Source: Terriglobia bacterium | GTDB lineage: Bacteria > Acidobacteriota > Terriglobia > Terriglobales > Acidobacteriaceae | Assembly (NCBI GenBank): GCA_020073185.1 | Contig: JAIQFT010000011.1 | Location: 11,765-75,764, forward strand | Direction: 5' to 3' | DNA: 64,000 nt | In this document: positions 1-64,000 of the stretch, in pieces | How positions within the stretch are numbered: the first letter of the stretch is position 1 | Layout: each line of letters opens with the position of its first letter | Made by a program: the position numbers and the translations under genes | Notes under the pieces: generated by a model | What the model saw: the letters and a program-made list of their open reading frames with translations, nothing else | Databases searched by the model: none | What the model was told of the DNA's origin: nothing

Positions 1-153
1 CCGAGGACTGGCTGGAAAAGTGCAATTTGGCATTGTGCCTCTTCCTGAAGCGGTCAAATGAGGCGGTTCAGTTTCGGGAAATCTCGGCCTAGGTGAGACT
101 GAATAAAGAAGGCCAAAACAGTTGTAAACGCACACCACAAAGGGGGGTGCAGA

Positions 154-672
154 ATGTCGAAAAAGTCGTTATTCCTGGTGGTCGCCGTATGTTTGCTGGC
201 GATCTCACCTGCTTTCGCCGACCAGATGGCCTTTAACTTTACCGGCACTGGTCCGGCTGGCAACTACACGGCGACTGGAACTATGACAGTCACCGCAGTT
301 TATTGGCACACCTATTTGGTCACCGGCTTGACCGGAACCTTCAACGGAGCGCCAAACAGCATGACGTTGCTTAATCCTGGCGGCTTTGCCAGCAATGACA
401 ACCTGGTCTATGACACTGCGCCGGGCCTCGACACGCAAGGCGTCTCGTTCCTGGTCGGTGGAATTCAGTACAATCTCTTCAACTGGGGGAATGGTGGCAC
501 AGTTGCTACCTGCCAGAACTCGAATTGCCTTACCCGCGATGAGAGTGGCAATCCCTCTACGCCAGTAACGTTCAATGTGAACTCAGTCCCCGAACCAGCC
601 AGCTTCGCTCTACTCGGCTCTGGCTTGCTCGGGCTTATCGGTCTAGGCCGGCGGCAACTGAAATCGCGGTAG
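154..672 (+). CDS. PEP-CTERM sorting-domain secreted protein
   Basis: N-terminal signal peptide (MSKKSLFLVVAVCLLAISPAFA). C-terminal VPEP + hydrophobic stretch + basic tail (VPEPASFALLGSGLLGLIGLGRRQLKSR), typical of exosortase substrates. Confidence 0.85.
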   Translation: MSKKSLFLVVAVCLLAISPAFADQMAFNFTGTGPAGNYTATGTMTVTAVYWHTYLVTGLTGTFNGAPNSMTLLNPGGFASNDNLVYDTAPGLDTQGVSFLVGGIQYNLFNWGNGGTVATCQNSNCLTRDESGNPSTPVTFNVNSVPEPASFALLGSGLLGLIGLGRRQLKSR

Positions 673-876
673 CCGTCAACACTGTAACCTCCCCCATCCC
701 CCAATTTTACTCCGAGCGGCGGAGCGGAGCCGCCAACAACATATCGGTCACCGACTCACCGCGAGGATGTCCGTTAATTCGTAGACAGGGTTCTGACAGC
801 AGATTTTGTGAGCAGGAGGTCAGAAAAAAAGACGCTTCGTGGAAAAGTCCAAGTGCGGGGCTTTTCCGCTATGCTT

Positions 877-909
877 GGAAATCCCGCAAAGGCGCGGGAT
901 TCCCTTTTT
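877..909 (+). terminator. Possible intrinsic terminator downstream of the PEP-CTERM gene
   Basis: Hairpin GGAAATCCCGC-aaagg-GCGGGATTCC followed by CTTTTT. It lies ~200 nt after the stop codon, so the assignment is uncertain. Confidence 0.4.
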
Positions 910-1091
910 CCGCGGCCGGCTGCGGACTTTCGTTGCGCGCCGTGGCGAGGGCCACGCTTGCCTGCATGGGGTCGCGGTCGTGCTCGTGCCTCCAACTCCA
1001 GTCGCGAGAAAGGACCCCCAACTCAGAATCCGGGCGCCACTAATGTATTATCGTCCTGTTCGCTTCTCTGCCACCAAGGGATTCTCGCCCG

Positions 1092-2078
1092 ATGCACGCG
1101 CGACCGGAATTGTCAGTGGTTGTCCCCTGTTACAACGAGCAGGAGGTCGTTCGCGAATGCTACCGGCGGCTCTCCGGCATTCTCCAGCAGGCCGGTATTT
1201 CCTACGAACTGATTTTCGTCAATGACGGCTCCCGCGACGAAACTTTGGCCATTTTGTGCGAATTTCACCGCCAGGATTCCAGGGCGAAGATCCTAAATCT
1301 GTCCCGCAACTTCGGACAGCAGTTGGCGATTTCGGCAGGTATCGAATTTGCCCGCGGCGATGCTGTCGCCATCATGGACGCCGATTTGCAGGATCCGCCT
1401 GAGCTACTGCCCAGCCTGTTGGAGCAGCTCCGCGCTGGGTACGACGTGGTGAATTGCACCCGCCGCTCGCGTGAGGGTGAAGGCTGGCTAAAGCTTTGGA
1501 CCGCGCGGGCTTTCTATCGCCTCATCAATCGTCTTTCCGATACGCCCCTTGCGGTCGACACCGGTGATTTTCGCCTGATGAGCAGGAAAGCCGTGCAGGC
1601 GATGATCTCGCTCCGGGAGACGCACAGGTTGGTCCGCGGTTTGACCACCTGGATCGGCTTCCGACAAACACAGTTGCAGTATGATCGCTCCGCCCGCTTG
1701 GCTGGGAAGACAAAATATCCGATGCGCAAGATGCTCAACCTGGCGCTCGATGGAATCGTCTCGTTCTCGACTATGCCGTTGCGTCTTGTCACCCTTGTCG
1801 GCGCCCTGGCGGCGGCCCTGGCCGGGCTTGGCATTGTGTATGCCCTCGTCCTGCGGCTGTTTACCAACGTCTGGGTGGAAGGCTGGACGTTGCTGTTTAC
1901 CGGCATGCTGTTCCTCGGAGGATTGCAGTTGCTCAGCCTCGGCATTGTCGGCGAATACATCGGCCGGATCTATACGGAATGTAAGCGCAGGCCGCTCTTC
2001 CTGGTACAGGAATTTCTCGGCGACGAGGCCGAGGAACCTCAAGCCGTGGTGACGAGCGCTACGGAGTCGGCGCGGTGA
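1092..2078 (+). CDS. Family 2 glycosyltransferase, polyprenyl-phosphate sugar transferase type (GtrB/ArnC/DPM1-like)
   Basis: LSVVVPCYNEQ, VNDGSRDET and DADLQDPP motifs, plus two C-terminal transmembrane helices. Confidence 0.9.
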   Translation: MHARPELSVVVPCYNEQEVVRECYRRLSGILQQAGISYELIFVNDGSRDETLAILCEFHRQDSRAKILNLSRNFGQQLAISAGIEFARGDAVAIMDADLQDPPELLPSLLEQLRAGYDVVNCTRRSREGEGWLKLWTARAFYRLINRLSDTPLAVDTGDFRLMSRKAVQAMISLRETHRLVRGLTTWIGFRQTQLQYDRSARLAGKTKYPMRKMLNLALDGIVSFSTMPLRLVTLVGALAAALAGLGIVYALVLRLFTNVWVEGWTLLFTGMLFLGGLQLLSLGIVGEYIGRIYTECKRRPLFLVQEFLGDEAEEPQAVVTSATESAR

Positions 2079-2227
2079 CGCAGTCCAGCGCTGTTCGCCG
2101 TCATGCGCTGCACGGTCGATTAGCTGAGCCCCAGCGCCGCCGCCAGCTTGCCACAGTTCCAATCCTTGCCTGCATCGCCGAGGCCACCTCTCGCGGACCA
2201 CTGCCCTTGCCCTGCGCCCGGGTACGG

Positions 2228-3253
2228 TTACGCAGTGGGGGGCAAAGAGGATTGTGCCGAGCGGTAGCTGGCGCGAAGTTCGTCCACGATTTCTCGCGCC
2301 GCCTTGCGGGCGACGTCGAACTTGTGAGGCTCGAACGAAATGGCGCCCACCCGCGCGTGCCCGCCGCCGCCGTAGCGTTCGCAGACCTTCGCCAGGTTAA
2401 CCATGTTGTCGGCGCGCGCCCACGGGTTGGAGCCGACCGCCACCTTGGTTCGAAAGCTGCTCTTACTCAGGCCCACGCTGTAGATGCAGGTGGGATGCAG
2501 GTAGTAAGGGATGAACTTGTTGTAGCCCTCGAGGTCCTGATCGGTTACGTCGAAGAAGACGGTGCCGTCCTTGCACTCGGCGCGTTCGCGCAGCAGGTGG
2601 ATGGACTGCTCGTGGCGCTGCAGGAGCGGTGGCAGCAGGTCGCCGACGAAGGGCTGACCAATGATCTGGTCCAGCGGCGTGGAGGAGAGCAGAGGTATTA
2701 CTCGCGGGATGAAGCTGGGGTCCTGCGTCGACTCGATGACCATGGTCAGCTTCATTGCCGGGTGCTGCATTTCGACTGCCGTCCTGGCATCGGAGTAGGA
2801 AGCGCCATCAATGATGTCGGCCCACTCGATGACTTGCGCCACCGGCGCGGGATTGAAGCCGAAGCGCTTTTCGGCGATGCTGGCGATGAACTTGGTGCAG
2901 GATTTGAAATCGGGGTTGTAAAACTTTTTGGTGCTGGCATCGCGCTCGTAGTGAGCGGCGTCGTCGGGGGTGAGGAAGGCGCTGAGGTGGTGGTCGAACC
3001 ACCAGGTGATCTTGGGCGAGGTGGAGTACTTGAAATCCACGATGGCGTTTTCGTCGCCGTCGAAGTGGCGCTCGTCGAACAGCGCGCCGGCGCGGTGCAC
3101 CAGACCGCTGTAGTGGAACTGCACGTCCTCGCGGATGCGCTCCTTGTAGAAGCGGCTGAACAACGCCGCCGAGCAGGCGCCGTCAAAACACTTGTCGTGG
3201 TAAAAGACCCGAACTCTCACTGCAGCCCCTTCTGCCGGAAACGGCAAACCCAA
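2228..3253 (-). CDS. DHH/DHHA1-superfamily phosphoesterase
   Basis: N-terminal FYHDKCFDGACS (DHH motif I-like) and C-terminal GGGGHARVGAI (DHHA1 GGGH motif). The exact start is uncertain. Confidence 0.7.
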   Translation of the reverse strand: MGLPFPAEGAAVRVRVFYHDKCFDGACSAALFSRFYKERIREDVQFHYSGLVHRAGALFDERHFDGDENAIVDFKYSTSPKITWWFDHHLSAFLTPDDAAHYERDASTKKFYNPDFKSCTKFIASIAEKRFGFNPAPVAQVIEWADIIDGASYSDARTAVEMQHPAMKLTMVIESTQDPSFIPRVIPLLSSTPLDQIIGQPFVGDLLPPLLQRHEQSIHLLRERAECKDGTVFFDVTDQDLEGYNKFIPYYLHPTCIYSVGLSKSSFRTKVAVGSNPWARADNMVNLAKVCERYGGGGHARVGAISFEPHKFDVARKAAREIVDELRASYRSAQSSLPPTA

Positions 3254-3456
3254 AAGCGTATAGCAATCTCATCTTCGTACGCTAATGTCAAGGAGCCAAT
3301 GTTGCGGAGAGAATGCCATGGACCACAGTTTGCGATGGCAGAGTATCCGTTACCGAGGAGCAGCCAAACCTGGCCTGACGATTCTGCCGCCCAGAGGCCC
3401 TCCCAATAAACAACTGACGAATTGCCGGCACGGCGGCTGGGCGCACTTCCCCTCGG

Positions 3457-4158
3457 CTAAAATCGCAAAGCCAAAGTGTGCTGGTCACCAGGGATGTCCA
3501 GCGGCTCGGCGCATTGCGGGTCATCGTTCTTTACCGCATTCACCCGCGTGCTGACCGCGTACGCCTTCATCAGCGCCGCGCCATAGGGCTTCATCATGTC
3601 GGAGATTTCCTTCGTGTCCTTAATTCCGGGATCGAGCCAGAGGTCGTAATCGTCGGGCGCAAGGATCACGGGCATGCGGTCATGCACCTGGGCGGCCAGT
3701 TCATTGGGCGTCGTGGTCAAGATGGAGCAGGTTTCGATGGCGTTGCCGTCGGGACCCTTCCAGCGCTCCCAGATGCCGGCAAAAGCGAAGATGGATTCAT
3801 CGCGCAGGGTGAAGCAATACGGCTGCTTAGCCTGCTTTTTCCATTCGTAAAAGCCGTCGCCGGGGATGAGGCAGCGGCGGCGGATGAGGGCGTCGCGGAA
3901 GGCAGGCTTGGTGGCGGCGGTCTCGGAGCGCGCGTTGATCAGCTTGTACCCGATGGAGGCTTCTTTGGCCCAGAAGGGAATCAGGCCCCAGCGCATCAAC
4001 GAGAGCTCACGTACCGGTTTGGTTGCGTTCTGCCGGACGCTGGGTATGAGATCCGTCGGCACTATGTTGTAGCGCGGCGACCACTCGACATCAACCTCGG
4101 CGCCGAAGTATTCTTTCAGCGCCTCACGTCCTTTTCCCAAACGGAACCGTCCGCACAT
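3457..4158 (-). CDS. SOS response-associated peptidase (SRAP/YedK/HMCES family)
   Basis: Begins MCGRF (catalytic Cys2). Family-typical WGLIPFWAK and DGFYEW segments are present. Confidence 0.9.
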   Translation of the reverse strand: MCGRFRLGKGREALKEYFGAEVDVEWSPRYNIVPTDLIPSVRQNATKPVRELSLMRWGLIPFWAKEASIGYKLINARSETAATKPAFRDALIRRRCLIPGDGFYEWKKQAKQPYCFTLRDESIFAFAGIWERWKGPDGNAIETCSILTTTPNELAAQVHDRMPVILAPDDYDLWLDPGIKDTKEISDMMKPYGAALMKAYAVSTRVNAVKNDDPQCAEPLDIPGDQHTLALRF

Positions 4159-4370
4159 ACTTACCTACTCTAATAACACAACGAGCGCGCAGTTCGCAGC
4201 AAGTCGGGTGTCAAACTCCCCGCGGATGTTTGAGACTGCATGGCAGGCGCGTTGCGCCACGAAACGCCGGCCTGACGAACCGGCAGCGGATAGAACCGTT
4301 TTTCGCGGAACATTGTGATCGCCTCACGATTACGTGTGACTGAAGTCACTGATTGCTCGTGCTTCCTGAC

Positions 4371-4742
4371 CTACACTCCTCGCGCCTTGTCACAGACGTG
4401 GCGTGCGTCCCAGGCACTGCATAGCCCCTTCCGATGGTTGTTCTGTTTCAAGCCGCAACCTCCCGCCGGATGCAGGTTGGGGTGTGCGTTGTCCTGCTGG
4501 TATGCATCCTGATGGTTGTCGTGGCACCTGAGGTTGACCTCCTGCCAACGGTCCTGCGGGCGCACCGCATCGCTTGCCTCTCGTCGAATCACTTGGTTGT
4601 GCTGACGCTGCTGTTTATAGTTCGTTTTCCAATCACCCTCTCGTGCTTTGGGTTCGTACTCCTCCGCGAAGAAGCGCTCCAGGTGCTTCCGCCTCGTTTG
4701 TCCATCACTTGTGCGCGGCTCTGCTGAGATTTGCTGCGCCAT
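4371..4742 (-). CDS. Hypothetical His/Gln/Asp-rich small protein (weak call)
   Basis: Only ORF with plausible codon usage in an ~870-bp gap. No recognisable domain or clear SD. Confidence 0.2.
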   Translation of the reverse strand: MAQQISAEPRTSDGQTRRKHLERFFAEEYEPKAREGDWKTNYKQQRQHNQVIRREASDAVRPQDRWQEVNLRCHDNHQDAYQQDNAHPNLHPAGGCGLKQNNHRKGLCSAWDARHVCDKARGV

Positions 4743-5036
4743 CGGTTTTCATGCTGATCGCAATCGGTGCTTCCCATTTTGGCATTTGCTTCGAGAATGG
4801 CGGCTGTTGACGCTGATTGGATTGCCAATTGTTGGTTAGATTAGTAGCTGCTACCCCCAAGCGACAACCGTGTGGCCCATGTTCGATAACACGTCCTGTC
4901 GGGTGATGATCTCGCAACCTTATGATCTGCGCACCTGCATTGTTGTGCGCCGGTGGTGACGCAGTGAGTGGTCGATCCTGAGCAGAGAGCATCCGGGCAA
5001 TGGCCGCATGGTTAGTTAGAGAGTGGAGTTGGCCCA

Positions 5037-5720
5037 ATGCGCGTTTTGATCACGGAAGACGACAAGAAAGTCGCCGCTTTCATTTGTAAGGGACTCGAGC
5101 AGGAATGCTACGCGGTTGATGTGGCTCACGACGGGGCCGAGGGCGCGGCCATGATCGGAGAGTCGGATTACGATATTTTGATTCTGGACTTGGTGTTGCC
5201 CACGCTGTCCGGCCTGCAGGTGCTGGAGAAAGTGCGGCGAGCAAAGCCCAGGTTGCCGGTTTTGGTGCTGACGGCCAGGGACGCGGTGGAGGACCTGGTT
5301 GCCGCGTTGGATGCCGGAGCCGACGATTACCTGGTCAAACCCTTCGTCTTTGCGGAGTTGGCGGCGCGGGTTCGAGCCTTGCTGCGCCGTGGGGACCGCA
5401 GCCTGGCCACGTACCGGATCGCCGATCTGACGCTCGATGTAGCGCATCGGAGGGTGAGCCGGGCGGGCCGCAAGATTGAGCTTTCGAGCAAGGAATTCGC
5501 GTTGCTGGAGTACCTGCTGCGGCACGCGCGGCACATGGTGACGCGCACCAGCATCATCGAACATGTCTGGGACATTCACTTCGACAGCGTCTCCAACGTT
5601 GTCGATGTTTATGTAAAGTACTTGCGCAACAAGATCGACAAGAACTTTTCTCCTCCTCTGATTCGCACCATCCGGGGAGTCGGCTACATGCTGACGGACG
5701 AGGATGATGCCGTCGCTTAA
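5037..5720 (+). CDS. OmpR/PhoB-family response regulator (CusR/CopR-like)
   Basis: Receiver domain (MRVLITEDD...LDLVLP) followed by a winged-helix output domain (LSSKEFALLEYLL...IRTIRGVGY). Confidence 0.92.
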   Translation: MRVLITEDDKKVAAFICKGLEQECYAVDVAHDGAEGAAMIGESDYDILILDLVLPTLSGLQVLEKVRRAKPRLPVLVLTARDAVEDLVAALDAGADDYLVKPFVFAELAARVRALLRRGDRSLATYRIADLTLDVAHRRVSRAGRKIELSSKEFALLEYLLRHARHMVTRTSIIEHVWDIHFDSVSNVVDVYVKYLRNKIDKNFSPPLIRTIRGVGYMLTDEDDAVA

Positions 5721-7158
5721 GCTGCGCACCAAGCTGGCTCTGTTCTACGCTGCGCTGTTCACAATTCTGCTGGCGAGCGCAGGGATCGCCGTGTATCGCA
5801 TTATGGCGATGCATCTCACCGCGGCCGCCGACGACAATCTCGCAGACCATTGCGCGGGGCTTTGGGGTTACATCGAGTTCCGCGATGGCAAGCCGGTGCT
5901 GACCTACGATACCAGCAATCACCAGATCGCATATTTCCTGCGCGAGGCCACGCGCTATTACGAGTTGTATGATGCCGCCAGCGGTGAGTTGCTGCTGCAG
6001 TCGTCCGACTCTTCCCTGATGCACCTGGCGCTGCCGGCAAGCGAGGTCCGGCGTTGGGTGAGCCACCCCGGTATCGACGCGACCGTCGTCGAAGGGATGC
6101 CCTTGCGCTTGCGAAGCGCGCTGTTCCAGGCCAATGGGCGTTTTTATTTGCTGCGCGTCGGAGTGTCATTGGAAGAGAACCTGGAGGACCTGGCCGCGCT
6201 GAAGTACGTGCTTTTTTTGCTGTTGCCGACGATGACGTTGGTGGGCGTTGTCGGCACCTGGTGGATGGCAGGCAAGGTCCTGCGTCCGTTGCAGGATCTA
6301 CAGAATGAGGCGCGCGCCATCAGCATTACTCAACTGCATCGCCGCCTGCCGCACCGCGGCACGCGGGACGAATTGGATGCTCTCGCGGCGACCTTCAACC
6401 AGGTCTTCGCGCTTCTAGAAGATGCGGTCCAGCACATGAAGCAATTCTCCGCCTACATGTCACACGAGTTGCGGACGCCGCTTACCGTGTTGCGAGGAGA
6501 GGCGGAAATTGCACTGATGCAGCCGGGGCCGCCGCAAGAATGGCGCCAGCTGCTGACCAGCCAGTTGGAAGAATTCGACAAGTTGGACCGCCTGATCCGG
6601 CGATTTCTGCTGTTGGCCCGAGCCGAGGCCGGCGAGATCCAGTTCGAGATGGGGCAGTTCGATGTTTGTGCACTCGCCGCCGACCTGGGACAGGAGATCA
6701 AACCGGTCGCCATGAGCCGGGGAGTTTCCTTGAAAGTCGCATGTGATGGGGAGACGCTCCTCGCCGCCGACCGGGGCTGGATCGAACGCGCCATCCTGAA
6801 CCTGCTGGATAACGCCGTTAAGTTCACTCCTGAGGGCGGCCAAGTTCAAATCGCGGCACGGTCGGCCGGTGACCGCGCCATGGTGGAAGTGTCCGACACC
6901 GGCAGGGGCATTGCCGAGGCCGCTCTCCCCCACATCTTCGACTGCTTCTATCGCGCCCCCGATTCGCGGCCCACAGGTCCGGGGGGAGGGGGTCTGGGCC
7001 TGGCTCTGACGACGTGGATTGTTGAGAAGCATGGCGGCGTCATCCAGGTGAGAAGCAGAGTGGGGGAGGGAAGCGTGTTCACAATACTTCTCCCTTTGTT
7101 GCCGCCGGACTCTCCCGAAGCCGCAGCCCAAGCCCACTCGCTTTCGACCGCAGATTAG
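5704..7158 (+). CDS. Sensor histidine kinase (two TM segments, HAMP, HisKA, HATPase_c; CusS-like)
   Basis: H-box SAYMSHELRTPLT, N-box LLDNAVKFT, G-boxes DTGRGI and GGGGLGL. Overlaps the RR gene by 17 nt. Confidence 0.9.
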   Translation: MMPSLKLRTKLALFYAALFTILLASAGIAVYRIMAMHLTAAADDNLADHCAGLWGYIEFRDGKPVLTYDTSNHQIAYFLREATRYYELYDAASGELLLQSSDSSLMHLALPASEVRRWVSHPGIDATVVEGMPLRLRSALFQANGRFYLLRVGVSLEENLEDLAALKYVLFLLLPTMTLVGVVGTWWMAGKVLRPLQDLQNEARAISITQLHRRLPHRGTRDELDALAATFNQVFALLEDAVQHMKQFSAYMSHELRTPLTVLRGEAEIALMQPGPPQEWRQLLTSQLEEFDKLDRLIRRFLLLARAEAGEIQFEMGQFDVCALAADLGQEIKPVAMSRGVSLKVACDGETLLAADRGWIERAILNLLDNAVKFTPEGGQVQIAARSAGDRAMVEVSDTGRGIAEAALPHIFDCFYRAPDSRPTGPGGGGLGLALTTWIVEKHGGVIQVRSRVGEGSVFTILLPLLPPDSPEAAAQAHSLSTAD

Positions 7159-7193
7159 AAGAATCTAATACTCTTCTAACTTCTTTTTAATCC
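7154..7193 (+). promoter_or_regulatory. Putative response-regulator box 1 (ATTAGAAGAAT + three T[CT]TAA[TC] direct repeats at 11-bp phasing)
   Basis: Hexamers at 7164, 7175 and 7186. The same architecture recurs at 7552-7591. The box overlaps the HK stop codon (TAG 7156-7158). Confidence 0.55.
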
Positions 7194-7254
7194 GGCCGTA
7201 GTACAAACACCCAGGTTAACCAGCCGATTTTCAGTCTGAGGGCGGAGCGCGGCC

Positions 7255-7515
7255 ATGGCGGATGACATCCGGGCAATCATTAAGAAGCTCGGGCTCTCTC
7301 CCAATCTGCTCGATATCCTGGTCAATGTGCTGGTGGTTCTCAAGCTTCAGCAACTGAACATTGATCTTCTGTGGGAGGCATACACCTCCGGGAAGCCGCC
7401 CAGCGACGAGGTGACGCAGGTGCGCGAAAGCAATCGCCGCCTGGCGGAAAGCATGGAGCAGATGGTCGGCGTGATGCTCAGCAAGAATCGTGGCGAGAGC
7501 GTGCGCCCCGATTAA
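7255..7515 (+). CDS. Hypothetical 86-aa protein downstream of box 1
   Basis: ORF with genome-like codon usage, positioned 64 nt after box 1. No recognisable domain. Confidence 0.5.
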   Translation: MADDIRAIIKKLGLSPNLLDILVNVLVVLKLQQLNIDLLWEAYTSGKPPSDEVTQVRESNRRLAESMEQMVGVMLSKNRGESVRPD

Positions 7516-7551
7516 CCCAGCCTAACCGGGCACCCCACTCGTCCCCGAAAC

Positions 7552-7591
7552 ATTAGAAGAATTTAATCCCCATCTAATTTCCGTTTAATCC
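7552..7591 (+). promoter_or_regulatory. Putative response-regulator box 2 (second copy)
   Basis: ATTAGAAGAAT followed by TTTAAT (7562), TCTAAT (7573) and TTTAAT (7584). Spacing is identical to box 1. Confidence 0.55.
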
Positions 7592-7770
7592 CGCGATGCG
7601 ATGGTGTGTGGCGTCAGCCGGGGCAAAGCGCTCTGCCTCCCAGGGAAAGAGCGTGAACCCTGGTTTGCGTTTGATGACGGATGCGCTGATTCCCAGGCTC
7701 AGATCAGGCCTTCAAGTCAACCGCAGCACGGCAATTCAGGATTCGCACCAGCCCAGTGAAGGAGGGCGAG

Positions 7771-8049
7771 ATGATTACGCGAACAACTTTCAAACTTATA
7801 CGCCTGGCATTGATTGTGGCTACCCTTTTGCTCGCCATCGAGCCAGGCTTTGCCCAAATGAAACCAGCGCCAGGTGGACTGAATTCGGCGCCACTAGGCC
7901 AGCAAATGACCATTACGGACGCTGCGGGACGGACGCACGTCCGCGCCACACGCATCACGTACGCTCAACGAAAGGCCGCAGCCCAGGCCCGCGTCAAGGC
8001 CCTTCGAGCAGCCGCCCTCAAGAAAGCACAGAGCGGGGTGAAGAAATGA
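7771..8049 (+). CDS. Small secreted protein, translationally coupled to the multicopper oxidase
   Basis: GGAGG SD at 7761-7765 and ATG at 7771. Signal peptide MITRTTFKLIRLALIVATLLLAIEPGFAQ. The stop overlaps the next start (ATGA at 8046-8049). Confidence 0.6.
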   Translation: MITRTTFKLIRLALIVATLLLAIEPGFAQMKPAPGGLNSAPLGQQMTITDAAGRTHVRATRITYAQRKAAAQARVKALRAAALKKAQSGVKK

Positions 8050-11000
8050 AAAAGATAATTGGTTTTGCCCTGCTGTTCCTTCTGGGTACGCTGGCCTACG
8101 GTCAGTGCTTACCGCCGGTTGTCGGTGGCGTACCGAAGACAATTGGACCGGGGAGCGCACCGGATTATTTTAATTGTGCCAACTGGGCCACCAGTCCGCT
8201 GCCATTGCGCAGCTGTTCGAACCTCAGCGCGACTCCTTGCTATGGAGACCTCGAGTGCGCTCTGCTTACTGACGCTACGGGTGCGCCCGCAGTTTGCAGT
8301 GGGCCGATCGTCTCCGGTGGCATCCCGAAGTTCGTGGACCCGCTGCCGGGTCTCGGCGTACCTGCCGGCACCGTTGGTCCTGTAACGACTGGCGGTGATC
8401 CCCTCGGGAAGTACATTCCCGTGGCCGTGGCGGACATCGCCACGTATCCGGGCTCCGACTACTACGAGATCGGATTGTTCGAGTACTTCGAGACACTACA
8501 TTCCAGTCTTCCGCCGACCAAGCTGCGCGGATACATCCAGCTCAATAACGGCACCAACACAGCATGTCTGCCAGTTAACGGCGGGCCAGGGTGCACTACT
8601 GCTGACAACACCGTAGCTCCCAACGCGTTTCCACACTACTTGGGCCCGACGATCCTGTCGCAGAGGGATCGCCCGGTGCGGATCCTATTCCGCAACATGC
8701 TGCCGGCAAACGACGCTGGCGGCAGCCTGTTTGTGCCGGTTGACACCACGTACATGGGCTCGGGCATGGCCCCGGACATGGGTGGAATGATAGAGATGGA
8801 TATGGGTGTGACCACAGACGGGGCTCGGAACCCGATGTGCGGGAGGATCCCCAAGCCCGCGGGTTGCTTCACCGAGAACCGGGCCACGCTGCACCTGCAC
8901 GGCGGCATCACGCCGTGGATCAGCGATGGCACGCCGCATCAGTGGATCACCCCGGCAGCCGAAACCAGGGCATACCCGGACGCTACCCTCTTGCCCGGGA
9001 AGACGAAAAACGAAGGCGTCAGCGTGTTCAACGTCCCCGACATGCCCGATCCGGGCAAGGGGGCGCAGACGTTCTTCTATACCAACCAGCAAAGCGCCCG
9101 GCTGATGTTCTACCACGACCATGCCTGGGGCATCACCCGCTTGAACGTGTACGCGGGCGAGGCCGCTCCCTACGTGGTTACGGACGCAACAGAACAGGCT
9201 TTGATGGCCCCCGGAGGTCCCCTTGACGGACTCGGCTACGGGATTCCTCTCGTCATTCAGGACAAGACTTTCGTGCCGCCACCAGAGCAGCTGGCCACGG
9301 AAGACCCGACTTGGGACGCCACCCGGTGGGGCGGATTCGGCAGCGTTTGGGTTCCGCACGTCTACATGCCAGCCCAAAACCCAGGCGACGTCACGGGTGT
9401 GAACGGGTTCGGACGGTGGTTTTACAGCTCCTGGTTTTGGCCGCCCTCGACTCCGTTCTTCCCGCCGATTAACAACCCCTACTTCGACCCGGCCTGCGAC
9501 GCCAACGTCAGCGGCTGGTGCGAGCCACCGTTAATCCCGGGAACCCCGAACCTGTCGTCGGGCATGGAGGCGTTTAACGACACTCCACTCGTCAACGGGA
9601 CGGCGTACCCGACTTTCACGTTGCCCACCGCAGGGGAATACCGCTTCCGGATCCTGAACGCGGCCAACGACCGCTTCTTCAACCTGCAGTGGTACGTGGC
9701 CGATCCCACGGGAAAAGAGGTCGCGCTGGACGCCTCCTTGGTGGCGGCTGCACAGCTCGACCCGAACGTCTTCCCCACGCCGGACACGACCATCAGCCCG
9801 GCGGGCCCGGCCTGGATTCAGATCGGCACCGAGGGCGGCTTCCTGCCGGCTCCAGTGGTGATTCTGAACCAGGTGATGACTTGGGTCACAGATCCGACTC
9901 GCTTCGATTGGGGAAACGGTGACAAGCATTCACTGCTGCTCGCTCCGGCTGAGCGGGCCGACGTGGTTGTCGACTTCGGCCCGTACGCCGGCAAGACGCT
10001 AATCCTCTACAACGACGCTCCCGCGGCATTCCCGGCGCGCGTTGCGTCTTACGACTACTACACCGGCGCCCCGGACCAGACCGACGCGGGCGGAGCTCCT
10101 TCCACCCAGCCCGGCTTCGGCCCGAACACCCGTACCATCATGCAGGTCGTAGTCCCGGGTGCTGCAGGAAGTCCGGCACCTAACCTCTACAACACCGCAA
10201 GGCTCGCGGCTCTCCAGGCGGCGTGGGCGCACCATCTCGATCCGGTCACAGGTGCCCCGGCTGGCGTGTTCGAGTCCTCGCTGGATCCGATCATCGTCGC
10301 GCAGGGTGCTTACAACTCGGCCTACGGCATCACCTTCAACCGTTTGCCGCCCAGGGACGGGTACGCAAGGATCGCCGACATGTCGATGACCTTCAACACC
10401 TTGTTGACGGGCAACAGCTCAACCAACACGATGACCATGGCGTTCCAGAACAAGGGACTTCACGACGAGACGAACGCGGCGGTCTTCGACGATTACGGGA
10501 GGATGAGCGCTAACCTCGGCCTTGAAGCGCCGGGCGCAACGCCACTCACACAGAACATCATCCTTTATCCGTACATCAACCCCCCGACGGAGTTCATCGC
10601 TGGGATCGAACTGCCTACCGGCAGTCTCAAGGTTGACCCCATCTCCTCGAACGCGGACGGGACCCAGATCTGGAAGCTCACCCACAACGGAGTGGATACG
10701 CATCCGATCCACTTCCATCTGTTCAACGTTCAACTCCTCAACCGGATCACTTGGGACAACCGAATCCTCCCGCCCGATGCCAACGAACTGGGGTGGAAGG
10801 ATACCGTCAGAGTGAGCCCACTCGAGGACACCATCGTCGCCCTGCGGCCGATCGTTCCGAAGATCCCCTTCGGGGTGCCCGATAGTGTCCGCCCGCTTGA
10901 CCCGTCGAACCCCATCGGTTCGACGCACGGGTTCAACAGCACGGACACGCTGGGGAATCCCATCAGCCCGGTGCTTTCCAACGTGCCCACCAACTTCGGC

Positions 11001-12368
11001 TGGGAGTACGTGTGGCATTGCCACATCCTCGGCCACGAAGAGATGGACATGATGCGGCCGATCAACACGTTTGTGTCACGTGCGTTCCCGCTTGCCCCGT
11101 CCGTGGGGTACACGCGCGACACAGCGGTCAATCTGACTTGGACGGACGGCACTCTTGTGGACTACACCACCCCCGCCAATTGGGGGAGTCCGAGCAACGA
11201 AATCGGCTACCAAATCCAGCGGGCTGCCGTTGCCAAAAACGGCAAGCCTGGCGCGTACTCGGTAGTCGGGAGCGCCCTCGCCAACCAAACCACCTTCTCG
11301 GACACCACGGCCGTTGCGACCTCGACGTACAGCTACCGCGTCGTGGCCTTCAACGCCGCCGGTGCCACGACCTCGGCCCCCATCACGGTGCTACCGGGGA
11401 GCATAACCTCGATGACCGTGAGCACGACATCGCTAACGTTTGGGAACCAACTGGTGGGCACCACTAGTGCAGGTCAGAAGGTGACGCTCACCAACACGGG
11501 CAATACGACGATCCAGTTCTCCAGCATCACCTGGAGTGCTAACTTCTTCGATGCCCAAAACTGCACTCCGAGCCTGGCGCCTGGCAATAGCTGCACCATC
11601 AACGTGCGGTTCCAACCGGCGCTCGCCGCAACGGGCCCGCAGAGCGGGCTACTGACGATCACGGACTCGGTTCCGGGAAGTCCGCAAACCGTCTCGTTGA
11701 CCGGTACGGGCACCATTCCGATTCTGGGTGTGTTGCCAACATCACTGGTGTTCAACTCACCGTTGAACGTCACCAGTGGTGCTCAGACGGTGACTGTTAG
11801 CAACACGGGAACCGCCCCGCTGGTGATCAACAGCATCACCGATTCCACTAACCAGTTCGCCCATACGACCACTTGCAAGACGGGTGCGGCGAACGCGCTG
11901 GCCCCGCTCACTGGATCCTGCACGGTCAGCGTTACGTTCAGGCCGACGACGGCAACGACGCCGAAGGCCGCGACACTGAATGTAAACGTCGCAGCTCCTG
12001 CAACCTCGGGGGCAGTGGTCCTGACCGGCAACGTTACTGTGCCGACCTTCACGGTGTCGCCTGCTTCGCTGGCCTTCGGCAACTGGTCGGTAGCAGGGGG
12101 CAACAGCCCAGCTCAGACGGTCACTGTGACTAACACAGGAGCCGCCCCGCTGGTCATCAGCAGCGTCCCTCTCGGAGGGGCGAACCCCGGCCAGTTCAGT
12201 CGTACCAACGCCTGTCCGGGAACCTTGGCGGTAGGCGCGCCCCCCTGTACTATCACCGTCAGATTCAATCCAACTTCGGCAGGCGCCAAGAGCGCTACCT
12301 TGACTGTGAACGTTGCAGCTCCGGCTGTCACAAAGCCGCCTGTAACGTTGAGCGGCACGGGCAACTGA
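8046..12368 (+). CDS. Giant secreted multicopper oxidase with Fn3 and three choice-of-anchor-D-like beta-sandwich repeats
   Basis: Signal peptide MKKIIGFALLFLLGTLAYG. Copper motifs HLHGG, YHDHAWG, HPIHFHLFN and WHCHILGHEEMDMM. Fn3-like segment at ~11.1-11.4 kb. Three ~105-aa repeats (LTFGNQLVG..VTLTNTG..) at ~11.4-12.36 kb. The ORF-track start at 7596 is rejected. Confidence 0.9.
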   Translation: MKKIIGFALLFLLGTLAYGQCLPPVVGGVPKTIGPGSAPDYFNCANWATSPLPLRSCSNLSATPCYGDLECALLTDATGAPAVCSGPIVSGGIPKFVDPLPGLGVPAGTVGPVTTGGDPLGKYIPVAVADIATYPGSDYYEIGLFEYFETLHSSLPPTKLRGYIQLNNGTNTACLPVNGGPGCTTADNTVAPNAFPHYLGPTILSQRDRPVRILFRNMLPANDAGGSLFVPVDTTYMGSGMAPDMGGMIEMDMGVTTDGARNPMCGRIPKPAGCFTENRATLHLHGGITPWISDGTPHQWITPAAETRAYPDATLLPGKTKNEGVSVFNVPDMPDPGKGAQTFFYTNQQSARLMFYHDHAWGITRLNVYAGEAAPYVVTDATEQALMAPGGPLDGLGYGIPLVIQDKTFVPPPEQLATEDPTWDATRWGGFGSVWVPHVYMPAQNPGDVTGVNGFGRWFYSSWFWPPSTPFFPPINNPYFDPACDANVSGWCEPPLIPGTPNLSSGMEAFNDTPLVNGTAYPTFTLPTAGEYRFRILNAANDRFFNLQWYVADPTGKEVALDASLVAAAQLDPNVFPTPDTTISPAGPAWIQIGTEGGFLPAPVVILNQVMTWVTDPTRFDWGNGDKHSLLLAPAERADVVVDFGPYAGKTLILYNDAPAAFPARVASYDYYTGAPDQTDAGGAPSTQPGFGPNTRTIMQVVVPGAAGSPAPNLYNTARLAALQAAWAHHLDPVTGAPAGVFESSLDPIIVAQGAYNSAYGITFNRLPPRDGYARIADMSMTFNTLLTGNSSTNTMTMAFQNKGLHDETNAAVFDDYGRMSANLGLEAPGATPLTQNIILYPYINPPTEFIAGIELPTGSLKVDPISSNADGTQIWKLTHNGVDTHPIHFHLFNVQLLNRITWDNRILPPDANELGWKDTVRVSPLEDTIVALRPIVPKIPFGVPDSVRPLDPSNPIGSTHGFNSTDTLGNPISPVLSNVPTNFGWEYVWHCHILGHEEMDMMRPINTFVSRAFPLAPSVGYTRDTAVNLTWTDGTLVDYTTPANWGSPSNEIGYQIQRAAVAKNGKPGAYSVVGSALANQTTFSDTTAVATSTYSYRVVAFNAAGATTSAPITVLPGSITSMTVSTTSLTFGNQLVGTTSAGQKVTLTNTGNTTIQFSSITWSANFFDAQNCTPSLAPGNSCTINVRFQPALAATGPQSGLLTITDSVPGSPQTVSLTGTGTIPILGVLPTSLVFNSPLNVTSGAQTVTVSNTGTAPLVINSITDSTNQFAHTTTCKTGAANALAPLTGSCTVSVTFRPTTATTPKAATLNVNVAAPATSGAVVLTGNVTVPTFTVSPASLAFGNWSVAGGNSPAQTVTVTNTGAAPLVISSVPLGGANPGQFSRTNACPGTLAVGAPPCTITVRFNPTSAGAKSATLTVNVAAPAVTKPPVTLSGTGN

Positions 12369-12383
12369 AACCTGTAAACCTGT

Positions 12384-12417
12384 GGGGGAGGGGGTAACAT
12401 CCTCCCCCCTTTTTTTG
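12384..12417 (+). terminator. Rho-independent terminator after the oxidase gene
   Basis: GGGGGAGG..taacat..CCTCCCCC followed by T7. Confidence 0.8.
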
Positions 12418-12459
12418 CGTGTAATATAACCACCATCTCGGTGCATAGGAGGGGTCGCA

Positions 12460-13158
12460 ATGGCAGTCCGACGGGTCATGGCAGTCTTGATAATACTGTT
12501 TGCGGTAGTTGCTGCCGCGCAGGATGCTTCGCCGCTGAAGAACGCAAAGGACAAGCGCAGTTACGCGCTTGGCATGGACCTGGGAAACCAGCTTCACTCG
12601 CTGGGGATTGAGCTGGACCCGGCAATCTTCAGCCGAGGGCTCAGCGACGCTCTTTCCGGCGGCAAAACACTGCTCACGCAGGAGGATGTCCGCGCCGCCA
12701 TTTCCGAACTGCAGGCCGAGATGAAGCGCAAGCAGGCGGAGGCCCGGAGTAAAGCCGCACAGGACGGCAAACAGACGGGGGCGGCGTTCCTGGCCGACAA
12801 CAAAAAGAAGGAAGGGGTGGTGACCCTGCCCAGCGGCTTGCAATATAAGATCCTCAAGGAAGGCACTGGGAAGAAGCCTGCGCTCGACGACACCGTAGTC
12901 TGTCAGTACCGGGGCACGCTGGTTGACGGCACCGAGTTCGACAGCTCCTACAAGCGCGGCCAGCCCGCCACCTTCCCGGTCAAGGGAGTCATCAAGGGCT
13001 GGACCGAGGCTCTGCAGCTGATGCCGGTGGGCTCGAAGTGGCAACTGTTCATTCCTCCCGAGTTGGCCTATGGCGAAACGGGTGCCGGCGGAACGATTGG
13101 CCCGAACGCGACGCTGATCTTCGAGGTGGAACTGGTCTCGATCCAGGCCAAACCTTAG
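12460..13158 (+). CDS. FKBP-type peptidyl-prolyl isomerase (FkpA/Mip-like), secreted
   Basis: Signal peptide, then an N-terminal dimerisation helix. FKBP core: LPSGLQYKILKEGTG...GTLVDGTEFDSSY...GVIKGWTEAL...LIFEVELV. Confidence 0.92.
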   Translation: MAVRRVMAVLIILFAVVAAAQDASPLKNAKDKRSYALGMDLGNQLHSLGIELDPAIFSRGLSDALSGGKTLLTQEDVRAAISELQAEMKRKQAEARSKAAQDGKQTGAAFLADNKKKEGVVTLPSGLQYKILKEGTGKKPALDDTVVCQYRGTLVDGTEFDSSYKRGQPATFPVKGVIKGWTEALQLMPVGSKWQLFIPPELAYGETGAGGTIGPNATLIFEVELVSIQAKP

Positions 13159-13387
13159 GGAGGGTCTGATTGACTCCGGTTTTTGAAGTCCGTAAGTGCC
13201 GCAAAAAGAATACGGCTTTAGCCACCGAGGGGCTGTCGACGTGCTTGATCAGAGCTTCCTTAGGAGACCATCCGGAATTAGTGCGACGCCGATCGCGGCT
13301 ACAGTTATTTTTTAAACTATTCCAACCTCGATTCTCGCGCCATGTCTGCCACGCCAGATTGAGGTGAGATAATGGGAAGGTCGGAAC

Positions 13388-13464
13388 GGCCCTGTAGCTC
13401 AGATGGATAGAGCAGCGGTTTCCTAAACCGCTTGTCGGCAGTTCGAATCTGCCCAGGGCCTCCA
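13388..13464 (+). tRNA. tRNA-Arg (anticodon CCU)
   Basis: Cloverleaf read by eye: acceptor GGCCCTG/CAGGGCC, anticodon stem GCGGT/ACCGC with loop TTCCTAA, T-arm GGCAG-TTCGAAT-CTGCC, encoded CCA. Confidence 0.9.
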
Positions 13465-13550
13465 GTTTTTCCTCGCCAGAGTCGTTTTGTGTTGTTCCGC
13501 TCTCGGTGTACCATCCAGAATTCCCAGGCTTGAACTGCGGAGGTTTTCCT

Positions 13551-15341
13551 GTGCAGAGCCATCGTTGGCTGGTCAGCCTCGCTATCGTCCCCGTTGTTTT
13601 GGCGGCGGGATACCTCCTGTTGGCGCAGCAGCCCTCGCCCGACGCCGTCACCCCGGCGGTCCGCATCACCACACGGCTGGTCGTGCTGGATGTGATCGCC
13701 ACCAGCAAGGATGGCACGCCCGTCACCGACCTCAAAGCCGACGATTTCACGCTCGAAGACAGCGGAAAGAAACAGAAGATCGCGATCTTTAGCCTGGAGA
13801 CTCCGGTGCCGCCCAGCGCCCTGCCGTCGCTGCCCCCGAATATCTTCAGTAACCGGCCGGAATACACCATGCCGTCCGGCCCCTTGACTGTCCTCCTCAT
13901 CGATGCCCTGAATACCCCCTTTACCGACCAGTCGCAAGCCCGCATGGAACTGATCCGCTATGCGGCGACGCAGGTGAAACCCGGTCAGCAAACCGCGGTG
14001 TACGCGCTCGGCAACCGCCTGTACAAGCTGCAGGACTTCACCAGCGATCCGCAGGTGTTGAAGTCGGCCATCGAGGCATTCCACCCGGTATCTCTCCCCC
14101 AGCATGGATCGACGATGGCCCCGCTTGACACGAGTTCCGCGGCAGCGGCGACGGGAGCGGCCGCCGGCCTGCATGGCCTGTCGAATGCGTCGGCAGCCGC
14201 CATTGCCATCATGTCGCAATTTCAGGCCGAGCAGGCCACTCCCATGCTCGAGAACCGCATAGGTACTACCTTGGCCGCCATGACCCTGATTGCTCGGGAA
14301 CTCGCTGGAAGACCAGGAAGAAAAAACCTGGTCTGGGTGACTGCCGGGTTTCCTGTCAGCCTGGATCCGGTGACCAATGAAACCACGTTTGTTCCCATGG
14401 CCCGGGATGCCCGGGGAGGCGAGCCGCTTCCCCAGGAGCAAACCTACGCGGCGTACAACCAGCAGGTGCGGCAGGAAACCAGCGAGGGCGTGCGGCGCAC
14501 GGCCGCCTTGCTGACCGATGCGCAGATCTCCATCTATCCCGTCGACGCCCGCGGTCTGATCGGTGCGATAGGGATCAGCGACGCCAGCAGTAAGGGGACG
14601 AGCGGCGGCTTGTTGCGGATCGGTAATGACTATGGCCAGACGGTCGCCGCGTCCAGTTCAAGCATGCTTGATTCTCAGGCGAGCATGGTTGAAATCGCCG
14701 ACGAGACTGGCGGCCGCGTTTTCAAGAACCGCAACGACGTTGATAACTGCGTTGCCACCGCCGGCGGCGACGGCGGCACCTACTACACCCTCGGCTATTA
14801 CCCCGGCAGGAAGAAACAGGACAATCAATTCCACAAGTTCTCCGTCAGGGTCAAGCGGCCGGGGGTTCAGCTTCGCTATCGCCGTGGTTACTTTGCGGTC
14901 GAACCGGGCAAGTCTTCCGCCAAGGAAAAGGACGCCGAGCTTATGGGCACGCTCTACAGCAGCAATTTGCAGTCCACCATGGTGCTCTTCGACGCCCAGA
15001 TCGTTCCTCCCGCGCCCGCAGCCAAGGCGCAACTGCCCGTCCGCTTTTTAGTCAGGCCGGAAAGTATCGCCACGGAGGAGGACAAGGGTGGCGTTAGGCT
15101 CGATCTGGATTTTGTGGTGGCGGCGTTCTCTCCTGACGGCAAACTGGCCGCCCGAGAAGGGAAGACGGTAGCTACCACCATCGATACGGCTCAGTATGCG
15201 CAAGTGAAACAGCGCGGGCTCCTGGTGCCGGTTGAGATTGACCTCTCGCCCGGCGAATACCAGTTGCGGCTCGCCGTTCGTGACAATCTTACCGGCTACC
15301 TCGGCACGCTGACGGCACACCTGAATCTGCCGAAGCCCTAA
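13551..15341 (+). CDS. VWFA-related acidobacterial-type domain protein (TIGR03436-like)
   Basis: Family-typical N-terminus: ITTRLVVLDVIATSKDGTPVTDLKADDFTLEDSGKKQKI. GTG at 13551 is preceded by GGAGG. The ORF-track start at 13506 remains possible. Confidence 0.85.
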   Translation: MQSHRWLVSLAIVPVVLAAGYLLLAQQPSPDAVTPAVRITTRLVVLDVIATSKDGTPVTDLKADDFTLEDSGKKQKIAIFSLETPVPPSALPSLPPNIFSNRPEYTMPSGPLTVLLIDALNTPFTDQSQARMELIRYAATQVKPGQQTAVYALGNRLYKLQDFTSDPQVLKSAIEAFHPVSLPQHGSTMAPLDTSSAAAATGAAAGLHGLSNASAAAIAIMSQFQAEQATPMLENRIGTTLAAMTLIARELAGRPGRKNLVWVTAGFPVSLDPVTNETTFVPMARDARGGEPLPQEQTYAAYNQQVRQETSEGVRRTAALLTDAQISIYPVDARGLIGAIGISDASSKGTSGGLLRIGNDYGQTVAASSSSMLDSQASMVEIADETGGRVFKNRNDVDNCVATAGGDGGTYYTLGYYPGRKKQDNQFHKFSVRVKRPGVQLRYRRGYFAVEPGKSSAKEKDAELMGTLYSSNLQSTMVLFDAQIVPPAPAAKAQLPVRFLVRPESIATEEDKGGVRLDLDFVVAAFSPDGKLAAREGKTVATTIDTAQYAQVKQRGLLVPVEIDLSPGEYQLRLAVRDNLTGYLGTLTAHLNLPKP

Positions 15342-15368
15342 TACGGCCGAGCGCAGATAGCCGCTGTT

Positions 15369-16208
15369 TCAGAAGCAGGGCGCATCGCACTTGATGCGCA
15401 CGCGCCATTTGCCTGCCTGTCTCTGCGTACCGATAGCGGCCACTTGGCCCATGATCACCCGGTCCTTGGCAAATATCAGTCGCACCGTCGTGCCGGGTTC
15501 CACCAGATCACGCAGCAGCGCGGTCGCCTCATCGGGTCGCGTGAACACGATGTCCACGTTCTCCGTCAACGGCATACGAATCGCCGACATTCCTGTCACC
15601 ACGGCGGGCATGGTTCGTGTGTCCGTCTCATCGCCCAGCCCGACCGCCGGCGCGCCACGGGGTATGATGCGCAGTTCAATGGGAGGCATGGCGCCGAGCG
15701 CTTCGGTGGCTTGCGGTGCCGCCGTCGTATGCTGCGTTGGTGGCGCCGTTGTCTTTTGCCATCGCCCATCCTCGCCCGTTTTGCTGGGAAAATGTACCCC
15801 CCAGAAATTGTTCGGGTCGTCGAGTTCGATCCCGCAGTGCGGTTCAGCGGTTTTGTCCAGCCAGACCACGCGCGCCGTCTGGGGCTGCCGGCCTGTCCGG
15901 ATGGCCACCCGCATCCGTTCCCCGCAAGCCAGTTTCTCGCTTACGCTGATGATCCGAATCTTGGCTCCATGCTTGCTGACGCTGACGGTTTCGGCTTTCA
16001 GCACTATATTGCCGACATGGATGGTGAGGGGGATCTTCAGCTTGATGCGTTCACTTCTGCGCTTGCCAGATCGAGTAGCGATTCCTGCGACTCCGGGGAT
16101 CGGTGGCATATTTTCCATCATTGCCCTAGGCTGACGCCGGCACAAGTAACCAAAGAGCAAGGATGTTTGGCTATCGTCCCGAGCCGAGGCTGGGGTTCGG
16201 TGTTCCAT
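15369..16208 (-). CDS. PilZ-domain protein
   Basis: c-di-GMP motifs RRSER (RxxxR) and SVSKHG (xSxxG). The start codon is uncertain, with several in-frame Met codons. Confidence 0.6.
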   Translation of the reverse strand: MEHRTPASARDDSQTSLLFGYLCRRQPRAMMENMPPIPGVAGIATRSGKRRSERIKLKIPLTIHVGNIVLKAETVSVSKHGAKIRIISVSEKLACGERMRVAIRTGRQPQTARVVWLDKTAEPHCGIELDDPNNFWGVHFPSKTGEDGRWQKTTAPPTQHTTAAPQATEALGAMPPIELRIIPRGAPAVGLGDETDTRTMPAVVTGMSAIRMPLTENVDIVFTRPDEATALLRDLVEPGTTVRLIFAKDRVIMGQVAAIGTQRQAGKWRVRIKCDAPCF

Positions 16209-16314
16209 TTTGGGCTGCGAATACCCTCGCCGTTACGACGGCAAATCTGCCGTTTTTACCATCCTGTAACCGCGTGTTCATCACTCATTCATACCCCCAA
16301 CATGTAATCTTCCC

Positions 16315-17064
16315 ATGAGCACAGCGGAAAAGCTGCCCTCCGTCTCTCCCATCTACGCCGAGTTCCTTGAAATGACGCTGGCCGCTTGTGAGTTGGCGCG
16401 GACAGCGGCCGCCGCCATCGCCGACGCGCTGGCCAGCAAGTCGCCCGCCGCGTTCGCTCAGATCGCGGAGTGCGAGCGCAAGCTCGATCTCATCGACCAC
16501 GAGCTCGACGAGCGCGTCTCCTACGCGGTTACTTTGGTGGACTCCGGCAATGCCAGCGAGTTGCTCGTTTGCATGAAGTTTCTGATTGACTTGGAACGAA
16601 TCGGCGACCTGCTGTGCTCCGCCGCCTCGCGCGCCCAGGTCCTGGACAACACCGTGGATATGGCCGACCTGAAGGATCTGATCGAAATGGCGACCGTGCT
16701 GGAAGCGATGCTGCGAGACGCCTACGCGGGCCTCGCCCGGCGCAACGTCGATATTGCCCTCAGGATTGTGCGCGCCGACGCCCAAATCGACCGCCATCGC
16801 AATCTGCTGTTCTTCCGATTGCTGGACGGCGCTTCCACCGCGACGCGCAATGCCGTGCATATGCTGTTCATTGCCAATGAACTGGAGCGCGCCGGTGACC
16901 ACGCCGTCAACCTGGGAGAGGAAATCTGCCACATCGTGACCGGCCACACCATCCGCCACGTCCGCCAGGCATCCGATAAGTCTGATGAACAGCGCTACCT
17001 GGATTTTCTGCGAGGGAAGACTACGGCTTTGAGCACGCGAGCCAATGGAGTAGGTCGGAAATAA
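16315..17064 (+). CDS. PhoU-domain protein
   Basis: Two PhoU-like repeats with ERIGD and ELERAGDHAVNLGEEI motifs. Confidence 0.75.
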   Translation: MSTAEKLPSVSPIYAEFLEMTLAACELARTAAAAIADALASKSPAAFAQIAECERKLDLIDHELDERVSYAVTLVDSGNASELLVCMKFLIDLERIGDLLCSAASRAQVLDNTVDMADLKDLIEMATVLEAMLRDAYAGLARRNVDIALRIVRADAQIDRHRNLLFFRLLDGASTATRNAVHMLFIANELERAGDHAVNLGEEICHIVTGHTIRHVRQASDKSDEQRYLDFLRGKTTALSTRANGVGRK

Positions 17065-17071
17065 CAGCGGG

Positions 17072-17330
17072 AGAAAATTAAAAGGGCCGTGACATTGGTT
17101 ATGGTCTAGTCGTTCACTCCTGCGAGGGAGTTAACCACGTGGACGCATGTACCGTCACAGCCCCTGATGCGATCACTGCTTTCGCAGTGCCGAACCCCAA
17201 CGGAACCTCGCAGAACCGTCGGTTTTTTCGGGTCCGGCCTTCCAGCGGGTCACCCCGCTTTCCAGATCACCCAGTCTACTTTGGACTGGCGACCGATGAT
17301 TGACGCCAACCCTTTCGACCGTCGACGCGC
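17072..17330 (-). ncRNA. Unclassified structured RNA, tandem copy 1 (~255 nt)
   Basis: Promoter directly upstream on the minus strand. GNRA-capped hairpins. Closing helix followed by UUUUAAUUUU. ~94% identical to copy 2. See the corresponding finding. Confidence 0.6.
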
Positions 17331-17333
17331 TGC

Positions 17334-17361
17334 AGATTACCATCACTAGAATTAGTGTCAA
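17334..17361 (-). promoter_or_regulatory. Sigma70-type promoter for RNA copy 1
   Basis: Minus strand TTGACA (17361-17356), N16, TAATCT (17339-17334). Phased GAAAAC A-tracts lie upstream at 17385-17413. Confidence 0.6.
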
Positions 17362-17496
17362 TGCCCGCTTCTGGTGCAAATGTTGAAAACCCTTCGGAAA
17401 ACACGCGGAAAACAGGGATTAAATTAAAACTTTCAATTTTTCTTGTAAATGTCCTCGGCAGCATGGGCTTAGTCAGGCTTCGGGAGAAAACAGGCG

Positions 17497-17757
17497 GGAA
17501 AAATTAAAAGGGCCGTGACATTGGTTATGGTCTAGCCGCCAACTCCTGCGAGGGAGTTAACGACGTGGACGCATGTACCGTCACAGCCCCTGATGTGATC
17601 GCTGCTTTCGCAGTGCCGAACCCCAACGGAACCTCGCAGTACCCGTCGGTTTTTTCGGGTCCGGCCCTCCAGCGGGTCGCCCCGCCTTTGGGATCACCCA
17701 GTCTACTTTGGACTGGCGACCGATGATTGACGCCAACCCTTTCGACCGTCGACGCGC
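17497..17757 (-). ncRNA. Unclassified structured RNA, tandem copy 2 (~258 nt)
   Basis: Same architecture as copy 1, offset by 426-427 nt. Confidence 0.6.
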
Positions 17758-17760
17758 GGA

Positions 17761-17788
17761 ATATTAATGCTGGATTCACAATTGTCAA
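17761..17788 (-). promoter_or_regulatory. Sigma70-type promoter for RNA copy 2
   Basis: Minus strand TTGACA (17788-17783), N16, TAATAT (17766-17761). AT-rich tracts lie upstream. Confidence 0.65.
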
Positions 17789-25631: not shown

Positions 25632-27704
25632 ATGCCAATCACCGATTCCATCACCGGCAAGCTCGTGCGCGACGACTCCATCGAACAACTCAAGGAAGCC
25701 GCCAACCTTTTGCGCGGCTACGATCTGGTCGCGCTCTGCGCCGCTGCCAGCGGCCATGCCGGCGGGACGCTCTCCATCATGGACATCGCCGCCGCCCTCT
25801 ACTTCAAGGTGCTCCAGCACGACCCCAAGAATGCCAACTGGAAAGATCGCGACCGCGTCATCTGGTCCACCGGCCACAAGGCGCCCTGTCTCTACCTCGC
25901 GCTCGGCATGTCCGGCTACTTCAACCTGGACGAGGTGGTCACCTTGCGCAAGCTCTACTCTCCCTTCCAGGGTCACCCGCATTGGCTGAAGCTGCCCGGC
26001 GTCGAAGCCTCCACCGGTTCGTTGGGACAAGGTCTGAGCATCGCCGTCGGCCTGGCGCTGGCCGGCCGCCTCAACCAGAAGAGCTACACCACCTTCTGCA
26101 TCATGGGTGACGGCGAGCAGCAGGAAGGCCAGGTCTGGGAAGCCGCCATGGAAGCCGGCCACTACCACCTCGATAACCTGGTCGGCATTATCGACTACAA
26201 CCGCCTGCAGATTGACGGCCGCGTACGCGAGGTCATGAACATCGACCCCATCGACGACAAGTACCGCAGTTTCGGCTGGGATGTGCTGCGCATCAACGGC
26301 CACGACATGGACCAGGTAGTGCTGGCGCTGCAGCAGGGCAAAGAGCGTGCCGGCACGGGCAAGCCGCTGGCCATCATCGCCGAAACCATCAAGGGCAAGG
26401 GTGTCAGCTTCTGCGAAGACGTTGCCGGCTGGCACGGCAAGGCTCCCAACCTCGAGGAAACCAAGAAAGCTCTCGCCGAACTCGGCCTCATGGAAAAAAT
26501 TCCCCTCGACGCGCTGCTCGCCAAGGCCAAGGCGTACCAGGCAACCGTGGAATCCAAGCTGTTCGAAAAGATGCCGCGCTTCAAGCGCGACTACTGGTGG
26601 AACAACTCAGTGGACATGCAAGCCAAGATGAGGCCCACGCGCATGGGCTTCGGTGAATCTCTCGCCGTCAACGGCGCCGACGAGCGCGTCGTCGCTCTCG
26701 GTCTCGATATCTCTGGCTCCATCACCATCAGCGAGTTCTACAATGGCAAGCCCGAGCGCAAGCCGCGCTGGCTGAGCATGGGCATTGCCGAGCAGTCCGC
26801 CACCGCGGTCGCTGCCGGGCTGGCGCGGGAAGGGAAGCTGCCAGTGTTCGGCACCTACGCCACCTTTGCCGCCGCCCGCAACCTGGACCAGATACGCACC
26901 ACCATTTGCTATGGCAACTTCAACGTGCTGATCGCCGGAGCGCACGGCGGAGTTTCCGTGGGTCCCGACGGCGCGACCCACCAGGCGCTGGAAGACCTGT
27001 TCTCGATCTGCGGCCTGCCCAACATGGTTGCGGTGGTGCCCTGCGATGCGGTTGAAACGCGCAAGGCCACCGACTACCTACTGATGCAGCACGTCGGTCC
27101 CAAGTACATCCGTTTCGCCCGCGAGGCCACGCCCATCGTCACCAAGCGCGACACGCCGTTCGTTTTCGGCAAAGCCAATGTGATCCGCTTCCGCCGCGAG
27201 TCGCAGGACTTCATCGAGGCCTTCGACACCGTGCTGGCCTCGCACTACCTCGACGAAGACGAAGACCTCTCCATCATCGCCTGCGGTCCCATGGTGCCCG
27301 AGGCCATGCGCGCCGCCTACATCCTCAAGCAGGACTTCGGCTACGAAACCCGCGTCGTCAACCTGCACACCATGAAGCCGGTGGATGAGGCCGCGATCAT
27401 CCGCGCCGCCAAGGAGACCGGTATCGTGATCACCGCCGAGGAGCACCAGATCGGCGCCCTGGCCTGGCGCGTCAGCAATGTCATCACCGCCAGCCCCGAA
27501 CTCTACGGCAAACCCGTCATCACCGGCGCTATCGGCGTGCAGGACCGCTTCGGCGACTCTGGCGCGCCCTGGGAATTGATCAAGGAATTCGAAGTTTCCG
27601 CCGAGCACATCGCCCACAAGGCATTGGAGCTGATGAAGCTCAAGCTGCGCCATAAGATTACGATGCGGATTGAACTCGCCGAACTCGCCGGCCACCGCAA
27701 CTGA
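25632..27704 (+). CDS. tkt: Transketolase (fused N- and C-terminal halves)
   Basis: SGHAGGTLS, GSLGQGLSIAVGLA and MGDGEQQEG (TPP binding) in the N-terminal half. The pyrimidine-binding and C-terminal domains follow. Confidence 0.9.
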   Translation: MPITDSITGKLVRDDSIEQLKEAANLLRGYDLVALCAAASGHAGGTLSIMDIAAALYFKVLQHDPKNANWKDRDRVIWSTGHKAPCLYLALGMSGYFNLDEVVTLRKLYSPFQGHPHWLKLPGVEASTGSLGQGLSIAVGLALAGRLNQKSYTTFCIMGDGEQQEGQVWEAAMEAGHYHLDNLVGIIDYNRLQIDGRVREVMNIDPIDDKYRSFGWDVLRINGHDMDQVVLALQQGKERAGTGKPLAIIAETIKGKGVSFCEDVAGWHGKAPNLEETKKALAELGLMEKIPLDALLAKAKAYQATVESKLFEKMPRFKRDYWWNNSVDMQAKMRPTRMGFGESLAVNGADERVVALGLDISGSITISEFYNGKPERKPRWLSMGIAEQSATAVAAGLAREGKLPVFGTYATFAAARNLDQIRTTICYGNFNVLIAGAHGGVSVGPDGATHQALEDLFSICGLPNMVAVVPCDAVETRKATDYLLMQHVGPKYIRFAREATPIVTKRDTPFVFGKANVIRFRRESQDFIEAFDTVLASHYLDEDEDLSIIACGPMVPEAMRAAYILKQDFGYETRVVNLHTMKPVDEAAIIRAAKETGIVITAEEHQIGALAWRVSNVITASPELYGKPVITGAIGVQDRFGDSGAPWELIKEFEVSAEHIAHKALELMKLKLRHKITMRIELAELAGHRN

Positions 27705-27809
27705 GGAAGAATGCTGGAGCGCGCTCGCTATACACGGAACTTGAGACGCGGCGGCCGCTCCGGCCGCCGCTCGCATCACTCGATCTGCACGCCAACTCCC
27801 AACTCCTAA

Positions 27810-29681
27810 CTACTGCCTTTTCAGCACCAGCGTCGACCCCGGTTGCGCGAACGCCACTTCCGTCACCTTGCCGCCTTCCATCTTGAAGGTCAGCGTCGTG
27901 CCGCTCAGTTTCTTTGCCGCGAACGTCGTGCCGCGCACCGGCTCCAGCTCGTACATCGTGCCGTTTGGCGTGGTAAAGGTCAGCACGTTGTCTGGCCGCA
28001 GCGTAATCAGGAACTTGAAGTCGCTCAGCGTGTACGTACCCGCCAGCGGCTCCAGGAATGGCCTCTCCTTCATGCGCCGGTCCGGTAGCCGCGTGAACAC
28101 GATGTCCTTCACGTCCGGCTGCAGCGGCGACGACACGCTGGCGATGTTTCCGTCCCAATCACTGTTGAACATCAGTTGCGTCCGTTCCAGCCGGTCGAGC
28201 GCGTTCTTGGGCACGCGCCACACGTCGTAATGCCAGTGCTTGGCCACCGACGTGAACCCATGCCAGCTCATCTTCAGGTCGTCGCCATTGCCGCTGCGCT
28301 CGATCGCAACCACGCCGTAGGCCGGGTGCTGGTACTCTCCCACGTAATCCTCGATCGGATGCGAATGCTTCGTCCCCTCCACCCGCGGAACGTAGTTCTT
28401 CTTCTCAGCTTCCTCTTCCGACGCCTTGCCCGCCTTATAGCGCGCGAATAGGCGATGGTTCCAGTCCACCGGATCCATGCCCAGCATCCGGTCATAGATG
28501 TTGTAGGTGAGCACTTCGCGCAACTGGGTCGCGTCCATGTTGGTGAGTACGATGGACCCGGCGTTGTCATCCGGCAGGAACGACAGCAGCAGCGAGAACC
28601 CGTCCAGGTTACCGCCGTGATGCACAAACTTGTGCCCTCGATACGTCGTCACGAACAGCCCCATGCCGTAGTTCAGGTAACCCAACTCCTTGTCCACGCC
28701 GGACGTCGCGATCACCATCTGCGGTGTGGTCATCTGGCGGATGTCAGGCTGCGAGATGATCTGCGTGTCTCCGTGTTTGCCCTTGTTGAGGTACAGCAAC
28801 AGGTACTGCGTCATGTCTTCGAGGTTGGAATTGATGCTGCCCGCCGGCCCCACATCATCGGCCTTCAAGATCGGAATTTCGTGCACCACCTCCTTGTCGT
28901 CCTTCTGGTAGGCGTGCGCGTAATCGGGCGATTTCTTCGAATCGTCCACGCTGAAGTTCGAGCTCGTCATTCCCAGCGGTCGGAAAATGCGCTGCCGCAC
29001 CGCATCTTCCCACGACGTCCCGTTCAGCTTGCCTCCCATGTACCCCGCCGTCAGGAACATCAGGTTGTTGTACTGGAACTGCTGCCGCAGGTCCTTGCTC
29101 TTCTCCAGGTAGCGCAGCATATAGATCAGCTCGGGCCGCGTGCGTTCGATGTGGTACCAGGAGGCGTCGTGACGCGGCATGCCGGTGCGGTGCGTTACCA
29201 AATCGCGCGGCGTTACCCGCGCCGTCAGCACGTCGTCCTCGAGCCGGAACTCGGGCAGATAATCGCGCACCGGCTTGTCCCAGTCCAGCTTGCCCTCGGT
29301 GGAAAGCGAAGCCAGCGTCGCCACCGTGAACGACTTCGTGATGGAAGCAATCGGGAACATGGACTTGGTCGTCAGCGGCAGCTTGTTCTCCACGTCGCGC
29401 CAGCCATAGGCCTTGCTGAGGATGACTTTGCCGTCCTTGACGATCGCGATCGCCACCCCCGGTACTTGCCAGTCTTTCATTGCCTGCTGCACGAAAGTGT
29501 CGAAGTCCCCCAATCCAGGCGTGGCCGTGGCTATCGCGCCCGGTTTCGGCGTCTGCGCCGCCGTCTTTCCCGGCTGCGCTTTCTGTTGACGCCCCTGCTG
29601 CGGCGTCGGCCCCTGCTGCCCCAATGACGTAGTGACTAGAATGACCCCGAATACGAACACACTTATGCTGCGCCTGCGCAT
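27810..29681 (-). CDS. Secreted serine hydrolase, beta-lactamase (class C/PBP4*) family with C-terminal extension
   Basis: Signal peptide, SxxK motif (ASITKSF) and YxN-like segment. The ~200-aa C-terminal lipocalin-like tail is not assigned. Confidence 0.9.
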   Translation of the reverse strand: MRRRSISVFVFGVILVTTSLGQQGPTPQQGRQQKAQPGKTAAQTPKPGAIATATPGLGDFDTFVQQAMKDWQVPGVAIAIVKDGKVILSKAYGWRDVENKLPLTTKSMFPIASITKSFTVATLASLSTEGKLDWDKPVRDYLPEFRLEDDVLTARVTPRDLVTHRTGMPRHDASWYHIERTRPELIYMLRYLEKSKDLRQQFQYNNLMFLTAGYMGGKLNGTSWEDAVRQRIFRPLGMTSSNFSVDDSKKSPDYAHAYQKDDKEVVHEIPILKADDVGPAGSINSNLEDMTQYLLLYLNKGKHGDTQIISQPDIRQMTTPQMVIATSGVDKELGYLNYGMGLFVTTYRGHKFVHHGGNLDGFSLLLSFLPDDNAGSIVLTNMDATQLREVLTYNIYDRMLGMDPVDWNHRLFARYKAGKASEEEAEKKNYVPRVEGTKHSHPIEDYVGEYQHPAYGVVAIERSGNGDDLKMSWHGFTSVAKHWHYDVWRVPKNALDRLERTQLMFNSDWDGNIASVSSPLQPDVKDIVFTRLPDRRMKERPFLEPLAGTYTLSDFKFLITLRPDNVLTFTTPNGTMYELEPVRGTTFAAKKLSGTTLTFKMEGGKVTEVAFAQPGSTLVLKRQ

Positions 29682-29744
29682 GTGCCCTCCGAAGGTAAGA
29701 TTTTGCTTTGAACCAAGCGCAGAATTATAGCTGGGGTGCAGCTC

Positions 29745-30005
29745 AGATCGCCCGATCGCTAGAGCAGTTTCAAAAATGGTGCAGTCTTCTGTGATTGGCC
29801 GTCTCGCAGGGACGCGGCTTTGGCCGCACCGAACGAAATTCTGACTTACCGTGGAAAGGCGCGGCTCTAGAGCAGTTTAAGAATTGCTGTAGCCGCCGAC
29901 GAACTGTTCTTTGAAGGAGTTCGTCTGGCCTACCGTGGAAGGGCACGGCTTCAGCCGTGCTGGCAGGGCACCAAGCAAATTGGGCTTTAGCCCCTGAGGC
30001 GACCT
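29745..30005. repeat. Cluster of dispersed intergenic repeats (AGAGCAGTT... / ACCGTGGAAGG-GCACGGCTTCAGCCGTGC type)
   Basis: Two to three tandem partial copies. Hairpin GCACGGC-ttca-GCCGTGC at 29943-29960. Related copies occur at 36.2, 37.9, 45.8, 52.5 and 62.2 kb. Confidence 0.75.
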
Positions 30006-30007
30006 GC

Positions 30008-31720
30008 TTAGCTAGCCATGCTCTGCTCGTGGAGAAATCGCTCGCGCGTATCGTGTCGGGAAATCTTGCCCGCTGTACTCTTTACAATCCACCGTTCCGG
30101 CACCACCGACACCCAACGTGGCGCGATTCCAATCGCCGCCAACACCAGGCTCCGGATTTCTTGCTCCAGGCTGCGCGCGCGGGCGGGTTCGTATTCACCC
30201 CTCATTTCGGCCACCACCGCGACCATTTCCGTCCCATACTCCTCATGCGCTACCCCAAACGCAACCACGCGCCCGGTATAAATACCCTCCAGGGAGTTGA
30301 CGACAGTTTCGATATCCTCCGGAAACACGTTTTGCCCGGCATTGATGATGATGTCTTTTGTTCTGCCGATCACGTACAGCTCATCCTCCAACATAAAACC
30401 GTAATCGCCGGTTTGATAGAAACCGTCCTTGCCGATGTAACTGTCATCCGCTTTCCCGTTCGACCAGTATCCGGAGAATAAAGAGGGGGTCTTGATATGA
30501 ATCTCGCCTGCCGTGCCGTCGGGACAAGGCTCTCCGGAAGCGGCGACAATTCTGATTTGCATATCGGGCAGCGCCACACCCGACGAAACGTACACGCGGT
30601 CGAGCACGTGGAAGGCGAGATCGGAGTACGATGAACCTCGGTCGCTTACTTCCTGCCGCGGTACCGTCCTGACCCGCCGGCCAACTGGTGACTGGGTTAC
30701 GGCAAACACATTCTCCGCCATGGCATAGCACGCCTGCAAAGACTCTCTCTGCACACCCCAGTCTGCAAATTTCCCCGCGAAGGCGTCCAGCGACGCCAGC
30801 CGCACCGGCTCGGAGCAGTTGATCCACCCTCGCACATGCTGCAGCGAGTAGCGTCCGCTCATCGTTGCTCTTCTCTCTGCCAGATAGGAAAAGGCGAAAT
30901 TGGGAAGCCAACAGAATGTCCCCGCATACCGGTCCATATATCGAAACAGCAGCTCGGGAGCCAGCAGCCAGTCGTTGTTGGCGAGCTGCAGTGACGGCGC
31001 CCCGCACCAAAGCGGTAGCCATAGGCATGCAATCAGGCCCATATCGTGGTACAGCGGAAGCCAGGAGACGACGCCGTCATGGTCGGAAAAATCCAGCATC
31101 CTCGCCAACCTGCTGAGCTGTTCCTGGAGCATTCGCGGGCCCACTGCCACCGCCTTCTGCAGTCCGGTTGTGCCGCCGGAAAACTGGACAAACAATGCGT
31201 CTGCGGGAGCCGACAGAGCACCTGTTGCAGGCAAGGCCGGGCTCAGCTGCAGCCGCGGCTGCGAAGTACAAAACATTCGATCGTGATCGGCCGCGTGGGG
31301 AACGTCGCATCCCGTGACACGATAAGTCATGTCACCGCGTAAGTTGTCCGCCAACCCTGGGGTTGTGATCAACTGCGACGCCGGGAGTTGCCGCAACTGG
31401 TAGACCAGATTGCGCCGGTATTTCTCTGCGTCGATCCGCCGTGTTGGCCAGGGCAAAATCGCTGGACAGTACCCCTCAAGGATCAGACCCAAATGTAACA
31501 AGAACAGTTCTACCGAGTGCGGAAGCAGAAGCAGTACGAGGTTGTTTGCTTGCACCTGTGCGGATCGGCTGGCGATGCTCCTGCTGGCCGCCAAAATCTC
31601 TCTCCCACTAAGCTCGAAGGGATGATCAAAAGCGGGAGCTGTGACTATCCTTAGCAAGATTCGTTCGCCGGCAGCTTCGAGTTTGCTCTGCAGCTCTCGA
31701 CGAAAGTCTGACAAATCCAT
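30008..31720 (-). CDS. Fatty acyl-AMP ligase-like adenylating enzyme (ANL superfamily)
   Basis: FSGGTTGLQK (A3), LPLYHDMGL (FAAL-typical), YQTGDYG (A8) and GRTKDIIINAGQN. No carrier protein gene is adjacent. Confidence 0.85.
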   Translation of the reverse strand: MDLSDFRRELQSKLEAAGERILLRIVTAPAFDHPFELSGREILAASRSIASRSAQVQANNLVLLLLPHSVELFLLHLGLILEGYCPAILPWPTRRIDAEKYRRNLVYQLRQLPASQLITTPGLADNLRGDMTYRVTGCDVPHAADHDRMFCTSQPRLQLSPALPATGALSAPADALFVQFSGGTTGLQKAVAVGPRMLQEQLSRLARMLDFSDHDGVVSWLPLYHDMGLIACLWLPLWCGAPSLQLANNDWLLAPELLFRYMDRYAGTFCWLPNFAFSYLAERRATMSGRYSLQHVRGWINCSEPVRLASLDAFAGKFADWGVQRESLQACYAMAENVFAVTQSPVGRRVRTVPRQEVSDRGSSYSDLAFHVLDRVYVSSGVALPDMQIRIVAASGEPCPDGTAGEIHIKTPSLFSGYWSNGKADDSYIGKDGFYQTGDYGFMLEDELYVIGRTKDIIINAGQNVFPEDIETVVNSLEGIYTGRVVAFGVAHEEYGTEMVAVVAEMRGEYEPARARSLEQEIRSLVLAAIGIAPRWVSVVPERWIVKSTAGKISRHDTRERFLHEQSMAS

Positions 31721-32013
31721 AAAGCGCTCGGGGCCTGCGTGGGGCGTACTTGTAAGGGTCAGTGAACTGATGAAAAGCGCTGGGCGGGCGCTGCAGAAAA
31801 TGCGGGCTTCGCCAGCAGCGTATCGTCGTTGTTCTGGCCGGCCGCAACCCCAGCCACAAAACGGAAAACGGGGACCTGGCCGCTAATTTCGCTGGATTTG
31901 TGCCGCGCGGCGGTGACCAATTCGGGAAGCCGTTCCTTCTCCCGTGCAAGAAAATATGCGCCGTAATCACGCCGCGGGTAGAGCATGGTGTGCGGAAGCT
32001 GCGGGAGGTAATC

Positions 32014-32520
32014 ATGCCCTGCCCAAAACTGAAGGATTTCCTCGATCGCAACGAAATCAAGTACGAACTCATCCACCACCCGACTACCTACACGGCGCAG
32101 CTCACGGCGGCGTCCTCACACGTGACCGCGGACGAACTGGCGAAGGTCGTCATGGTCAGCCGCGACGGCAAGCTGGCCATGGCGGTGGTGCCGGCCTCGC
32201 AGCGGGTGGACATCACCGCGCTGCACACCGCCAGCGGGGCGGTCTCATTGCGCCTGGCCAGCGAATTGGAGTTCAAACAGCAGTTCCCGGACTGCGATGC
32301 CGGCGCCATGCCACCCTTTGGCAACCTGTACGGCATGGACGTGTTCGTGGACGAGGGACTGGTGAAGCAGGCGCGGATCGCCTTCAACGCCGGCTCGCAT
32401 GACGAGGTGATGCGCCTGGCATACCAAGACTTTGTGCGCCTGGTGCAGCCCAAGGTGCTGCGCTTTGCGAGCACGGCGGAGCGGCCGCCGCGCCTCCGGC
32501 TCGACGACCGCATCTGGTGA
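32014..32520 (+). CDS. YbaK/ProX/EbsC-type aminoacyl-tRNA deacylase-domain protein
   Basis: GGGAGG SD, then ATG at 32014. Family-like LAKVVMV..DGKLAMAVVPA and GAMPPFGNLYG segments. Confidence 0.8.
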   Translation: MPCPKLKDFLDRNEIKYELIHHPTTYTAQLTAASSHVTADELAKVVMVSRDGKLAMAVVPASQRVDITALHTASGAVSLRLASELEFKQQFPDCDAGAMPPFGNLYGMDVFVDEGLVKQARIAFNAGSHDEVMRLAYQDFVRLVQPKVLRFASTAERPPRLRLDDRIW

Positions 32521-32617
32521 CCGCGGCCACAATTCGCAGTACACTCTGCGCCCTGGAGAGGTACAACTGTCTCTGAGCCCGGTTACGCATTTTTGCCTGG
32601 CTGGGTGCTAATCGCTT

Positions 32618-32962
32618 CTAGAACCCCATTGCGGTGCCGATTTCCTCCTCTATCGCCTGCGCGTCCTCGTCAGAAATCTCCACGAACTCCACCCCGATTC
32701 CGACCCCAGGCAGGCAATAGCGGACCTCGCCGCGCGCTTTCACGGTGTGGCCGGAGCGGCTCAAACGGAATTCGACCTTGAGCACCGCGCCCTCGGGAAA
32801 GTAGGTCGGAATGTGAATGAACATGCCCCGCGAGCTGATATCGGGGGCGCGGATTTCCATCTGCTCGCTCCGCCCCTCGTACATGATGTTCAGGCCGCGA
32901 TAGGTGGCGTAGCGCTCGAACTCGCGCGTGGGGACGCCATGCTGTTGCCCGTCGGAACTCAT
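32618..32962 (-). CDS. PilZ-domain protein, translationally coupled to the upstream GspE/PilB-like ATPase
   Basis: REFER (RxxxR) and DISSRG (DxSxxG) motifs. The ATG overlaps the ATPase stop (ATGA at 32962-32959). Confidence 0.75.
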   Translation of the reverse strand: MSSDGQQHGVPTREFERYATYRGLNIMYEGRSEQMEIRAPDISSRGMFIHIPTYFPEGAVLKVEFRLSRSGHTVKARGEVRYCLPGVGIGVEFVEISDEDAQAIEEEIGTAMGF

Positions 32963-34914
32963 GCCAGGACTCCTTCCGCGCGTTTGCGCGCGATGGGAGC
33001 GGCGGCTTGGCGCGTGCCGGCGCCGCAATAGGGACAGAACAAGAACGCCGGGGCGAGCGCGCGTCCGCAACTGCGGCAGCGCACGGTCAACGCGTTGTCG
33101 AACGGCACAACGCGCAGCACCTCTTCCATGGTGGTGATGCCCAGCTTCACCTTTTCCAGCGCATCTTCTTGCATGAGGCGCATGCCGCCGCTGCGCGCCA
33201 GGTTGCGAATCTCCTCATCGCGCGCTCCGGAGCGGATGGCGGAGCGGATCTGCTCGTCCAGCAGCAACAGTTCGTAGATGCCGACCCGGCCCTTGTAGCC
33301 GGAGTTGTCGCACTCGGCGCACCCCACCGGAACGTAGGCGTTGCTCCCGAAATCCACGATGCCGGCGGCCAGCAGGCGCGCGCCATATTCTTCCGGCATC
33401 GGCGCCATGTCGCGGCAGCCGCACAGCTTGCGCACCAGGCGCTGCGCTACCACCGCGGTGACCGAGGCGGCGATCATGAACGAGGGCACGTTGAGGTCGA
33501 GCAGGCGGGTGATGGCCGCAATGCTGTCGTTGGTGTGCAGCGTGGACAGCACCAGGTGGCCGGTTTGGGCGGCCTGCAACGCGATCTCGGCCGTTTCCTG
33601 GTCGCGAATCTCGCCCACCATGATGATGTTGGGGTCCTGCCGCAGCATGGAGCGGAGGCAGCCGGCAAAGGTCAGCCCGGCCTTGGGATTTACCTGCACT
33701 TGGTTGATGTCTTCAACGCGGTACTCGATCGGATCCTCGACCGTGATGATGTTGACCGAAGGCGAGCGCAGCACGTTGAGCGCGGCATAAAGCGTCGTGC
33801 TCTTGCCCGAGCCCGTCGGGCCGGTGACCAGCAGCATACCTTGCGGCGACGACAGGACCTGGCTTAGGGCAGCGGCGTTGTCGGGGGACAGACCCAGCTT
33901 TTCGAAGCCCACCCGGCTGGCGCCGGGATCGAGCAACCGCATCACTACCTTTTCGCCGGAGTGCGTCGGCAGCGTGGAAACGCGCAGGTCGAGATGGCTG
34001 TCGCCGATCTGCACCAGGAAGCGCCCGTCCTGCGGCACGCGGCGCTCGGAGATGTCCATGTCGGAGAGGATCTTGATGCGCGACACCAGAAAGGAGGTGA
34101 ACTCCAGCGGAACGTGGGTCAGTTCGCGCAGCACGCCGTCCACGCGGATGCGGACCACCGTGCCCAACGGCTGCGGCTCGATGTGGATGTCGCTCGCCTT
34201 CTTGGTCGCCGCTGCCGATAGAATCGCCGACACCAGCCGCACTGCGGGGGTTTTTTCATTGCGCAGCTCGGCCTCGAATTCCGCCATCGCCGCCTTGCTG
34301 CGCTCGCTGGAACTGGCGGTGAAGAACTGCATGTTGGAAGTGTCAACCTGGTCAATGAACGGGACCGGCGGGCTGGGCGCTGACCCTTCCGTGCCCGGCT
34401 CGAGCTCGGCGTAACAGCGCTTGATGGCTTCTTCGATCTCCGCGCGGAACCCGAGCCGCGGCTCCACCTCGATGCCGGTGATAAATCGCAGATCGTCGAG
34501 GCTTTTCAGGTTTTGCGGCTCGGCCATCACCGCCACCATGCGGCGGCCCTCGCGCACCAGCGGCAGCACCACATAGCGCTCCGCTACCGCTTGCGGAACC
34601 AGTCTGAGGACCGCCTTCTCCACCGTAGCGAAGCGCGCGTCCACGTAACGGAAGCGTGTGACCTCCTCCAGAGCGGAGACGAGGTCCTCCTTGCCCACGA
34701 AGCCACGTTGGAACAGGAGTTCCCCCAACAGCGCCGAACCGTCTGCCTGCTGCTCCCCGAGAACCTGATCCAGGTCTTCCGCTTTCACGCGCTTGCGCTC
34801 GCGGAGCACCTCGCCTAGCCTTTTTCTTCTGCGTCCGGGTACGGTCACCCATTCATTATGTTCCGCGGAGCTGTTCCTGAATCTCAGGAAACACCGCCCT
34901 GGCATTCGTCTCAT
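32959..34914 (-). CDS. GspE/PilB-family secretion ATPase with MshEN-like N-domain and extra C-terminal zinc ribbon
   Basis: Walker A GPTGSGKST, Asp/His boxes and the internal tetracysteine region. N-terminal RLGEVL...LGEQ plus LLGELLFQRGFV...L motif pair. C-terminal CRSCG...CPYCG. The exact start is uncertain. Confidence 0.9.
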   Translation of the reverse strand: MRRMPGRCFLRFRNSSAEHNEWVTVPGRRRKRLGEVLRERKRVKAEDLDQVLGEQQADGSALLGELLFQRGFVGKEDLVSALEEVTRFRYVDARFATVEKAVLRLVPQAVAERYVVLPLVREGRRMVAVMAEPQNLKSLDDLRFITGIEVEPRLGFRAEIEEAIKRCYAELEPGTEGSAPSPPVPFIDQVDTSNMQFFTASSSERSKAAMAEFEAELRNEKTPAVRLVSAILSAAATKKASDIHIEPQPLGTVVRIRVDGVLRELTHVPLEFTSFLVSRIKILSDMDISERRVPQDGRFLVQIGDSHLDLRVSTLPTHSGEKVVMRLLDPGASRVGFEKLGLSPDNAAALSQVLSSPQGMLLVTGPTGSGKSTTLYAALNVLRSPSVNIITVEDPIEYRVEDINQVQVNPKAGLTFAGCLRSMLRQDPNIIMVGEIRDQETAEIALQAAQTGHLVLSTLHTNDSIAAITRLLDLNVPSFMIAASVTAVVAQRLVRKLCGCRDMAPMPEEYGARLLAAGIVDFGSNAYVPVGCAECDNSGYKGRVGIYELLLLDEQIRSAIRSGARDEEIRNLARSGGMRLMQEDALEKVKLGITTMEEVLRVVPFDNALTVRCRSCGRALAPAFLFCPYCGAGTRQAAAPIARKRAEGVLA

Positions 34915-35003
34915 CCCAGTCCGGAACAGTTGCTCAATTTGGAACTGCTTTTGCCACTTTGGTGGGAGGCGGCGGGCTGGCTGGCTAGCTAGCTAGTGCC
35001 TTC

Positions 35004-35993
35004 TTAGAGGGATTTCTTTTTCCGGTAGACCACCTTCAGCCCCTCGTTGTCCAGGATGCGGCGGATTTGATGCTTGGCGTGAGTGGCCCAGGGCCCCGAA
35101 CCGTCAAGCCGCACATAGGCGCGCCAGTGCTGCAAGGCCGGCCTGGGCTGCCGCGTTTTTTCGTAGGCCAGCGCCAGGTTGTAGTGCGCGTCGGCATAGG
35201 TGGGGGCCAATTGCAGCGCCGTCCTGTACGCCTTAATCGCTTCGCCGACGCGGCCGGTCTCGTCCAGCACGTTGCCCAGATCGAAGTAGGCCAGGGCGTA
35301 GCGCGGATCTACCTCCACCGCTTTGCGATAGTGTGTCTCGGCCAGTACGTAATCCTGACGGTTGTAATAGAGGGTGCCGAGGTTGATGTAGGCAGCGGCG
35401 TGCTGCGGGTCAATCTCCAGGACCTTCTTGTACGCTGCGATGGCCTCAACCTGCGAGCGCGGATCTTCCTCCAGGCCGACGCCGCGCGCAAAATACTCAG
35501 CCGACGTTTCCGCACGACGCATGCTCTTCACATTGCTGGGGACGACCCGCTCGGCAGCGTTGAAATCCATGACGAACTGGCCGCTGGTCGGTTCCAGGGC
35601 ATGACCTTCGTGGCGGAACGCGACACGCGTTCCGGTGGAGAACGTGCCCGCCTCCAGCAGCGGGTTTTCCATCCCTGCGACCTGCTTCTGCATCGCCTGC
35701 AACGATTCCCGGATCACCGCGGATCGCACCCGCTTGGCGCGCAGGTCGCGGATCTTCTTCATCTGTAGGAGGTCGAAAAAAGTATAGTTGTCTGCGGCGG
35801 CGACCAGTCCGGCGTTCTGCCACTGCGCCAACTGTCGCGCCGTTATGCGCAGAATGCGAATTACGTCCGCTCGACGGTAACGGTGCACTGGGTTCGGTTG
35901 CGCAAACGCTCTACTTGGTTGATTATGGAAATGCCGCGAGACGAACGCAAGGGGAAAGTTTTCCTCAGTTGTTAGTAACTTGGAAAGATTCAT
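35004..35993 (-). CDS. MerR-type HTH domain fused to TPR repeats
   Basis: YRRADVIRILRITARQLAQWQNAGLV (MerR HTH-like). At least three C-terminal TPRs (AAYINLGTLYY, ALAYFDLGNVL, ADAHYNLALAY). Confidence 0.8.
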   Translation of the reverse strand: MNLSKLLTTEENFPLAFVSRHFHNQPSRAFAQPNPVHRYRRADVIRILRITARQLAQWQNAGLVAAADNYTFFDLLQMKKIRDLRAKRVRSAVIRESLQAMQKQVAGMENPLLEAGTFSTGTRVAFRHEGHALEPTSGQFVMDFNAAERVVPSNVKSMRRAETSAEYFARGVGLEEDPRSQVEAIAAYKKVLEIDPQHAAAYINLGTLYYNRQDYVLAETHYRKAVEVDPRYALAYFDLGNVLDETGRVGEAIKAYRTALQLAPTYADAHYNLALAYEKTRQPRPALQHWRAYVRLDGSGPWATHAKHQIRRILDNEGLKVVYRKKKSL

Positions 35994-36097
35994 TTCAGTC
36001 GGTCTAGTACTTCAGTTTCTTCTTGAAACCCGAATCTGACTTGACTTGCTGAAGTGCTCTTTACGCCCTTGGGCTCTCGCCTTTAGAATCACAGCAG

Positions 36098-36173
36098 GCC
36101 GACGTAGCTCAGTTGGTAGAGCAGTCGATTCGTAATCGACAGGTCATCGGTTCAAGTCCGATCGTCGGCTCCA
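36098..36173 (+). tRNA. tRNA-Thr (anticodon CGU)
   Basis: Acceptor GCCGACG/CGTCGGC, anticodon stem GTCGA/TCGAC with loop TTCGTAA, T-arm ATCGG-TTCAAGT-CCGAT, encoded CCA. Confidence 0.9.
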
Positions 36174-36202
36174 GAATCCCAGCGATTAGCGAGTAGGGCG
36201 TT

Positions 36203-36310
36203 TAGGAATTGCTGTAGCCGCCAAGGAACGTTCTTTGAAGGGGCACGGCTTCAGACGTGCCCTCGTCGAGGCGCTTTGGAAATCCATCCGGCTTTAGCTG
36301 CTGAGCGACT
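36203..36310. repeat. Dispersed intergenic repeat copy
   Basis: GAATTGCTGTAGCCGCC...GGGCACGGCTTCAGACGTGCCC...GGCTTTAGC, homologous to 29870-29995. Confidence 0.7.
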
Positions 36311-36532
36311 GCTTCACGGCTACACGATGTCCCAAACCCGTCTAGCTCTTCTAGCTCATTCTGTTTCTCCTCTAACTTTCGGTATGTTCCTGTCAAACTC
36401 ATGGAGCGGACCAGTGTGTTCCCATCGACTCGTCACGCGGTACGCGTTTCAAGATTGGTCACAACGCTTCACACCATTGCGAATCCAGCTCAGTGCTAAC
36501 AGCTGACCGCTAATCGCCAATTGCAATTCAGA

Positions 36533-36627
36533 GCACAAACGAAAAGGCCACCCAGCAACGCAGGCGGCCTTTTCTTTTAGGGAGAATAGTTCCTCACGGA
36601 GGGTTAGCGCCGTCAGAAACTTTTTCT
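36533..36627 (-). ncRNA. Candidate ~93-nt small RNA (orphan promoter plus terminator)
   Basis: Bounded by a consensus-like promoter (36662-36634) and an intrinsic terminator. Internal hairpins CAGAAA-aag-UUUCUG and CCUC-cgu-GAGG. No ORF longer than 6 codons. Confidence 0.45.
36541..36578. terminator. Bidirectional intrinsic terminator
   Basis: AAGGCCACC-cagcaacgca-GGCGGCCTT, flanked by T-runs on both strands (TTTTCTTTT on plus, TTTTCGTTTG on minus). Confidence 0.6.
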
Positions 36628-36633
36628 GGCGAA

Positions 36634-36662
36634 ATCTTATGAGCGGCGATTGGGGGTGTCAA
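36634..36662 (-). promoter_or_regulatory. Sigma70-type promoter of the sRNA candidate
   Basis: Minus strand TTGACA (36662-36657), N17, TAAGAT (36639-36634), with an A-rich tract upstream. Confidence 0.55.
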
Positions 36663-36830
36663 GGATTTTTTCCAAATTAAATCCCTGTATTTTCAACTAC
36701 TTACGCGATAATCAAAAAATACTTGCCGGCCGTGAAAAACCCCCGATTTCACCGCCGGAACCGCGAAAGAGCACGTCAAATCAGTGATTTAGGCCCGCTC
36801 AGAGGGAGGGGAGGCCCAATTCGGGAGTCC

Positions 36831-37913
36831 TTACCGCAGCTTCAGCTCGATGATTTCCACGTCCCGCGAACGATCGAACACGCGGTCGGGGAAAAGCCGC
36901 TTCGTCAAGATTCGAATGCCTCCGAACGCGATGCCTGCGACCAGTGCCATGCCGATAATGATAACCGTCAACAGCACCACGCCGCCCAGCAACGTGCCGA
37001 CGTTGTCGCGTGGCGACAGTCCGGTGCGCTCGTTCCAGGTGACTTCAGCGTCGTAATTCACCGAAGCCAGCAACGACTTCGCCTCCCGCTGGCTGATCGC
37101 GCCAGTCACAATCGCCACCAGTGGTCCGCTGCGCTTGGTGAGGAACAGCGTCGATCCGTCCTGCGGCAGCGGGTGCGTCGCATCCAGCGCGCGCAGACGA
37201 TCGCCGGCGATCTGCGGCGTGGGATAAGAAATCAGCGTCAGCGTGGCGGTGCCCCGTCCGGAGTTGTACTGACCCTGCGCCAACTCCGCGCCGCGTTCGA
37301 ACTCAACCTGTTCCGCCGCTATAGGCGCGCTGATGTTGGCCAGCCCCAGCGGTCCCACCACGTACTTGGCGGTGTTGGGAACATAACCCTGCCGCGGCAA
37401 GTACATCGGCAGCGAGGGCAGATTGCGCGCGCTTCCGGTGGGCAAAGGAATGTTGCCAGCGAGCTCACGCAACTCCGCGGCCGACATCGGGGTCACGCGG
37501 TCAAGCACCGCCTGCATCAGCACGTTGCCGCGGTAAAACAACACGCGGTCGTTGGCCGACGCCGCCTGGTCGCCGATCTTTTCGGTCTGCATTTCCGGGG
37601 CCTTGTAGAAGGTGAACGCCCCATAAGCGCCGCTGGCGTCCTTAAACCGGATGGCCATGACCTGCAGCTTGCGGTCGGGCCGGGTGTAGGTGGCGTCTTC
37701 GAAATCGTCGAAGCCGTATTCCCTCAACAGCTCGGAGTTGATCTTATCGGCTTCGGCGGGGTTGGCGCTGGTGCGCGCCGGGACACTCTTCTGCCATCCG
37801 GCAAAAGCGCTCGGCAGCAGCGAATCGGGCTTGGCCTTGGGATTGGCTGCCGAAGCCGGCAGCAACCCGACCAACAACAAAATCGGTGCCACAAAAATGC
37901 GCTTCATCGACAC
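36831..37913 (-). CDS. Hypothetical exported protein with C-terminal membrane anchor
   Basis: Signal peptide MSMKRIFVAPILLLVGLLPASA. C-terminal TM segment LLGGVVLLTVIIIGMALVAGIAF. No domain recognised. Confidence 0.75.
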   Translation of the reverse strand: MSMKRIFVAPILLLVGLLPASAANPKAKPDSLLPSAFAGWQKSVPARTSANPAEADKINSELLREYGFDDFEDATYTRPDRKLQVMAIRFKDASGAYGAFTFYKAPEMQTEKIGDQAASANDRVLFYRGNVLMQAVLDRVTPMSAAELRELAGNIPLPTGSARNLPSLPMYLPRQGYVPNTAKYVVGPLGLANISAPIAAEQVEFERGAELAQGQYNSGRGTATLTLISYPTPQIAGDRLRALDATHPLPQDGSTLFLTKRSGPLVAIVTGAISQREAKSLLASVNYDAEVTWNERTGLSPRDNVGTLLGGVVLLTVIIIGMALVAGIAFGGIRILTKRLFPDRVFDRSRDVEIIELKLR

Positions 37914-37920
37914 GGAAAGT

Positions 37921-38060
37921 AATCTACAGCAGTTCCGCTATCGCTGTAGCCACGGATCCTACGGTGGAAGCACCGGCCCTTTAGGCCGGTGAATCGGGCT
38001 CCCGCAAGAGGCCGGCTTCAGCCCGGTGACAGCACCTGCGGAATCGCTGTAATCCTTCTT
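37921..38060. repeat. Dispersed intergenic repeat copy
   Basis: CTACAGCAGTTCCGC..TACGGTGGAAGCACCGGCC..GCCGGCTTCAGCCCGGTG..GAATCGCTGTAATCC. Confidence 0.7.
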
Positions 38061-38168
38061 AATTAGACTACAGACGCGGCAGGAAAGTTTCCAGCCGGTC
38101 GAGTTGCGAGCTGCGTTGGAAACGCAAGCACGGTGACATTGCGGGACAATAGCGGGTTGTACCTTACG

Positions 38169-39599
38169 CTACTCGTTGTTCGACGTTGCGGGGATGGTTG
38201 GTGGAGGGGTGGCGGAAGAGACCGGGCCGTCGAGCTTGTTCGCTTTCGAGGCTACCTTCAGTCCGCTCAGTCCGCTGATGTACTTGGCCGTCCCGCGGTA
38301 CAGTGATTCCGCGATCTTCTGCCGGTACGCCGGCGTTTTCAGCCGCTTGGCGTCCCCGGGATTGCTGACGAAGGAAATCTCCGCCAGGATAGACGGCATA
38401 TTCGCCCCGATCAGCACGATGAACGGCGCCTTCTTCACCCCGCGATTGCGCAGCCCGCGGTTCGCCAATCCGATGTACAGCGCTTGCTGCACGTCCACCG
38501 CAAACTCACGCGATTCCTCGATCTTGTCCTTCAGCGTGATCTTCTTCACCAGGTCCTGCAGCTCGTGGATGGACTTCTCCGACACCGCGTTCTCCCGTGC
38601 CGCCACCTCCAGTGCGTCGGCCGAGGTGGTGAAGTTCAGGTAGTAGGTCTCGACCCCGCGCGCGGAACGATCGCCGCTCGAATTGGCATGAATCGAGATG
38701 AACAGATCGGCCGCATTCTGGTTGGCGATGGCGGTGCGCGTTTCCAGCGGTATGAAAGTGTCGTCGTCGCGCGTGTAGACTACTTCGGCGCCCAGGCGCG
38801 ACTGCAGCAGTTTGCCCAGCCGCATCGCCACGTCGAGCACCAGGTCTTTCTCCAGCAGCCCGTTAGGACCGATGGTGCCGGTGTCATGCCCGCCGTGGCC
38901 TGCGTCCACCACGATGCGCCCGATCTTCAGCCCCAGCGCCCGGATCAGCGAGCGCTCGCCATTGGCCGTGGGCCGTGCTTCATGGCTGGCGGGCAGTTCT
39001 GGCGCCTTCTTTCTCGCACTCGTCTTGGCGTGCCTGCTTGACACCGCCGCAGGCTCCTTGACCGGGGCGGCGTCGGTAGCGGCCGTCTTCGATACCGACG
39101 CGACCTTGGGCGGATTCAGCTTGGCAACTTTCTGCGCCAGGGCGTCGAAGGAGACATCGCTAGCAGCTTTGTCAGCCGCGATCTCGCTCGTGGTCGCACG
39201 CGGCTTCTTATTACCGAGTGGCTCTTTGCGCGTGACCTCCAACGGCGGCCCAGGTTTCCCGGCTGGCGGCCCGGGAGCCCCCTTGACGGTCGGCTCTTCA
39301 GGTTCTCCCGGCGCAGGCTTGGGCGGCTCTGCTTTCGCCGTCTTCTGCGGACTCTTGCCGTGCACGTCAATGATTAGCCGGTAAGGATTGGGCAGCAGGA
39401 AGGCGGAATACTCCGCCACCTCGTCCATCTCCAGTACCACCCGCGTTTCTCCCGGCTGATATTGCGCCACCCGGATCTTGTGCAGGAAACCGTCTTCCAC
39501 GTCGAAGGACTTGCCCACCAGGGTGGACGCAAGCTTGGTATTGTGCAGGTCGAAGAAGACGCGGTCGGGATTGGGGACGCGACCGGCCCCGTAGCGCAC
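38169..39599 (-). CDS. N-acetylmuramoyl-L-alanine amidase (AMIN + Amidase_3, AmiC-like); 5' end anomalous
   Basis: IVVDAGHGGHDTG, ISIHANS and AEISFVSN amidase_3 motifs. AMIN-like repeats at the N-terminus. AMIN homology continues upstream of the GTG start as far as an in-frame TAG-TGA. No signal peptide is present in this ORF. Confidence 0.8.
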   Translation of the reverse strand: MRYGAGRVPNPDRVFFDLHNTKLASTLVGKSFDVEDGFLHKIRVAQYQPGETRVVLEMDEVAEYSAFLLPNPYRLIIDVHGKSPQKTAKAEPPKPAPGEPEEPTVKGAPGPPAGKPGPPLEVTRKEPLGNKKPRATTSEIAADKAASDVSFDALAQKVAKLNPPKVASVSKTAATDAAPVKEPAAVSSRHAKTSARKKAPELPASHEARPTANGERSLIRALGLKIGRIVVDAGHGGHDTGTIGPNGLLEKDLVLDVAMRLGKLLQSRLGAEVVYTRDDDTFIPLETRTAIANQNAADLFISIHANSSGDRSARGVETYYLNFTTSADALEVAARENAVSEKSIHELQDLVKKITLKDKIEESREFAVDVQQALYIGLANRGLRNRGVKKAPFIVLIGANMPSILAEISFVSNPGDAKRLKTPAYRQKIAESLYRGTAKYISGLSGLKVASKANKLDGPVSSATPPPTIPATSNNE

Positions 39600-39656
39600 T
39601 TCCTCTTGCAGATCAATCGCTACCCGCGTGTAATCCGGCGTGGACCAGTGGCGTCA

Positions 39657-40196
39657 CTATGAGCCGTGGCTCGAGCCGCTCAAACCGCGCGCCTCCGACG
39701 CCAGTTCGCTATGCGGATAGCGCTTCAGGAACTCCTCGAAGCTGGCGTGCGCCTGCTCGGCGTCTTCCAAGTCGTCTTTGTAGATCTGTGCGATGGTAAA
39801 CAGCGCCGACACACGGAAGCGGCTGCCGGGATACTCGCGCCGCAGGAATTCGTACTGCGCGATGGCCGCGCGCAGCGATTTCTCGTCGTTAAGCTGGCGG
39901 CCCGACTCGGCCAGCAGTTCGGCGACGGCGACCACACCTGCATCCGCCTTGTTGGAGGTCGGCGCCGTGTAATAAACGGCGCGGTAGACATCGATCACCC
40001 GGTTGTAATCGCGCCGCGTGCGTTCCGAGACGGCGCGTCCGTTCAGCGCCTCGCGCATACGTTCGGCCTTTTCGAACTGGGTGCGCGCCGCCTGCTTCTT
40101 CTGCGCGACCGTGCGCTTGGCGGCGACCGGCACTGCGAACGTCAACGCCAGCGCCATTGCCGTTATCGTGATTGCCCGTGCTCTGGTCCTGATCAC
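39657..40196 (-). CDS. Secreted YbgF/CpoB- or BamD-like TPR module, in the same frame as the downstream amidase
   Basis: Signal peptide MIRTRARAITITAMALALTFAVPVAA. C-terminal FEEFLKRYPHSELASEA motif typical of YbgF/BamD-like repeats. Confidence 0.7.
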   Translation of the reverse strand: MIRTRARAITITAMALALTFAVPVAAKRTVAQKKQAARTQFEKAERMREALNGRAVSERTRRDYNRVIDVYRAVYYTAPTSNKADAGVVAVAELLAESGRQLNDEKSLRAAIAQYEFLRREYPGSRFRVSALFTIAQIYKDDLEDAEQAHASFEEFLKRYPHSELASEARGLSGSSHGS

Positions 40197-40265
40197 ATTG
40201 GTGCCCTGGGCGACCCTACCGCCTGCCGAGAAACCTGGTTCCTGACCGCCGATTCCTGACTCCCG

Positions 40266-41168
40266 TCATTCCGTGTTCGTCATCCGCAGCACACCATCCT
40301 CGCCGCGATACATATGGACGGGCGCGTAGTACGGCCCGAACGTACGACCTCCCTGATTCCAGTATAGATCGGTGATTTTCTTCACGTAATTCTGCGTTTC
40401 CGCATACGGCGGCACGCCGCGATTGCGCGCCACTGCGCCCTCGCCTGCGTTGTATGCCGCCAGCGACAGCCGCACGTCGCCATTGAAGTTATTCAGCAGG
40501 CGCTTCAGATGACGCACCCCGGCATCCACGTTCTGCTGCGGATCGAACGGATTGCTGACGCTCAACTGGCTGGCGGTGTGCGGCATCAGTTGCATCAGGC
40601 CCATCGCGCCCTTGTTCGACACCGCGTTGGGATTGAAATTCGATTCCACCTTGATGATGGCGCGCACCAGGTTGGGGTCAACGCCGTTCTTCGACGCGGC
40701 CTGTGCGATCGTGGAATCGATCTCGGCGGCGCTCACCCGATAGCCCCGGGCCAGGTTCGCATAGTTGGGGTTGGCGGTGGCGGAAGAAGCGCCCCGCGGA
40801 CGAGCCGCAATGTAGCCCCGCACCTCGTCGGCGGCATTGTACGCCGCTCTCATCGCCGCCGGACTCGGCGTCGGCACCGGCTTCCAGCGTCGCTCGGTGT
40901 TGCTCCAGTACACCAGCACGCTACGGCGGGCGCGTGGCCGCGATGCCGAAGCCTCCGGCGCGGATCCGTTGACGTAAATCTTGCGGCCATTTTCCTCGAC
41001 TGCGATGATGCCGCCTCCCTGCGTCCCCGCAGACTTAGCGGCTGCGGGCGGCGCCGCTTCATCAGAGCCGGAAAAAGAAAAGGCGGGCAGAGCCAGAAGG
41101 CCCAATGCCCCGAGGGTCAGCAGCGCTAACCATACGCGCTGCACGGGCTGGTGCAGGTGTTCAGGCAT
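40266..41168 (-). CDS. Lytic transglycosylase (SLT domain)
   Basis: IIKVESNFNPNAVSNKGAMGLMQLMP (catalytic Glu motif) and AYNAGEGAV. Signal/TM segment at the N-terminus. Confidence 0.88.
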   Translation of the reverse strand: MPEHLHQPVQRVWLALLTLGALGLLALPAFSFSGSDEAAPPAAAKSAGTQGGGIIAVEENGRKIYVNGSAPEASASRPRARRSVLVYWSNTERRWKPVPTPSPAAMRAAYNAADEVRGYIAARPRGASSATANPNYANLARGYRVSAAEIDSTIAQAASKNGVDPNLVRAIIKVESNFNPNAVSNKGAMGLMQLMPHTASQLSVSNPFDPQQNVDAGVRHLKRLLNNFNGDVRLSLAAYNAGEGAVARNRGVPPYAETQNYVKKITDLYWNQGGRTFGPYYAPVHMYRGEDGVLRMTNTE

Positions 41169-41479
41169 TTCATCCCTCCGCGCGGCGGCTGACGGCCAAC
41201 CAACTCCTCCGCGCTACACCTACCACGGTCGTCGGCACACTGCTGTGCGCCGCGACGCCCTACGCCCGGCGGAGAAAATCAATCCAGAGTGCCGCGATTA
41301 TGACACGCCCACCCTTGCCATTCAATCGGTTGTTACATGGGAATCAGGGGGGTGAACAGCGGGAATTCCCCGGCAAAACCGGCACGACTGCCGCTGCACA
41401 ACACGAACGGCGTTGACCAAAGGACAGCAGCTTTCTGGTCGCAGGCCGGAAAAGCCCGTCAGCAGCAGCTACTCTGGCT

Positions 41480-42625
41480 TTGCAATTCGCCCGTCCAGTC
41501 ACTTACCCTCTTGGCATGCCGTGCTCAAGTAGCTTCGCCTTCGCCGCGTGGATCCCGGAAGTGGGACAGGTGTTCGAGAGATGGCCATGGCTGGCGCCTG
41601 TCATCTATCTCATCGCCGGGCTGCTGGCCGGCTTGATCATCGAAAAGACGGTGTTCGCGTACCTTGTCCGGCTGGTCAAAAAGACGCGCTGGGTAGCCGA
41701 CGACCTCATCCTGAGCGCGTTCCGCAACCTGCCCCTGCTTTGGTGCTTCCTGGCCGGCGCCTACTTCGCCAGCAACAGCATCGAGTTGTATCCCCGTTGG
41801 GAGAGATTGGTCGAGCACGCCATCCTGGTGCTGTTCCTGGCATCGCTTACGTTGGTGGGTGCCCGCATCGCAGCCACGCTGGTGACGCTGTACTCGCTGA
41901 AGACGGAAGGCCTGATCGCCTCCACCTCCATCTTGCGCAACCTGACGGCGCTGGCCGTCGTCATCTGCGGCGTGCTGGTCATCCTGGATACCCTCGGGAT
42001 TTCCGTTACCCCGATCCTTACTGCGTTGGGCGTTGGCGGCTTGGCTGTGGCCCTGGCGCTGCAGGACACGCTCAGCAATCTGTTCGCCGGCATCCAGCTC
42101 CTGGCCTCACGCCAGGTGCGGCTGGGCGATTACATCAAGCTGGCCAGCGGCGAGGAGGGCTACGTCACCGACATTCGCTGGCGCAACACCGTGATCCGCG
42201 CCCTGGCCAACAATGCCATCCTCATTCCCAATTCCAAGCTGGCTTCCACCATCACCACCAATTACTACATGCCCGAGAAAGAAATATCGGTCCTGGTGGA
42301 GGTGGGCGTCAGCTACTCCAGCGATTTGGAAAAAGTGGAGCGCGTCACCGTGGAAGTCGCGGCGGATGTCATGAAGTCGGTTACCGGTGGCATTCCCGAA
42401 AACCAGCCCTTCATTCGTTACCACACCTTTGCCGACTCCAGCATCAACTTCTCGGTGATCCTGCGTGGCAAGGAATTCACCGACCAGTACCTCATCAAGC
42501 ACGAGTTCATCAAACGCCTGCAAAAGCGCTACACGCAGGAGGACATCAACATCCCGTTCCCGATTCGTACCGTGTACATGCACGCGGAAGATTCGACGGC
42601 CCAGAAGGCAGCCGGCGCAGCGTAA
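41480..42625 (+). CDS. Mechanosensitive ion channel (MscS family)
   Basis: TM helices, then LALQDTLSNLFAGIQLL and RLGDYIKL..GYVTDIRWRNT. The start (TTG 41480 versus ATG 41516) is uncertain. Confidence 0.88.
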   Translation: MQFARPVTYPLGMPCSSSFAFAAWIPEVGQVFERWPWLAPVIYLIAGLLAGLIIEKTVFAYLVRLVKKTRWVADDLILSAFRNLPLLWCFLAGAYFASNSIELYPRWERLVEHAILVLFLASLTLVGARIAATLVTLYSLKTEGLIASTSILRNLTALAVVICGVLVILDTLGISVTPILTALGVGGLAVALALQDTLSNLFAGIQLLASRQVRLGDYIKLASGEEGYVTDIRWRNTVIRALANNAILIPNSKLASTITTNYYMPEKEISVLVEVGVSYSSDLEKVERVTVEVAADVMKSVTGGIPENQPFIRYHTFADSSINFSVILRGKEFTDQYLIKHEFIKRLQKRYTQEDINIPFPIRTVYMHAEDSTAQKAAGAA

Positions 42626-42711
42626 ACGCGGCGCCCGCTGAGCGGTTCACAGTTTCAGCACAGCTAACACGTTGGTGGTAGGCTCCAGCTTGTCTTCGAT
42701 CACTTCAGCGA

Positions 42712-45696
<2,985 letters not shown>

Positions 45697-45720
45697 TTCC
45701 GGGAGCTGACGAATGAAGGC

Positions 45721-45890
45721 TTAATTCTAGCAGGTGTGGCGCGGGTCTCTGACCCGCGAGTGGCACACGCGCCCTCGCGCGCGCGGTGGAAGCGTATCGG
45801 GCTTCAGCCCGGCGATTCGCACGACAAGAGAGAGTGGGCTTCAGCCCTGGCGACCATTGCGGCTAAGCCGTTGACGCCGCGCGGCCCCAA
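45721..45890. repeat. Dispersed intergenic repeat copies
   Basis: GGTGGAAGCGTATCGGGCTTCAGCCCGGCG and GTGGGCTTCAGCCCTGGC. Confidence 0.7.
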
Positions 45891-45891
45891 C

Positions 45892-46317
45892 TCAATTGGC
45901 TAGCTTTATCGCGGCGAGTTTCTTGACGATCTCCACGTCCTCAGTTCCTTTCACCTCAATGCGCACGGCGGTGCCTTCCGCGTAACGCTTCGCTTCCTTG
46001 ATGAGCTTGATCGCCGGTTTCGGCAGACCGCTTGCGAGCGCCGCCTTCACCGCCTTATCGCCCAACGCGAACGACGCCTGAAAACAACCGTGAAAGGGCG
46101 AGAGATAGACAATATTGCGGTCGCCGTGCTTCAGCCGCAGCGACCAGCCCGCTTTCTTGGAGTAAGAGTTCCACTCCTGCGAAAAGCCATGCTGAGCGGT
46201 TATATCGCTCACCAACTGATCCCACCATGCTTTGCCTGCGCCCAACTCTGCGCCAAGCTCCGCTTCCGTGGGTTGCTTCGATTTTCCGACAAAAGCATTT
46301 ACCGCTCCTGTGGTCAT
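45892..46317 (-). CDS. Small conserved hypothetical protein (possibly DUF3788-like)
   Basis: The start overlaps the recX stop (ATGA at 46317-46314). The family assignment is from memory only. Confidence 0.65.
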   Translation of the reverse strand: MTTGAVNAFVGKSKQPTEAELGAELGAGKAWWDQLVSDITAQHGFSQEWNSYSKKAGWSLRLKHGDRNIVYLSPFHGCFQASFALGDKAVKAALASGLPKPAIKLIKEAKRYAEGTAVRIEVKGTEDVEIVKKLAAIKLAN

Positions 46318-46844
46318 TGCTCTTCCGACTCCAGGGCGGTCAGGACCTCCTCGTCCACGTCCCACTTCTTCAGGATAGAAATAATGGTGCGGGTGCCGAA
46401 TCCGGCGCGGATCAGCGAGCGAAAAACGCGCGCCGCCTGCTTTTGATCGGTGGGTCTTTGCAGGCGCTTGCGGCGGAGGTATGCCCGCGCCTGCGTCTCT
46501 TCGTTCACGCCGTCATAGACACCGGCGACCGCTTTGTCGATAACCTCGGAATGCACGCCTCGCGATCTCAACTCGGTGATCACTCGGCGGCGTCCGAACT
46601 TGTCGTTTTCGCGCCGCAGGGAAGAGTAGGTTGAAGCGTACTGCGCGTCGTTCAAGTAGCGCTGCTCTTTGAGCTTGGCAATCACCAACTCGACCAGCGC
46701 CGCGCCCAGTTCGTCCGCTTCCACCCGCCGGCGCAGCAGGCGTTTCAACTCCGCAACCGACCGCATTCGTCTTCCGAGCGCGCCCACCGCGTATTCGTAC
46801 AGCCCGGCCTCATCGTTGAACTTTTTCGCGCGACCGAATGCCAT
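46314..46844 (-). CDS. recX: Recombination regulator RecX
   Basis: YAVGALGRRMRSVAELKRLL, KEQRYLNDAQYA and GRRRVITELRSRGV match the three-repeat RecX pattern. Start set at MAFGRAKK. Confidence 0.85.
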   Translation of the reverse strand: MAFGRAKKFNDEAGLYEYAVGALGRRMRSVAELKRLLRRRVEADELGAALVELVIAKLKEQRYLNDAQYASTYSSLRRENDKFGRRRVITELRSRGVHSEVIDKAVAGVYDGVNEETQARAYLRRKRLQRPTDQKQAARVFRSLIRAGFGTRTIISILKKWDVDEEVLTALESEEQ

Positions 46845-46942
46845 GCCTCGTAAGGTATCAAAGATCAGCGCACAGGGCACAAGGGAACGCAGAACGAAAA
46901 AGGCCGCCCGTTTCCGGACAGCCTGATGCCTGCAGCTGCCGC

Positions 46943-48073
46943 CTATCTTCCGTAGCCCCCTCTGCCTGCCTGCGACATCTCGTCGCGCGTTGACTCCGCG
47001 GTGCCGCTGATGCCCTGCACCCGCAGCTTGAAGTCGTCCGGGTTGGAGGCGTTTTCCAGCGCGGTTTCGTAGGCGACCAGGCCGTGCGTGTAGAGATCGT
47101 AGAGCGACTGGTCGAAGGTCTGCATGCCGTATTGCGAGGTGCCGGCCGCGAGCGCTTCCTTGATGGTGCGCGTCTTCTCCGGCACGATGATGCACTCGCG
47201 CACGTAGGCGGTGGAGATCAGCACCTCGACCGCGGGGACGCGCCCGGCGCTGTCGCTGCGGCGTACCAGGCGCTGGCTGATGACAGCGCGCAGCGTGGCC
47301 GCCAGTTGTAGCCGGATCTGTTTTTGCTCCGGCGGCGGAAACACGGAGATGATGCGGTTGATGGTTTCCACCGCGTCCAAGGTGTGCAGGGTGGAAAAGA
47401 CCATGTGGCCGGTTTCGGCGGCGTGCAGCGCGGTGGCGATGGTTTCCAGGTCGCGCATTTCCCCGACCAGGATGACATCCGGGTCTTGCCGCAGGCTGGC
47501 CCTCAGCGCCGAGGAGAAGGACGGCGTGTCCACCTCGACCTCGCGCTGGTTGACGAACCCCTTCTTATCGCGGTGCAGGAATTCGATTGGGTCCTCGATG
47601 GTGATGATGTGCTCCGGCCGGGTAGAGTTGATCTTGTCGATCATGGCGGCCAGCGTGGTGGATTTGCCGGAGCCGGTTACGCCGGTGACCAGCACCAGGC
47701 CGCGCGGCATGTCGCAGACCTGTTCCACGATCTTCGGCATGTAGAGCTCGTCCAGCGGCCGGATCTTGGTGGGAATGACGCGCAGCACCAGCCCGACGTT
47801 ACCGCGCTGCTGGAAAACGTTGACGCGGAAGCGTCCCAGGCCGGCGACGCCGTAGGCCATATCGAGTTCGGCGTTCTCTTTGAATTTCTGTTTCTGCCGG
47901 TTGGACATCATGCTGAAGGCCATGTTCAGCATGTCCTCGGCGGTAACCCGCGTCTGGTCGGTGAGCGGGACCAGTTCGCCGTCGACGCGCACGTGCGGGT
48001 GGTTGCCCACCTTCAGGTGCAAGTCCGACGCCTTCCGGTCCATGGCAATGCGCAACAGATCGTCGATTTGCAT
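46943..48073 (-). CDS. pilT: Type IV pilus retraction ATPase PilT
   Basis: ASDLHLKVG, Walker A GVTGSGKST, GEMRDLETI, and the PilT-type AHxxGH-like region HAAETGHMVFSTLHT. Confidence 0.92.
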   Translation of the reverse strand: MQIDDLLRIAMDRKASDLHLKVGNHPHVRVDGELVPLTDQTRVTAEDMLNMAFSMMSNRQKQKFKENAELDMAYGVAGLGRFRVNVFQQRGNVGLVLRVIPTKIRPLDELYMPKIVEQVCDMPRGLVLVTGVTGSGKSTTLAAMIDKINSTRPEHIITIEDPIEFLHRDKKGFVNQREVEVDTPSFSSALRASLRQDPDVILVGEMRDLETIATALHAAETGHMVFSTLHTLDAVETINRIISVFPPPEQKQIRLQLAATLRAVISQRLVRRSDSAGRVPAVEVLISTAYVRECIIVPEKTRTIKEALAAGTSQYGMQTFDQSLYDLYTHGLVAYETALENASNPDDFKLRVQGISGTAESTRDEMSQAGRGGYGR

Positions 48074-48184
48074 GGAACGATTCCCAATTCGCTGCTTGCG
48101 GCCAGACGGTATCACGGAAAGGTGCCATGAACAAGGCTCAGGGCCAAGCCAGAAGCGCACGCCTTGCCGTCACCTCCGCGTGGT

Positions 48185-50575
48185 CTACGAGGTCTGGTCG
48201 AATGAAATCTGCAAGATCATCTTGTCCAGTTCGGCGCCGGCGGCCTCGCGTTTGCTGCGCAGCTCCTTCATCAGCTTGCGCAGTTCGGCGAGCCGGTCTT
48301 CCTGCGCGTTCAACTGCCCGGTATAACGCTGCAGCAGCGTTTTTTCTTCGGCAGTGCCTTTCAGCGCCTTCATGTTCTCGCGTACGCGGCCCTGGTCGGC
48401 GGCGATGGAGTCCATTTCCTGCTGATCAGAGCGCAGCTCGTTTTCGAAACCGCTGATCTCCGATTTCTTGTCCAGGATGCGCCGGAAAGCCTGTTCCAGT
48501 TCGGGTTTGACGGCGCCCTCGCGCACCAGCAGTTCCACCTGGCTGGAGTTGAGGTTGCTGAGCGCCAACGTGGTGCTGTCGGGATGGTGTTCCTTGACGG
48601 TCAGCTTGGCGGTATTTCCGGCTTCGACTTTGACCAGGAAACGATGATAGGACGCGGTGGACTCCTCCGGCTTGAGGTCTTCCGCGAGCTTCCAGCCATC
48701 GCGCGCCGGGTGCTCGATGACCACGGTCCGCGGCGACGTATCGGAATTGCGCACGACGTAGGTTTCGGAGCTTTGCTCTTCGCGGGTAATGCGCATGATG
48801 CCCTTCGCCACCACCACGCGGCTGACTTTCTTGTTGTCGAAATCGTCGGTGGAGTGCACGCGCACAGCGGTGTCACTGGCGTAGGAGATCAGGCGACGCT
48901 CGCTGGGCTTGAGCGCGGCGATGAGCCCTTCGCCGGCAAAGGTGCCGTCCTCGACCACGCTGAACGTGCCGGCATCCAGGGTCAGGCCACTGCTGTTGGT
49001 CAGCCATAGTGCGCGGTCGGCGCGCTCGCGCGAGCTGTTCCAGATGCTGACTTTTTCCGCGTCCACGCGGGCGGAGATGATCGGCACCAGGGCGGACTGG
49101 TTCTTGCCGATGGTGATCTTGTGCTGGATATCGTACTGGAACAGGTCTCCGGTGGGGCTGGCACTGGCCTCGGATTCCAATGCTTCGATGGCGGTGTCGA
49201 GGTTGGCCGGTTGGGCCGAAACCGTTACCGTCTCCATGGCCGATCCTACGTTCAAGACCGCATTCGAATTGACCGATCCGCCACCAAGATTGACATTTGA
49301 TTGATACGGCCTGAATCCAGGCGAATTGACCGTGACCGTGTAACGCCCCGGTGCCGCGCCGAAGAAGCTGTAAGCGCCATTGGAGTCGGTTCGGACGGTC
49401 TGCGAGGTTCCGGTCGCATTGTTGGTGATAGTGACGTTTGCATTGGAAATCGCTGCGCCGCTGGGATCGGTAACGTTACCGTAGAGCGATACGCCGCGGC
49501 CAATTCCGCCGCCGTACCCGGGACCGATTCCGCCGCCACTTCCGGAGCCGACACCGCCGCCGACCCCGCCACCCACGGGACCGCCGATGGGCGGTGGAGG
49601 CGGTAGGGCTGGGGCGTTCATGTTCATGGTGGCTTCGTAAGTCTGCGGAGTTTGGGAAACATTTTCCGGCAACGCCACCACCGGCCGGCGGACGTAGTAG
49701 GGCTGCGAAATCTCTTGGATAAACGATTGCGGCGCGCCCGCCACGAGGGAAAGCTGCACGTCCTTCCAGTCCTCGCCAACCGTGTTGTCCACGATGGCCC
49801 AGCCTTGGAGCAGCGGCTTGGCCTCGGTCTTCTTGCGTAAGACAATGCGGTACGTGCTCTTCCAGACCGGCACTTCGCTGATGTAGCTGATGAAAACGTC
49901 GCGCTCGCCGGCGCCGGCGGTCGAGATGACCATGCGGCGCGCGCCTTGGCCCCGCGCCGATCCGATGACGTTTAGGTAGCGGCGGATTTCCTCGTTGAGG
50001 TCGCGATCCGCAACCCGGACTGATGTGGCTGGGTTGAGTTCAAACGTGCGTAGCTCACCCGTGTCGGTGATCACCCCGATGTCTGTGACTTCTTCCTGCA
50101 ACTCTCCCTTGGGACTCACCCGCTTACGCTGCTCGACGCTGACCAGTCGTCCCGCGGCGCCGCCGCTGCCGCTGCGCACCTCGATTCGCGTACCACGCAG
50201 CGCTCCCAAAAATTCGGCCCGCGTGGTCTGCTCGCCGAACGGGAGGCGTAGAGACTTCAGGCGCTCTCCGATCGGCGCGACCGAGTCGTAGCGCACGCCG
50301 GTGACGCGTCCCTCGCCGAGATCGACTACGGTCAGTGACTTCAGCACGTCGTTCAGTTGTGCGCTGGTGAAATCGAGGCTGAGTTCCTGATTGCCGCGCA
50401 CCCGTCCGGTGTGTTCGAAGTAGCCGACGCCGTTTTTGTAGAGCACGACCCGGCGGACCGGCAGCCGGGTAGGAGAGCTTTCGCTGACATTCGACGTTGT
50501 CGGTTTGGCAGCTTGCGCCAGTACGCTTACGCTGAGTGACACCACGAGCAGGGAAGCACTGAAAATGCGTCGCAT
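48185..50575 (-). CDS. Secreted DUF4140/DUF4139-like protein with inserted carboxypeptidase-regulatory-like domain, Gly-rich linker and C-terminal coiled coil
   Basis: GGGAGG SD and signal peptide MRRIFSASLLVVSLSVSVLAQA. VVLYKNGVGYFEHTG N-domain. GNVTDPSGAAISNANVTITNNATG..GRYTVTV insert. Confidence 0.85.
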   Translation of the reverse strand: MRRIFSASLLVVSLSVSVLAQAAKPTTSNVSESSPTRLPVRRVVLYKNGVGYFEHTGRVRGNQELSLDFTSAQLNDVLKSLTVVDLGEGRVTGVRYDSVAPIGERLKSLRLPFGEQTTRAEFLGALRGTRIEVRSGSGGAAGRLVSVEQRKRVSPKGELQEEVTDIGVITDTGELRTFELNPATSVRVADRDLNEEIRRYLNVIGSARGQGARRMVISTAGAGERDVFISYISEVPVWKSTYRIVLRKKTEAKPLLQGWAIVDNTVGEDWKDVQLSLVAGAPQSFIQEISQPYYVRRPVVALPENVSQTPQTYEATMNMNAPALPPPPPIGGPVGGGVGGGVGSGSGGGIGPGYGGGIGRGVSLYGNVTDPSGAAISNANVTITNNATGTSQTVRTDSNGAYSFFGAAPGRYTVTVNSPGFRPYQSNVNLGGGSVNSNAVLNVGSAMETVTVSAQPANLDTAIEALESEASASPTGDLFQYDIQHKITIGKNQSALVPIISARVDAEKVSIWNSSRERADRALWLTNSSGLTLDAGTFSVVEDGTFAGEGLIAALKPSERRLISYASDTAVRVHSTDDFDNKKVSRVVVAKGIMRITREEQSSETYVVRNSDTSPRTVVIEHPARDGWKLAEDLKPEESTASYHRFLVKVEAGNTAKLTVKEHHPDSTTLALSNLNSSQVELLVREGAVKPELEQAFRRILDKKSEISGFENELRSDQQEMDSIAADQGRVRENMKALKGTAEEKTLLQRYTGQLNAQEDRLAELRKLMKELRSKREAAGAELDKMILQISFDQTS

Positions 50576-50687
50576 ACGTCCTCCCTTGTTTCGAATGGCG
50601 AACATCATAAGCGGATTGCCCTTAGGAGGAACGCCGAATCGGCAGCTTCTTGCGCGGGCCTGAAGCCTGGCGCCTGAAGCCTGAAGC

Positions 50688-51203
50688 TTACATCGTGAAC
50701 GGCTCATCGGCGCTGCCGCCGTAGATGCTCGGGACCTTGGAGCGCATCGGGCGCAGGTAGGTGGAGAGCTGGCCGCGATGATGCGCGCTGTGGTTGTTCA
50801 CCATGATCAGGTACTGGAACACCGGCAGGCTCATGACGCCGAAAAATGGCACCGGGGTCAGCAATTGCTCGGGCGTCATGTCGCGCACGCGCTTGATCGC
50901 CTTGGGCAGGTTCTCCTGGTAGTACTTCAGGATTTCCGCAATCGTCGCCGGGGCGGGCAGCGCCGGCGTCATCTCGATCTTCATGTCGGCGATCTTGTTG
51001 AGGAAGGCGACGTCGTCGCTCGCGATGTGCCACGCCAGTTCGTGCGCGTTGCGCGATTTCGGATCCGGCTTGTAGCCCTTGCCGGCTTCGGGAATGCTGC
51101 CGATGACTTTCAGGGTGGTCTTCATCTCCGCCGCCATGGTGGACAGGATCAGCTCGCGATAGGCCGTGACAAATTCCGGTGTGATGGCGGACTGGGTTTC
51201 CAT
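50688..51203 (-). CDS. DinB-family (DinB_2) metal-dependent four-helix-bundle protein
   Basis: AGGAGG SD. HELAWHI and NHSAHHRGQLSTYLR motifs. Confidence 0.85.
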   Translation of the reverse strand: METQSAITPEFVTAYRELILSTMAAEMKTTLKVIGSIPEAGKGYKPDPKSRNAHELAWHIASDDVAFLNKIADMKIEMTPALPAPATIAEILKYYQENLPKAIKRVRDMTPEQLLTPVPFFGVMSLPVFQYLIMVNNHSAHHRGQLSTYLRPMRSKVPSIYGGSADEPFTM

Positions 51204-51329
51204 GATTGCCTCCTGAAATGAGACTTGCCATTGTGCGCGGCGCGTCGCGGCAATGCAAGTCAACGCGCCGGAACTGAAAAGCCGGGGCGCTCGGCCCCGG
51301 CTCTTCCTAACTGAAACTCGAAACCGAAA

Positions 51330-52283
51330 CTACACTCCCACCGCCTGCGGCGCGTTCTTCTTCACCGGCACCGGCGTCAACCAATGGTAGCGATCCAGTT
51401 CGGTACCGTTGACGATCCCGAAGAATTCCTTCTGGATGGCCTTAGTCACCGGGCCGATCGCGCCTTTGCCCACGCTGATTTTGTCCACCGAACGGATGGC
51501 GGTGATCTCCGCCGCCGTCCCGGAGAAGAAAACCTCGTCGGCGATGTACAGCATCTCGCGCGGGATGGGCTGCTCGACGATGGTGATGAGGAGGTCTTTG
51601 GCGATGCGGATGATCGAATCGCGCGTGATGCCTGGCAGCACCGAGTTGCCCAGCGGCGCGGTGTAGAGGTTGCCCTGGCGCACGACGAACAGGTTCTCGC
51701 CCGAGCCTTCGCTGACGTAGCCGTTGGCGTCCAGCGCGATGCCCTCGACGTAGCCGTTCAGGATGGCTTCCATCTTGATAAGCTGCGAGTTCATGTAATT
51801 GGCGCCGCTTTTGGCCATCGCCGGCAGGGTGTTGGGGGCGATGCGCGTCCAGGAGGAGACGCAGACGTCCACGCCTTCCTCGGCGCCGTGCCCAAGATAT
51901 TTTCCCCACGGGTAATTGACGATGTAAACCTCAATCGGGGTATTGAACGGGTTGACGCCCGCCTCGCCATAGCCCCGCAGCACCAGTGGGCGGATGTAGC
52001 AGGGATAAGCGTTATTGACGCCGACCAGTTCGACCATAGCGTTCACCAGTTCGTCGCGGGTGAACTCCACGTTCATGCGATAAATTTTTGCCGAGTCCAG
52101 CAGCCGTTGCATGTGTTCCTGCGCGCGGAAAATCGCCGGGCCCTTGGGCTGGGCGTAGCAGCGGATCCCCTCGAACACCGACGAGCCGTAATTGACCACG
52201 TGCGACATGACGTGGAGGTGGGCTTCATCCCAGGGAATCAGTTTTCCGTTGTGCCAGATCTTCTCGGTCTTCTGAATGGCCAT
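51330..52283 (-). CDS. ilvE: Branched-chain amino acid aminotransferase
   Basis: Fold-type IV PLP enzyme. YGSSVFEGIRCY, GEAGVNP, EGSGENLF and PGITRDS motifs. Confidence 0.93.
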   Translation of the reverse strand: MAIQKTEKIWHNGKLIPWDEAHLHVMSHVVNYGSSVFEGIRCYAQPKGPAIFRAQEHMQRLLDSAKIYRMNVEFTRDELVNAMVELVGVNNAYPCYIRPLVLRGYGEAGVNPFNTPIEVYIVNYPWGKYLGHGAEEGVDVCVSSWTRIAPNTLPAMAKSGANYMNSQLIKMEAILNGYVEGIALDANGYVSEGSGENLFVVRQGNLYTAPLGNSVLPGITRDSIIRIAKDLLITIVEQPIPREMLYIADEVFFSGTAAEITAIRSVDKISVGKGAIGPVTKAIQKEFFGIVNGTELDRYHWLTPVPVKKNAPQAVGV

Positions 52284-52533
52284 GTAGGACCCCCTTCATT
52301 CGACGTATCTGCCGAGTCTTTGTCATCAGGCGCACTGGCGCACTTCTACCTGCCGGCAGTCAGGTCAAAATCGGCTTTCCAGAGTGCGATGCACGCGCGG
52401 ATGTTACAGGCCATTATAGCCGAGGTGTTTGCCCGCCCCGGCACAGAAAATGTGCGTCACTGAGAGGAGTGAGGGACGGCCTTGCGGACGCCGCCATCTC
52501 CTGAGTTCAATGGTCACCCAAAGTGCTGCACTT

Positions 52534-52600
52534 GGTGGAAGCGCCGGGCTTCAGCCCGGCGCTTCCACCAAAGGCTGAAGCCCGGCACATCCACCAGTTC
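52534..52600. repeat. Dispersed intergenic repeat with perfect 16-bp inverted repeat
   Basis: GGTGGAAGCGCCGGGC-ttca-GCCCGGCGCTTCCACC, followed by the partial copy GGCTGAAGCCCGGC. Confidence 0.8.
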
Positions 52601-52622
52601 GCAATTTTCACAATGTAGGAAG

Positions 52623-54146
52623 TCAGCTTCTGACTGCTACCGGGGCCCCGGGCTTCTCCGCTGCCGCCTTTTCCTGCTCTCGTTTCATCTTGGGCAGTTC
52701 GTCGCCGCGGAAGAACTTCGGATTCTGCTTCATCGCGGGCATGGCGGAGAAGGGCTTGCTGTAATCGTTGCGCGCGTTCCAGAACAGAAAACCGATGCCG
52801 CCGTTTTCCTTGGCCACCTTGACTTGCGTCTCGACGTACTGCGGCGAATAACTCGGCGTCTTCCAGCCGAACGCCTGCAACCACGGACGCAGCACCACAC
52901 CGGTGCCGTCGGTGACCTTCTTGAAGCGCTCCATGGATTCCGAGATGAAATGCTCGGGCGCGTCGCCCGGGATCTTGTAGCCGTCCATGCCGAAGAAGTG
53001 CGAGGGGTAGATCATGGGCGAGAGCACGTCGCAATGCTTCGCCATCTGCGCGATGTCCTGGCCGGTGTGCGCCAGGTCAATCGGCCGCTGCCAGGCCATG
53101 ACGCCGAACACGTCGAGCGAGAACAGCGCCTTCATCGGGTGCAGTTCGGCATAGGCCTTCGCCAGGAAATCGGTCAGGACGTCGCTGCGGCGCGTCGGCT
53201 CGGCCGCTATCGGTTTGCCGTCCGCTCCCTTGGTGGCGTGGCGCAAGGGATGAGTCTCGAAGTAGAAACTGGCGTCTCTCTGGTCGCCCTCGGCAGGGAA
53301 GCGCACGTAGTCAAACTGTACCTCGTCCACCCCGTCGAGCGCAGCCTGCCGCGCCAGCGCGATGTTGAACTGCTGCACCTCCGGCTTGGAGGGGTCGGTC
53401 CAGACCAGCTTGCCGTTCTCGCGCCACGCCCCTCCGCGCGAGCGCGATTGCACCGCCAGTTCCGGATGTAAGGTCACCAGCTTCTCGTCGCGAAATATCG
53501 CAATACGAGCAATCGCGTGCATGCCCTGCTGGTGCAGCCAGCGGGTGAATTTCGGGAGATTGGGGATGTACGGGCGCGGCCCTCCGGTGTTCAGCGGGTG
53601 CTGGAAAGGGATGTTGACGATGCCGTCGCTGTCCTTGACGTCGAACACGACCGCGTTGCCGCCCGCCGCGCGCCAGCGCTGGATCAGGTTCATGCCGTTG
53701 ACGCTGCCCGCCATGATGCCGGTCAGGTAAATCGCGCGCACCTCGTAACCGCGCACCACCGGCACCGGCTGCTGCGTGATTGCCCCCTCCATCCCGGGGA
53801 TAATCAGCGTCGCGCCGGGCTTGAGGGCGATGCCCTTGATGCCGGTGTTCCTCTCCCGCAGCGCCGCTTCCAGTTCGGCGCGCGTCATAAACGAGCTCTG
53901 GGCCAGGTATTTGTGCACCACTACGGGCACACTTTCACCCTTGGCGACGACGTGCAGCACCGTTCCCGCCGGCGCAACCGCCGCGGAGTCGATCTTGGGC
54001 GGCGGCGTGGGCGTCGAGACTGCCGTGGCAGTCGTTTTCGGATGCGCTAATCCGTGGTTCGGAGTCCACGCTCCGGCGGATAACATGATGCCAGCAAGCA
54101 ACAAGAGGCTGATGACGCTGATAGCGAGGCCGGACGACCTGGACAT
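52623..54146 (-). CDS. Putative glycoside hydrolase (GHL10/DUF4015-like) with N-terminal membrane anchor and LysM-like segment
   Basis: VRAIYLTG...GGNAVVFDVKDSDGIV and DEVQFDYVRFP segments. Start set at MSRSSGLAISVISLLLLAG. Confidence 0.78.
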   Translation of the reverse strand: MSRSSGLAISVISLLLLAGIMLSAGAWTPNHGLAHPKTTATAVSTPTPPPKIDSAAVAPAGTVLHVVAKGESVPVVVHKYLAQSSFMTRAELEAALRERNTGIKGIALKPGATLIIPGMEGAITQQPVPVVRGYEVRAIYLTGIMAGSVNGMNLIQRWRAAGGNAVVFDVKDSDGIVNIPFQHPLNTGGPRPYIPNLPKFTRWLHQQGMHAIARIAIFRDEKLVTLHPELAVQSRSRGGAWRENGKLVWTDPSKPEVQQFNIALARQAALDGVDEVQFDYVRFPAEGDQRDASFYFETHPLRHATKGADGKPIAAEPTRRSDVLTDFLAKAYAELHPMKALFSLDVFGVMAWQRPIDLAHTGQDIAQMAKHCDVLSPMIYPSHFFGMDGYKIPGDAPEHFISESMERFKKVTDGTGVVLRPWLQAFGWKTPSYSPQYVETQVKVAKENGGIGFLFWNARNDYSKPFSAMPAMKQNPKFFRGDELPKMKREQEKAAAEKPGAPVAVRS

Positions 54147-54516
54147 GTTCTCGATCCCGTTACTAGTCTGTGTCGAATCGTAGCATGGCAATTCTGGACG
54201 GGAGACGCCGATCTGTGTACTGAGCGGGTTACGCATGGCCGTGTCCTGTGGAAATTCACCCGCTCACTCCCATTCTGGGCGGTTTGTCCGTTGCGCAAGA
54301 TGCTGCAGAACTAGGCGCTCCCGGCTTTGTTGCGCGCCGATCAATCGCCTTCGCAGCGCGTGCATCTAACTGATTGTGGGGATGGAGAACGGCGCCGGCG
54401 ATGACATCCGGCACTTCCAGATCGCCGCGTGAACAACTCAAGGTCCGGTTTTTCCCATCTCATGCATAAGTCGAAGCCTCCGATTGAGGAGTTGGGCCCC
54501 TTGAAAGCTGGGGATT

Positions 54517-55671
54517 ATGAAGACCGGCATTAATGCAACACTGGATCCGAACCGCCGCGGTGGCGACGCGCTGGATTTCGAAAATGCTCTCCGCCGCAAA
54601 ATCGTGGGACAAGATGCCGCCGTCGACCGGGTCGCCGAAATTTACCAGATGTTTCTCGCCGGCCTGAACCCGCCGGGACGTCCGATGGGAAACCTGCTCT
54701 TCCTGGGCCCGACCGGTTCGGGCAAGACGCGTGTGGCGGAGTCGGTGGCGGAAGCCCTCTTCGGAGACGCGCGCGCCTGTATCAAGATTGACTGCGCCGA
54801 GTTCCAGCACTCTCACGAAATCGCAAAACTGGTCGGATCTCCCCCGGGATACCTCGGCCATCGCGAGACGCATCCGCTGCTCACCCAGGAAGCGCTCAAC
54901 CAGTGGCAGACCGAAAAGCTGAAGCTCTCGCTGCTGCTGTTCGACGAAATCGAGAAGGCTTCCGACGCGCTCTGGCAATTGCTGCTCGGCATCCTCGACA
55001 AGGCCACGCTCACTCTGGGCGATAACCGGCGCGTGGATTTTTCCAGCTGCATCATTATGATGACCTCCAACCTCGGCGCCGGCGAAATGAACGAGCTCAT
55101 GCTGGGCGGCATGGGGTTCGCGCCGAAGCCGATTGCCATCGACAATAAGTTCGACGAGAGGATCAACCGCAGCGCGGTGGAAGCGGCGCGGCGTAAGTTC
55201 TCCCCCGAGTTCATGAACCGCATTGACAAGGTGGTGGTCTTCAAAACTCTGCGTCCAGAGCACCTGGAGCGCATCCTGGAGATCGAACTCGGCATGGTGC
55301 AGCAGCGCATTCTGCAGTCCACGGGCAACAATCAGTTCGTCTTCTCCTGCACCTCCAAGGTGAAGCAGTTCGTGTTGCGCGAGGGTGCCGACCCGAAGTA
55401 CGGCGCGCGCCATCTGAAGCGCGCTATCGAGCGCCATGTCGTGTTCCCGCTGGCCAACTTGGTCGCCACCGGCCAGATCAAGCTCGGCGACTTCGTGCGC
55501 ATTGACATGAACCCCGACGGCCGCATGGTCTTCGTCAAGGAAGCCGAGGGCGCGCTGGTGCCGGTGCTGTTGGAGAAGTACGGCCCCGAGTTTGTCACCC
55601 CGACCGCCGCGCGCGCCACCCGCGCCGCAGCGCGCCGTGAAATGGGCGCTCCCTCCCTGGGCGATAAATAA
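54517..55671 (+). CDS. Stand-alone AAA+ ATPase resembling the ClpA/ClpB D2 module (AAA_2 + ClpB_D2-small)
   Basis: IVGQDAAV, Walker A GPTGSGKT, Walker B LLLFDEIEKA, sensor/arginine regions and GARHLKRAIE. No N-domain, D1 or M-domain. Confidence 0.88.
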   Translation: MKTGINATLDPNRRGGDALDFENALRRKIVGQDAAVDRVAEIYQMFLAGLNPPGRPMGNLLFLGPTGSGKTRVAESVAEALFGDARACIKIDCAEFQHSHEIAKLVGSPPGYLGHRETHPLLTQEALNQWQTEKLKLSLLLFDEIEKASDALWQLLLGILDKATLTLGDNRRVDFSSCIIMMTSNLGAGEMNELMLGGMGFAPKPIAIDNKFDERINRSAVEAARRKFSPEFMNRIDKVVVFKTLRPEHLERILEIELGMVQQRILQSTGNNQFVFSCTSKVKQFVLREGADPKYGARHLKRAIERHVVFPLANLVATGQIKLGDFVRIDMNPDGRMVFVKEAEGALVPVLLEKYGPEFVTPTAARATRAAARREMGAPSLGDK

Positions 55672-55900
55672 TTCTTTTCTTACGGGTCGTGACGAAAACG
55701 CCGCCCTTTTCGCGCTACCTTCGCAAAGCGGCCTGGATTCCCGCCTCCGCGCACCCAATGCGCGCCGCCGTACTGCGCTCGCATCGTCACATTTCTTCCG
55801 TATGTACCAAGACGGTATCTCCCTCTGCGAACAAACTCGGGGTTATCTTGTGCCACAGGCGACGCCAGTGCAGGGCTGCTTGCGGAGGTTCGCGGCCAAG

Positions 55901-58438
55901 ATGGAGCGTTACGTCTGTGTTCATTGCCACTTCTACCAGCCACCGCGCGAAAACCCGTGGTTGGCGGCGATCGAGTCGCAGGATTCCGCCTCTCCCTACC
56001 ACGACTGGAACGAGCGCATCGCCGCCGAGTGCTACGCGCCCAACAGCGCCTCGCGCATTCTCGACGGGCAGGGACGGATCGCAAAAATCACCAACAACTA
56101 TTCGCGCATCAGTTTCAACTTCGCTCCTACGCTGCTTTCCTGGCTGGAAGAGAAGGCGCCGTGGACCTACGAGCAGATTCTCGCCGCCGATCGTCAAAGC
56201 CGGGAATTGTTTTCCGGGCATGGCGCCGCCATGGCGCAAGCCTACAACCACCTGATCCTGCCGCTGGCCAGCCCGCGCGACAAATACACCCAAGTCCTTT
56301 GGGGCATGCGCGACTTTCAGCACCGCTTCGGGCGCGATCCGGAAGGCATGTGGCTGCCGGAGACGGCCGTGGACGTCGAAACCCTGGAGTGCCTAGCCGC
56401 GCTCGGGATTAAGTTCACCATCCTGGCGCCGCATCAGGCGCAGCGCTGGCGCAGCCGGCCCTGGGACGAATGGACCAACCTTGATGGCGGGGCCATCGAT
56501 CCCACGCGCGCCTATCAATGCAACCTGCCCTCCGGCCGGGCCATCAGCCTGTTTTTCTACGATGGCCCCATCGCGCACGCCGTCGCCTTCGAAAAACTAC
56601 TCTTCAATGGCGAGAATTTCGCGCGCCGCTTGCTCACTGGCTTCAATGACGGGCGGAACTGGCCGCAGCTGCTGCACATCGCCACCGATGGCGAGACCTA
56701 CGGTCATCATCATGCGCGCGGCGACATGGCTCTGGCCTACGCGCTCGATTACATCGAACGCCATCGCCTAGCCCGCCTGACCAATTACGGCGAATATCTC
56801 GCTCAGCATCCTCCCACCCAGGAAGTGGCAATCGTGGAGAAGACGTCCTGGAGTTGCGTGCACGGCGTCAGCCGCTGGGAAGCCGACTGCGGCTGCAATT
56901 CCGGCACTACTTCCTGGAACCAGCAGTGGCGCCGTCCCCTGCGCGACGCGCTGAACTGGCTGCGCGACCATTTGGCGCCCCTCTACTATTTGCAGGCGCA
57001 GCCGCTCTTGCTCGACCCCTGGGCCGCGCGCGATGACTACATCCGCGTCGTGCTCGATCGTTCTCCCTGGAATGTCGATGATTTTCTGGCCCGGCACGGC
57101 TTTCCCGGGCTGTCCCGCGAACAGCAGGTACGCGCTCTGAAGCTGCTGGAAATGCAGCGCCACCTCATGCTGATGTTCACCAGTTGCGGCTGGTTCTTCG
57201 ACGAGCTGACCGGCCTGGAGACGGTACAGTCGCTGCAATACGCCGGCCGCGCCCTGCAGCTCGCCCAGGATCTGCTGGCCGTCGATCCCGAGGAAGAATT
57301 TCTCCGCCGCCTGGAGCAGGCTTGGAGCAACATCCCCGGTTTCGGCAACGGCCGCCAGGTTTACGAACGCTTCGTTCGCCCGGCTATGCTTAACTTGGTG
57401 GAAGTGGGCGCGCACTACGCCATCAGTTCGCTCTTCGACGGTTATCGCGGGCGCAGCTACGCCTACTGCTACAGTGTGGATTTGCTGGAATCGCGTGTGT
57501 TGGAGTCGGGCAAGGCCAGGCTCGCCATCGGCCGCGCCGAGATCAGTTCACGACTCACCCGCGAGCAGATGACGGTCACCTTCGGGGTGCTCCATTTCGG
57601 CGATCACAACCTCACGGCCGGTGTTCGCCCCTTCTCCGGCGAGGACTCATTCCGTGCCCTGACCGGAACCGCCACGCGCGCCTTCAAGTCGGCCGATCTC
57701 CACGAATGCCTGCGCGTCCTCGACCACCATTTTCCGGGCGCTACCTTTTCGTTGAAATCGCTGTTCCGTGATGAGCGGCGCCGTATCGTCTCGCAAATCG
57801 TGAACTCGACCCTCGGAGAGGCCGAGTCCGTGTACCGCCAGGTTTACGACCAGCATGCCCAGTTGATGTGCTTCCTTTCGGAACTGCACATGCCGCTACC
57901 CGGCATCCTGCGGGTGACCAGCGACTTCGTGCTGGACCGCGCGGTGCGGCGCGCCCTGACCGATCGCGATGTCGACCTGGAGCGCATCCGCACTCTCGTC
58001 GAGACCGCTTCGCGCGATAACGTCCAGCTCGATGTCCCGGCGCTGCAGTTCGCCTTGCGCGAACGCCTGAACGCGCTCGTGGACCAGTGGGCGCTGAAGC
58101 CCGCCGATCGCGATCTGCTGGAGACGGTGGCCGCCGTCGTTTCCCTGGCCCGCGTCCTGCCCTTCGAGGTGGACTTGTGGAAGGTGCAGAATGTTTACTA
58201 CCGCCTGTTGCAGGGAATCTCCGCCGATGCCCTCGCACGCGACACCTCCCCTGCGTGGCTGGAACACTTCCAGCAGCTCGGTGAATGCCTGGGAGTTATC
58301 GTGCCCGACACGGCATTTCTCTGCCCGCGTCTGCCCGGCCAAGTGGACGCGGCTCCCGTGCGCGATGATGCTTGCCGCAGCATGATCGGCTTGTCCACCG
58401 CCGCTCACCGCCGCTACCGCCAATCCCAAAGCCTCTGA
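55901..58438 (+). CDS. Glycoside hydrolase family 57 protein with DUF3536-like C-terminal region
   Basis: HCHFYQPPRENPW start-proximal motif, and the GH57 catalytic-region motifs GMWLPETAVD and IATDGETYGHH. Start set at MERYVCVH. Confidence 0.88.
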   Translation: MERYVCVHCHFYQPPRENPWLAAIESQDSASPYHDWNERIAAECYAPNSASRILDGQGRIAKITNNYSRISFNFAPTLLSWLEEKAPWTYEQILAADRQSRELFSGHGAAMAQAYNHLILPLASPRDKYTQVLWGMRDFQHRFGRDPEGMWLPETAVDVETLECLAALGIKFTILAPHQAQRWRSRPWDEWTNLDGGAIDPTRAYQCNLPSGRAISLFFYDGPIAHAVAFEKLLFNGENFARRLLTGFNDGRNWPQLLHIATDGETYGHHHARGDMALAYALDYIERHRLARLTNYGEYLAQHPPTQEVAIVEKTSWSCVHGVSRWEADCGCNSGTTSWNQQWRRPLRDALNWLRDHLAPLYYLQAQPLLLDPWAARDDYIRVVLDRSPWNVDDFLARHGFPGLSREQQVRALKLLEMQRHLMLMFTSCGWFFDELTGLETVQSLQYAGRALQLAQDLLAVDPEEEFLRRLEQAWSNIPGFGNGRQVYERFVRPAMLNLVEVGAHYAISSLFDGYRGRSYAYCYSVDLLESRVLESGKARLAIGRAEISSRLTREQMTVTFGVLHFGDHNLTAGVRPFSGEDSFRALTGTATRAFKSADLHECLRVLDHHFPGATFSLKSLFRDERRRIVSQIVNSTLGEAESVYRQVYDQHAQLMCFLSELHMPLPGILRVTSDFVLDRAVRRALTDRDVDLERIRTLVETASRDNVQLDVPALQFALRERLNALVDQWALKPADRDLLETVAAVVSLARVLPFEVDLWKVQNVYYRLLQGISADALARDTSPAWLEHFQQLGECLGVIVPDTAFLCPRLPGQVDAAPVRDDACRSMIGLSTAAHRRYRQSQSL

Positions 58439-58571
58439 CAAATGATGGTCGTCCAGAAGCTGCCGCCCCGCTGCGGCACTTTTCGCTTCGGCACTTTTCG
58501 GCGCGGGTTCCGCTTCCGGATGTGAGCCGAGCCAGATGTGATCTAATAATTGGCGGGGGCTTGGAGGAATC

Positions 58572-58892
58572 ATGAAGAAGAGCAAATTGGAAACGGCGGA
58601 GAGTCTGGCAAAGGCGCATTTTGGAGTTGAGCCAAATCTCAAGCGCATCCATCTCATAGAACCAGTTGACGATCAGAATCCGGAGGATCCAATCAAGCTC
58701 TTGGAGGTGGTCGAAGGAACGATCGAACGCGGGATCGAACCGGTCGCGTTTACTGCCGATCCAGCCCACGGCATCGAGTACCCGTCGATTGTCATCGAGA
58801 TATCGCCAACTGAGTACGAAGCCATGCGAGCCGGCAAGCTTGGTTTTGGAAATCATAGGTGGACGATTGGCAGAGAGCTGCAAGCCCGTTGA
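58572..58892 (+). CDS. Hypothetical 106-aa protein (first gene of the lower-GC cassette)
   Basis: GGAGG SD 6 nt upstream of the ATG. Visibly lower GC than neighbouring genes. No domain recognised. Confidence 0.6.
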   Translation: MKKSKLETAESLAKAHFGVEPNLKRIHLIEPVDDQNPEDPIKLLEVVEGTIERGIEPVAFTADPAHGIEYPSIVIEISPTEYEAMRAGKLGFGNHRWTIGRELQAR

Positions 58893-58905
58893 AGAGCGAA
58901 CGATT

Positions 58906-59406
58906 GTGCAGGCGACAAACGAAAACTGGGCGAGAAGTTACGCGAGACAGGCGCTGTCCGACCTTCGGGCCCGCGAGGCGCTTGCTCGTGCGAACGCCGA
59001 GAAGTGCCATCGCCTTCACTTCCTTCAGATGGCAGCGGAAAAAGCATGCAAGGCCCATCTAACTCTAGCGAATGGGCACGATAGAGTACGGAAGAGTCAC
59101 GCCTACGTGGCGCGCATCCTTCCCATCATTGCGCGTCATTTTTATGCGGTGATCCACGACAACAACGTGTTAACCCGATGGGAAATCTCGGAGATACGGC
59201 GTCTTGCTCATGAGATTGAGGTGCTGGCACCAGCATGCGATGACAATGATCTTCGCAAAGACAACAGCGAGTACCCGTGGGAAGATGGGAAGGGAGATAT
59301 TTGCGTTCCCTGTGAGTACAGCTTTCCCAAGATCGACGATGGCAGTAGAACAATCGTTCGCTTAATCCAGCTGATTCGCACCGCTTCCGAATCATACAAC
59401 CGATAA
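58906..59406 (+). CDS. HEPN-like domain protein (second gene of the cassette)
   Basis: HFLQMAAEKACKAHL helix and RVRKSH (R-x4-H), resembling the HEPN signature. The GTG start 14 nt after the upstream stop is a guess. Confidence 0.5.
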   Translation: MQATNENWARSYARQALSDLRAREALARANAEKCHRLHFLQMAAEKACKAHLTLANGHDRVRKSHAYVARILPIIARHFYAVIHDNNVLTRWEISEIRRLAHEIEVLAPACDDNDLRKDNSEYPWEDGKGDICVPCEYSFPKIDDGSRTIVRLIQLIRTASESYNR

Positions 59407-59534
59407 GGGTCGCCTGACCGGCAACTGACCCAGTGCCCAGAGTTATAGGAACGCTGGTGCAAGCGGCTGCTGATTTTTCCGACCGGTGAGATCGGTCATA
59501 GATCAATTGCCGCTCAGCAGTTAGAATCCGCGGT

Positions 59535-62201
59535 ATGGAACCACTGCCGGCGAGGGAGATCCGCGACTTCCGCGTGCGCGGCAACTACTTCAATCAGCAC
59601 AGCCGGCGCTTTCGCAAGGAGCGGCATTCCGTAACCGAGGTCGCCACCCGTCCGGGATACTGCCCCCCGGTGGTCGAGTTCGACTTGGAAGACGGCGCCA
59701 CCGGCAGCATCGTGGCCAGCGAGATTGATATCCCGCTCCTTTGTCAGGATGATTTTGAGCAGGCGCGAGCCCACCTGGCGCTCATCGTGAACGCCCGCCG
59801 CGGGTACTCGCAGGCCGCCGCCGGGCTCAACGCCGCTCTGCAAAAGTACCCGTGGCTGACCGCGCCCGCCGAACAGCCCCCACCCGCCGAGACCCCCTGG
59901 GTCGTCCCTTGCACCAGCGCCGAGCCGCACTGCGAGCGGGATATCAGTCAAAAAGGGTTCATCCTGTTGAAGCTGGCGCGGCAGGGCTATCCGGTCCCCG
60001 ATTTCGTCGTCGTCACCGCCGACGCCTACACCGAAGGCTTTGCCGACATCGAGCGCCACCTCGCCGACGCCATCGCCCAACTGGAAATCCTCACCATGGA
60101 GTCGCTCGGTTCCGGCGACCCCCTGGTCTTTGCCATCCGCTGCGCCACCCCGCACTACATCCCGGGCGTGATGGACACCTTCCTCAACGTTGGCATCACT
60201 GAGCGTGCCTTGCCGTGCCTGGAGAAGATGTACGGCCCCACCGGCGCGCGCAAAATGTTCCTCAACACGCTGCGCAACCTGTGCGACTGCCTCCTTCAAG
60301 ACCCGGCGCTGGTCAACGCCGTCAGGCCCGATCTCCCGCCGGATCAAGTCGTGCGCCTCATTGATCAGCTATCCGATCGCATCCGGAAAAAAGACCGCCG
60401 TCTCATCGAGGATCCCTATTGCCAGGCCGTCTTCTTCGCCCGGCAAGCGTACAAGGATTTTGAAGAAAACCATGACTTGGTGGCGGCGCTCGGCCGCGGC
60501 ACGGAACATTTTCCCAGCCTCATCCTGCAGAAGATGGTGTGTACGGTGCGCCACGAGAGCGCCTACGCCGGCGTCTTGTCCAGCCGCAACACCCGCACCG
60601 GGGTAGGAGTGGAACTGCAGACCGCCCGCAACATCTTCGGCGAAGAAATGATGACCGGTACGGCGGAGTTCAAAACCACTACCTTCGAAGACAAGCAGGC
60701 AGTGCAGCACACGTTTCCCGCCGTCTATCATTTTCTGCCGCATCTGCCGGAGTTGGAGCGCGAACTGGAGTCGCCGGTCACCATCGAGTTCGCCGTCGAG
60801 GCCACCCGCCGCTACCAGTGGTTCGCGCTGCTGCAACTGAATGAAACCGGCATGGCGGGCGGGGCGGCGCTTATCTCCGTGATTGACATGCACAAATCCG
60901 GCGCCATCTCGCGCAAGCGCGTCACCGAACTGGTCCGTCCTTACCACCTCAAGCAGCTCACCAGCGATACCATCGATCAGGAAAACTTCAGCACGCTCAG
61001 CACCTTCTCCTCCGGCGTGGCCGTCCTGCCTCGCTCCGCCGTCTCGGCCCGCGTGTATTTCACTGGCGACGCTGCCTTGCGCGCCAAGACGCAGGAAGAG
61101 AAGGTCTGCCTCTGCAAGAAAACCTTTGTCCCAACAGACACCGTGGTGATGCGCGAGGTGGACGCCGTCCTCAGCCTGACCTCCGCCGCCGTGCACGTAG
61201 TCACCATTTGCCAGAGCCTTGGCATTCCTGCCCTCCTCAACCTGGAAAAGTATGGCGTTACGCTGCATCCCGACGGCCGCTTGGTGAACTGGTCCGGCAG
61301 TGAAATTCGCGAAGGCGACTGGATCACCATTTCCTCCCGCCGCAACACCGTCTACCAGGGCAAGGCGAAGTTCACTCCCGCCCGCCTCCTGCGCTACATG
61401 AAGGGTGAGCGCATCGCCGAGCAGGGAAGCGAGGTAGAAAAGGAATTCGCCGCCATCGCCTACGCCTATCGCTACTACCAGCAGTTGGTCCGCGGCCTCA
61501 CGGTGGACAAAATCTCCAGCCTCAGCGAGGTCACGCGCCTGGTCAACTTCGAACTCCGCGCCGAGTCCGACGACGCCCGCCAGCTCGTGAACGGCTGGTT
61601 CGATGAGCGCGAGACCGTCTACATGGACGAAGTGCTGAAGAGCGACATCGGCGATCACCTCGGGCAGAGCAACGTCTTCGAAATGCTCACCCTCGACCGC
61701 AAAGTCCGCTTCTTCAAGGCGGCGCTGGCCAAATTGGCGCGCGAACACATCTCCGGCTACGAAGCCGGTGCCTTCATGCTCGGCCGCTTTCTCGCCATGC
61801 GTTATCCCGTCGCCTTCTGGAAAAGCTTTACGCCCTTGGAAATCGCTTTGCTGGTCAACGAGTGGGTGCTGTTTGAAAAATACCTGCAGCTACTGCACAA
61901 CGTGGGCGAGAGAAAAGTCCTGCGGGCGCGCAAGCAGATTCTCAAGGAAGGGCTCGACCAGCTCGCGCTCCATCCTGGCGTTGTGCATTCCCTGATTACG
62001 CTGAAACTGAGCTCCCCGCGCCTGGATCAAGCCCGGGCCGCGCTGCCCGAGTGGAGCGACGCGCAATCGGCGCGCGTGCTGGAACTGCTCCAGCAGCCGT
62101 ATCACGAGTTCTACAATTTCCGCGCCGAATGGTCGGTGGGCGAACTCAAGAAAATCTGCCAGACCGAGGGCCTGCCGCTGCCTTCGCCCGACGACGTGTA
62201 G
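59535..62201 (+). CDS. PPDK/PEP-synthase-like protein: nucleotide-binding N-domain plus swivel domain, no PEP/pyruvate TIM barrel, catalytic His not conserved
   Basis: FAIRCATPHYIPGVMDTFLNVGI aligns to VSVRSGA..SMPGMMDTVLNLGL. IEFAVE..LLQLNETG aligns to IEFT.E..LQTRNGKRT. The swivel-domain motif is LTSAAVHVV instead of GGxTSHAAVVAR. The last ~300 aa are helical and unassigned. Confidence 0.8.
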   Translation: MEPLPAREIRDFRVRGNYFNQHSRRFRKERHSVTEVATRPGYCPPVVEFDLEDGATGSIVASEIDIPLLCQDDFEQARAHLALIVNARRGYSQAAAGLNAALQKYPWLTAPAEQPPPAETPWVVPCTSAEPHCERDISQKGFILLKLARQGYPVPDFVVVTADAYTEGFADIERHLADAIAQLEILTMESLGSGDPLVFAIRCATPHYIPGVMDTFLNVGITERALPCLEKMYGPTGARKMFLNTLRNLCDCLLQDPALVNAVRPDLPPDQVVRLIDQLSDRIRKKDRRLIEDPYCQAVFFARQAYKDFEENHDLVAALGRGTEHFPSLILQKMVCTVRHESAYAGVLSSRNTRTGVGVELQTARNIFGEEMMTGTAEFKTTTFEDKQAVQHTFPAVYHFLPHLPELERELESPVTIEFAVEATRRYQWFALLQLNETGMAGGAALISVIDMHKSGAISRKRVTELVRPYHLKQLTSDTIDQENFSTLSTFSSGVAVLPRSAVSARVYFTGDAALRAKTQEEKVCLCKKTFVPTDTVVMREVDAVLSLTSAAVHVVTICQSLGIPALLNLEKYGVTLHPDGRLVNWSGSEIREGDWITISSRRNTVYQGKAKFTPARLLRYMKGERIAEQGSEVEKEFAAIAYAYRYYQQLVRGLTVDKISSLSEVTRLVNFELRAESDDARQLVNGWFDERETVYMDEVLKSDIGDHLGQSNVFEMLTLDRKVRFFKAALAKLAREHISGYEAGAFMLGRFLAMRYPVAFWKSFTPLEIALLVNEWVLFEKYLQLLHNVGERKVLRARKQILKEGLDQLALHPGVVHSLITLKLSSPRLDQARAALPEWSDAQSARVLELLQQPYHEFYNFRAEWSVGELKKICQTEGLPLPSPDDV

Positions 62202-62202
62202 A

Positions 62203-62445
62203 GCAGTTCAGAGCAGTTCCGCAATCGGTGTCGCTGCATGTCCTACGGTGGAAAGCGCCGGCCTTCGATCCGTTTCATCTTTTCTGCAGCCGATGTCATC
62301 CCGAGCGAGGGAGGGCTCCCGCGCGTTTTCGTAACCGGGGTCCCCGGCACGCCTGCTTTTGGCGTGCTGGGCTGGCCGTGCGCGGGAAACCTGAGTCGAG
62401 GGATCTCTGGGTTTCCTCTCTCGGCTACACCAATTCTGACACTGT
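62203..62445. repeat. Dispersed intergenic repeats filling the convergent gap
   Basis: GAGCAGTTCAGAGCAGTTCCGC, CTACGGTGGAAAGCGCCGGCC, GTCATCCCGAGCGAGGGAGGG and TGAGTCGAGGGATCTCTGG elements. Confidence 0.7.
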
Positions 62446-62446
62446 C

Positions 62447-63991
62447 CTAGACCCGCACTCCGTTCGGCTCCCTAACCGCCGCCGCTTGCTTGACCCCGTA
62501 CAGATAATCGCGGTCAATGGTCGATTCCATCTCGCGCAGCACCTCGGGCAACTCTTTGCCGTCACGCGCCGCCACCAGCCTCCCCAGTGCCAGCGACAAT
62601 GACAGCACCGCGTTCATGCCCAGGTTCGCCTTCCTCTGCATGATCTGGATTCTGTCTTCGGCCAAGGCGCTTCCGTTGATCTTTCCGCGCTTGGTCGCCA
62701 AGTCCAGCTCCATCAGCAGCAGTTCGCGATCGATGTCGGTCAGCGTACCCAGCGCGGAAATCTTCTGTCCCAGGAAGCGCGGCGCCACCACCTCGATCAC
62801 GTTCGCCACCGCGTTCAGGCAGCCTTTGCCGCCGTAGCGTTTGGCGCGCATCCACAACTCCGCCAGTTCGGCGTTTTCCTTGGCCACCATCTCGGCCTTG
62901 ACGCTCGGCGCGAAGCGGTAGGTTTTCTCGCTTTCTTTATAGACAAAATAATTCGGGTACTTCCTCGTCAGCGGGTTGGCCTCGATGATGCTGTCCACCA
63001 GGTGAATCGCCTCATCCGTTCCCGCCGAGGTCCCCAGCGGCGTGGCGGCCGAGAATTTCATGCCGTTGTCCAGCATCACCGTTACTCCGACCGTGGGTAT
63101 GCCGGCGTTGGTCGGTTCCTCGTGCGCGAAAATATCGGCGATCCTCATATCCGGGTCCAGCCTGCGCGTGGCTTTCACGCCTTTTTTCGCCAGCTCCATC
63201 AGTTCCACGATCCGGCCGTACTTAACCAGCCGTTCCGTGTTGGCCCCGCCCCCGCATTTCAGGCCCAGGGCGCCCACCGCGAAAGCGATGTCAGCCTCCA
63301 TGACCTCATTGGGCGACTTGGATCGGTGCGAGACCACCAGCGCTAATCCCAAGTCTTTCGCCGTCCGGGTGGCCAGCAGGGTTTCGCTCATGGTGCCGAT
63401 CTGATTGGCTTTGATCAGCGCCGTGTTGATCAACCCCTCTTCGGCGCAGCGGCGGATGGTCGAGTCCTTGGTCGTGACCAGGTCGTCGCCGATGATCAGG
63501 ATCTCCGCGTCCAGCGCCTTCATCAGTTTCTTCCAGCCCTCGTAATCGTCCTCGGCGAAGGCATCCTCCAACGACACGATCGGATACTTCTTCACCCACG
63601 CGATGTACAACTCCACCATTTCGTCGGTGGTCATCACACGGGGATCTTCCGCGCGCCAAAACAGGTATTGCCCGACGGAATCCTTCTCGCCGGTCTTCTC
63701 CCGATATGCGTTGCTCAGTTCGCTGGCCGCCGGGTCGATGGCCAGCACCACGTCGCGGTCGGGCACGAATCCGCATTCCTCGATGGCTCGCACCGCCACC
63801 CGCAGCGCCCGCTCTTCGGGAAGGATGTCGCCTTCCTGCTTGGCGTAGGAGGCGACGATGCCGCCTTCAAGTCCGATGCCCACAAAATTCAGCCCTTCCG
63901 AGTCCTGGATGATCTGGATCGCCCGGCTCTGCAGCATATTGGTGACGCGCTGTGCCTCGATGTAATCGCGCGCCGTGAGCGGTAGGAACAT
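62447..63991 (-). CDS. Enolase-superfamily protein with apparent circular permutation (barrel domain N-terminal, capping domain C-terminal)
   Basis: AGGAG SD before the ATG at 63991. Residues 1-270 align to the enolase barrel (GLEGG, LAIDPAASE, SLEDAF, IGDDL, LIKANQIGT, SHRS, LKCGG). Residues ~283-490 align to the enolase N-domain (GIPTVGVTV, PLGTSAGTDEA, GKGCLNAV, LGMNAVLSLSLA). Confidence 0.85.
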   Translation of the reverse strand: MFLPLTARDYIEAQRVTNMLQSRAIQIIQDSEGLNFVGIGLEGGIVASYAKQEGDILPEERALRVAVRAIEECGFVPDRDVVLAIDPAASELSNAYREKTGEKDSVGQYLFWRAEDPRVMTTDEMVELYIAWVKKYPIVSLEDAFAEDDYEGWKKLMKALDAEILIIGDDLVTTKDSTIRRCAEEGLINTALIKANQIGTMSETLLATRTAKDLGLALVVSHRSKSPNEVMEADIAFAVGALGLKCGGGANTERLVKYGRIVELMELAKKGVKATRRLDPDMRIADIFAHEEPTNAGIPTVGVTVMLDNGMKFSAATPLGTSAGTDEAIHLVDSIIEANPLTRKYPNYFVYKESEKTYRFAPSVKAEMVAKENAELAELWMRAKRYGGKGCLNAVANVIEVVAPRFLGQKISALGTLTDIDRELLLMELDLATKRGKINGSALAEDRIQIMQRKANLGMNAVLSLSLALGRLVAARDGKELPEVLREMESTIDRDYLYGVKQAAAVREPNGVRV

Positions 63992-64000
63992 GAACTCCTG

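What the first reader, a model, noticed from the sequence alone, without database searches (positions are those of the whole stretch)
59535..62201. PPDK-derived protein lacking the phosphohistidine and the PEP/pyruvate barrel
Residues ~150-600 align motif-by-motif to the nucleotide-binding domain of pyruvate phosphate dikinase/PEP synthase (GFILLKLARQGYPVPDF, RCATPHYIPGVMDTFLNVGI, IEFAVE..LLQLNETG). They are followed by a swivel-type domain (VAVLPRSAVSARVYF...EGDWITISS). Where PPDK has GGMTSHAAVVAR, this protein reads SLTSAAVHVVTI (nt 61179-61196), so the catalytic His is absent from its canonical position. The C-terminal PEP-utilisers TIM barrel is replaced by ~300 aa of unassigned helical sequence. 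There is also a ~150-aa unique N-terminal extension. It therefore cannot run the canonical three-step phosphotransfer. It may be a pseudoenzyme or regulator, or a new ATP-grasp activity. Its convergent neighbour is an aberrant enolase homologue, another PEP-related fold.
Basis: partly seen in the sequence, partly recalled or inferred. Interest (0 to 1): 0.65.

Follow-up and report, generated by a model that had tools for sequence, protein, structure and literature searches.

The report
PPDK-derived histidine kinase, new acceptor domain
This gene encodes an uncharacterised relative of pyruvate phosphate dikinase that keeps the ATP site and the phosphate-carrying histidine but swaps the pyruvate/PEP barrel for a new helical domain, and it is genetically paired with an equally undescribed membrane-anchored, circularly permuted enolase.

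Summary
The 888-aa ORF (59535-62201, +) is real. [quoted passage not shown] The PEP/pyruvate TIM barrel is absent: the homology stops where the barrel would start, and residues 612-888 model confidently (pLDDT 92) as an all-helical domain with no PDB or Pfam match. The headline claim, that the phosphohistidine is lost, is wrong. HMMER, MAFFT and hhalign all place H554 in the catalytic-His column after a one-residue deletion. H554 is invariant in 27 members aligned down to ~30% identity, as are ATP-site residues K140, R202, E418 and Q434. The canonical GGxTSH loop is remodelled to S-L-x-S/P-A-A-I/V-H, and PPDK R337 and D321 are not kept. The family is found in at least 181 species-representative genomes from about seven phyla, carries no functional name, and has two paralogous subfamilies. 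Its neighbour is a circularly permuted enolase fused to an M50 membrane module, with every enolase catalytic residue intact. The pair is adjacent in 60 of 68 informative metagenome loci and, in WOR-1, lies inside a glycolysis/gluconeogenesis cluster. Most likely it is an active swivelling-histidine phosphotransferase acting at the 2-PG/PEP node. The acceptor is unknown.

The parts
59535..59900 (+). N-terminal extension (residues ~1-122), absent from PPDK; small alpha/beta domain with invariant D65
   Evidence: PPDK alignments begin only at residues 133-139. AF2 pLDDT is ~83-91 over most of residues 1-110. D65 is invariant in 27 diverse members and in both subfamilies. No Pfam hit.
59901..61016 (+). 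PPDK-type ATP-grasp nucleotide-binding domain (residues ~123-494), including the PPDK-specific helical insert and the linker
   Evidence: TIGR01828 E=4.4e-29; hhalign E=5e-56; Foldseek to PPDK E~1e-19, weaker to RPH, HpeI and PEP synthase. K140=K22, R202=R92, E418=E323 and Q434=Q335 are invariant. T416 (=D321) and N436 (=R337) are not kept.
61017..61367 (+). Swivel (phosphohistidine) domain, residues ~495-611
   Evidence: PF00391 E=1.9e-4 on the isolated segment; PDB 2fm4 (PPDK central domain) E=6e-5; aligned to the PPDK central domain by MAFFT and hhalign.
61173..61208 (+). Remodelled phospho-acceptor loop S547-L-T-S-A-A-V-H554-V-V-T-I; H554 codon at 61194-61196
   Evidence: H554 aligns with PPDK His455 after a one-residue deletion in HMMER, MAFFT and hhalign. 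It is invariant. The canonical GGxT(S/C)H / T/SxxGGxxxH motif (PMC12167813) is not kept.
61368..62198 (+). New all-helical C-terminal domain (residues 612-888) replacing the PEP/pyruvate barrel. Invariant G706, H708, G750, Y783 in 27 deep members; also invariant in the 120-sequence set: G741, A744, G745, F747, F761, W762, E776, G791
   Evidence: AF2 pLDDT 91.9, pTM 0.86, 16 helices and no strands. Foldseek best hits: PDB E=0.31, viral library E=0.53. No Pfam, NCBIfam or PDB sequence hit. Conservation.
62447..64000 (-). 3' two-thirds of the conserved partner gene (full gene 811 aa, runs past the window end): M50/site-2-protease-like membrane module + circularly permuted enolase
   Evidence: Full gene in L001 12913-15348. 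Enolase_C at residues 272-563, then Enolase_N at 582-738, plus weak Peptidase_M50 at the N-terminus. HEIGH motif and hydrophobic segments. All enolase catalytic residues and HExxH invariant in 53 sequences. Adjacency statistics.

Best explanation
The protein is a catalytically competent, PPDK-derived swivelling-histidine phosphotransferase of the dikinase type. It is not a pseudoenzyme.

Inferred mechanism:
1. The ATP-grasp domain binds MgATP.
2. H554 on the swivel domain attacks the beta-phosphate, as in PPDK, PEP synthase, RPH and VadK.
3. The phosphorylated swivel domain rotates onto the new all-helical C-terminal domain.
4. There, a conserved pocket receives the phosphoryl group on an acceptor that is not pyruvate bound in a TIM barrel. 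The pocket is built from Gly-rich helix N-termini plus H708, E776, Y783 and R751.

PPDK R337 and D321 are not conserved. From memory of the C. symbiosum mutagenesis work, these residues are linked to the Pi/gamma-phosphate step. Their loss suggests the enzyme releases Pi rather than PPi, i.e. works as a 'water dikinase' like PEP synthase and RPH.

The enzyme works together with a membrane-anchored M50-fused, circularly permuted enolase that looks fully active. This places its acceptor at or next to the 2-phosphoglycerate/PEP node. The acceptor could be a C3 acid feeding or draining the enolase reaction, or the enolase protein itself.

Shown by sequence and structure prediction: the domain homologies, the conserved residues, the absent barrel, the new fold and the gene linkage. 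Inferred: autophosphorylation, the swivel transfer, Pi release and the acceptor's identity.
For: - PPDK homology over residues 133-621.
- H554 lies in the catalytic-His column by three methods and is invariant to ~30% identity. K140, R202, E418 and Q434 are also invariant.
- The C-terminal domain is folded (pLDDT 92) and strongly constrained, with invariant Gly/His/Glu/Tyr at helix termini.
- The family is full length (~880-900 aa) in at least 181 species representatives across Acidobacteriota, Elusimicrobiota, Deltaproteobacteria-type MAGs, Aminicenantes, Cloacimonadota, Bacteroidales and Saganbacteria/WOR-1. This implies purifying selection on all domains.
- The partner enolase is adjacent in 51 of 80 genome loci, and in 51 of the 55 loci from Acidobacteriota/Elusimicrobiota/Delta-type MAGs.
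- Reciprocally, the gene is adjacent in 60 of 68 informative partner loci.
- The pair occurs with unrelated flanks and in convergent, divergent and co-directional orientations.
- All enolase catalytic residues are invariant in the partner.
- The WOR-1 locus places both paralogues and the enolase beside PPDK, PGK, aldolase, FBPase and iPGM.
- Precedents for barrel-less or barrel-replaced swivel-His enzymes: VadK autophosphorylates on His422 (PMC13400623); RPH and HpeHI use novel acceptor domains (PMC4844700; PMC12167813).
Against: - There is no biochemical evidence.
- The loop that normally positions the His (GGxTSH) is one residue shorter and lacks both glycines. Two PPDK ATP-site residues (D321, R337) are replaced. 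Catalysis at the ATP site could therefore be altered or slower.
- The swivel domain was poorly modelled in the full-length AF2 run.
- No ligand or acceptor can be inferred from the C-terminal fold. Its weak structural neighbours are generic helical repeat/scaffold proteins, which fits a protein-binding role as well as a catalytic one.
- Aminicenantes, Cloacimonadota and Bacteroidales members have no adjacent enolase and no conserved neighbour. Planctomycetota have the permuted enolase without this gene nearby. The coupling is therefore not obligatory.
Confidence: 0.6

Rival explanations
1. VadK-like regulatory autokinase. The protein autophosphorylates on H554 as a read-out of ATP status. Its helical C-terminal domain is a protein-binding module that docks on the M50-enolase partner (or on other enzymes). 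It then phosphorylates the partner or allosterically gates its enolase or intramembrane-protease activity. No small-molecule acceptor is involved.
For: - VadK is a barrel-less PPDK derivative that autophosphorylates and binds metabolic enzymes.
- The gene pair is tightly and reciprocally adjacent.
- The only weak structural neighbours of the C-terminal domain are TPR/14-3-3-type interaction scaffolds.
- The partner carries an S2P-type protease core. Such proteases are typically regulated by cytoplasmic sensor domains (established knowledge of the M50 family).
Against: - The invariant C-terminal residues are Gly/His/Glu/Tyr at helix termini, which looks more like an active site than an interface.
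- Several phyla have the protein with no adjacent partner.
- The Foldseek hits are not significant (E>0.3).
- There is no fusion of the two proteins among ~900 partner homologues. The long forms are enolase duplications.
Confidence: 0.25
2. Pseudoenzyme or pure scaffold. Phosphotransfer is lost and the protein only binds nucleotide or partners.
For: - The canonical GGxTSH loop is degenerate.
- PPDK D321 and R337 are replaced.
- Pfam PPDK_N and PEP-utilizers score below their gathering thresholds.
Against: H554, K140, R202, E418 and Q434 are invariant in two paralogous subfamilies and in ~7 phyla at ~30% identity. Such retention is not expected once catalysis is lost. The remodelled loop is itself invariant: S547, L548, A551 and A552 are invariant in the 7-sequence cross-phylum alignment A3.
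Confidence: 0.05
3. A PPDK/PEP-synthase activity rebuilt with non-homologous parts. There are two versions. Either the helical domain binds pyruvate/PEP itself, or the swivel His delivers or receives phosphate at the active site of the partner's enolase barrel in trans (for example glycerate to 2-PG to PEP in one site).
For: - The partner binds PEP/2-PG by homology and keeps all catalytic residues.
- The permutation and a ~50-aa insertion remodel the N-domain lid that covers the phosphate side of the enolase site.
- The WOR-1 locus is in a glycolysis/gluconeogenesis context.
Against: - WOR-1 already encodes a canonical PPDK next door, so a redundant activity is unlikely.
- The permuted enolase also occurs without this protein in Planctomycetota.
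- The protein also occurs without an adjacent enolase.
- No known enolase accepts a phosphoryl donor.
Confidence: 0.1

Closest known systems
Pyruvate phosphate dikinase (PPDK, EC 2.7.9.1; e.g. C. symbiosum 1DIK/1KBL)
   Same: It is the closest relative by sequence and structure. The ATP-grasp domain, including the PPDK-type helical insert, the swivel domain and the domain order (ATP-grasp, swivel, third domain) are shared. K22, R92, E323, Q335 and His455 are conserved.
   Different: There is no PEP/pyruvate TIM barrel. A ~120-aa N-terminal extension is added. The GGxTSH loop is shortened and lacks Gly and the regulatory Thr. D321 and R337 are replaced. It scores 101 bits against an 843-bit cut-off for TIGR01828.
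VadK (Rv1127c) of Mycobacterium tuberculosis, a barrel-less PPDK-derived histidine autokinase (PMC13400623)
   Same: It is derived from PPDK and has lost the PEP/pyruvate domain but keeps the ATP-grasp domain and catalytic His. It acts with metabolic enzymes rather than as a PPDK. The NCBIfam model for the truncated form (NF004531) matches at E=2e-28.
   Different: VadK is a ~490-aa two-domain protein with nothing after the swivel domain. This family has an extra N-terminal domain and a conserved 277-aa C-terminal domain. Its partner is an enolase, not methylcitrate-cycle enzymes. The score of 99 bits is far below the 456-bit cut-off.
Rifampin phosphotransferase (RPH) and the two-component small-molecule dikinases HpeHI/CreHI/PpsAB
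   Same: The logic is the same: an ATP-grasp domain, a swivel His and a family-specific, non-barrel acceptor domain whose fold had no known homologue when first solved (PMC4844700, PMC12167813). The ATP-grasp domains are detectable by Foldseek at E~1e-6.
   Different: The domain order differs: RPH is ATP-grasp, RIF-binding domain, swivel. There is no sequence or structural similarity to the RIF-binding/HpeH acceptor domain. The ATP-grasp domain is of the PPDK type, not the RPH type.
PEP synthase (PpsA, EC 2.7.9.2) and glucan water dikinase
   Same: These are swivelling-His dikinases that release Pi rather than PPi. The loss of PPDK R337 in this family suggests it may behave the same way (inference).
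   Different: PEP synthase has the PEP-utilizers_C barrel. GWD has starch-binding domains and a different order. The only similarity is a remote structural match (2OLS, E=1e-4).

Membership tests
Pyruvate phosphate dikinase (EC 2.7.9.1) | N-terminal ATP-grasp nucleotide-binding domain with K22, R92, E323, Q335 | tested here: met
   K140, R202, E418 and Q434 align to these residues and are invariant; hhalign E=5e-56.
Pyruvate phosphate dikinase (EC 2.7.9.1) | ATP-site residues D321 and R337 (R337 studied as the R337A mutant, PDB 2DIK) | tested here: not met
   T416 and N436 occupy these columns. The D321 column varies (T, L, M, S, A and others). The R337 column is mostly N, with D or A in some members.
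Pyruvate phosphate dikinase (EC 2.7.9.1) | Catalytic histidine on the central swivel domain | tested here: met
   H554 aligns with His455 in HMMER, MAFFT and hhalign alignments and is invariant. Phosphorylation itself cannot be tested here.
Pyruvate phosphate dikinase (EC 2.7.9.1) | Signature GGxT(S/C)HAA loop with regulatory Thr | tested here: not met
   The family has S-L-x-(S/P)-A-A-(I/V)-H. It is one residue shorter and has no GG and no Thr at -2 (motif definition from PMC12167813).
Pyruvate phosphate dikinase (EC 2.7.9.1) | C-terminal PEP/pyruvate TIM barrel (PF02896) | tested here: not met
   No hit in this protein or in 24 diverse members. The model is all-helical. The hhalign alignment ends at PPDK residue 519.
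Pyruvate phosphate dikinase (EC 2.7.9.1) | Curated equivalog score (TIGR01828, cut-off 843 bits) | tested here: not met
   101 bits.
Swivelling-histidine dikinase superfamily (PPDK/PEPS/RPH/GWD/HpeHI) | ATP-grasp domain + mobile phosphohistidine domain + a separate acceptor-binding domain | tested here: met
   All three modules are present by sequence and structure prediction.
Swivelling-histidine dikinase superfamily (PPDK/PEPS/RPH/GWD/HpeHI) | ATP converted to AMP with His-dependent transfer of the beta-phosphate to an acceptor | not testable with these tools
   Needs an autophosphorylation and product assay.
Rifampin phosphotransferase | Domain order ATP-grasp, RIF-binding domain, C-terminal swivel His; homologous RIF-binding domain | tested here: not met
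   The swivel domain is central, not C-terminal. RPH matches only through the ATP-grasp domain. The C-terminal domain has no RPH match.
VadK / truncated PPDK (NF004531, PRK05878) | Two-domain ~490-530-aa architecture ending after the swivel domain; curated cut-off 456 bits | tested here: not met
   The protein is 888 aa with two extra conserved domains and scores 99 bits.

The most novel reading that the evidence does not exclude
The two genes form a previously unknown two-protein machine at the 2-PG/PEP node. An ATP-charged swivelling phosphohistidine is carried by a PPDK-derived protein with a new acceptor domain. It delivers phosphate to a substrate held by, or channelled to, a membrane-anchored enolase whose circular permutation and S2P-type protease module have no described precedent. 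This would be either a new route into or out of PEP, or a new way of coupling cellular energy state to regulated intramembrane proteolysis.
Probability: 0.15. Interest if true: 0.9.

Novelty: new variant of a known kind. Interest (0 to 1): 0.68.

Why it matters
PPDK, PEP synthase and RPH-type dikinases are textbook cases of long-range phosphoryl transfer by a swivelling domain. Each new acceptor domain found so far has revealed new chemistry: antibiotic inactivation, phenol activation, starch phosphorylation, and metabolic regulation in M. tuberculosis.

This family is widespread. It occurs in at least 181 species representatives and is common in soil Acidobacteriota. It is full length and strongly conserved, yet carries no functional name, and its acceptor domain has no sequence or structural relative.

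Its genetic partner is an enolase that is circularly permuted and fused to an intramembrane-protease-like module, while keeping every catalytic residue. I found no description of it in the literature. In some candidate phyla it appears to sit where the glycolytic enolase would be.

Working out what this pair does could reveal a missing reaction or a control point in the central carbon metabolism of abundant uncultured bacteria. It would also correct annotations that currently call these proteins 'pyruvate, orthophosphate dikinase' and 'enolase'.

Tried and rejected
2. Rosetta-stone fusions:
   - P0145 (1550 aa) has an unknown 816-aa N-terminal part, not an enolase.
   - The 1666-1888-aa enolase proteins are internal duplications, not fusions with the PPDK-like protein.
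3. Anti-phage defence system: no PADLOC hits for either protein.
4. Known fold for the C-terminal domain: Foldseek against PDB and BFVD found nothing below E=0.3. HMMER against PDB, Pfam and NCBIfam found nothing.
5. Degenerate TIM barrel: rejected, because the model has no strands.
6. Conserved neighbours in clades without the adjacent enolase: none were found.
7. Subfamily B next to subfamily A outside WOR-1: not found in the 172 loci held. Two apparent hits were binning artefacts.
8. Other PPDK or enolase paralogues in the window: none.
9. Promoter/terminator scan around the gene: no more sites than in shuffled sequence.
10. Literature searches for a permuted enolase, an enolase-S2P fusion, or swivel domain plus enolase: nothing relevant.
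11. The full-length AF2 model was too uncertain in the swivel and C-terminal regions (pLDDT below 50) to read inter-domain contacts.
12. Whether the partner-less clades encode the permuted enolase elsewhere in the genome could not be settled. Only the top 120 of 901 hits were visible, and none of the named hits came from those clades.
Full report
**1. The object**

ORF 59535..62201 (+) encodes 888 aa. The window has ~61% G+C. The closest proteins come from Terriglobales/Acidobacteriia MAGs. The start codon is supported by homologues that begin at the same Met and share the N-terminal sequence.

**2. Homology to PPDK is real and covers two of the three PPDK domains**

- Pfam's PPDK_N and PEP-utilizers models hit only below their thresholds.
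- Full-length models see the homology clearly:
  - NCBIfam TIGR01828, E=4.4e-29, residues 136-621 against profile positions 17-515 of 865.
  - PDB PPDKs, E=7e-20 with the single sequence and 1.6e-30 with a family profile.
  - hhalign of 24 diverse family members against 7 PPDK hits: probability 100%, E=5.2e-56, 479 aligned columns. All 7 comparators carry PPDK_N and PEP-utilizers, and 5 carry the barrel.
  - Foldseek of the full-length model: PPDKs at E~1e-19, far ahead of the RPH ATP-grasp domain (1.5e-6), HpeI (3e-6) and PEP synthase (1e-4).
- The protein is therefore specifically PPDK-derived, not RPH- or PEPS-derived.

**3. The catalytic histidine is present**

- HMMER, MAFFT with 27 family members and 7 PPDKs and hhalign all insert a one-residue gap before the His. 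This places H554 opposite PPDK His455. The downstream register (H+9 = Gly) is then also preserved.
- H554 is invariant in 31 close homologues, in 27 representatives that reach ~30% identity, and in both paralogous subfamilies.
- The residues aligned to PPDK K22, R92, E323 and Q335 (K140, R202, E418, Q434) are invariant too.
- What truly differs:
  - The His-positioning loop is one residue shorter and reads S-L-x-(S/P)-A-A-(I/V)-H. It lacks the two glycines and the regulatory Thr of the canonical motif (motif as described in PMC12167813).
  - PPDK D321 and R337 are replaced by T416 and N436.
- R337 is a studied active-site residue (PDB 2DIK is the R337A mutant). My recollection that it belongs to the Pi/gamma-phosphate site is from memory, not tested here.

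**4. The barrel is gone and a new domain replaces it**

- Homology to PPDK ends at family column 632 / PPDK 519, where PEP-utilizers_C begins in the comparator.
- Neither this protein nor any of 24 diverse members hits PF02896.
- With a shallow alignment, AF2 modelled this region poorly. With 120 diverse sequences, residues 612-888 gave pLDDT 91.9 and pTM 0.86: 16 helices and no strands.
- Foldseek found no significant neighbour in PDB (best E=0.31, TM ~0.2, generic TPR/14-3-3-type repeats) or in BFVD.
- The domain is strongly constrained.
  - G706 and H708 lie at the N-terminus of a helix.
  - The G741-x-x-A-G-x-F-x-x-G750-R stretch spans two short helices.
  - F761, W762, E776, Y783 and G791 are invariant across 120 sequences.
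  - G706, H708, G750 and Y783 are invariant even in the deepest set.
- Gly-rich helix N-termini combined with His, Glu, Tyr and Arg suggest an anion-binding or phosphotransfer pocket.

**5. The family**

- An exhaustive search of 1.84 billion cluster representatives found about 25 full-length clusters at 50% identity, with 29-64% identity to the query, before canonical PPDKs appear at E~1e-21.
- There are two subfamilies:
  - Subfamily A is ~880-900 aa and has the tail ...PLPxPDD.
  - Subfamily B is ~810-920 aa and has the tail ...DPDPxHKP.
- A pattern scan of GTDB species representatives found 181 genomes. The top 80 are all MAGs, labelled Terriglobia/Acidobacteriota, Elusimicrobiota, Deltaproteobacteria/Desulfurellales, Aminicenantes, Cloacimonadota and Bacteroidales. 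Saganbacteria and WOR-1 appear in other searches.
- Source names are 'hypothetical protein', 'phosphohistidine swiveling domain-containing protein', or automatic 'pyruvate,orthophosphate dikinase'.
- I found no paper on the family.

**6. The partner**

- The convergent neighbour is cut by the window end. In full it is 811 aa.
- It has three parts:
  - An N-terminal hydrophobic region with HEIGH, SAAGP and D-x-G motifs and a weak Peptidase_M50 hit.
  - The enolase TIM barrel at residues 272-563.
  - After the barrel, the enolase N-terminal domain at residues 582-738 by Pfam and out to ~776 in the PDB alignment, with an insertion.
- It is therefore a genuine circular permutation.
- All canonical enolase catalytic and metal residues are invariant in 53 partner sequences. 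In yeast numbering these are H159, E168, E211, D246, E295, D320, K345, H373, R374, S375, K396 and S39. The set includes a Saganbacteria sequence that is only 47% identical. HExxH is invariant as well.
- Literature searches for a permuted or S2P-fused enolase found nothing.

**7. Linkage**

- Three Terriglobia loci with entirely different flanks keep the pair.
- Of the 80 GTDB loci, 51 have the partner within the flank, nearly always immediately downstream and convergent. That is 51 of the 55 loci from Acidobacteriota, Elusimicrobiota and Delta-type MAGs. Of the other four, two contigs end at the gene.
- Reciprocally, of 80 metagenome loci found with the partner as query, 60 carry the PPDK-like gene, 12 have no room, and 8 lack it in the available flank.
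- Orientation varies: mostly convergent, but co-directional in L136 and L162 and divergent in Saganbacteria.
- In WOR-1 the order is: canonical PPDK | subfamily A | subfamily B | permuted enolase | Zn-ribbon | PGK | DeoC-type aldolase | FBPase | ... | iPGM. This puts the module in a glycolysis/gluconeogenesis setting.
- The coupling is not universal:
  - Aminicenantes, Cloacimonadota and Bacteroidales members have no adjacent enolase and no other conserved neighbour.
  - Planctomycetota have the permuted enolase without this gene nearby.

**8. Mechanism**

- The conserved ATP site, the invariant His and the intact swivel domain make ATP-dependent autophosphorylation the most economical reading. 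This activity was shown experimentally for the barrel-less PPDK derivative VadK (PMC13400623).
- By analogy with every characterised member of the superfamily (PPDK, PEPS, RPH, HpeHI), the third domain should hold the phosphoryl acceptor.
- The gene context points to the 2-PG/PEP node.
- I cannot tell whether the acceptor is a small molecule or the partner protein. The phyletic semi-independence of the two genes and the active-site-like conservation pattern lean slightly towards a small molecule. The tight adjacency and the scaffold-like fold lean towards a protein target.
- The pseudoenzyme reading is unlikely. A rebuilt PPDK activity is also unlikely, because WOR-1 has a canonical PPDK next door.

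**9. Comparison and novelty**

- The protein fails the membership tests for PPDK: no barrel, no signature loop, and a score far below the cut-off.
- It fails the tests for RPH (different domain order and acceptor domain) and for VadK (different architecture).
- It does fit the wider swivelling-histidine dikinase superfamily, as a new variant with a new acceptor domain, a new N-terminal domain and a new partner.
- The partner, an S2P-fused, circularly permuted and apparently active enolase, seems undescribed and deserves its own follow-up.

**10. Verdict**

The object is real, widespread, uncharacterised and mechanistically interesting. Interest is 0.68. Confidence in the general mechanism is 0.6. 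The acceptor and the physiological role remain open.

Noticed in passing
window 62447..64000 (-), continues beyond the window; full gene L001:12913-15348 (-): The partner is an 811-aa protein: an M50/site-2-protease-like membrane core (HEIGH, SAAGP, D-x-G motifs), then an enolase TIM barrel, then the enolase N-domain. This is a circular permutation, with all enolase catalytic residues invariant in 53 sequences. I found no literature on such an enolase.
   Followed up: partly
P0379, P0422 (loci L170, L172); P0359-P0366: The permuted M50-enolase family is much wider than the PPDK-like family. It is ~900 aa in Planctomycetota (47% identical over the full length, no PPDK-like neighbour) and 1100-1200 aa in Margulisbacteria/WOR-1/Saganbacteria, with an extra C-terminal ~280 aa.
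   Followed up: partly
P0361, P0365, P0367, P0368 (1666-1888 aa): These are internal tandem duplications of the whole M50 + permuted-enolase unit within one polypeptide (repeat offset ~726 aa in P0365). They are not fusions with the PPDK-like protein.
   Followed up: partly
L171 (WOR-1 bacterium, METM01000021.1) 1-15420: Gene order: canonical PPDK, family-A PPDK-like (892 aa), family-B PPDK-like (836 aa), permuted enolase (1139 aa), Zn-ribbon, PGK, DeoC-type aldolase, FBPase class 3 (PF06874), AAA_14/DUF4143, iPGM. Here the permuted enolase occupies the position of the glycolytic enolase in a glycolysis/gluconeogenesis cluster.
   Followed up: partly
P0155-P0182 and L171:3319-5829: A second, shorter paralogous subfamily (B, ~810-920 aa) has the same invariant residues but a different C-terminal tail, with a conserved DPDPxHKP motif. 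Its genomic context outside WOR-1 is unknown.
   Followed up: partly
P0145 (1550 aa): A family-like region (residues 817-1473, 29% identity) is fused to an 816-aa N-terminal region with no Pfam hit.
   Followed up: no
window 55592..58438 (+) and 54517..55671 (+): Upstream genes are a GH57 + DUF3536 glycoside hydrolase-family protein (called from 56268 in the public gene call) and a 384-aa AAA+ protein with only the ClpB D2 and D2-small domains. Neither is conserved next to the PPDK-like gene in other genomes.
   Followed up: no
L082 (Acidobacteriota MAG) ~11293-13403: The partner enolase gene gives tblastn hits broken into four pieces. This suggests a frameshifted or pseudogenised copy, or assembly errors.
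   Followed up: no
window 62200..62219: A perfect 10-bp tandem direct repeat (agagcagttc x2) begins within the stop codon of the gene. It is probably trivial.
   Followed up: no

Follow-up and report, generated by a model that had tools for sequence, protein, structure and literature searches.

A circularly permuted enolase joined to a site-2-protease-like membrane domain and paired with a pyruvate phosphate dikinase-like partner in uncultured bacteria

Introduction

Enolase (EC 4.2.1.11) is among the most conserved and best-studied enzymes, and in its canonical form an N-terminal capping domain precedes the TIM-barrel domain. In the RNA degradosome ordinary enolase is bound to the membrane-tethered RNase E, a non-covalent tether that places it at the cytoplasmic face of the membrane. 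Two further groups of proteins are relevant to the gene described here. The site-2 proteases (peptidase family M50) have a membrane core with an HExxH motif in one helix, AGP in the next and an Asp motif in the last, followed by a soluble domain; SpoIVFB carries a CBS domain, which binds ATP and regulates the protease, and RseP carries PDZ domains. Pyruvate phosphate dikinase (PPDK), PEP synthase and rifampin phosphotransferase share an ATP-grasp domain followed by a swivelling domain with a phospho-histidine.

We describe a gene at one end of a 64,000-nucleotide stretch of DNA from a Terriglobia bacterium (hereafter the window, meaning the whole stretch that was analysed) that, together with its neighbour, has features of all three. 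Like canonical enolase it encodes both domains, with identical catalytic, Mg- and substrate-binding residues, but their order is reversed and there is a 16-aa junction, a 49-aa insertion in the lid and an added 270-aa membrane domain plus linker; it also differs in having SHRSKSP in place of SHRSGET, in a score below the enolase cutoff, in belonging to a separate clade and in coexisting with canonical eno genes. Its membrane domain has HExxH, AGP and an Asp in the same helical order, but the similarity to Pfam is weak (15-27 bits), the Asp motif is not LDG, and the domain appended to the core is not a CBS or PDZ module but a whole and apparently active enzyme. As in the degradosome an enolase would be placed at the cytoplasmic membrane face, here as a dedicated permuted paralogue fused covalently to a membrane domain, and no RNase gene is associated with the permuted-enolase loci. 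The neighbouring gene has the ATP-grasp domain and a probable swivel domain of the PPDK family in order, with a His that aligns with the PPDK catalytic His, but it lacks the PEP/pyruvate TIM barrel and has the motif TSAAVH rather than GGMTSH, and neither its N-terminal domain (130 aa) nor its helical C-terminal domain has detectable relatives.

Results

Extent of the gene

The initial annotation recognised a minus-strand open reading frame for an enolase homologue, with its end at 62447, and this is borne out (Table 1). The start assigned to it, an ATG at 63991 behind an AGGAG Shine-Dalgarno sequence, is not correct: no stop codon interrupts the frame up to base 64000, and the nine bases before the ATG (CAG GAG TTC) read Q-E-F and continue into the QEFM of the conserved enolase IQEFM motif, so that the supposed ribosome-binding site codes for its Q-E. 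Enolase_C is matched from residue 1 of the window-encoded protein, there aligned to profile position 25, which indicates that the protein is truncated by the window edge. A full-length protein of 811 aa (P0001) is present in the same metagenome-assembled genome (MAG), encoded at 10001-12436 of contig L001, and is 100% identical to the window-encoded part over all 517 residues. The remaining ~880 nt of the gene lie past the window edge. They encode a site-2-protease-like membrane domain (aa 1 to ~215), then a linker rich in charged residues (aa ~215-270), and finally the segment that opens the barrel and contains H284. Both the His and the first catalytic Glu, earlier reported as missing, are found a short way outside the window, ~12 residues upstream of its edge (NSIMGGRH284TEEMGGNLSFQE296FM in P0001), and no active-site residue is lacking.

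Table 1. Features of the permuted-enolase locus in window coordinates; residue numbers are those of the full-length protein.
Feature	Coordinates	Strand	Basis and remarks
Distal two-thirds of the 811-codon permuted-enolase gene	62447..64000	-	1,554 nt, codons 295-811 plus stop; frame open to 64000
Enolase TIM-barrel domain, residues 295-563	63194..64000	-	Pfam Enolase_C, tblastn; carries E296, E339, D383, E439, D466/D467, K491, H519-R520-S521, K542
Linker of 16 residues, aa 564-579	63146..63193	-	Gap between aligned blocks; in the AF2 model follows helix 548-567
Relocated Enolase_N capping domain, residues 580-795	62498..63145	-	Pfam, phmmer, family HMM, AF2
Family-specific insertion of ~49 aa, residues 632-680, inside the N-domain	62843..62989	-	Absent from canonical enolases
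C-terminal tail, aa 796-811, plus stop	62447..62497	-	Poorly conserved; pLDDT <50 at residues 799-811
Convergent tail-to-tail spacer, 245 bp	62202..62446	.	Between partner and permuted enolase
Partner gene, 888 aa, PPDK/PEP-synthase family	59535..62201	+	TIGR01828, phmmer, Foldseek, adjacency

Domain order

Judged from its sequence, the gene encodes a naturally occurring, circularly permuted enolase in which the barrel comes first and the capping domain after it. As anticipated in the initial annotation, Pfam reports Enolase_C (E 4e-51) and then Enolase_N (E 2e-15) on the window ORF. On P0001 the order of matches is a weak M50 match (81-170), Enolase_C (PF00113; 272-563, E 3e-55, profile positions 5-279 of 296) and Enolase_N (PF03952; 582-738, E 1e-14), and the canonical order is thus not found: the barrel (272-563) precedes the N-domain (580-795). 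Comparison with solved enolases by phmmer gives three blocks, in which residues 271-563, 580-631 and 681-776 correspond to enolase residues 143-411, 4-55 and 57-129, respectively. The family HMM aligns with Escherichia coli enolase in the same three permuted blocks, with the N-domain reaching E. coli residue 136, and tblastn places E. coli Eno residues 167-414 at 64000-63194 of the window. Together the two domains can be aligned to ~95% of the canonical enolase chain (residues 3-136 and 143-420), with the permutation breakpoint near E. coli residues 137-150. Through the permutation a new junction has arisen, the 16-residue linker, and this leads from the C-terminal helix of the barrel to the start of the relocated N-domain, which carries the catalytic-loop Ser619 (codon 63028-63026).

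All of the conserved enolase motifs listed earlier for this frame are present, and the insertion of ~45 aa noted in its N-domain is real; it forms a beta-hairpin and a helix (AF2 strands 646-649 and 654-657, helix 663-685) and contains the family-invariant residues F646, F657 and L673. The permuted enolase had been thought to be without a described precedent, and we likewise found no description of one in Pfam, NCBIfam or the searchable literature, including under site-2 protease/M50-enolase, enolase-PPDK fusion and swivelling-domain-enolase.

The N-terminal membrane domain

The region upstream of the barrel is a membrane domain of four helices that carries Peptidase_M50 motifs (HExxH, AGP and Asp). 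Since the N-terminal 270 aa thus form a site-2-protease-like membrane domain, which was overlooked in the initial annotation, the protein is a membrane-anchored three-part fusion. Peptidase_M50 is the sole Pfam family matched (E<0.01) by 15 of the 16 N-terminal domains (best E 1.5e-6), although individual scores straddle the PF02163 gathering threshold of 27.2 bits: P0001 lies below it at 14.7-16.6 bits and P0120 just above it at 27.5 bits. Profile comparison of the membrane domain with PDB sequences, including those of solved site-2 protease structures, gave no match. The invariant residues in an alignment of the 16 N-terminal domains include H84, E85, H88, A156-A157-G158-P159, D205 and D210; all of these stay invariant when 63 sequences are aligned except D205, which is nearly so (>=90%). 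H84-E85-x-x-H88 lies within helix 64-94, and D205 and D210 are at the end of helix 186-209 in a motif, LDFxxADPGKY, that differs from the canonical NxxPxxxLDG. One distant member (P0155) has lost HExxH. The domain may be proteolytically active, or may serve solely to anchor the protein or to bind zinc. A layout with a second N-domain upstream of the barrel (N-C-N) was also considered and is rejected; Pfam places the M50-like membrane domain in that part of P0001 and reports no Enolase_N there.

These motifs raise the possibility of a metabolite-gated intramembrane protease, in which the M50-like domain is the effector and the enolase, with or without the partner described below, senses 2-phosphoglycerate (2-PG), PEP or energy state, movement of the lid gating proteolysis much as the ATP-binding CBS domain regulates SpoIVFB-type proteases. 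The (near) invariance of the HExxH, AGP and Asp motifs across phyla speaks for retention of a zinc site and against a purely anchoring role, the enolase occupies the place of the CBS and PDZ regulatory domains of other site-2 protease groups, and the coexistence of canonical enolase (see below) means that glycolysis does not need the permuted protein. We nevertheless regard this as rather unlikely. Conservation of the acid/base pair and of all three Mg ligands exceeds what ligand sensing requires, there is no conserved nearby candidate substrate such as an anti-sigma factor, and the core itself departs from site-2 proteases in its Asp motif (LDF..ADPG against NxxPxxxLDG), in the score of P0001 against Pfam M50 (16.6 against 27.2 bits) and in the absence of HExxH from P0155.

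Catalytic residues and structural model

The enolase part has an intact catalytic set. Its 12 catalytic and ligand residues (S619, H284, E296, E339, D383, E439, D466/467, K491, H519, R520, S521 and K542) are invariant among 20 members that are 42-60% identical, and also in the 63-sequence alignment; they include the counterparts of the yeast Mg ligands D246, E295 and D320, of the acid/base pair K345 and E211, and of S39, H159, E168, H373, R374, S375 and K396. There are 105 invariant positions across the family, and the barrel is 31-39% identical to those of canonical enolases. The earlier reading of the gene as a divergent dehydratase/lyase or binding protein is at odds with the invariance of all 12 catalytic, metal- and phosphate-binding residues. 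The match to the NCBIfam enolase equivalog TIGR01060 (239.5 bits, in three stretches) falls below its 300-bit cutoff, and the otherwise strict SHRSGET motif reads SHRSKSP; the kinetics or the substrate could therefore differ.

An AF2 model of the protein (pLDDT 84.1, pTM 0.81) places N-domain-like secondary structure after the barrel, with strands 580-589, 597-604 and 609-613 followed by helices, mostly at pLDDT 85-95; within this structure confidence is low only at the mobile Ser loop 618-621. The best Foldseek matches of the model are all enolases (~300 columns at 3-4 A), and we infer from conservation and model together that the active site is probably arranged in space as in enolase.

The PPDK-like partner

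The neighbouring gene converges with that of the permuted enolase, and the two are consequently not co-transcribed; scanning of the spacer between them found no promoter or terminator, and matching convergent gaps in other genomes are mostly <200 bp. Its product has an ATP-grasp nucleotide-binding domain (TIGR01828, E 4e-29, residues 136-621; phmmer to 1dik, E 7e-20) followed by a probable swivel domain, and Foldseek aligns it with PPDK (1kbl) over 375 columns at 3.5 A. The gene had been described as His-less, which is not borne out: His554 (codon 61194-61196) aligns with the PPDK catalytic His in the phmmer comparison with 1dik and is >=95% conserved in 48 partners. The swivel domain scores 18.7 bits against PF00391 (cutoff 23.1) and is poorly modelled by AF2 (overall pLDDT 68.7). 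There is no PF02896 (PEP-utilizers_C) match that would correspond to a PEP/pyruvate barrel, and the conserved, all-helical C-terminal domain (aa ~620-888) has no PDB match or known relative.

The suggestion that the two genes form a functional pair gains support from their distribution. A convergent copy of the partner adjoins the permuted enolase in 51 of 57 loci (43/46 in Acidobacteriota, 2/2 in the delta-MAG group, 5/8 in Elusimicrobiota and 1/1 in Binatia, four lineage groups in all), and no other neighbour is conserved. BLASTP and tblastn with the partner or the fused halves found none beside the copies in Planctomycetota (0/9) or WOR-3 (0/14). In phyla other than those four groups, PPDK_N and/or PEP-utilizers domains are instead added to the permuted enolase within one protein; this is so for 34 of the 120 best profile matches (2,031-2,349 aa), of which 31 carry both domains and three only one. 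Fusion proteins that were checked have the canonical GGSTSHAAV motif. Profile HMMs built from the N- and C-terminal domains of the partner had no matches among 61 long fusion proteins, so the fused modules resemble the window partner only in the ATP-grasp part and are not full-length orthologues of it. In nearly every case the dikinase modules associated with permuted enolases have no PEP/pyruvate barrel themselves, P0159 being the only exception seen.

This last feature bears on whether the fold has been neofunctionalised, either for another 2-phospho or 2-hydroxy acid or with the barrel serving as the missing acceptor domain for the partner phospho-His. Such a change would be in keeping with dikinase modules that mostly lack their own barrel, with the score below the equivalog cutoff, and with the family-specific 49-aa lid insertion and altered SHRSKSP motif. 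We think it quite improbable, given that the residues contacting 2-PG/PEP, both Mg ions and the catalytic water network are invariant, R520 and S521 among them, that the partner has a conserved C-terminal domain of its own that could bind the acceptor, and that enolase chemistry does not include phosphoryl transfer.

Distribution and relationship to canonical enolase

Relatives with the same architecture occur in 367 species-level genomes of at least seven phyla, all of them MAGs. Among the carrying sequences are a contig of 4.36 Mb (CAVXCJ01) and a closed chromosome of 2.85 Mb, and CP070664.1 is an example of a complete carrier genome. The initial annotation raised the possibility of an assembly chimera, which this spread excludes. 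The same uninterrupted ORF is also found in independent assemblies of one population (NCBI and ENA contigs of 151.5 kb and 59.3 kb, respectively). More generally, that the gene is a chimera, a frameshifted tandem duplicate or a pseudogene is suggested by nothing beyond its unusual domain order, and with independent assemblies, 367 genomes, 105 invariant positions and a confident AF2 model against it we give the idea virtually no weight.

The family is monophyletic relative to canonical enolases and sits on a long branch in a simple neighbour-joining tree. Five loci (L018, L051, L075, L077 and L080), which represent four lineages, also encode an enolase of canonical order at a distance of no more than 10 kb; these neighbours, one of which is in a Terriglobales genome, are full-length and 51-54% identical to the E. 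coli enzyme, and in these loci the permuted enolase is thus a paralogue. In four lineages the canonical eno follows immediately downstream in the same orientation. No canonical eno was found in the window or in L001. A housekeeping enolase that is only incidentally permuted and membrane-anchored would account for the intact catalytic set and for the label 'enolase' given by JGI, but the full-length canonical genes at these five loci and the separate long-branch clade make it very improbable.

In current databases members of the family are annotated as hypothetical proteins by NCBI and as plain enolase by JGI pipelines. Neither the permuted enolase nor the partner matches any PADLOC anti-phage defence model. 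The giant homologues were also considered as possibly eukaryotic, an origin that is rejected, as their sources are Omnitrophota, Planctomycetota and other bacterial MAGs.

Discussion

We propose, as the probable reading, that the gene encodes a membrane protein of three parts (an M50-like four-helix domain, a charged linker and a complete permuted enolase) that is a PEP-linked paralogue paired with the PPDK-like partner. Because all metal, acid/base and phosphate/carboxylate residues are invariant, the enolase module would be expected to interconvert 2-PG and PEP, and by the positive-inside rule it is predicted to face the cytoplasm. Its role would be that of a specialised paralogue tethered to the membrane and not that of the housekeeping enzyme. 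The partner is predicted to bind nucleotide and to carry a phosphoryl group on His554; having no PEP/pyruvate barrel of its own it would work with the permuted enolase, and the two may make or consume PEP at the membrane in PEP-linked phosphoryl transfer. The permutation itself may have a simple rationale, in that it would free a new N-terminus at the domain junction and permit a membrane tether that does not block the N-domain lid. A more elaborate arrangement, which we consider speculative and unlikely, is a membrane machine, shared by many uncultured phyla, that combines a zinc intramembrane protease core, a live permuted enolase and a dikinase module deprived of its PEP barrel; in it either the enolase barrel would handle PEP for a split or fused dikinase, or glycolytic flux (2-PG/PEP and ATP) would directly gate regulated intramembrane proteolysis.

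The permutation appears to be ancient and, in the simple neighbour-joining tree, monophyletic, with all catalytic residues kept in hundreds of species of at least seven phyla, and as such it offers a clean natural experiment on the rewiring of a lid-and-barrel enzyme. The annotation of the family is also corrected, a permuted enolase fused to a site-2-protease-like domain lying behind the 'hypothetical' (NCBI) and 'enolase' (JGI) labels. Soils and sediments harbour Acidobacteriota, Elusimicrobiota, Planctomycetota, WOR-3 and Omnitrophota in abundance, most of them uncultured. The fusion to a site-2-protease-like core and the repeated pairing or fusion with barrel-less dikinases point to an uncharacterised link between 2-PG/PEP and the membrane, which may be one of localised PEP supply or use, or of metabolic control of intramembrane proteolysis.

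A circularly permuted enolase behind an M50-like membrane domain

The minus-strand frame ending at 62447 of the window encodes a genuine enolase homologue in which, as the initial annotation proposed, the barrel comes first and the capping domain last (Pfam Enolase_C, E = 4e-51, then Enolase_N, E = 2e-15). The ATG at 63991 is not its start: the nine preceding bases, CAG GAG TTC, are in frame, and the AGGAG taken for an SD sequence is coding, part of QEFMFLPL…, i.e. the conserved enolase motif IQEFM. Residue 1 of the window part aligns to position 25 of the Enolase_C profile, and the gene is thus truncated by the window edge. P0001, an 811-residue "hypothetical protein" of the same Acidobacteriia/Terriglobales MAG whose numbering is used here, is 100% identical to all 517 window-encoded residues, so that ~294 codons lie beyond the window; its gene is present on two independent contigs (151.5 kb, NCBI; 59.3 kb, ENA).

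A phmmer search of all PDB chains with P0001 matches enolases only, every match comprising three blocks in permuted order, and a 20-member family profile aligned to E. coli enolase gives the same order, with the last block reaching E. coli residue 136. These alignments account for ~95% of the canonical enolase chain. The permutation break lies near canonical residues 137-150, and a new 16-residue junction joins the last barrel helix to the first capping-domain strand; because the capping domain in the enolase superfamily packs against the C-terminal end of the barrel, so short a linker is sterically plausible. The N-domain insertion, previously put at ~45 residues, is real and comprises ~49, some of them family-invariant in the alignments. 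The linking segment reported as absent (NSIMGGRH284TEEMGGNLSFQE296FM) is encoded just beyond the window edge.

Coordinates of the permuted enolase, its partner and neighbouring genes (P0001, residues; window and loci, nucleotides)
Feature	Location	Basis or remark
Peptidase_M50	P0001 81-170	Pfam, weak
Enolase_C	P0001 272-563	Pfam
Enolase_N	P0001 582-738	Pfam
Barrel block	P0001 271-563 = enolase 143-411	phmmer vs PDB
First N-domain block	P0001 580-631 = enolase 4-55	phmmer vs PDB
Second N-domain block	P0001 681-776 = enolase 57-129	phmmer vs PDB
Junction	P0001 564-579	
N-domain insertion	P0001 632-680	alignments
Lid Ser; other active-site residues	S619; H284, E296, E339	invariant
Mg ligands	D383, E439, D466 (with D467)	invariant
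Base; other active-site residues	K491; H519-R520-S521, K542	invariant
PPDK-like partner	window 59535-62201 (+)	888 aa
Partner N-terminal ~130 aa	window 59535-59930	
Partner helical C-terminal ~270 aa (~620-888)	window 61390-62201	
GH57 + DUF3536 glycoside hydrolase	window 55592-58438 (+)	
ClpB-D2/AAA_2-type ATPase	window 54517-55671 (+)	384 aa
Short ORF	window 58572-58892 (+)	106 aa
Canonical enolase, L077 (WOR-3 chromosome)	12627-13895	after permuted gene, same strand
Canonical enolase, L051 (Binatia)	12755-14020	after permuted gene, same strand
Canonical enolase, L075 (Stahlbacteria)	9982-11223	after permuted gene, same strand
Canonical enolase, L080	12713-13972	after permuted gene, same strand
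M48 gene, contig L001 (encodes P0001)	5660-7048	

An AlphaFold2 model of P0001 (63-sequence alignment; mean pLDDT 84.1, pTM 0.81) places after the barrel three strands (580-589, 597-604 and 609-613), an inserted hairpin and helix, and then a helix bundle, a predicted arrangement that matches the β3α4 layout of the enolase N-domain. The pLDDT falls below 50 only at the N-terminus, in the C-terminal tail and at residues 618-621, which form the catalytic Ser loop, a mobile element in enolases. Foldseek matches the model to PDB enolases only, over ~300 columns at 3.0-3.9 Å that correspond to the barrel. Since Foldseek aligns in sequential order, the relocated N-domain cannot be included in the same alignment.

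Twenty members from several phyla, 42-60% identical to P0001, were aligned with an E. coli enolase sequence permuted artificially. None of the 12 catalytic or ligand positions varies, either in this alignment or in that of 63 sequences. H284 and E296, the two residues thought to be missing, are among these positions, and with the catalytic set intact the argument against an enolase fails. Enolase chemistry turned to a new function is the less likely reading, since the substrate-binding residues are invariant. At the residue and domain level P0001 departs from enolases only in domain order and in its score against the NCBIfam enolase equivalog (239.5 bits, below the cutoff of 300), and it is this shortfall that left it "hypothetical" in NCBI's annotation (PGAP).

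The N-terminal part of P0001 contains four long helices (about 26-45, 53-94, 152-183 and 186-209; hydropathy and AlphaFold2 model). Site-2 proteases (Peptidase M50) are marked by HExxH, AGP and a late Asp, and in a 16-sequence alignment of this domain H84-E85-x-x-H88, A156-A157-G158-P159, D205 and D210 are invariant; the same holds in the 63-sequence alignment except for D205, conserved in at least 90%. Peptidase_M50 is the only Pfam family matched by 15 of the 16 N-terminal domains scanned alone (best E = 1.5e-6), with scores around or below the gathering threshold. Basic residues are concentrated at the N-terminus, in loop 95-150 and after helix 4, which by the positive-inside rule would put the enolase module on the cytoplasmic side. 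In the main rival reading, the M50-like core would be an active protease gated by the ligand state of the enolase, by analogy with CBS-domain site-2 proteases; it stays viable because HExxH and Asp are strictly conserved. One representative, P0143 (767 aa), starts only four residues ahead of the barrel (its residue 4 aligns to query residue 256) and is longer by ~200 residues at the C-terminus. This could be a soluble form of the permuted enolase that lacks the membrane domain, or else the gene call may be truncated.

A PPDK-like partner gene

The PPDK match of the partner covers the ATP-grasp and swivel domains (TIGR01828, E = 4e-29; 1dik, E = 7e-20), and no PEP/pyruvate barrel was found in Pfam, NCBIfam and PDB-sequence searches. 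It had been described as His-less; however, His554 (TSAAVH554VVTIC) aligns to the PPDK catalytic His (HMMER) and is conserved in at least 95% of 48 orthologues. This error, like those on the start codon and the catalytic residues, is an artefact of a gene cut by the window edge. A moderate AlphaFold2 model (pLDDT 68.7) matches the PPDK nucleotide domain (Foldseek, 375 columns, 3.5 Å), followed by rifampin phosphotransferase and PEP synthase, with no structural match to the helical C-terminal domain. Both terminal domains are strongly conserved, with motifs such as GDH708L, GAFMLGRF and NEWxLFEKY, and have no relative in Pfam, PDB sequences or Foldseek.

The partner is the sole conserved neighbour across 81 loci, always convergent and mostly less than 200 bp away. 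It is present in 43 of 46 loci in Acidobacteriota, both delta-MAG loci, five of eight in Elusimicrobiota and the single one in Binatia, and in none of nine in Planctomycetota or 14 in the WOR-3 group. The glycoside hydrolase, ATPase and short ORF that lie beyond it in the window are not conserved beside the pair in other genomes. Nine of the 14 WOR-3-group loci (L068-L070, L073-L076, L079 and L080) encode, close to the permuted gene, a Peptidase_M48 (HtpX-like) membrane protease that has a zinc ribbon at its C-terminus, and an unrelated-looking M48 gene is found 3 kb upstream only in the window's closest Terriglobales relatives; this neighbourhood may reflect lineage synteny rather than a functional link. 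All nine Planctomycetota loci (L056, L058-L064 and L078), which have no PPDK-like partner, carry a family-1 glycosyltransferase upstream on the opposite strand, directly adjacent in most and a few kb off in some.

Elsewhere the dikinase modules are fused. Among the 120 best profile matches, 34 are single proteins of 2,031-2,349 aa (Krumholzibacteria and other lineages) composed of the M50-like domain, the permuted enolase, ~1,000 aa of unknown sequence, and PPDK_N and PEP-utilizers (both in 31, one only in three). The fusion proteins that were checked end in the canonical GGSTSHAAV swivel motif; two Omnitrophota-type proteins have the PPDK modules elsewhere in the chain, one with a complete PPDK. 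Compared with the window's partner, the fused modules have only the ATP-grasp part in common. In one fusion, P0358, residues ~920-1070 of the intervening region match a YedJ-like HD-domain hydrolase (PDB 3gw7, E = 1e-5), the remainder having no detectable relative. That the two are neighbours in some phyla and fused in others is a classic argument for a functional link.

The M50-like and permuted enolase module also occurs, at 43-51% identity, within giant proteins of 2,000-6,000 aa in Omnitrophota and other MAGs (P0133, of 6,041 aa, P0125, P0123, P0139, P0134, P0127 and P0159). Outside the module they are mostly without a Pfam match; the C-terminal end of P0127 weakly matches a cupin-type glucose-6-phosphate isomerase, just below the Pfam cutoff. 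Some proteins appear to contain two tandem permuted enolase modules, as in P0276 (1,844 aa; two Enolase_C and four Enolase_N stretches), and the similar lengths and roughly doubled bit scores of P0277 and P0278 suggest the same.

Distribution and origin

Relatives occur in 367 genomes of a profile-guided scan in which each GTDB species was represented by one genome. The best 80 are all MAGs, from Terriglobia and other Acidobacteriota, two "Deltaproteobacteria" MAGs, Elusimicrobiota, Binatia, Planctomycetota/Phycisphaerae and WOR-3/Stahlbacteria. This spread, which includes a 4.36-Mb contig and a closed 2.85-Mb chromosome, excludes an assembly chimera. In an exhaustive HMMER search of 1.84 billion representatives, full-length members score above 500 bits, whereas canonical enolases score ~170 bits in three stretches. 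In an NJ tree built on the barrel region, 20 permuted sequences form one clade apart from 36 canonical ones. Taken with the breakpoint and membrane domain that they share, this suggests that the permutation arose once.

No canonical enolase was found in the 64-kb window. In five loci a full-length enolase of canonical order, 51-54% identical to that of E. coli, is encoded on the same strand within 10 kb of the permuted gene (L018, Terriglobales, and the four in the table), which makes the permuted gene a paralogue there. In four of the five it directly follows the permuted gene, ~47 bp from the stop in L077 and ~355-375 bp from the end of the aligned match in L051, L075 and L080. These tandem genes may be left over from the duplication in which the permutation arose, or may form a two-enolase operon. 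The Terriglobales MAG SBS.BIN.64 has two permuted copies, L025 with a PPDK-like partner and L018 without one, the latter with canonical eno 4.2 kb downstream.

Proposed function

The architecture matches no Pfam, NCBIfam or PADLOC model, and in the full-text literature open without subscription we came across neither a permuted enolase nor a fusion of enolase to an S2P or a dikinase. We propose a cytoplasm-facing, membrane-tethered enolase that would still interconvert 2-PG and PEP. Moving the chain start to the domain junction would let the enzyme hang from the membrane domain and leave the N-domain lid unencumbered. It would cooperate with the partner, a protein predicted to bind nucleotide and to carry a phospho-His but lacking a PEP barrel, and at the membrane the two together could carry out PEP-linked phosphoryl transfer. 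As a whole the system is more interesting than first described: the enolase chemistry is probably familiar, and the topology, the membrane fusion and the partnership are new.
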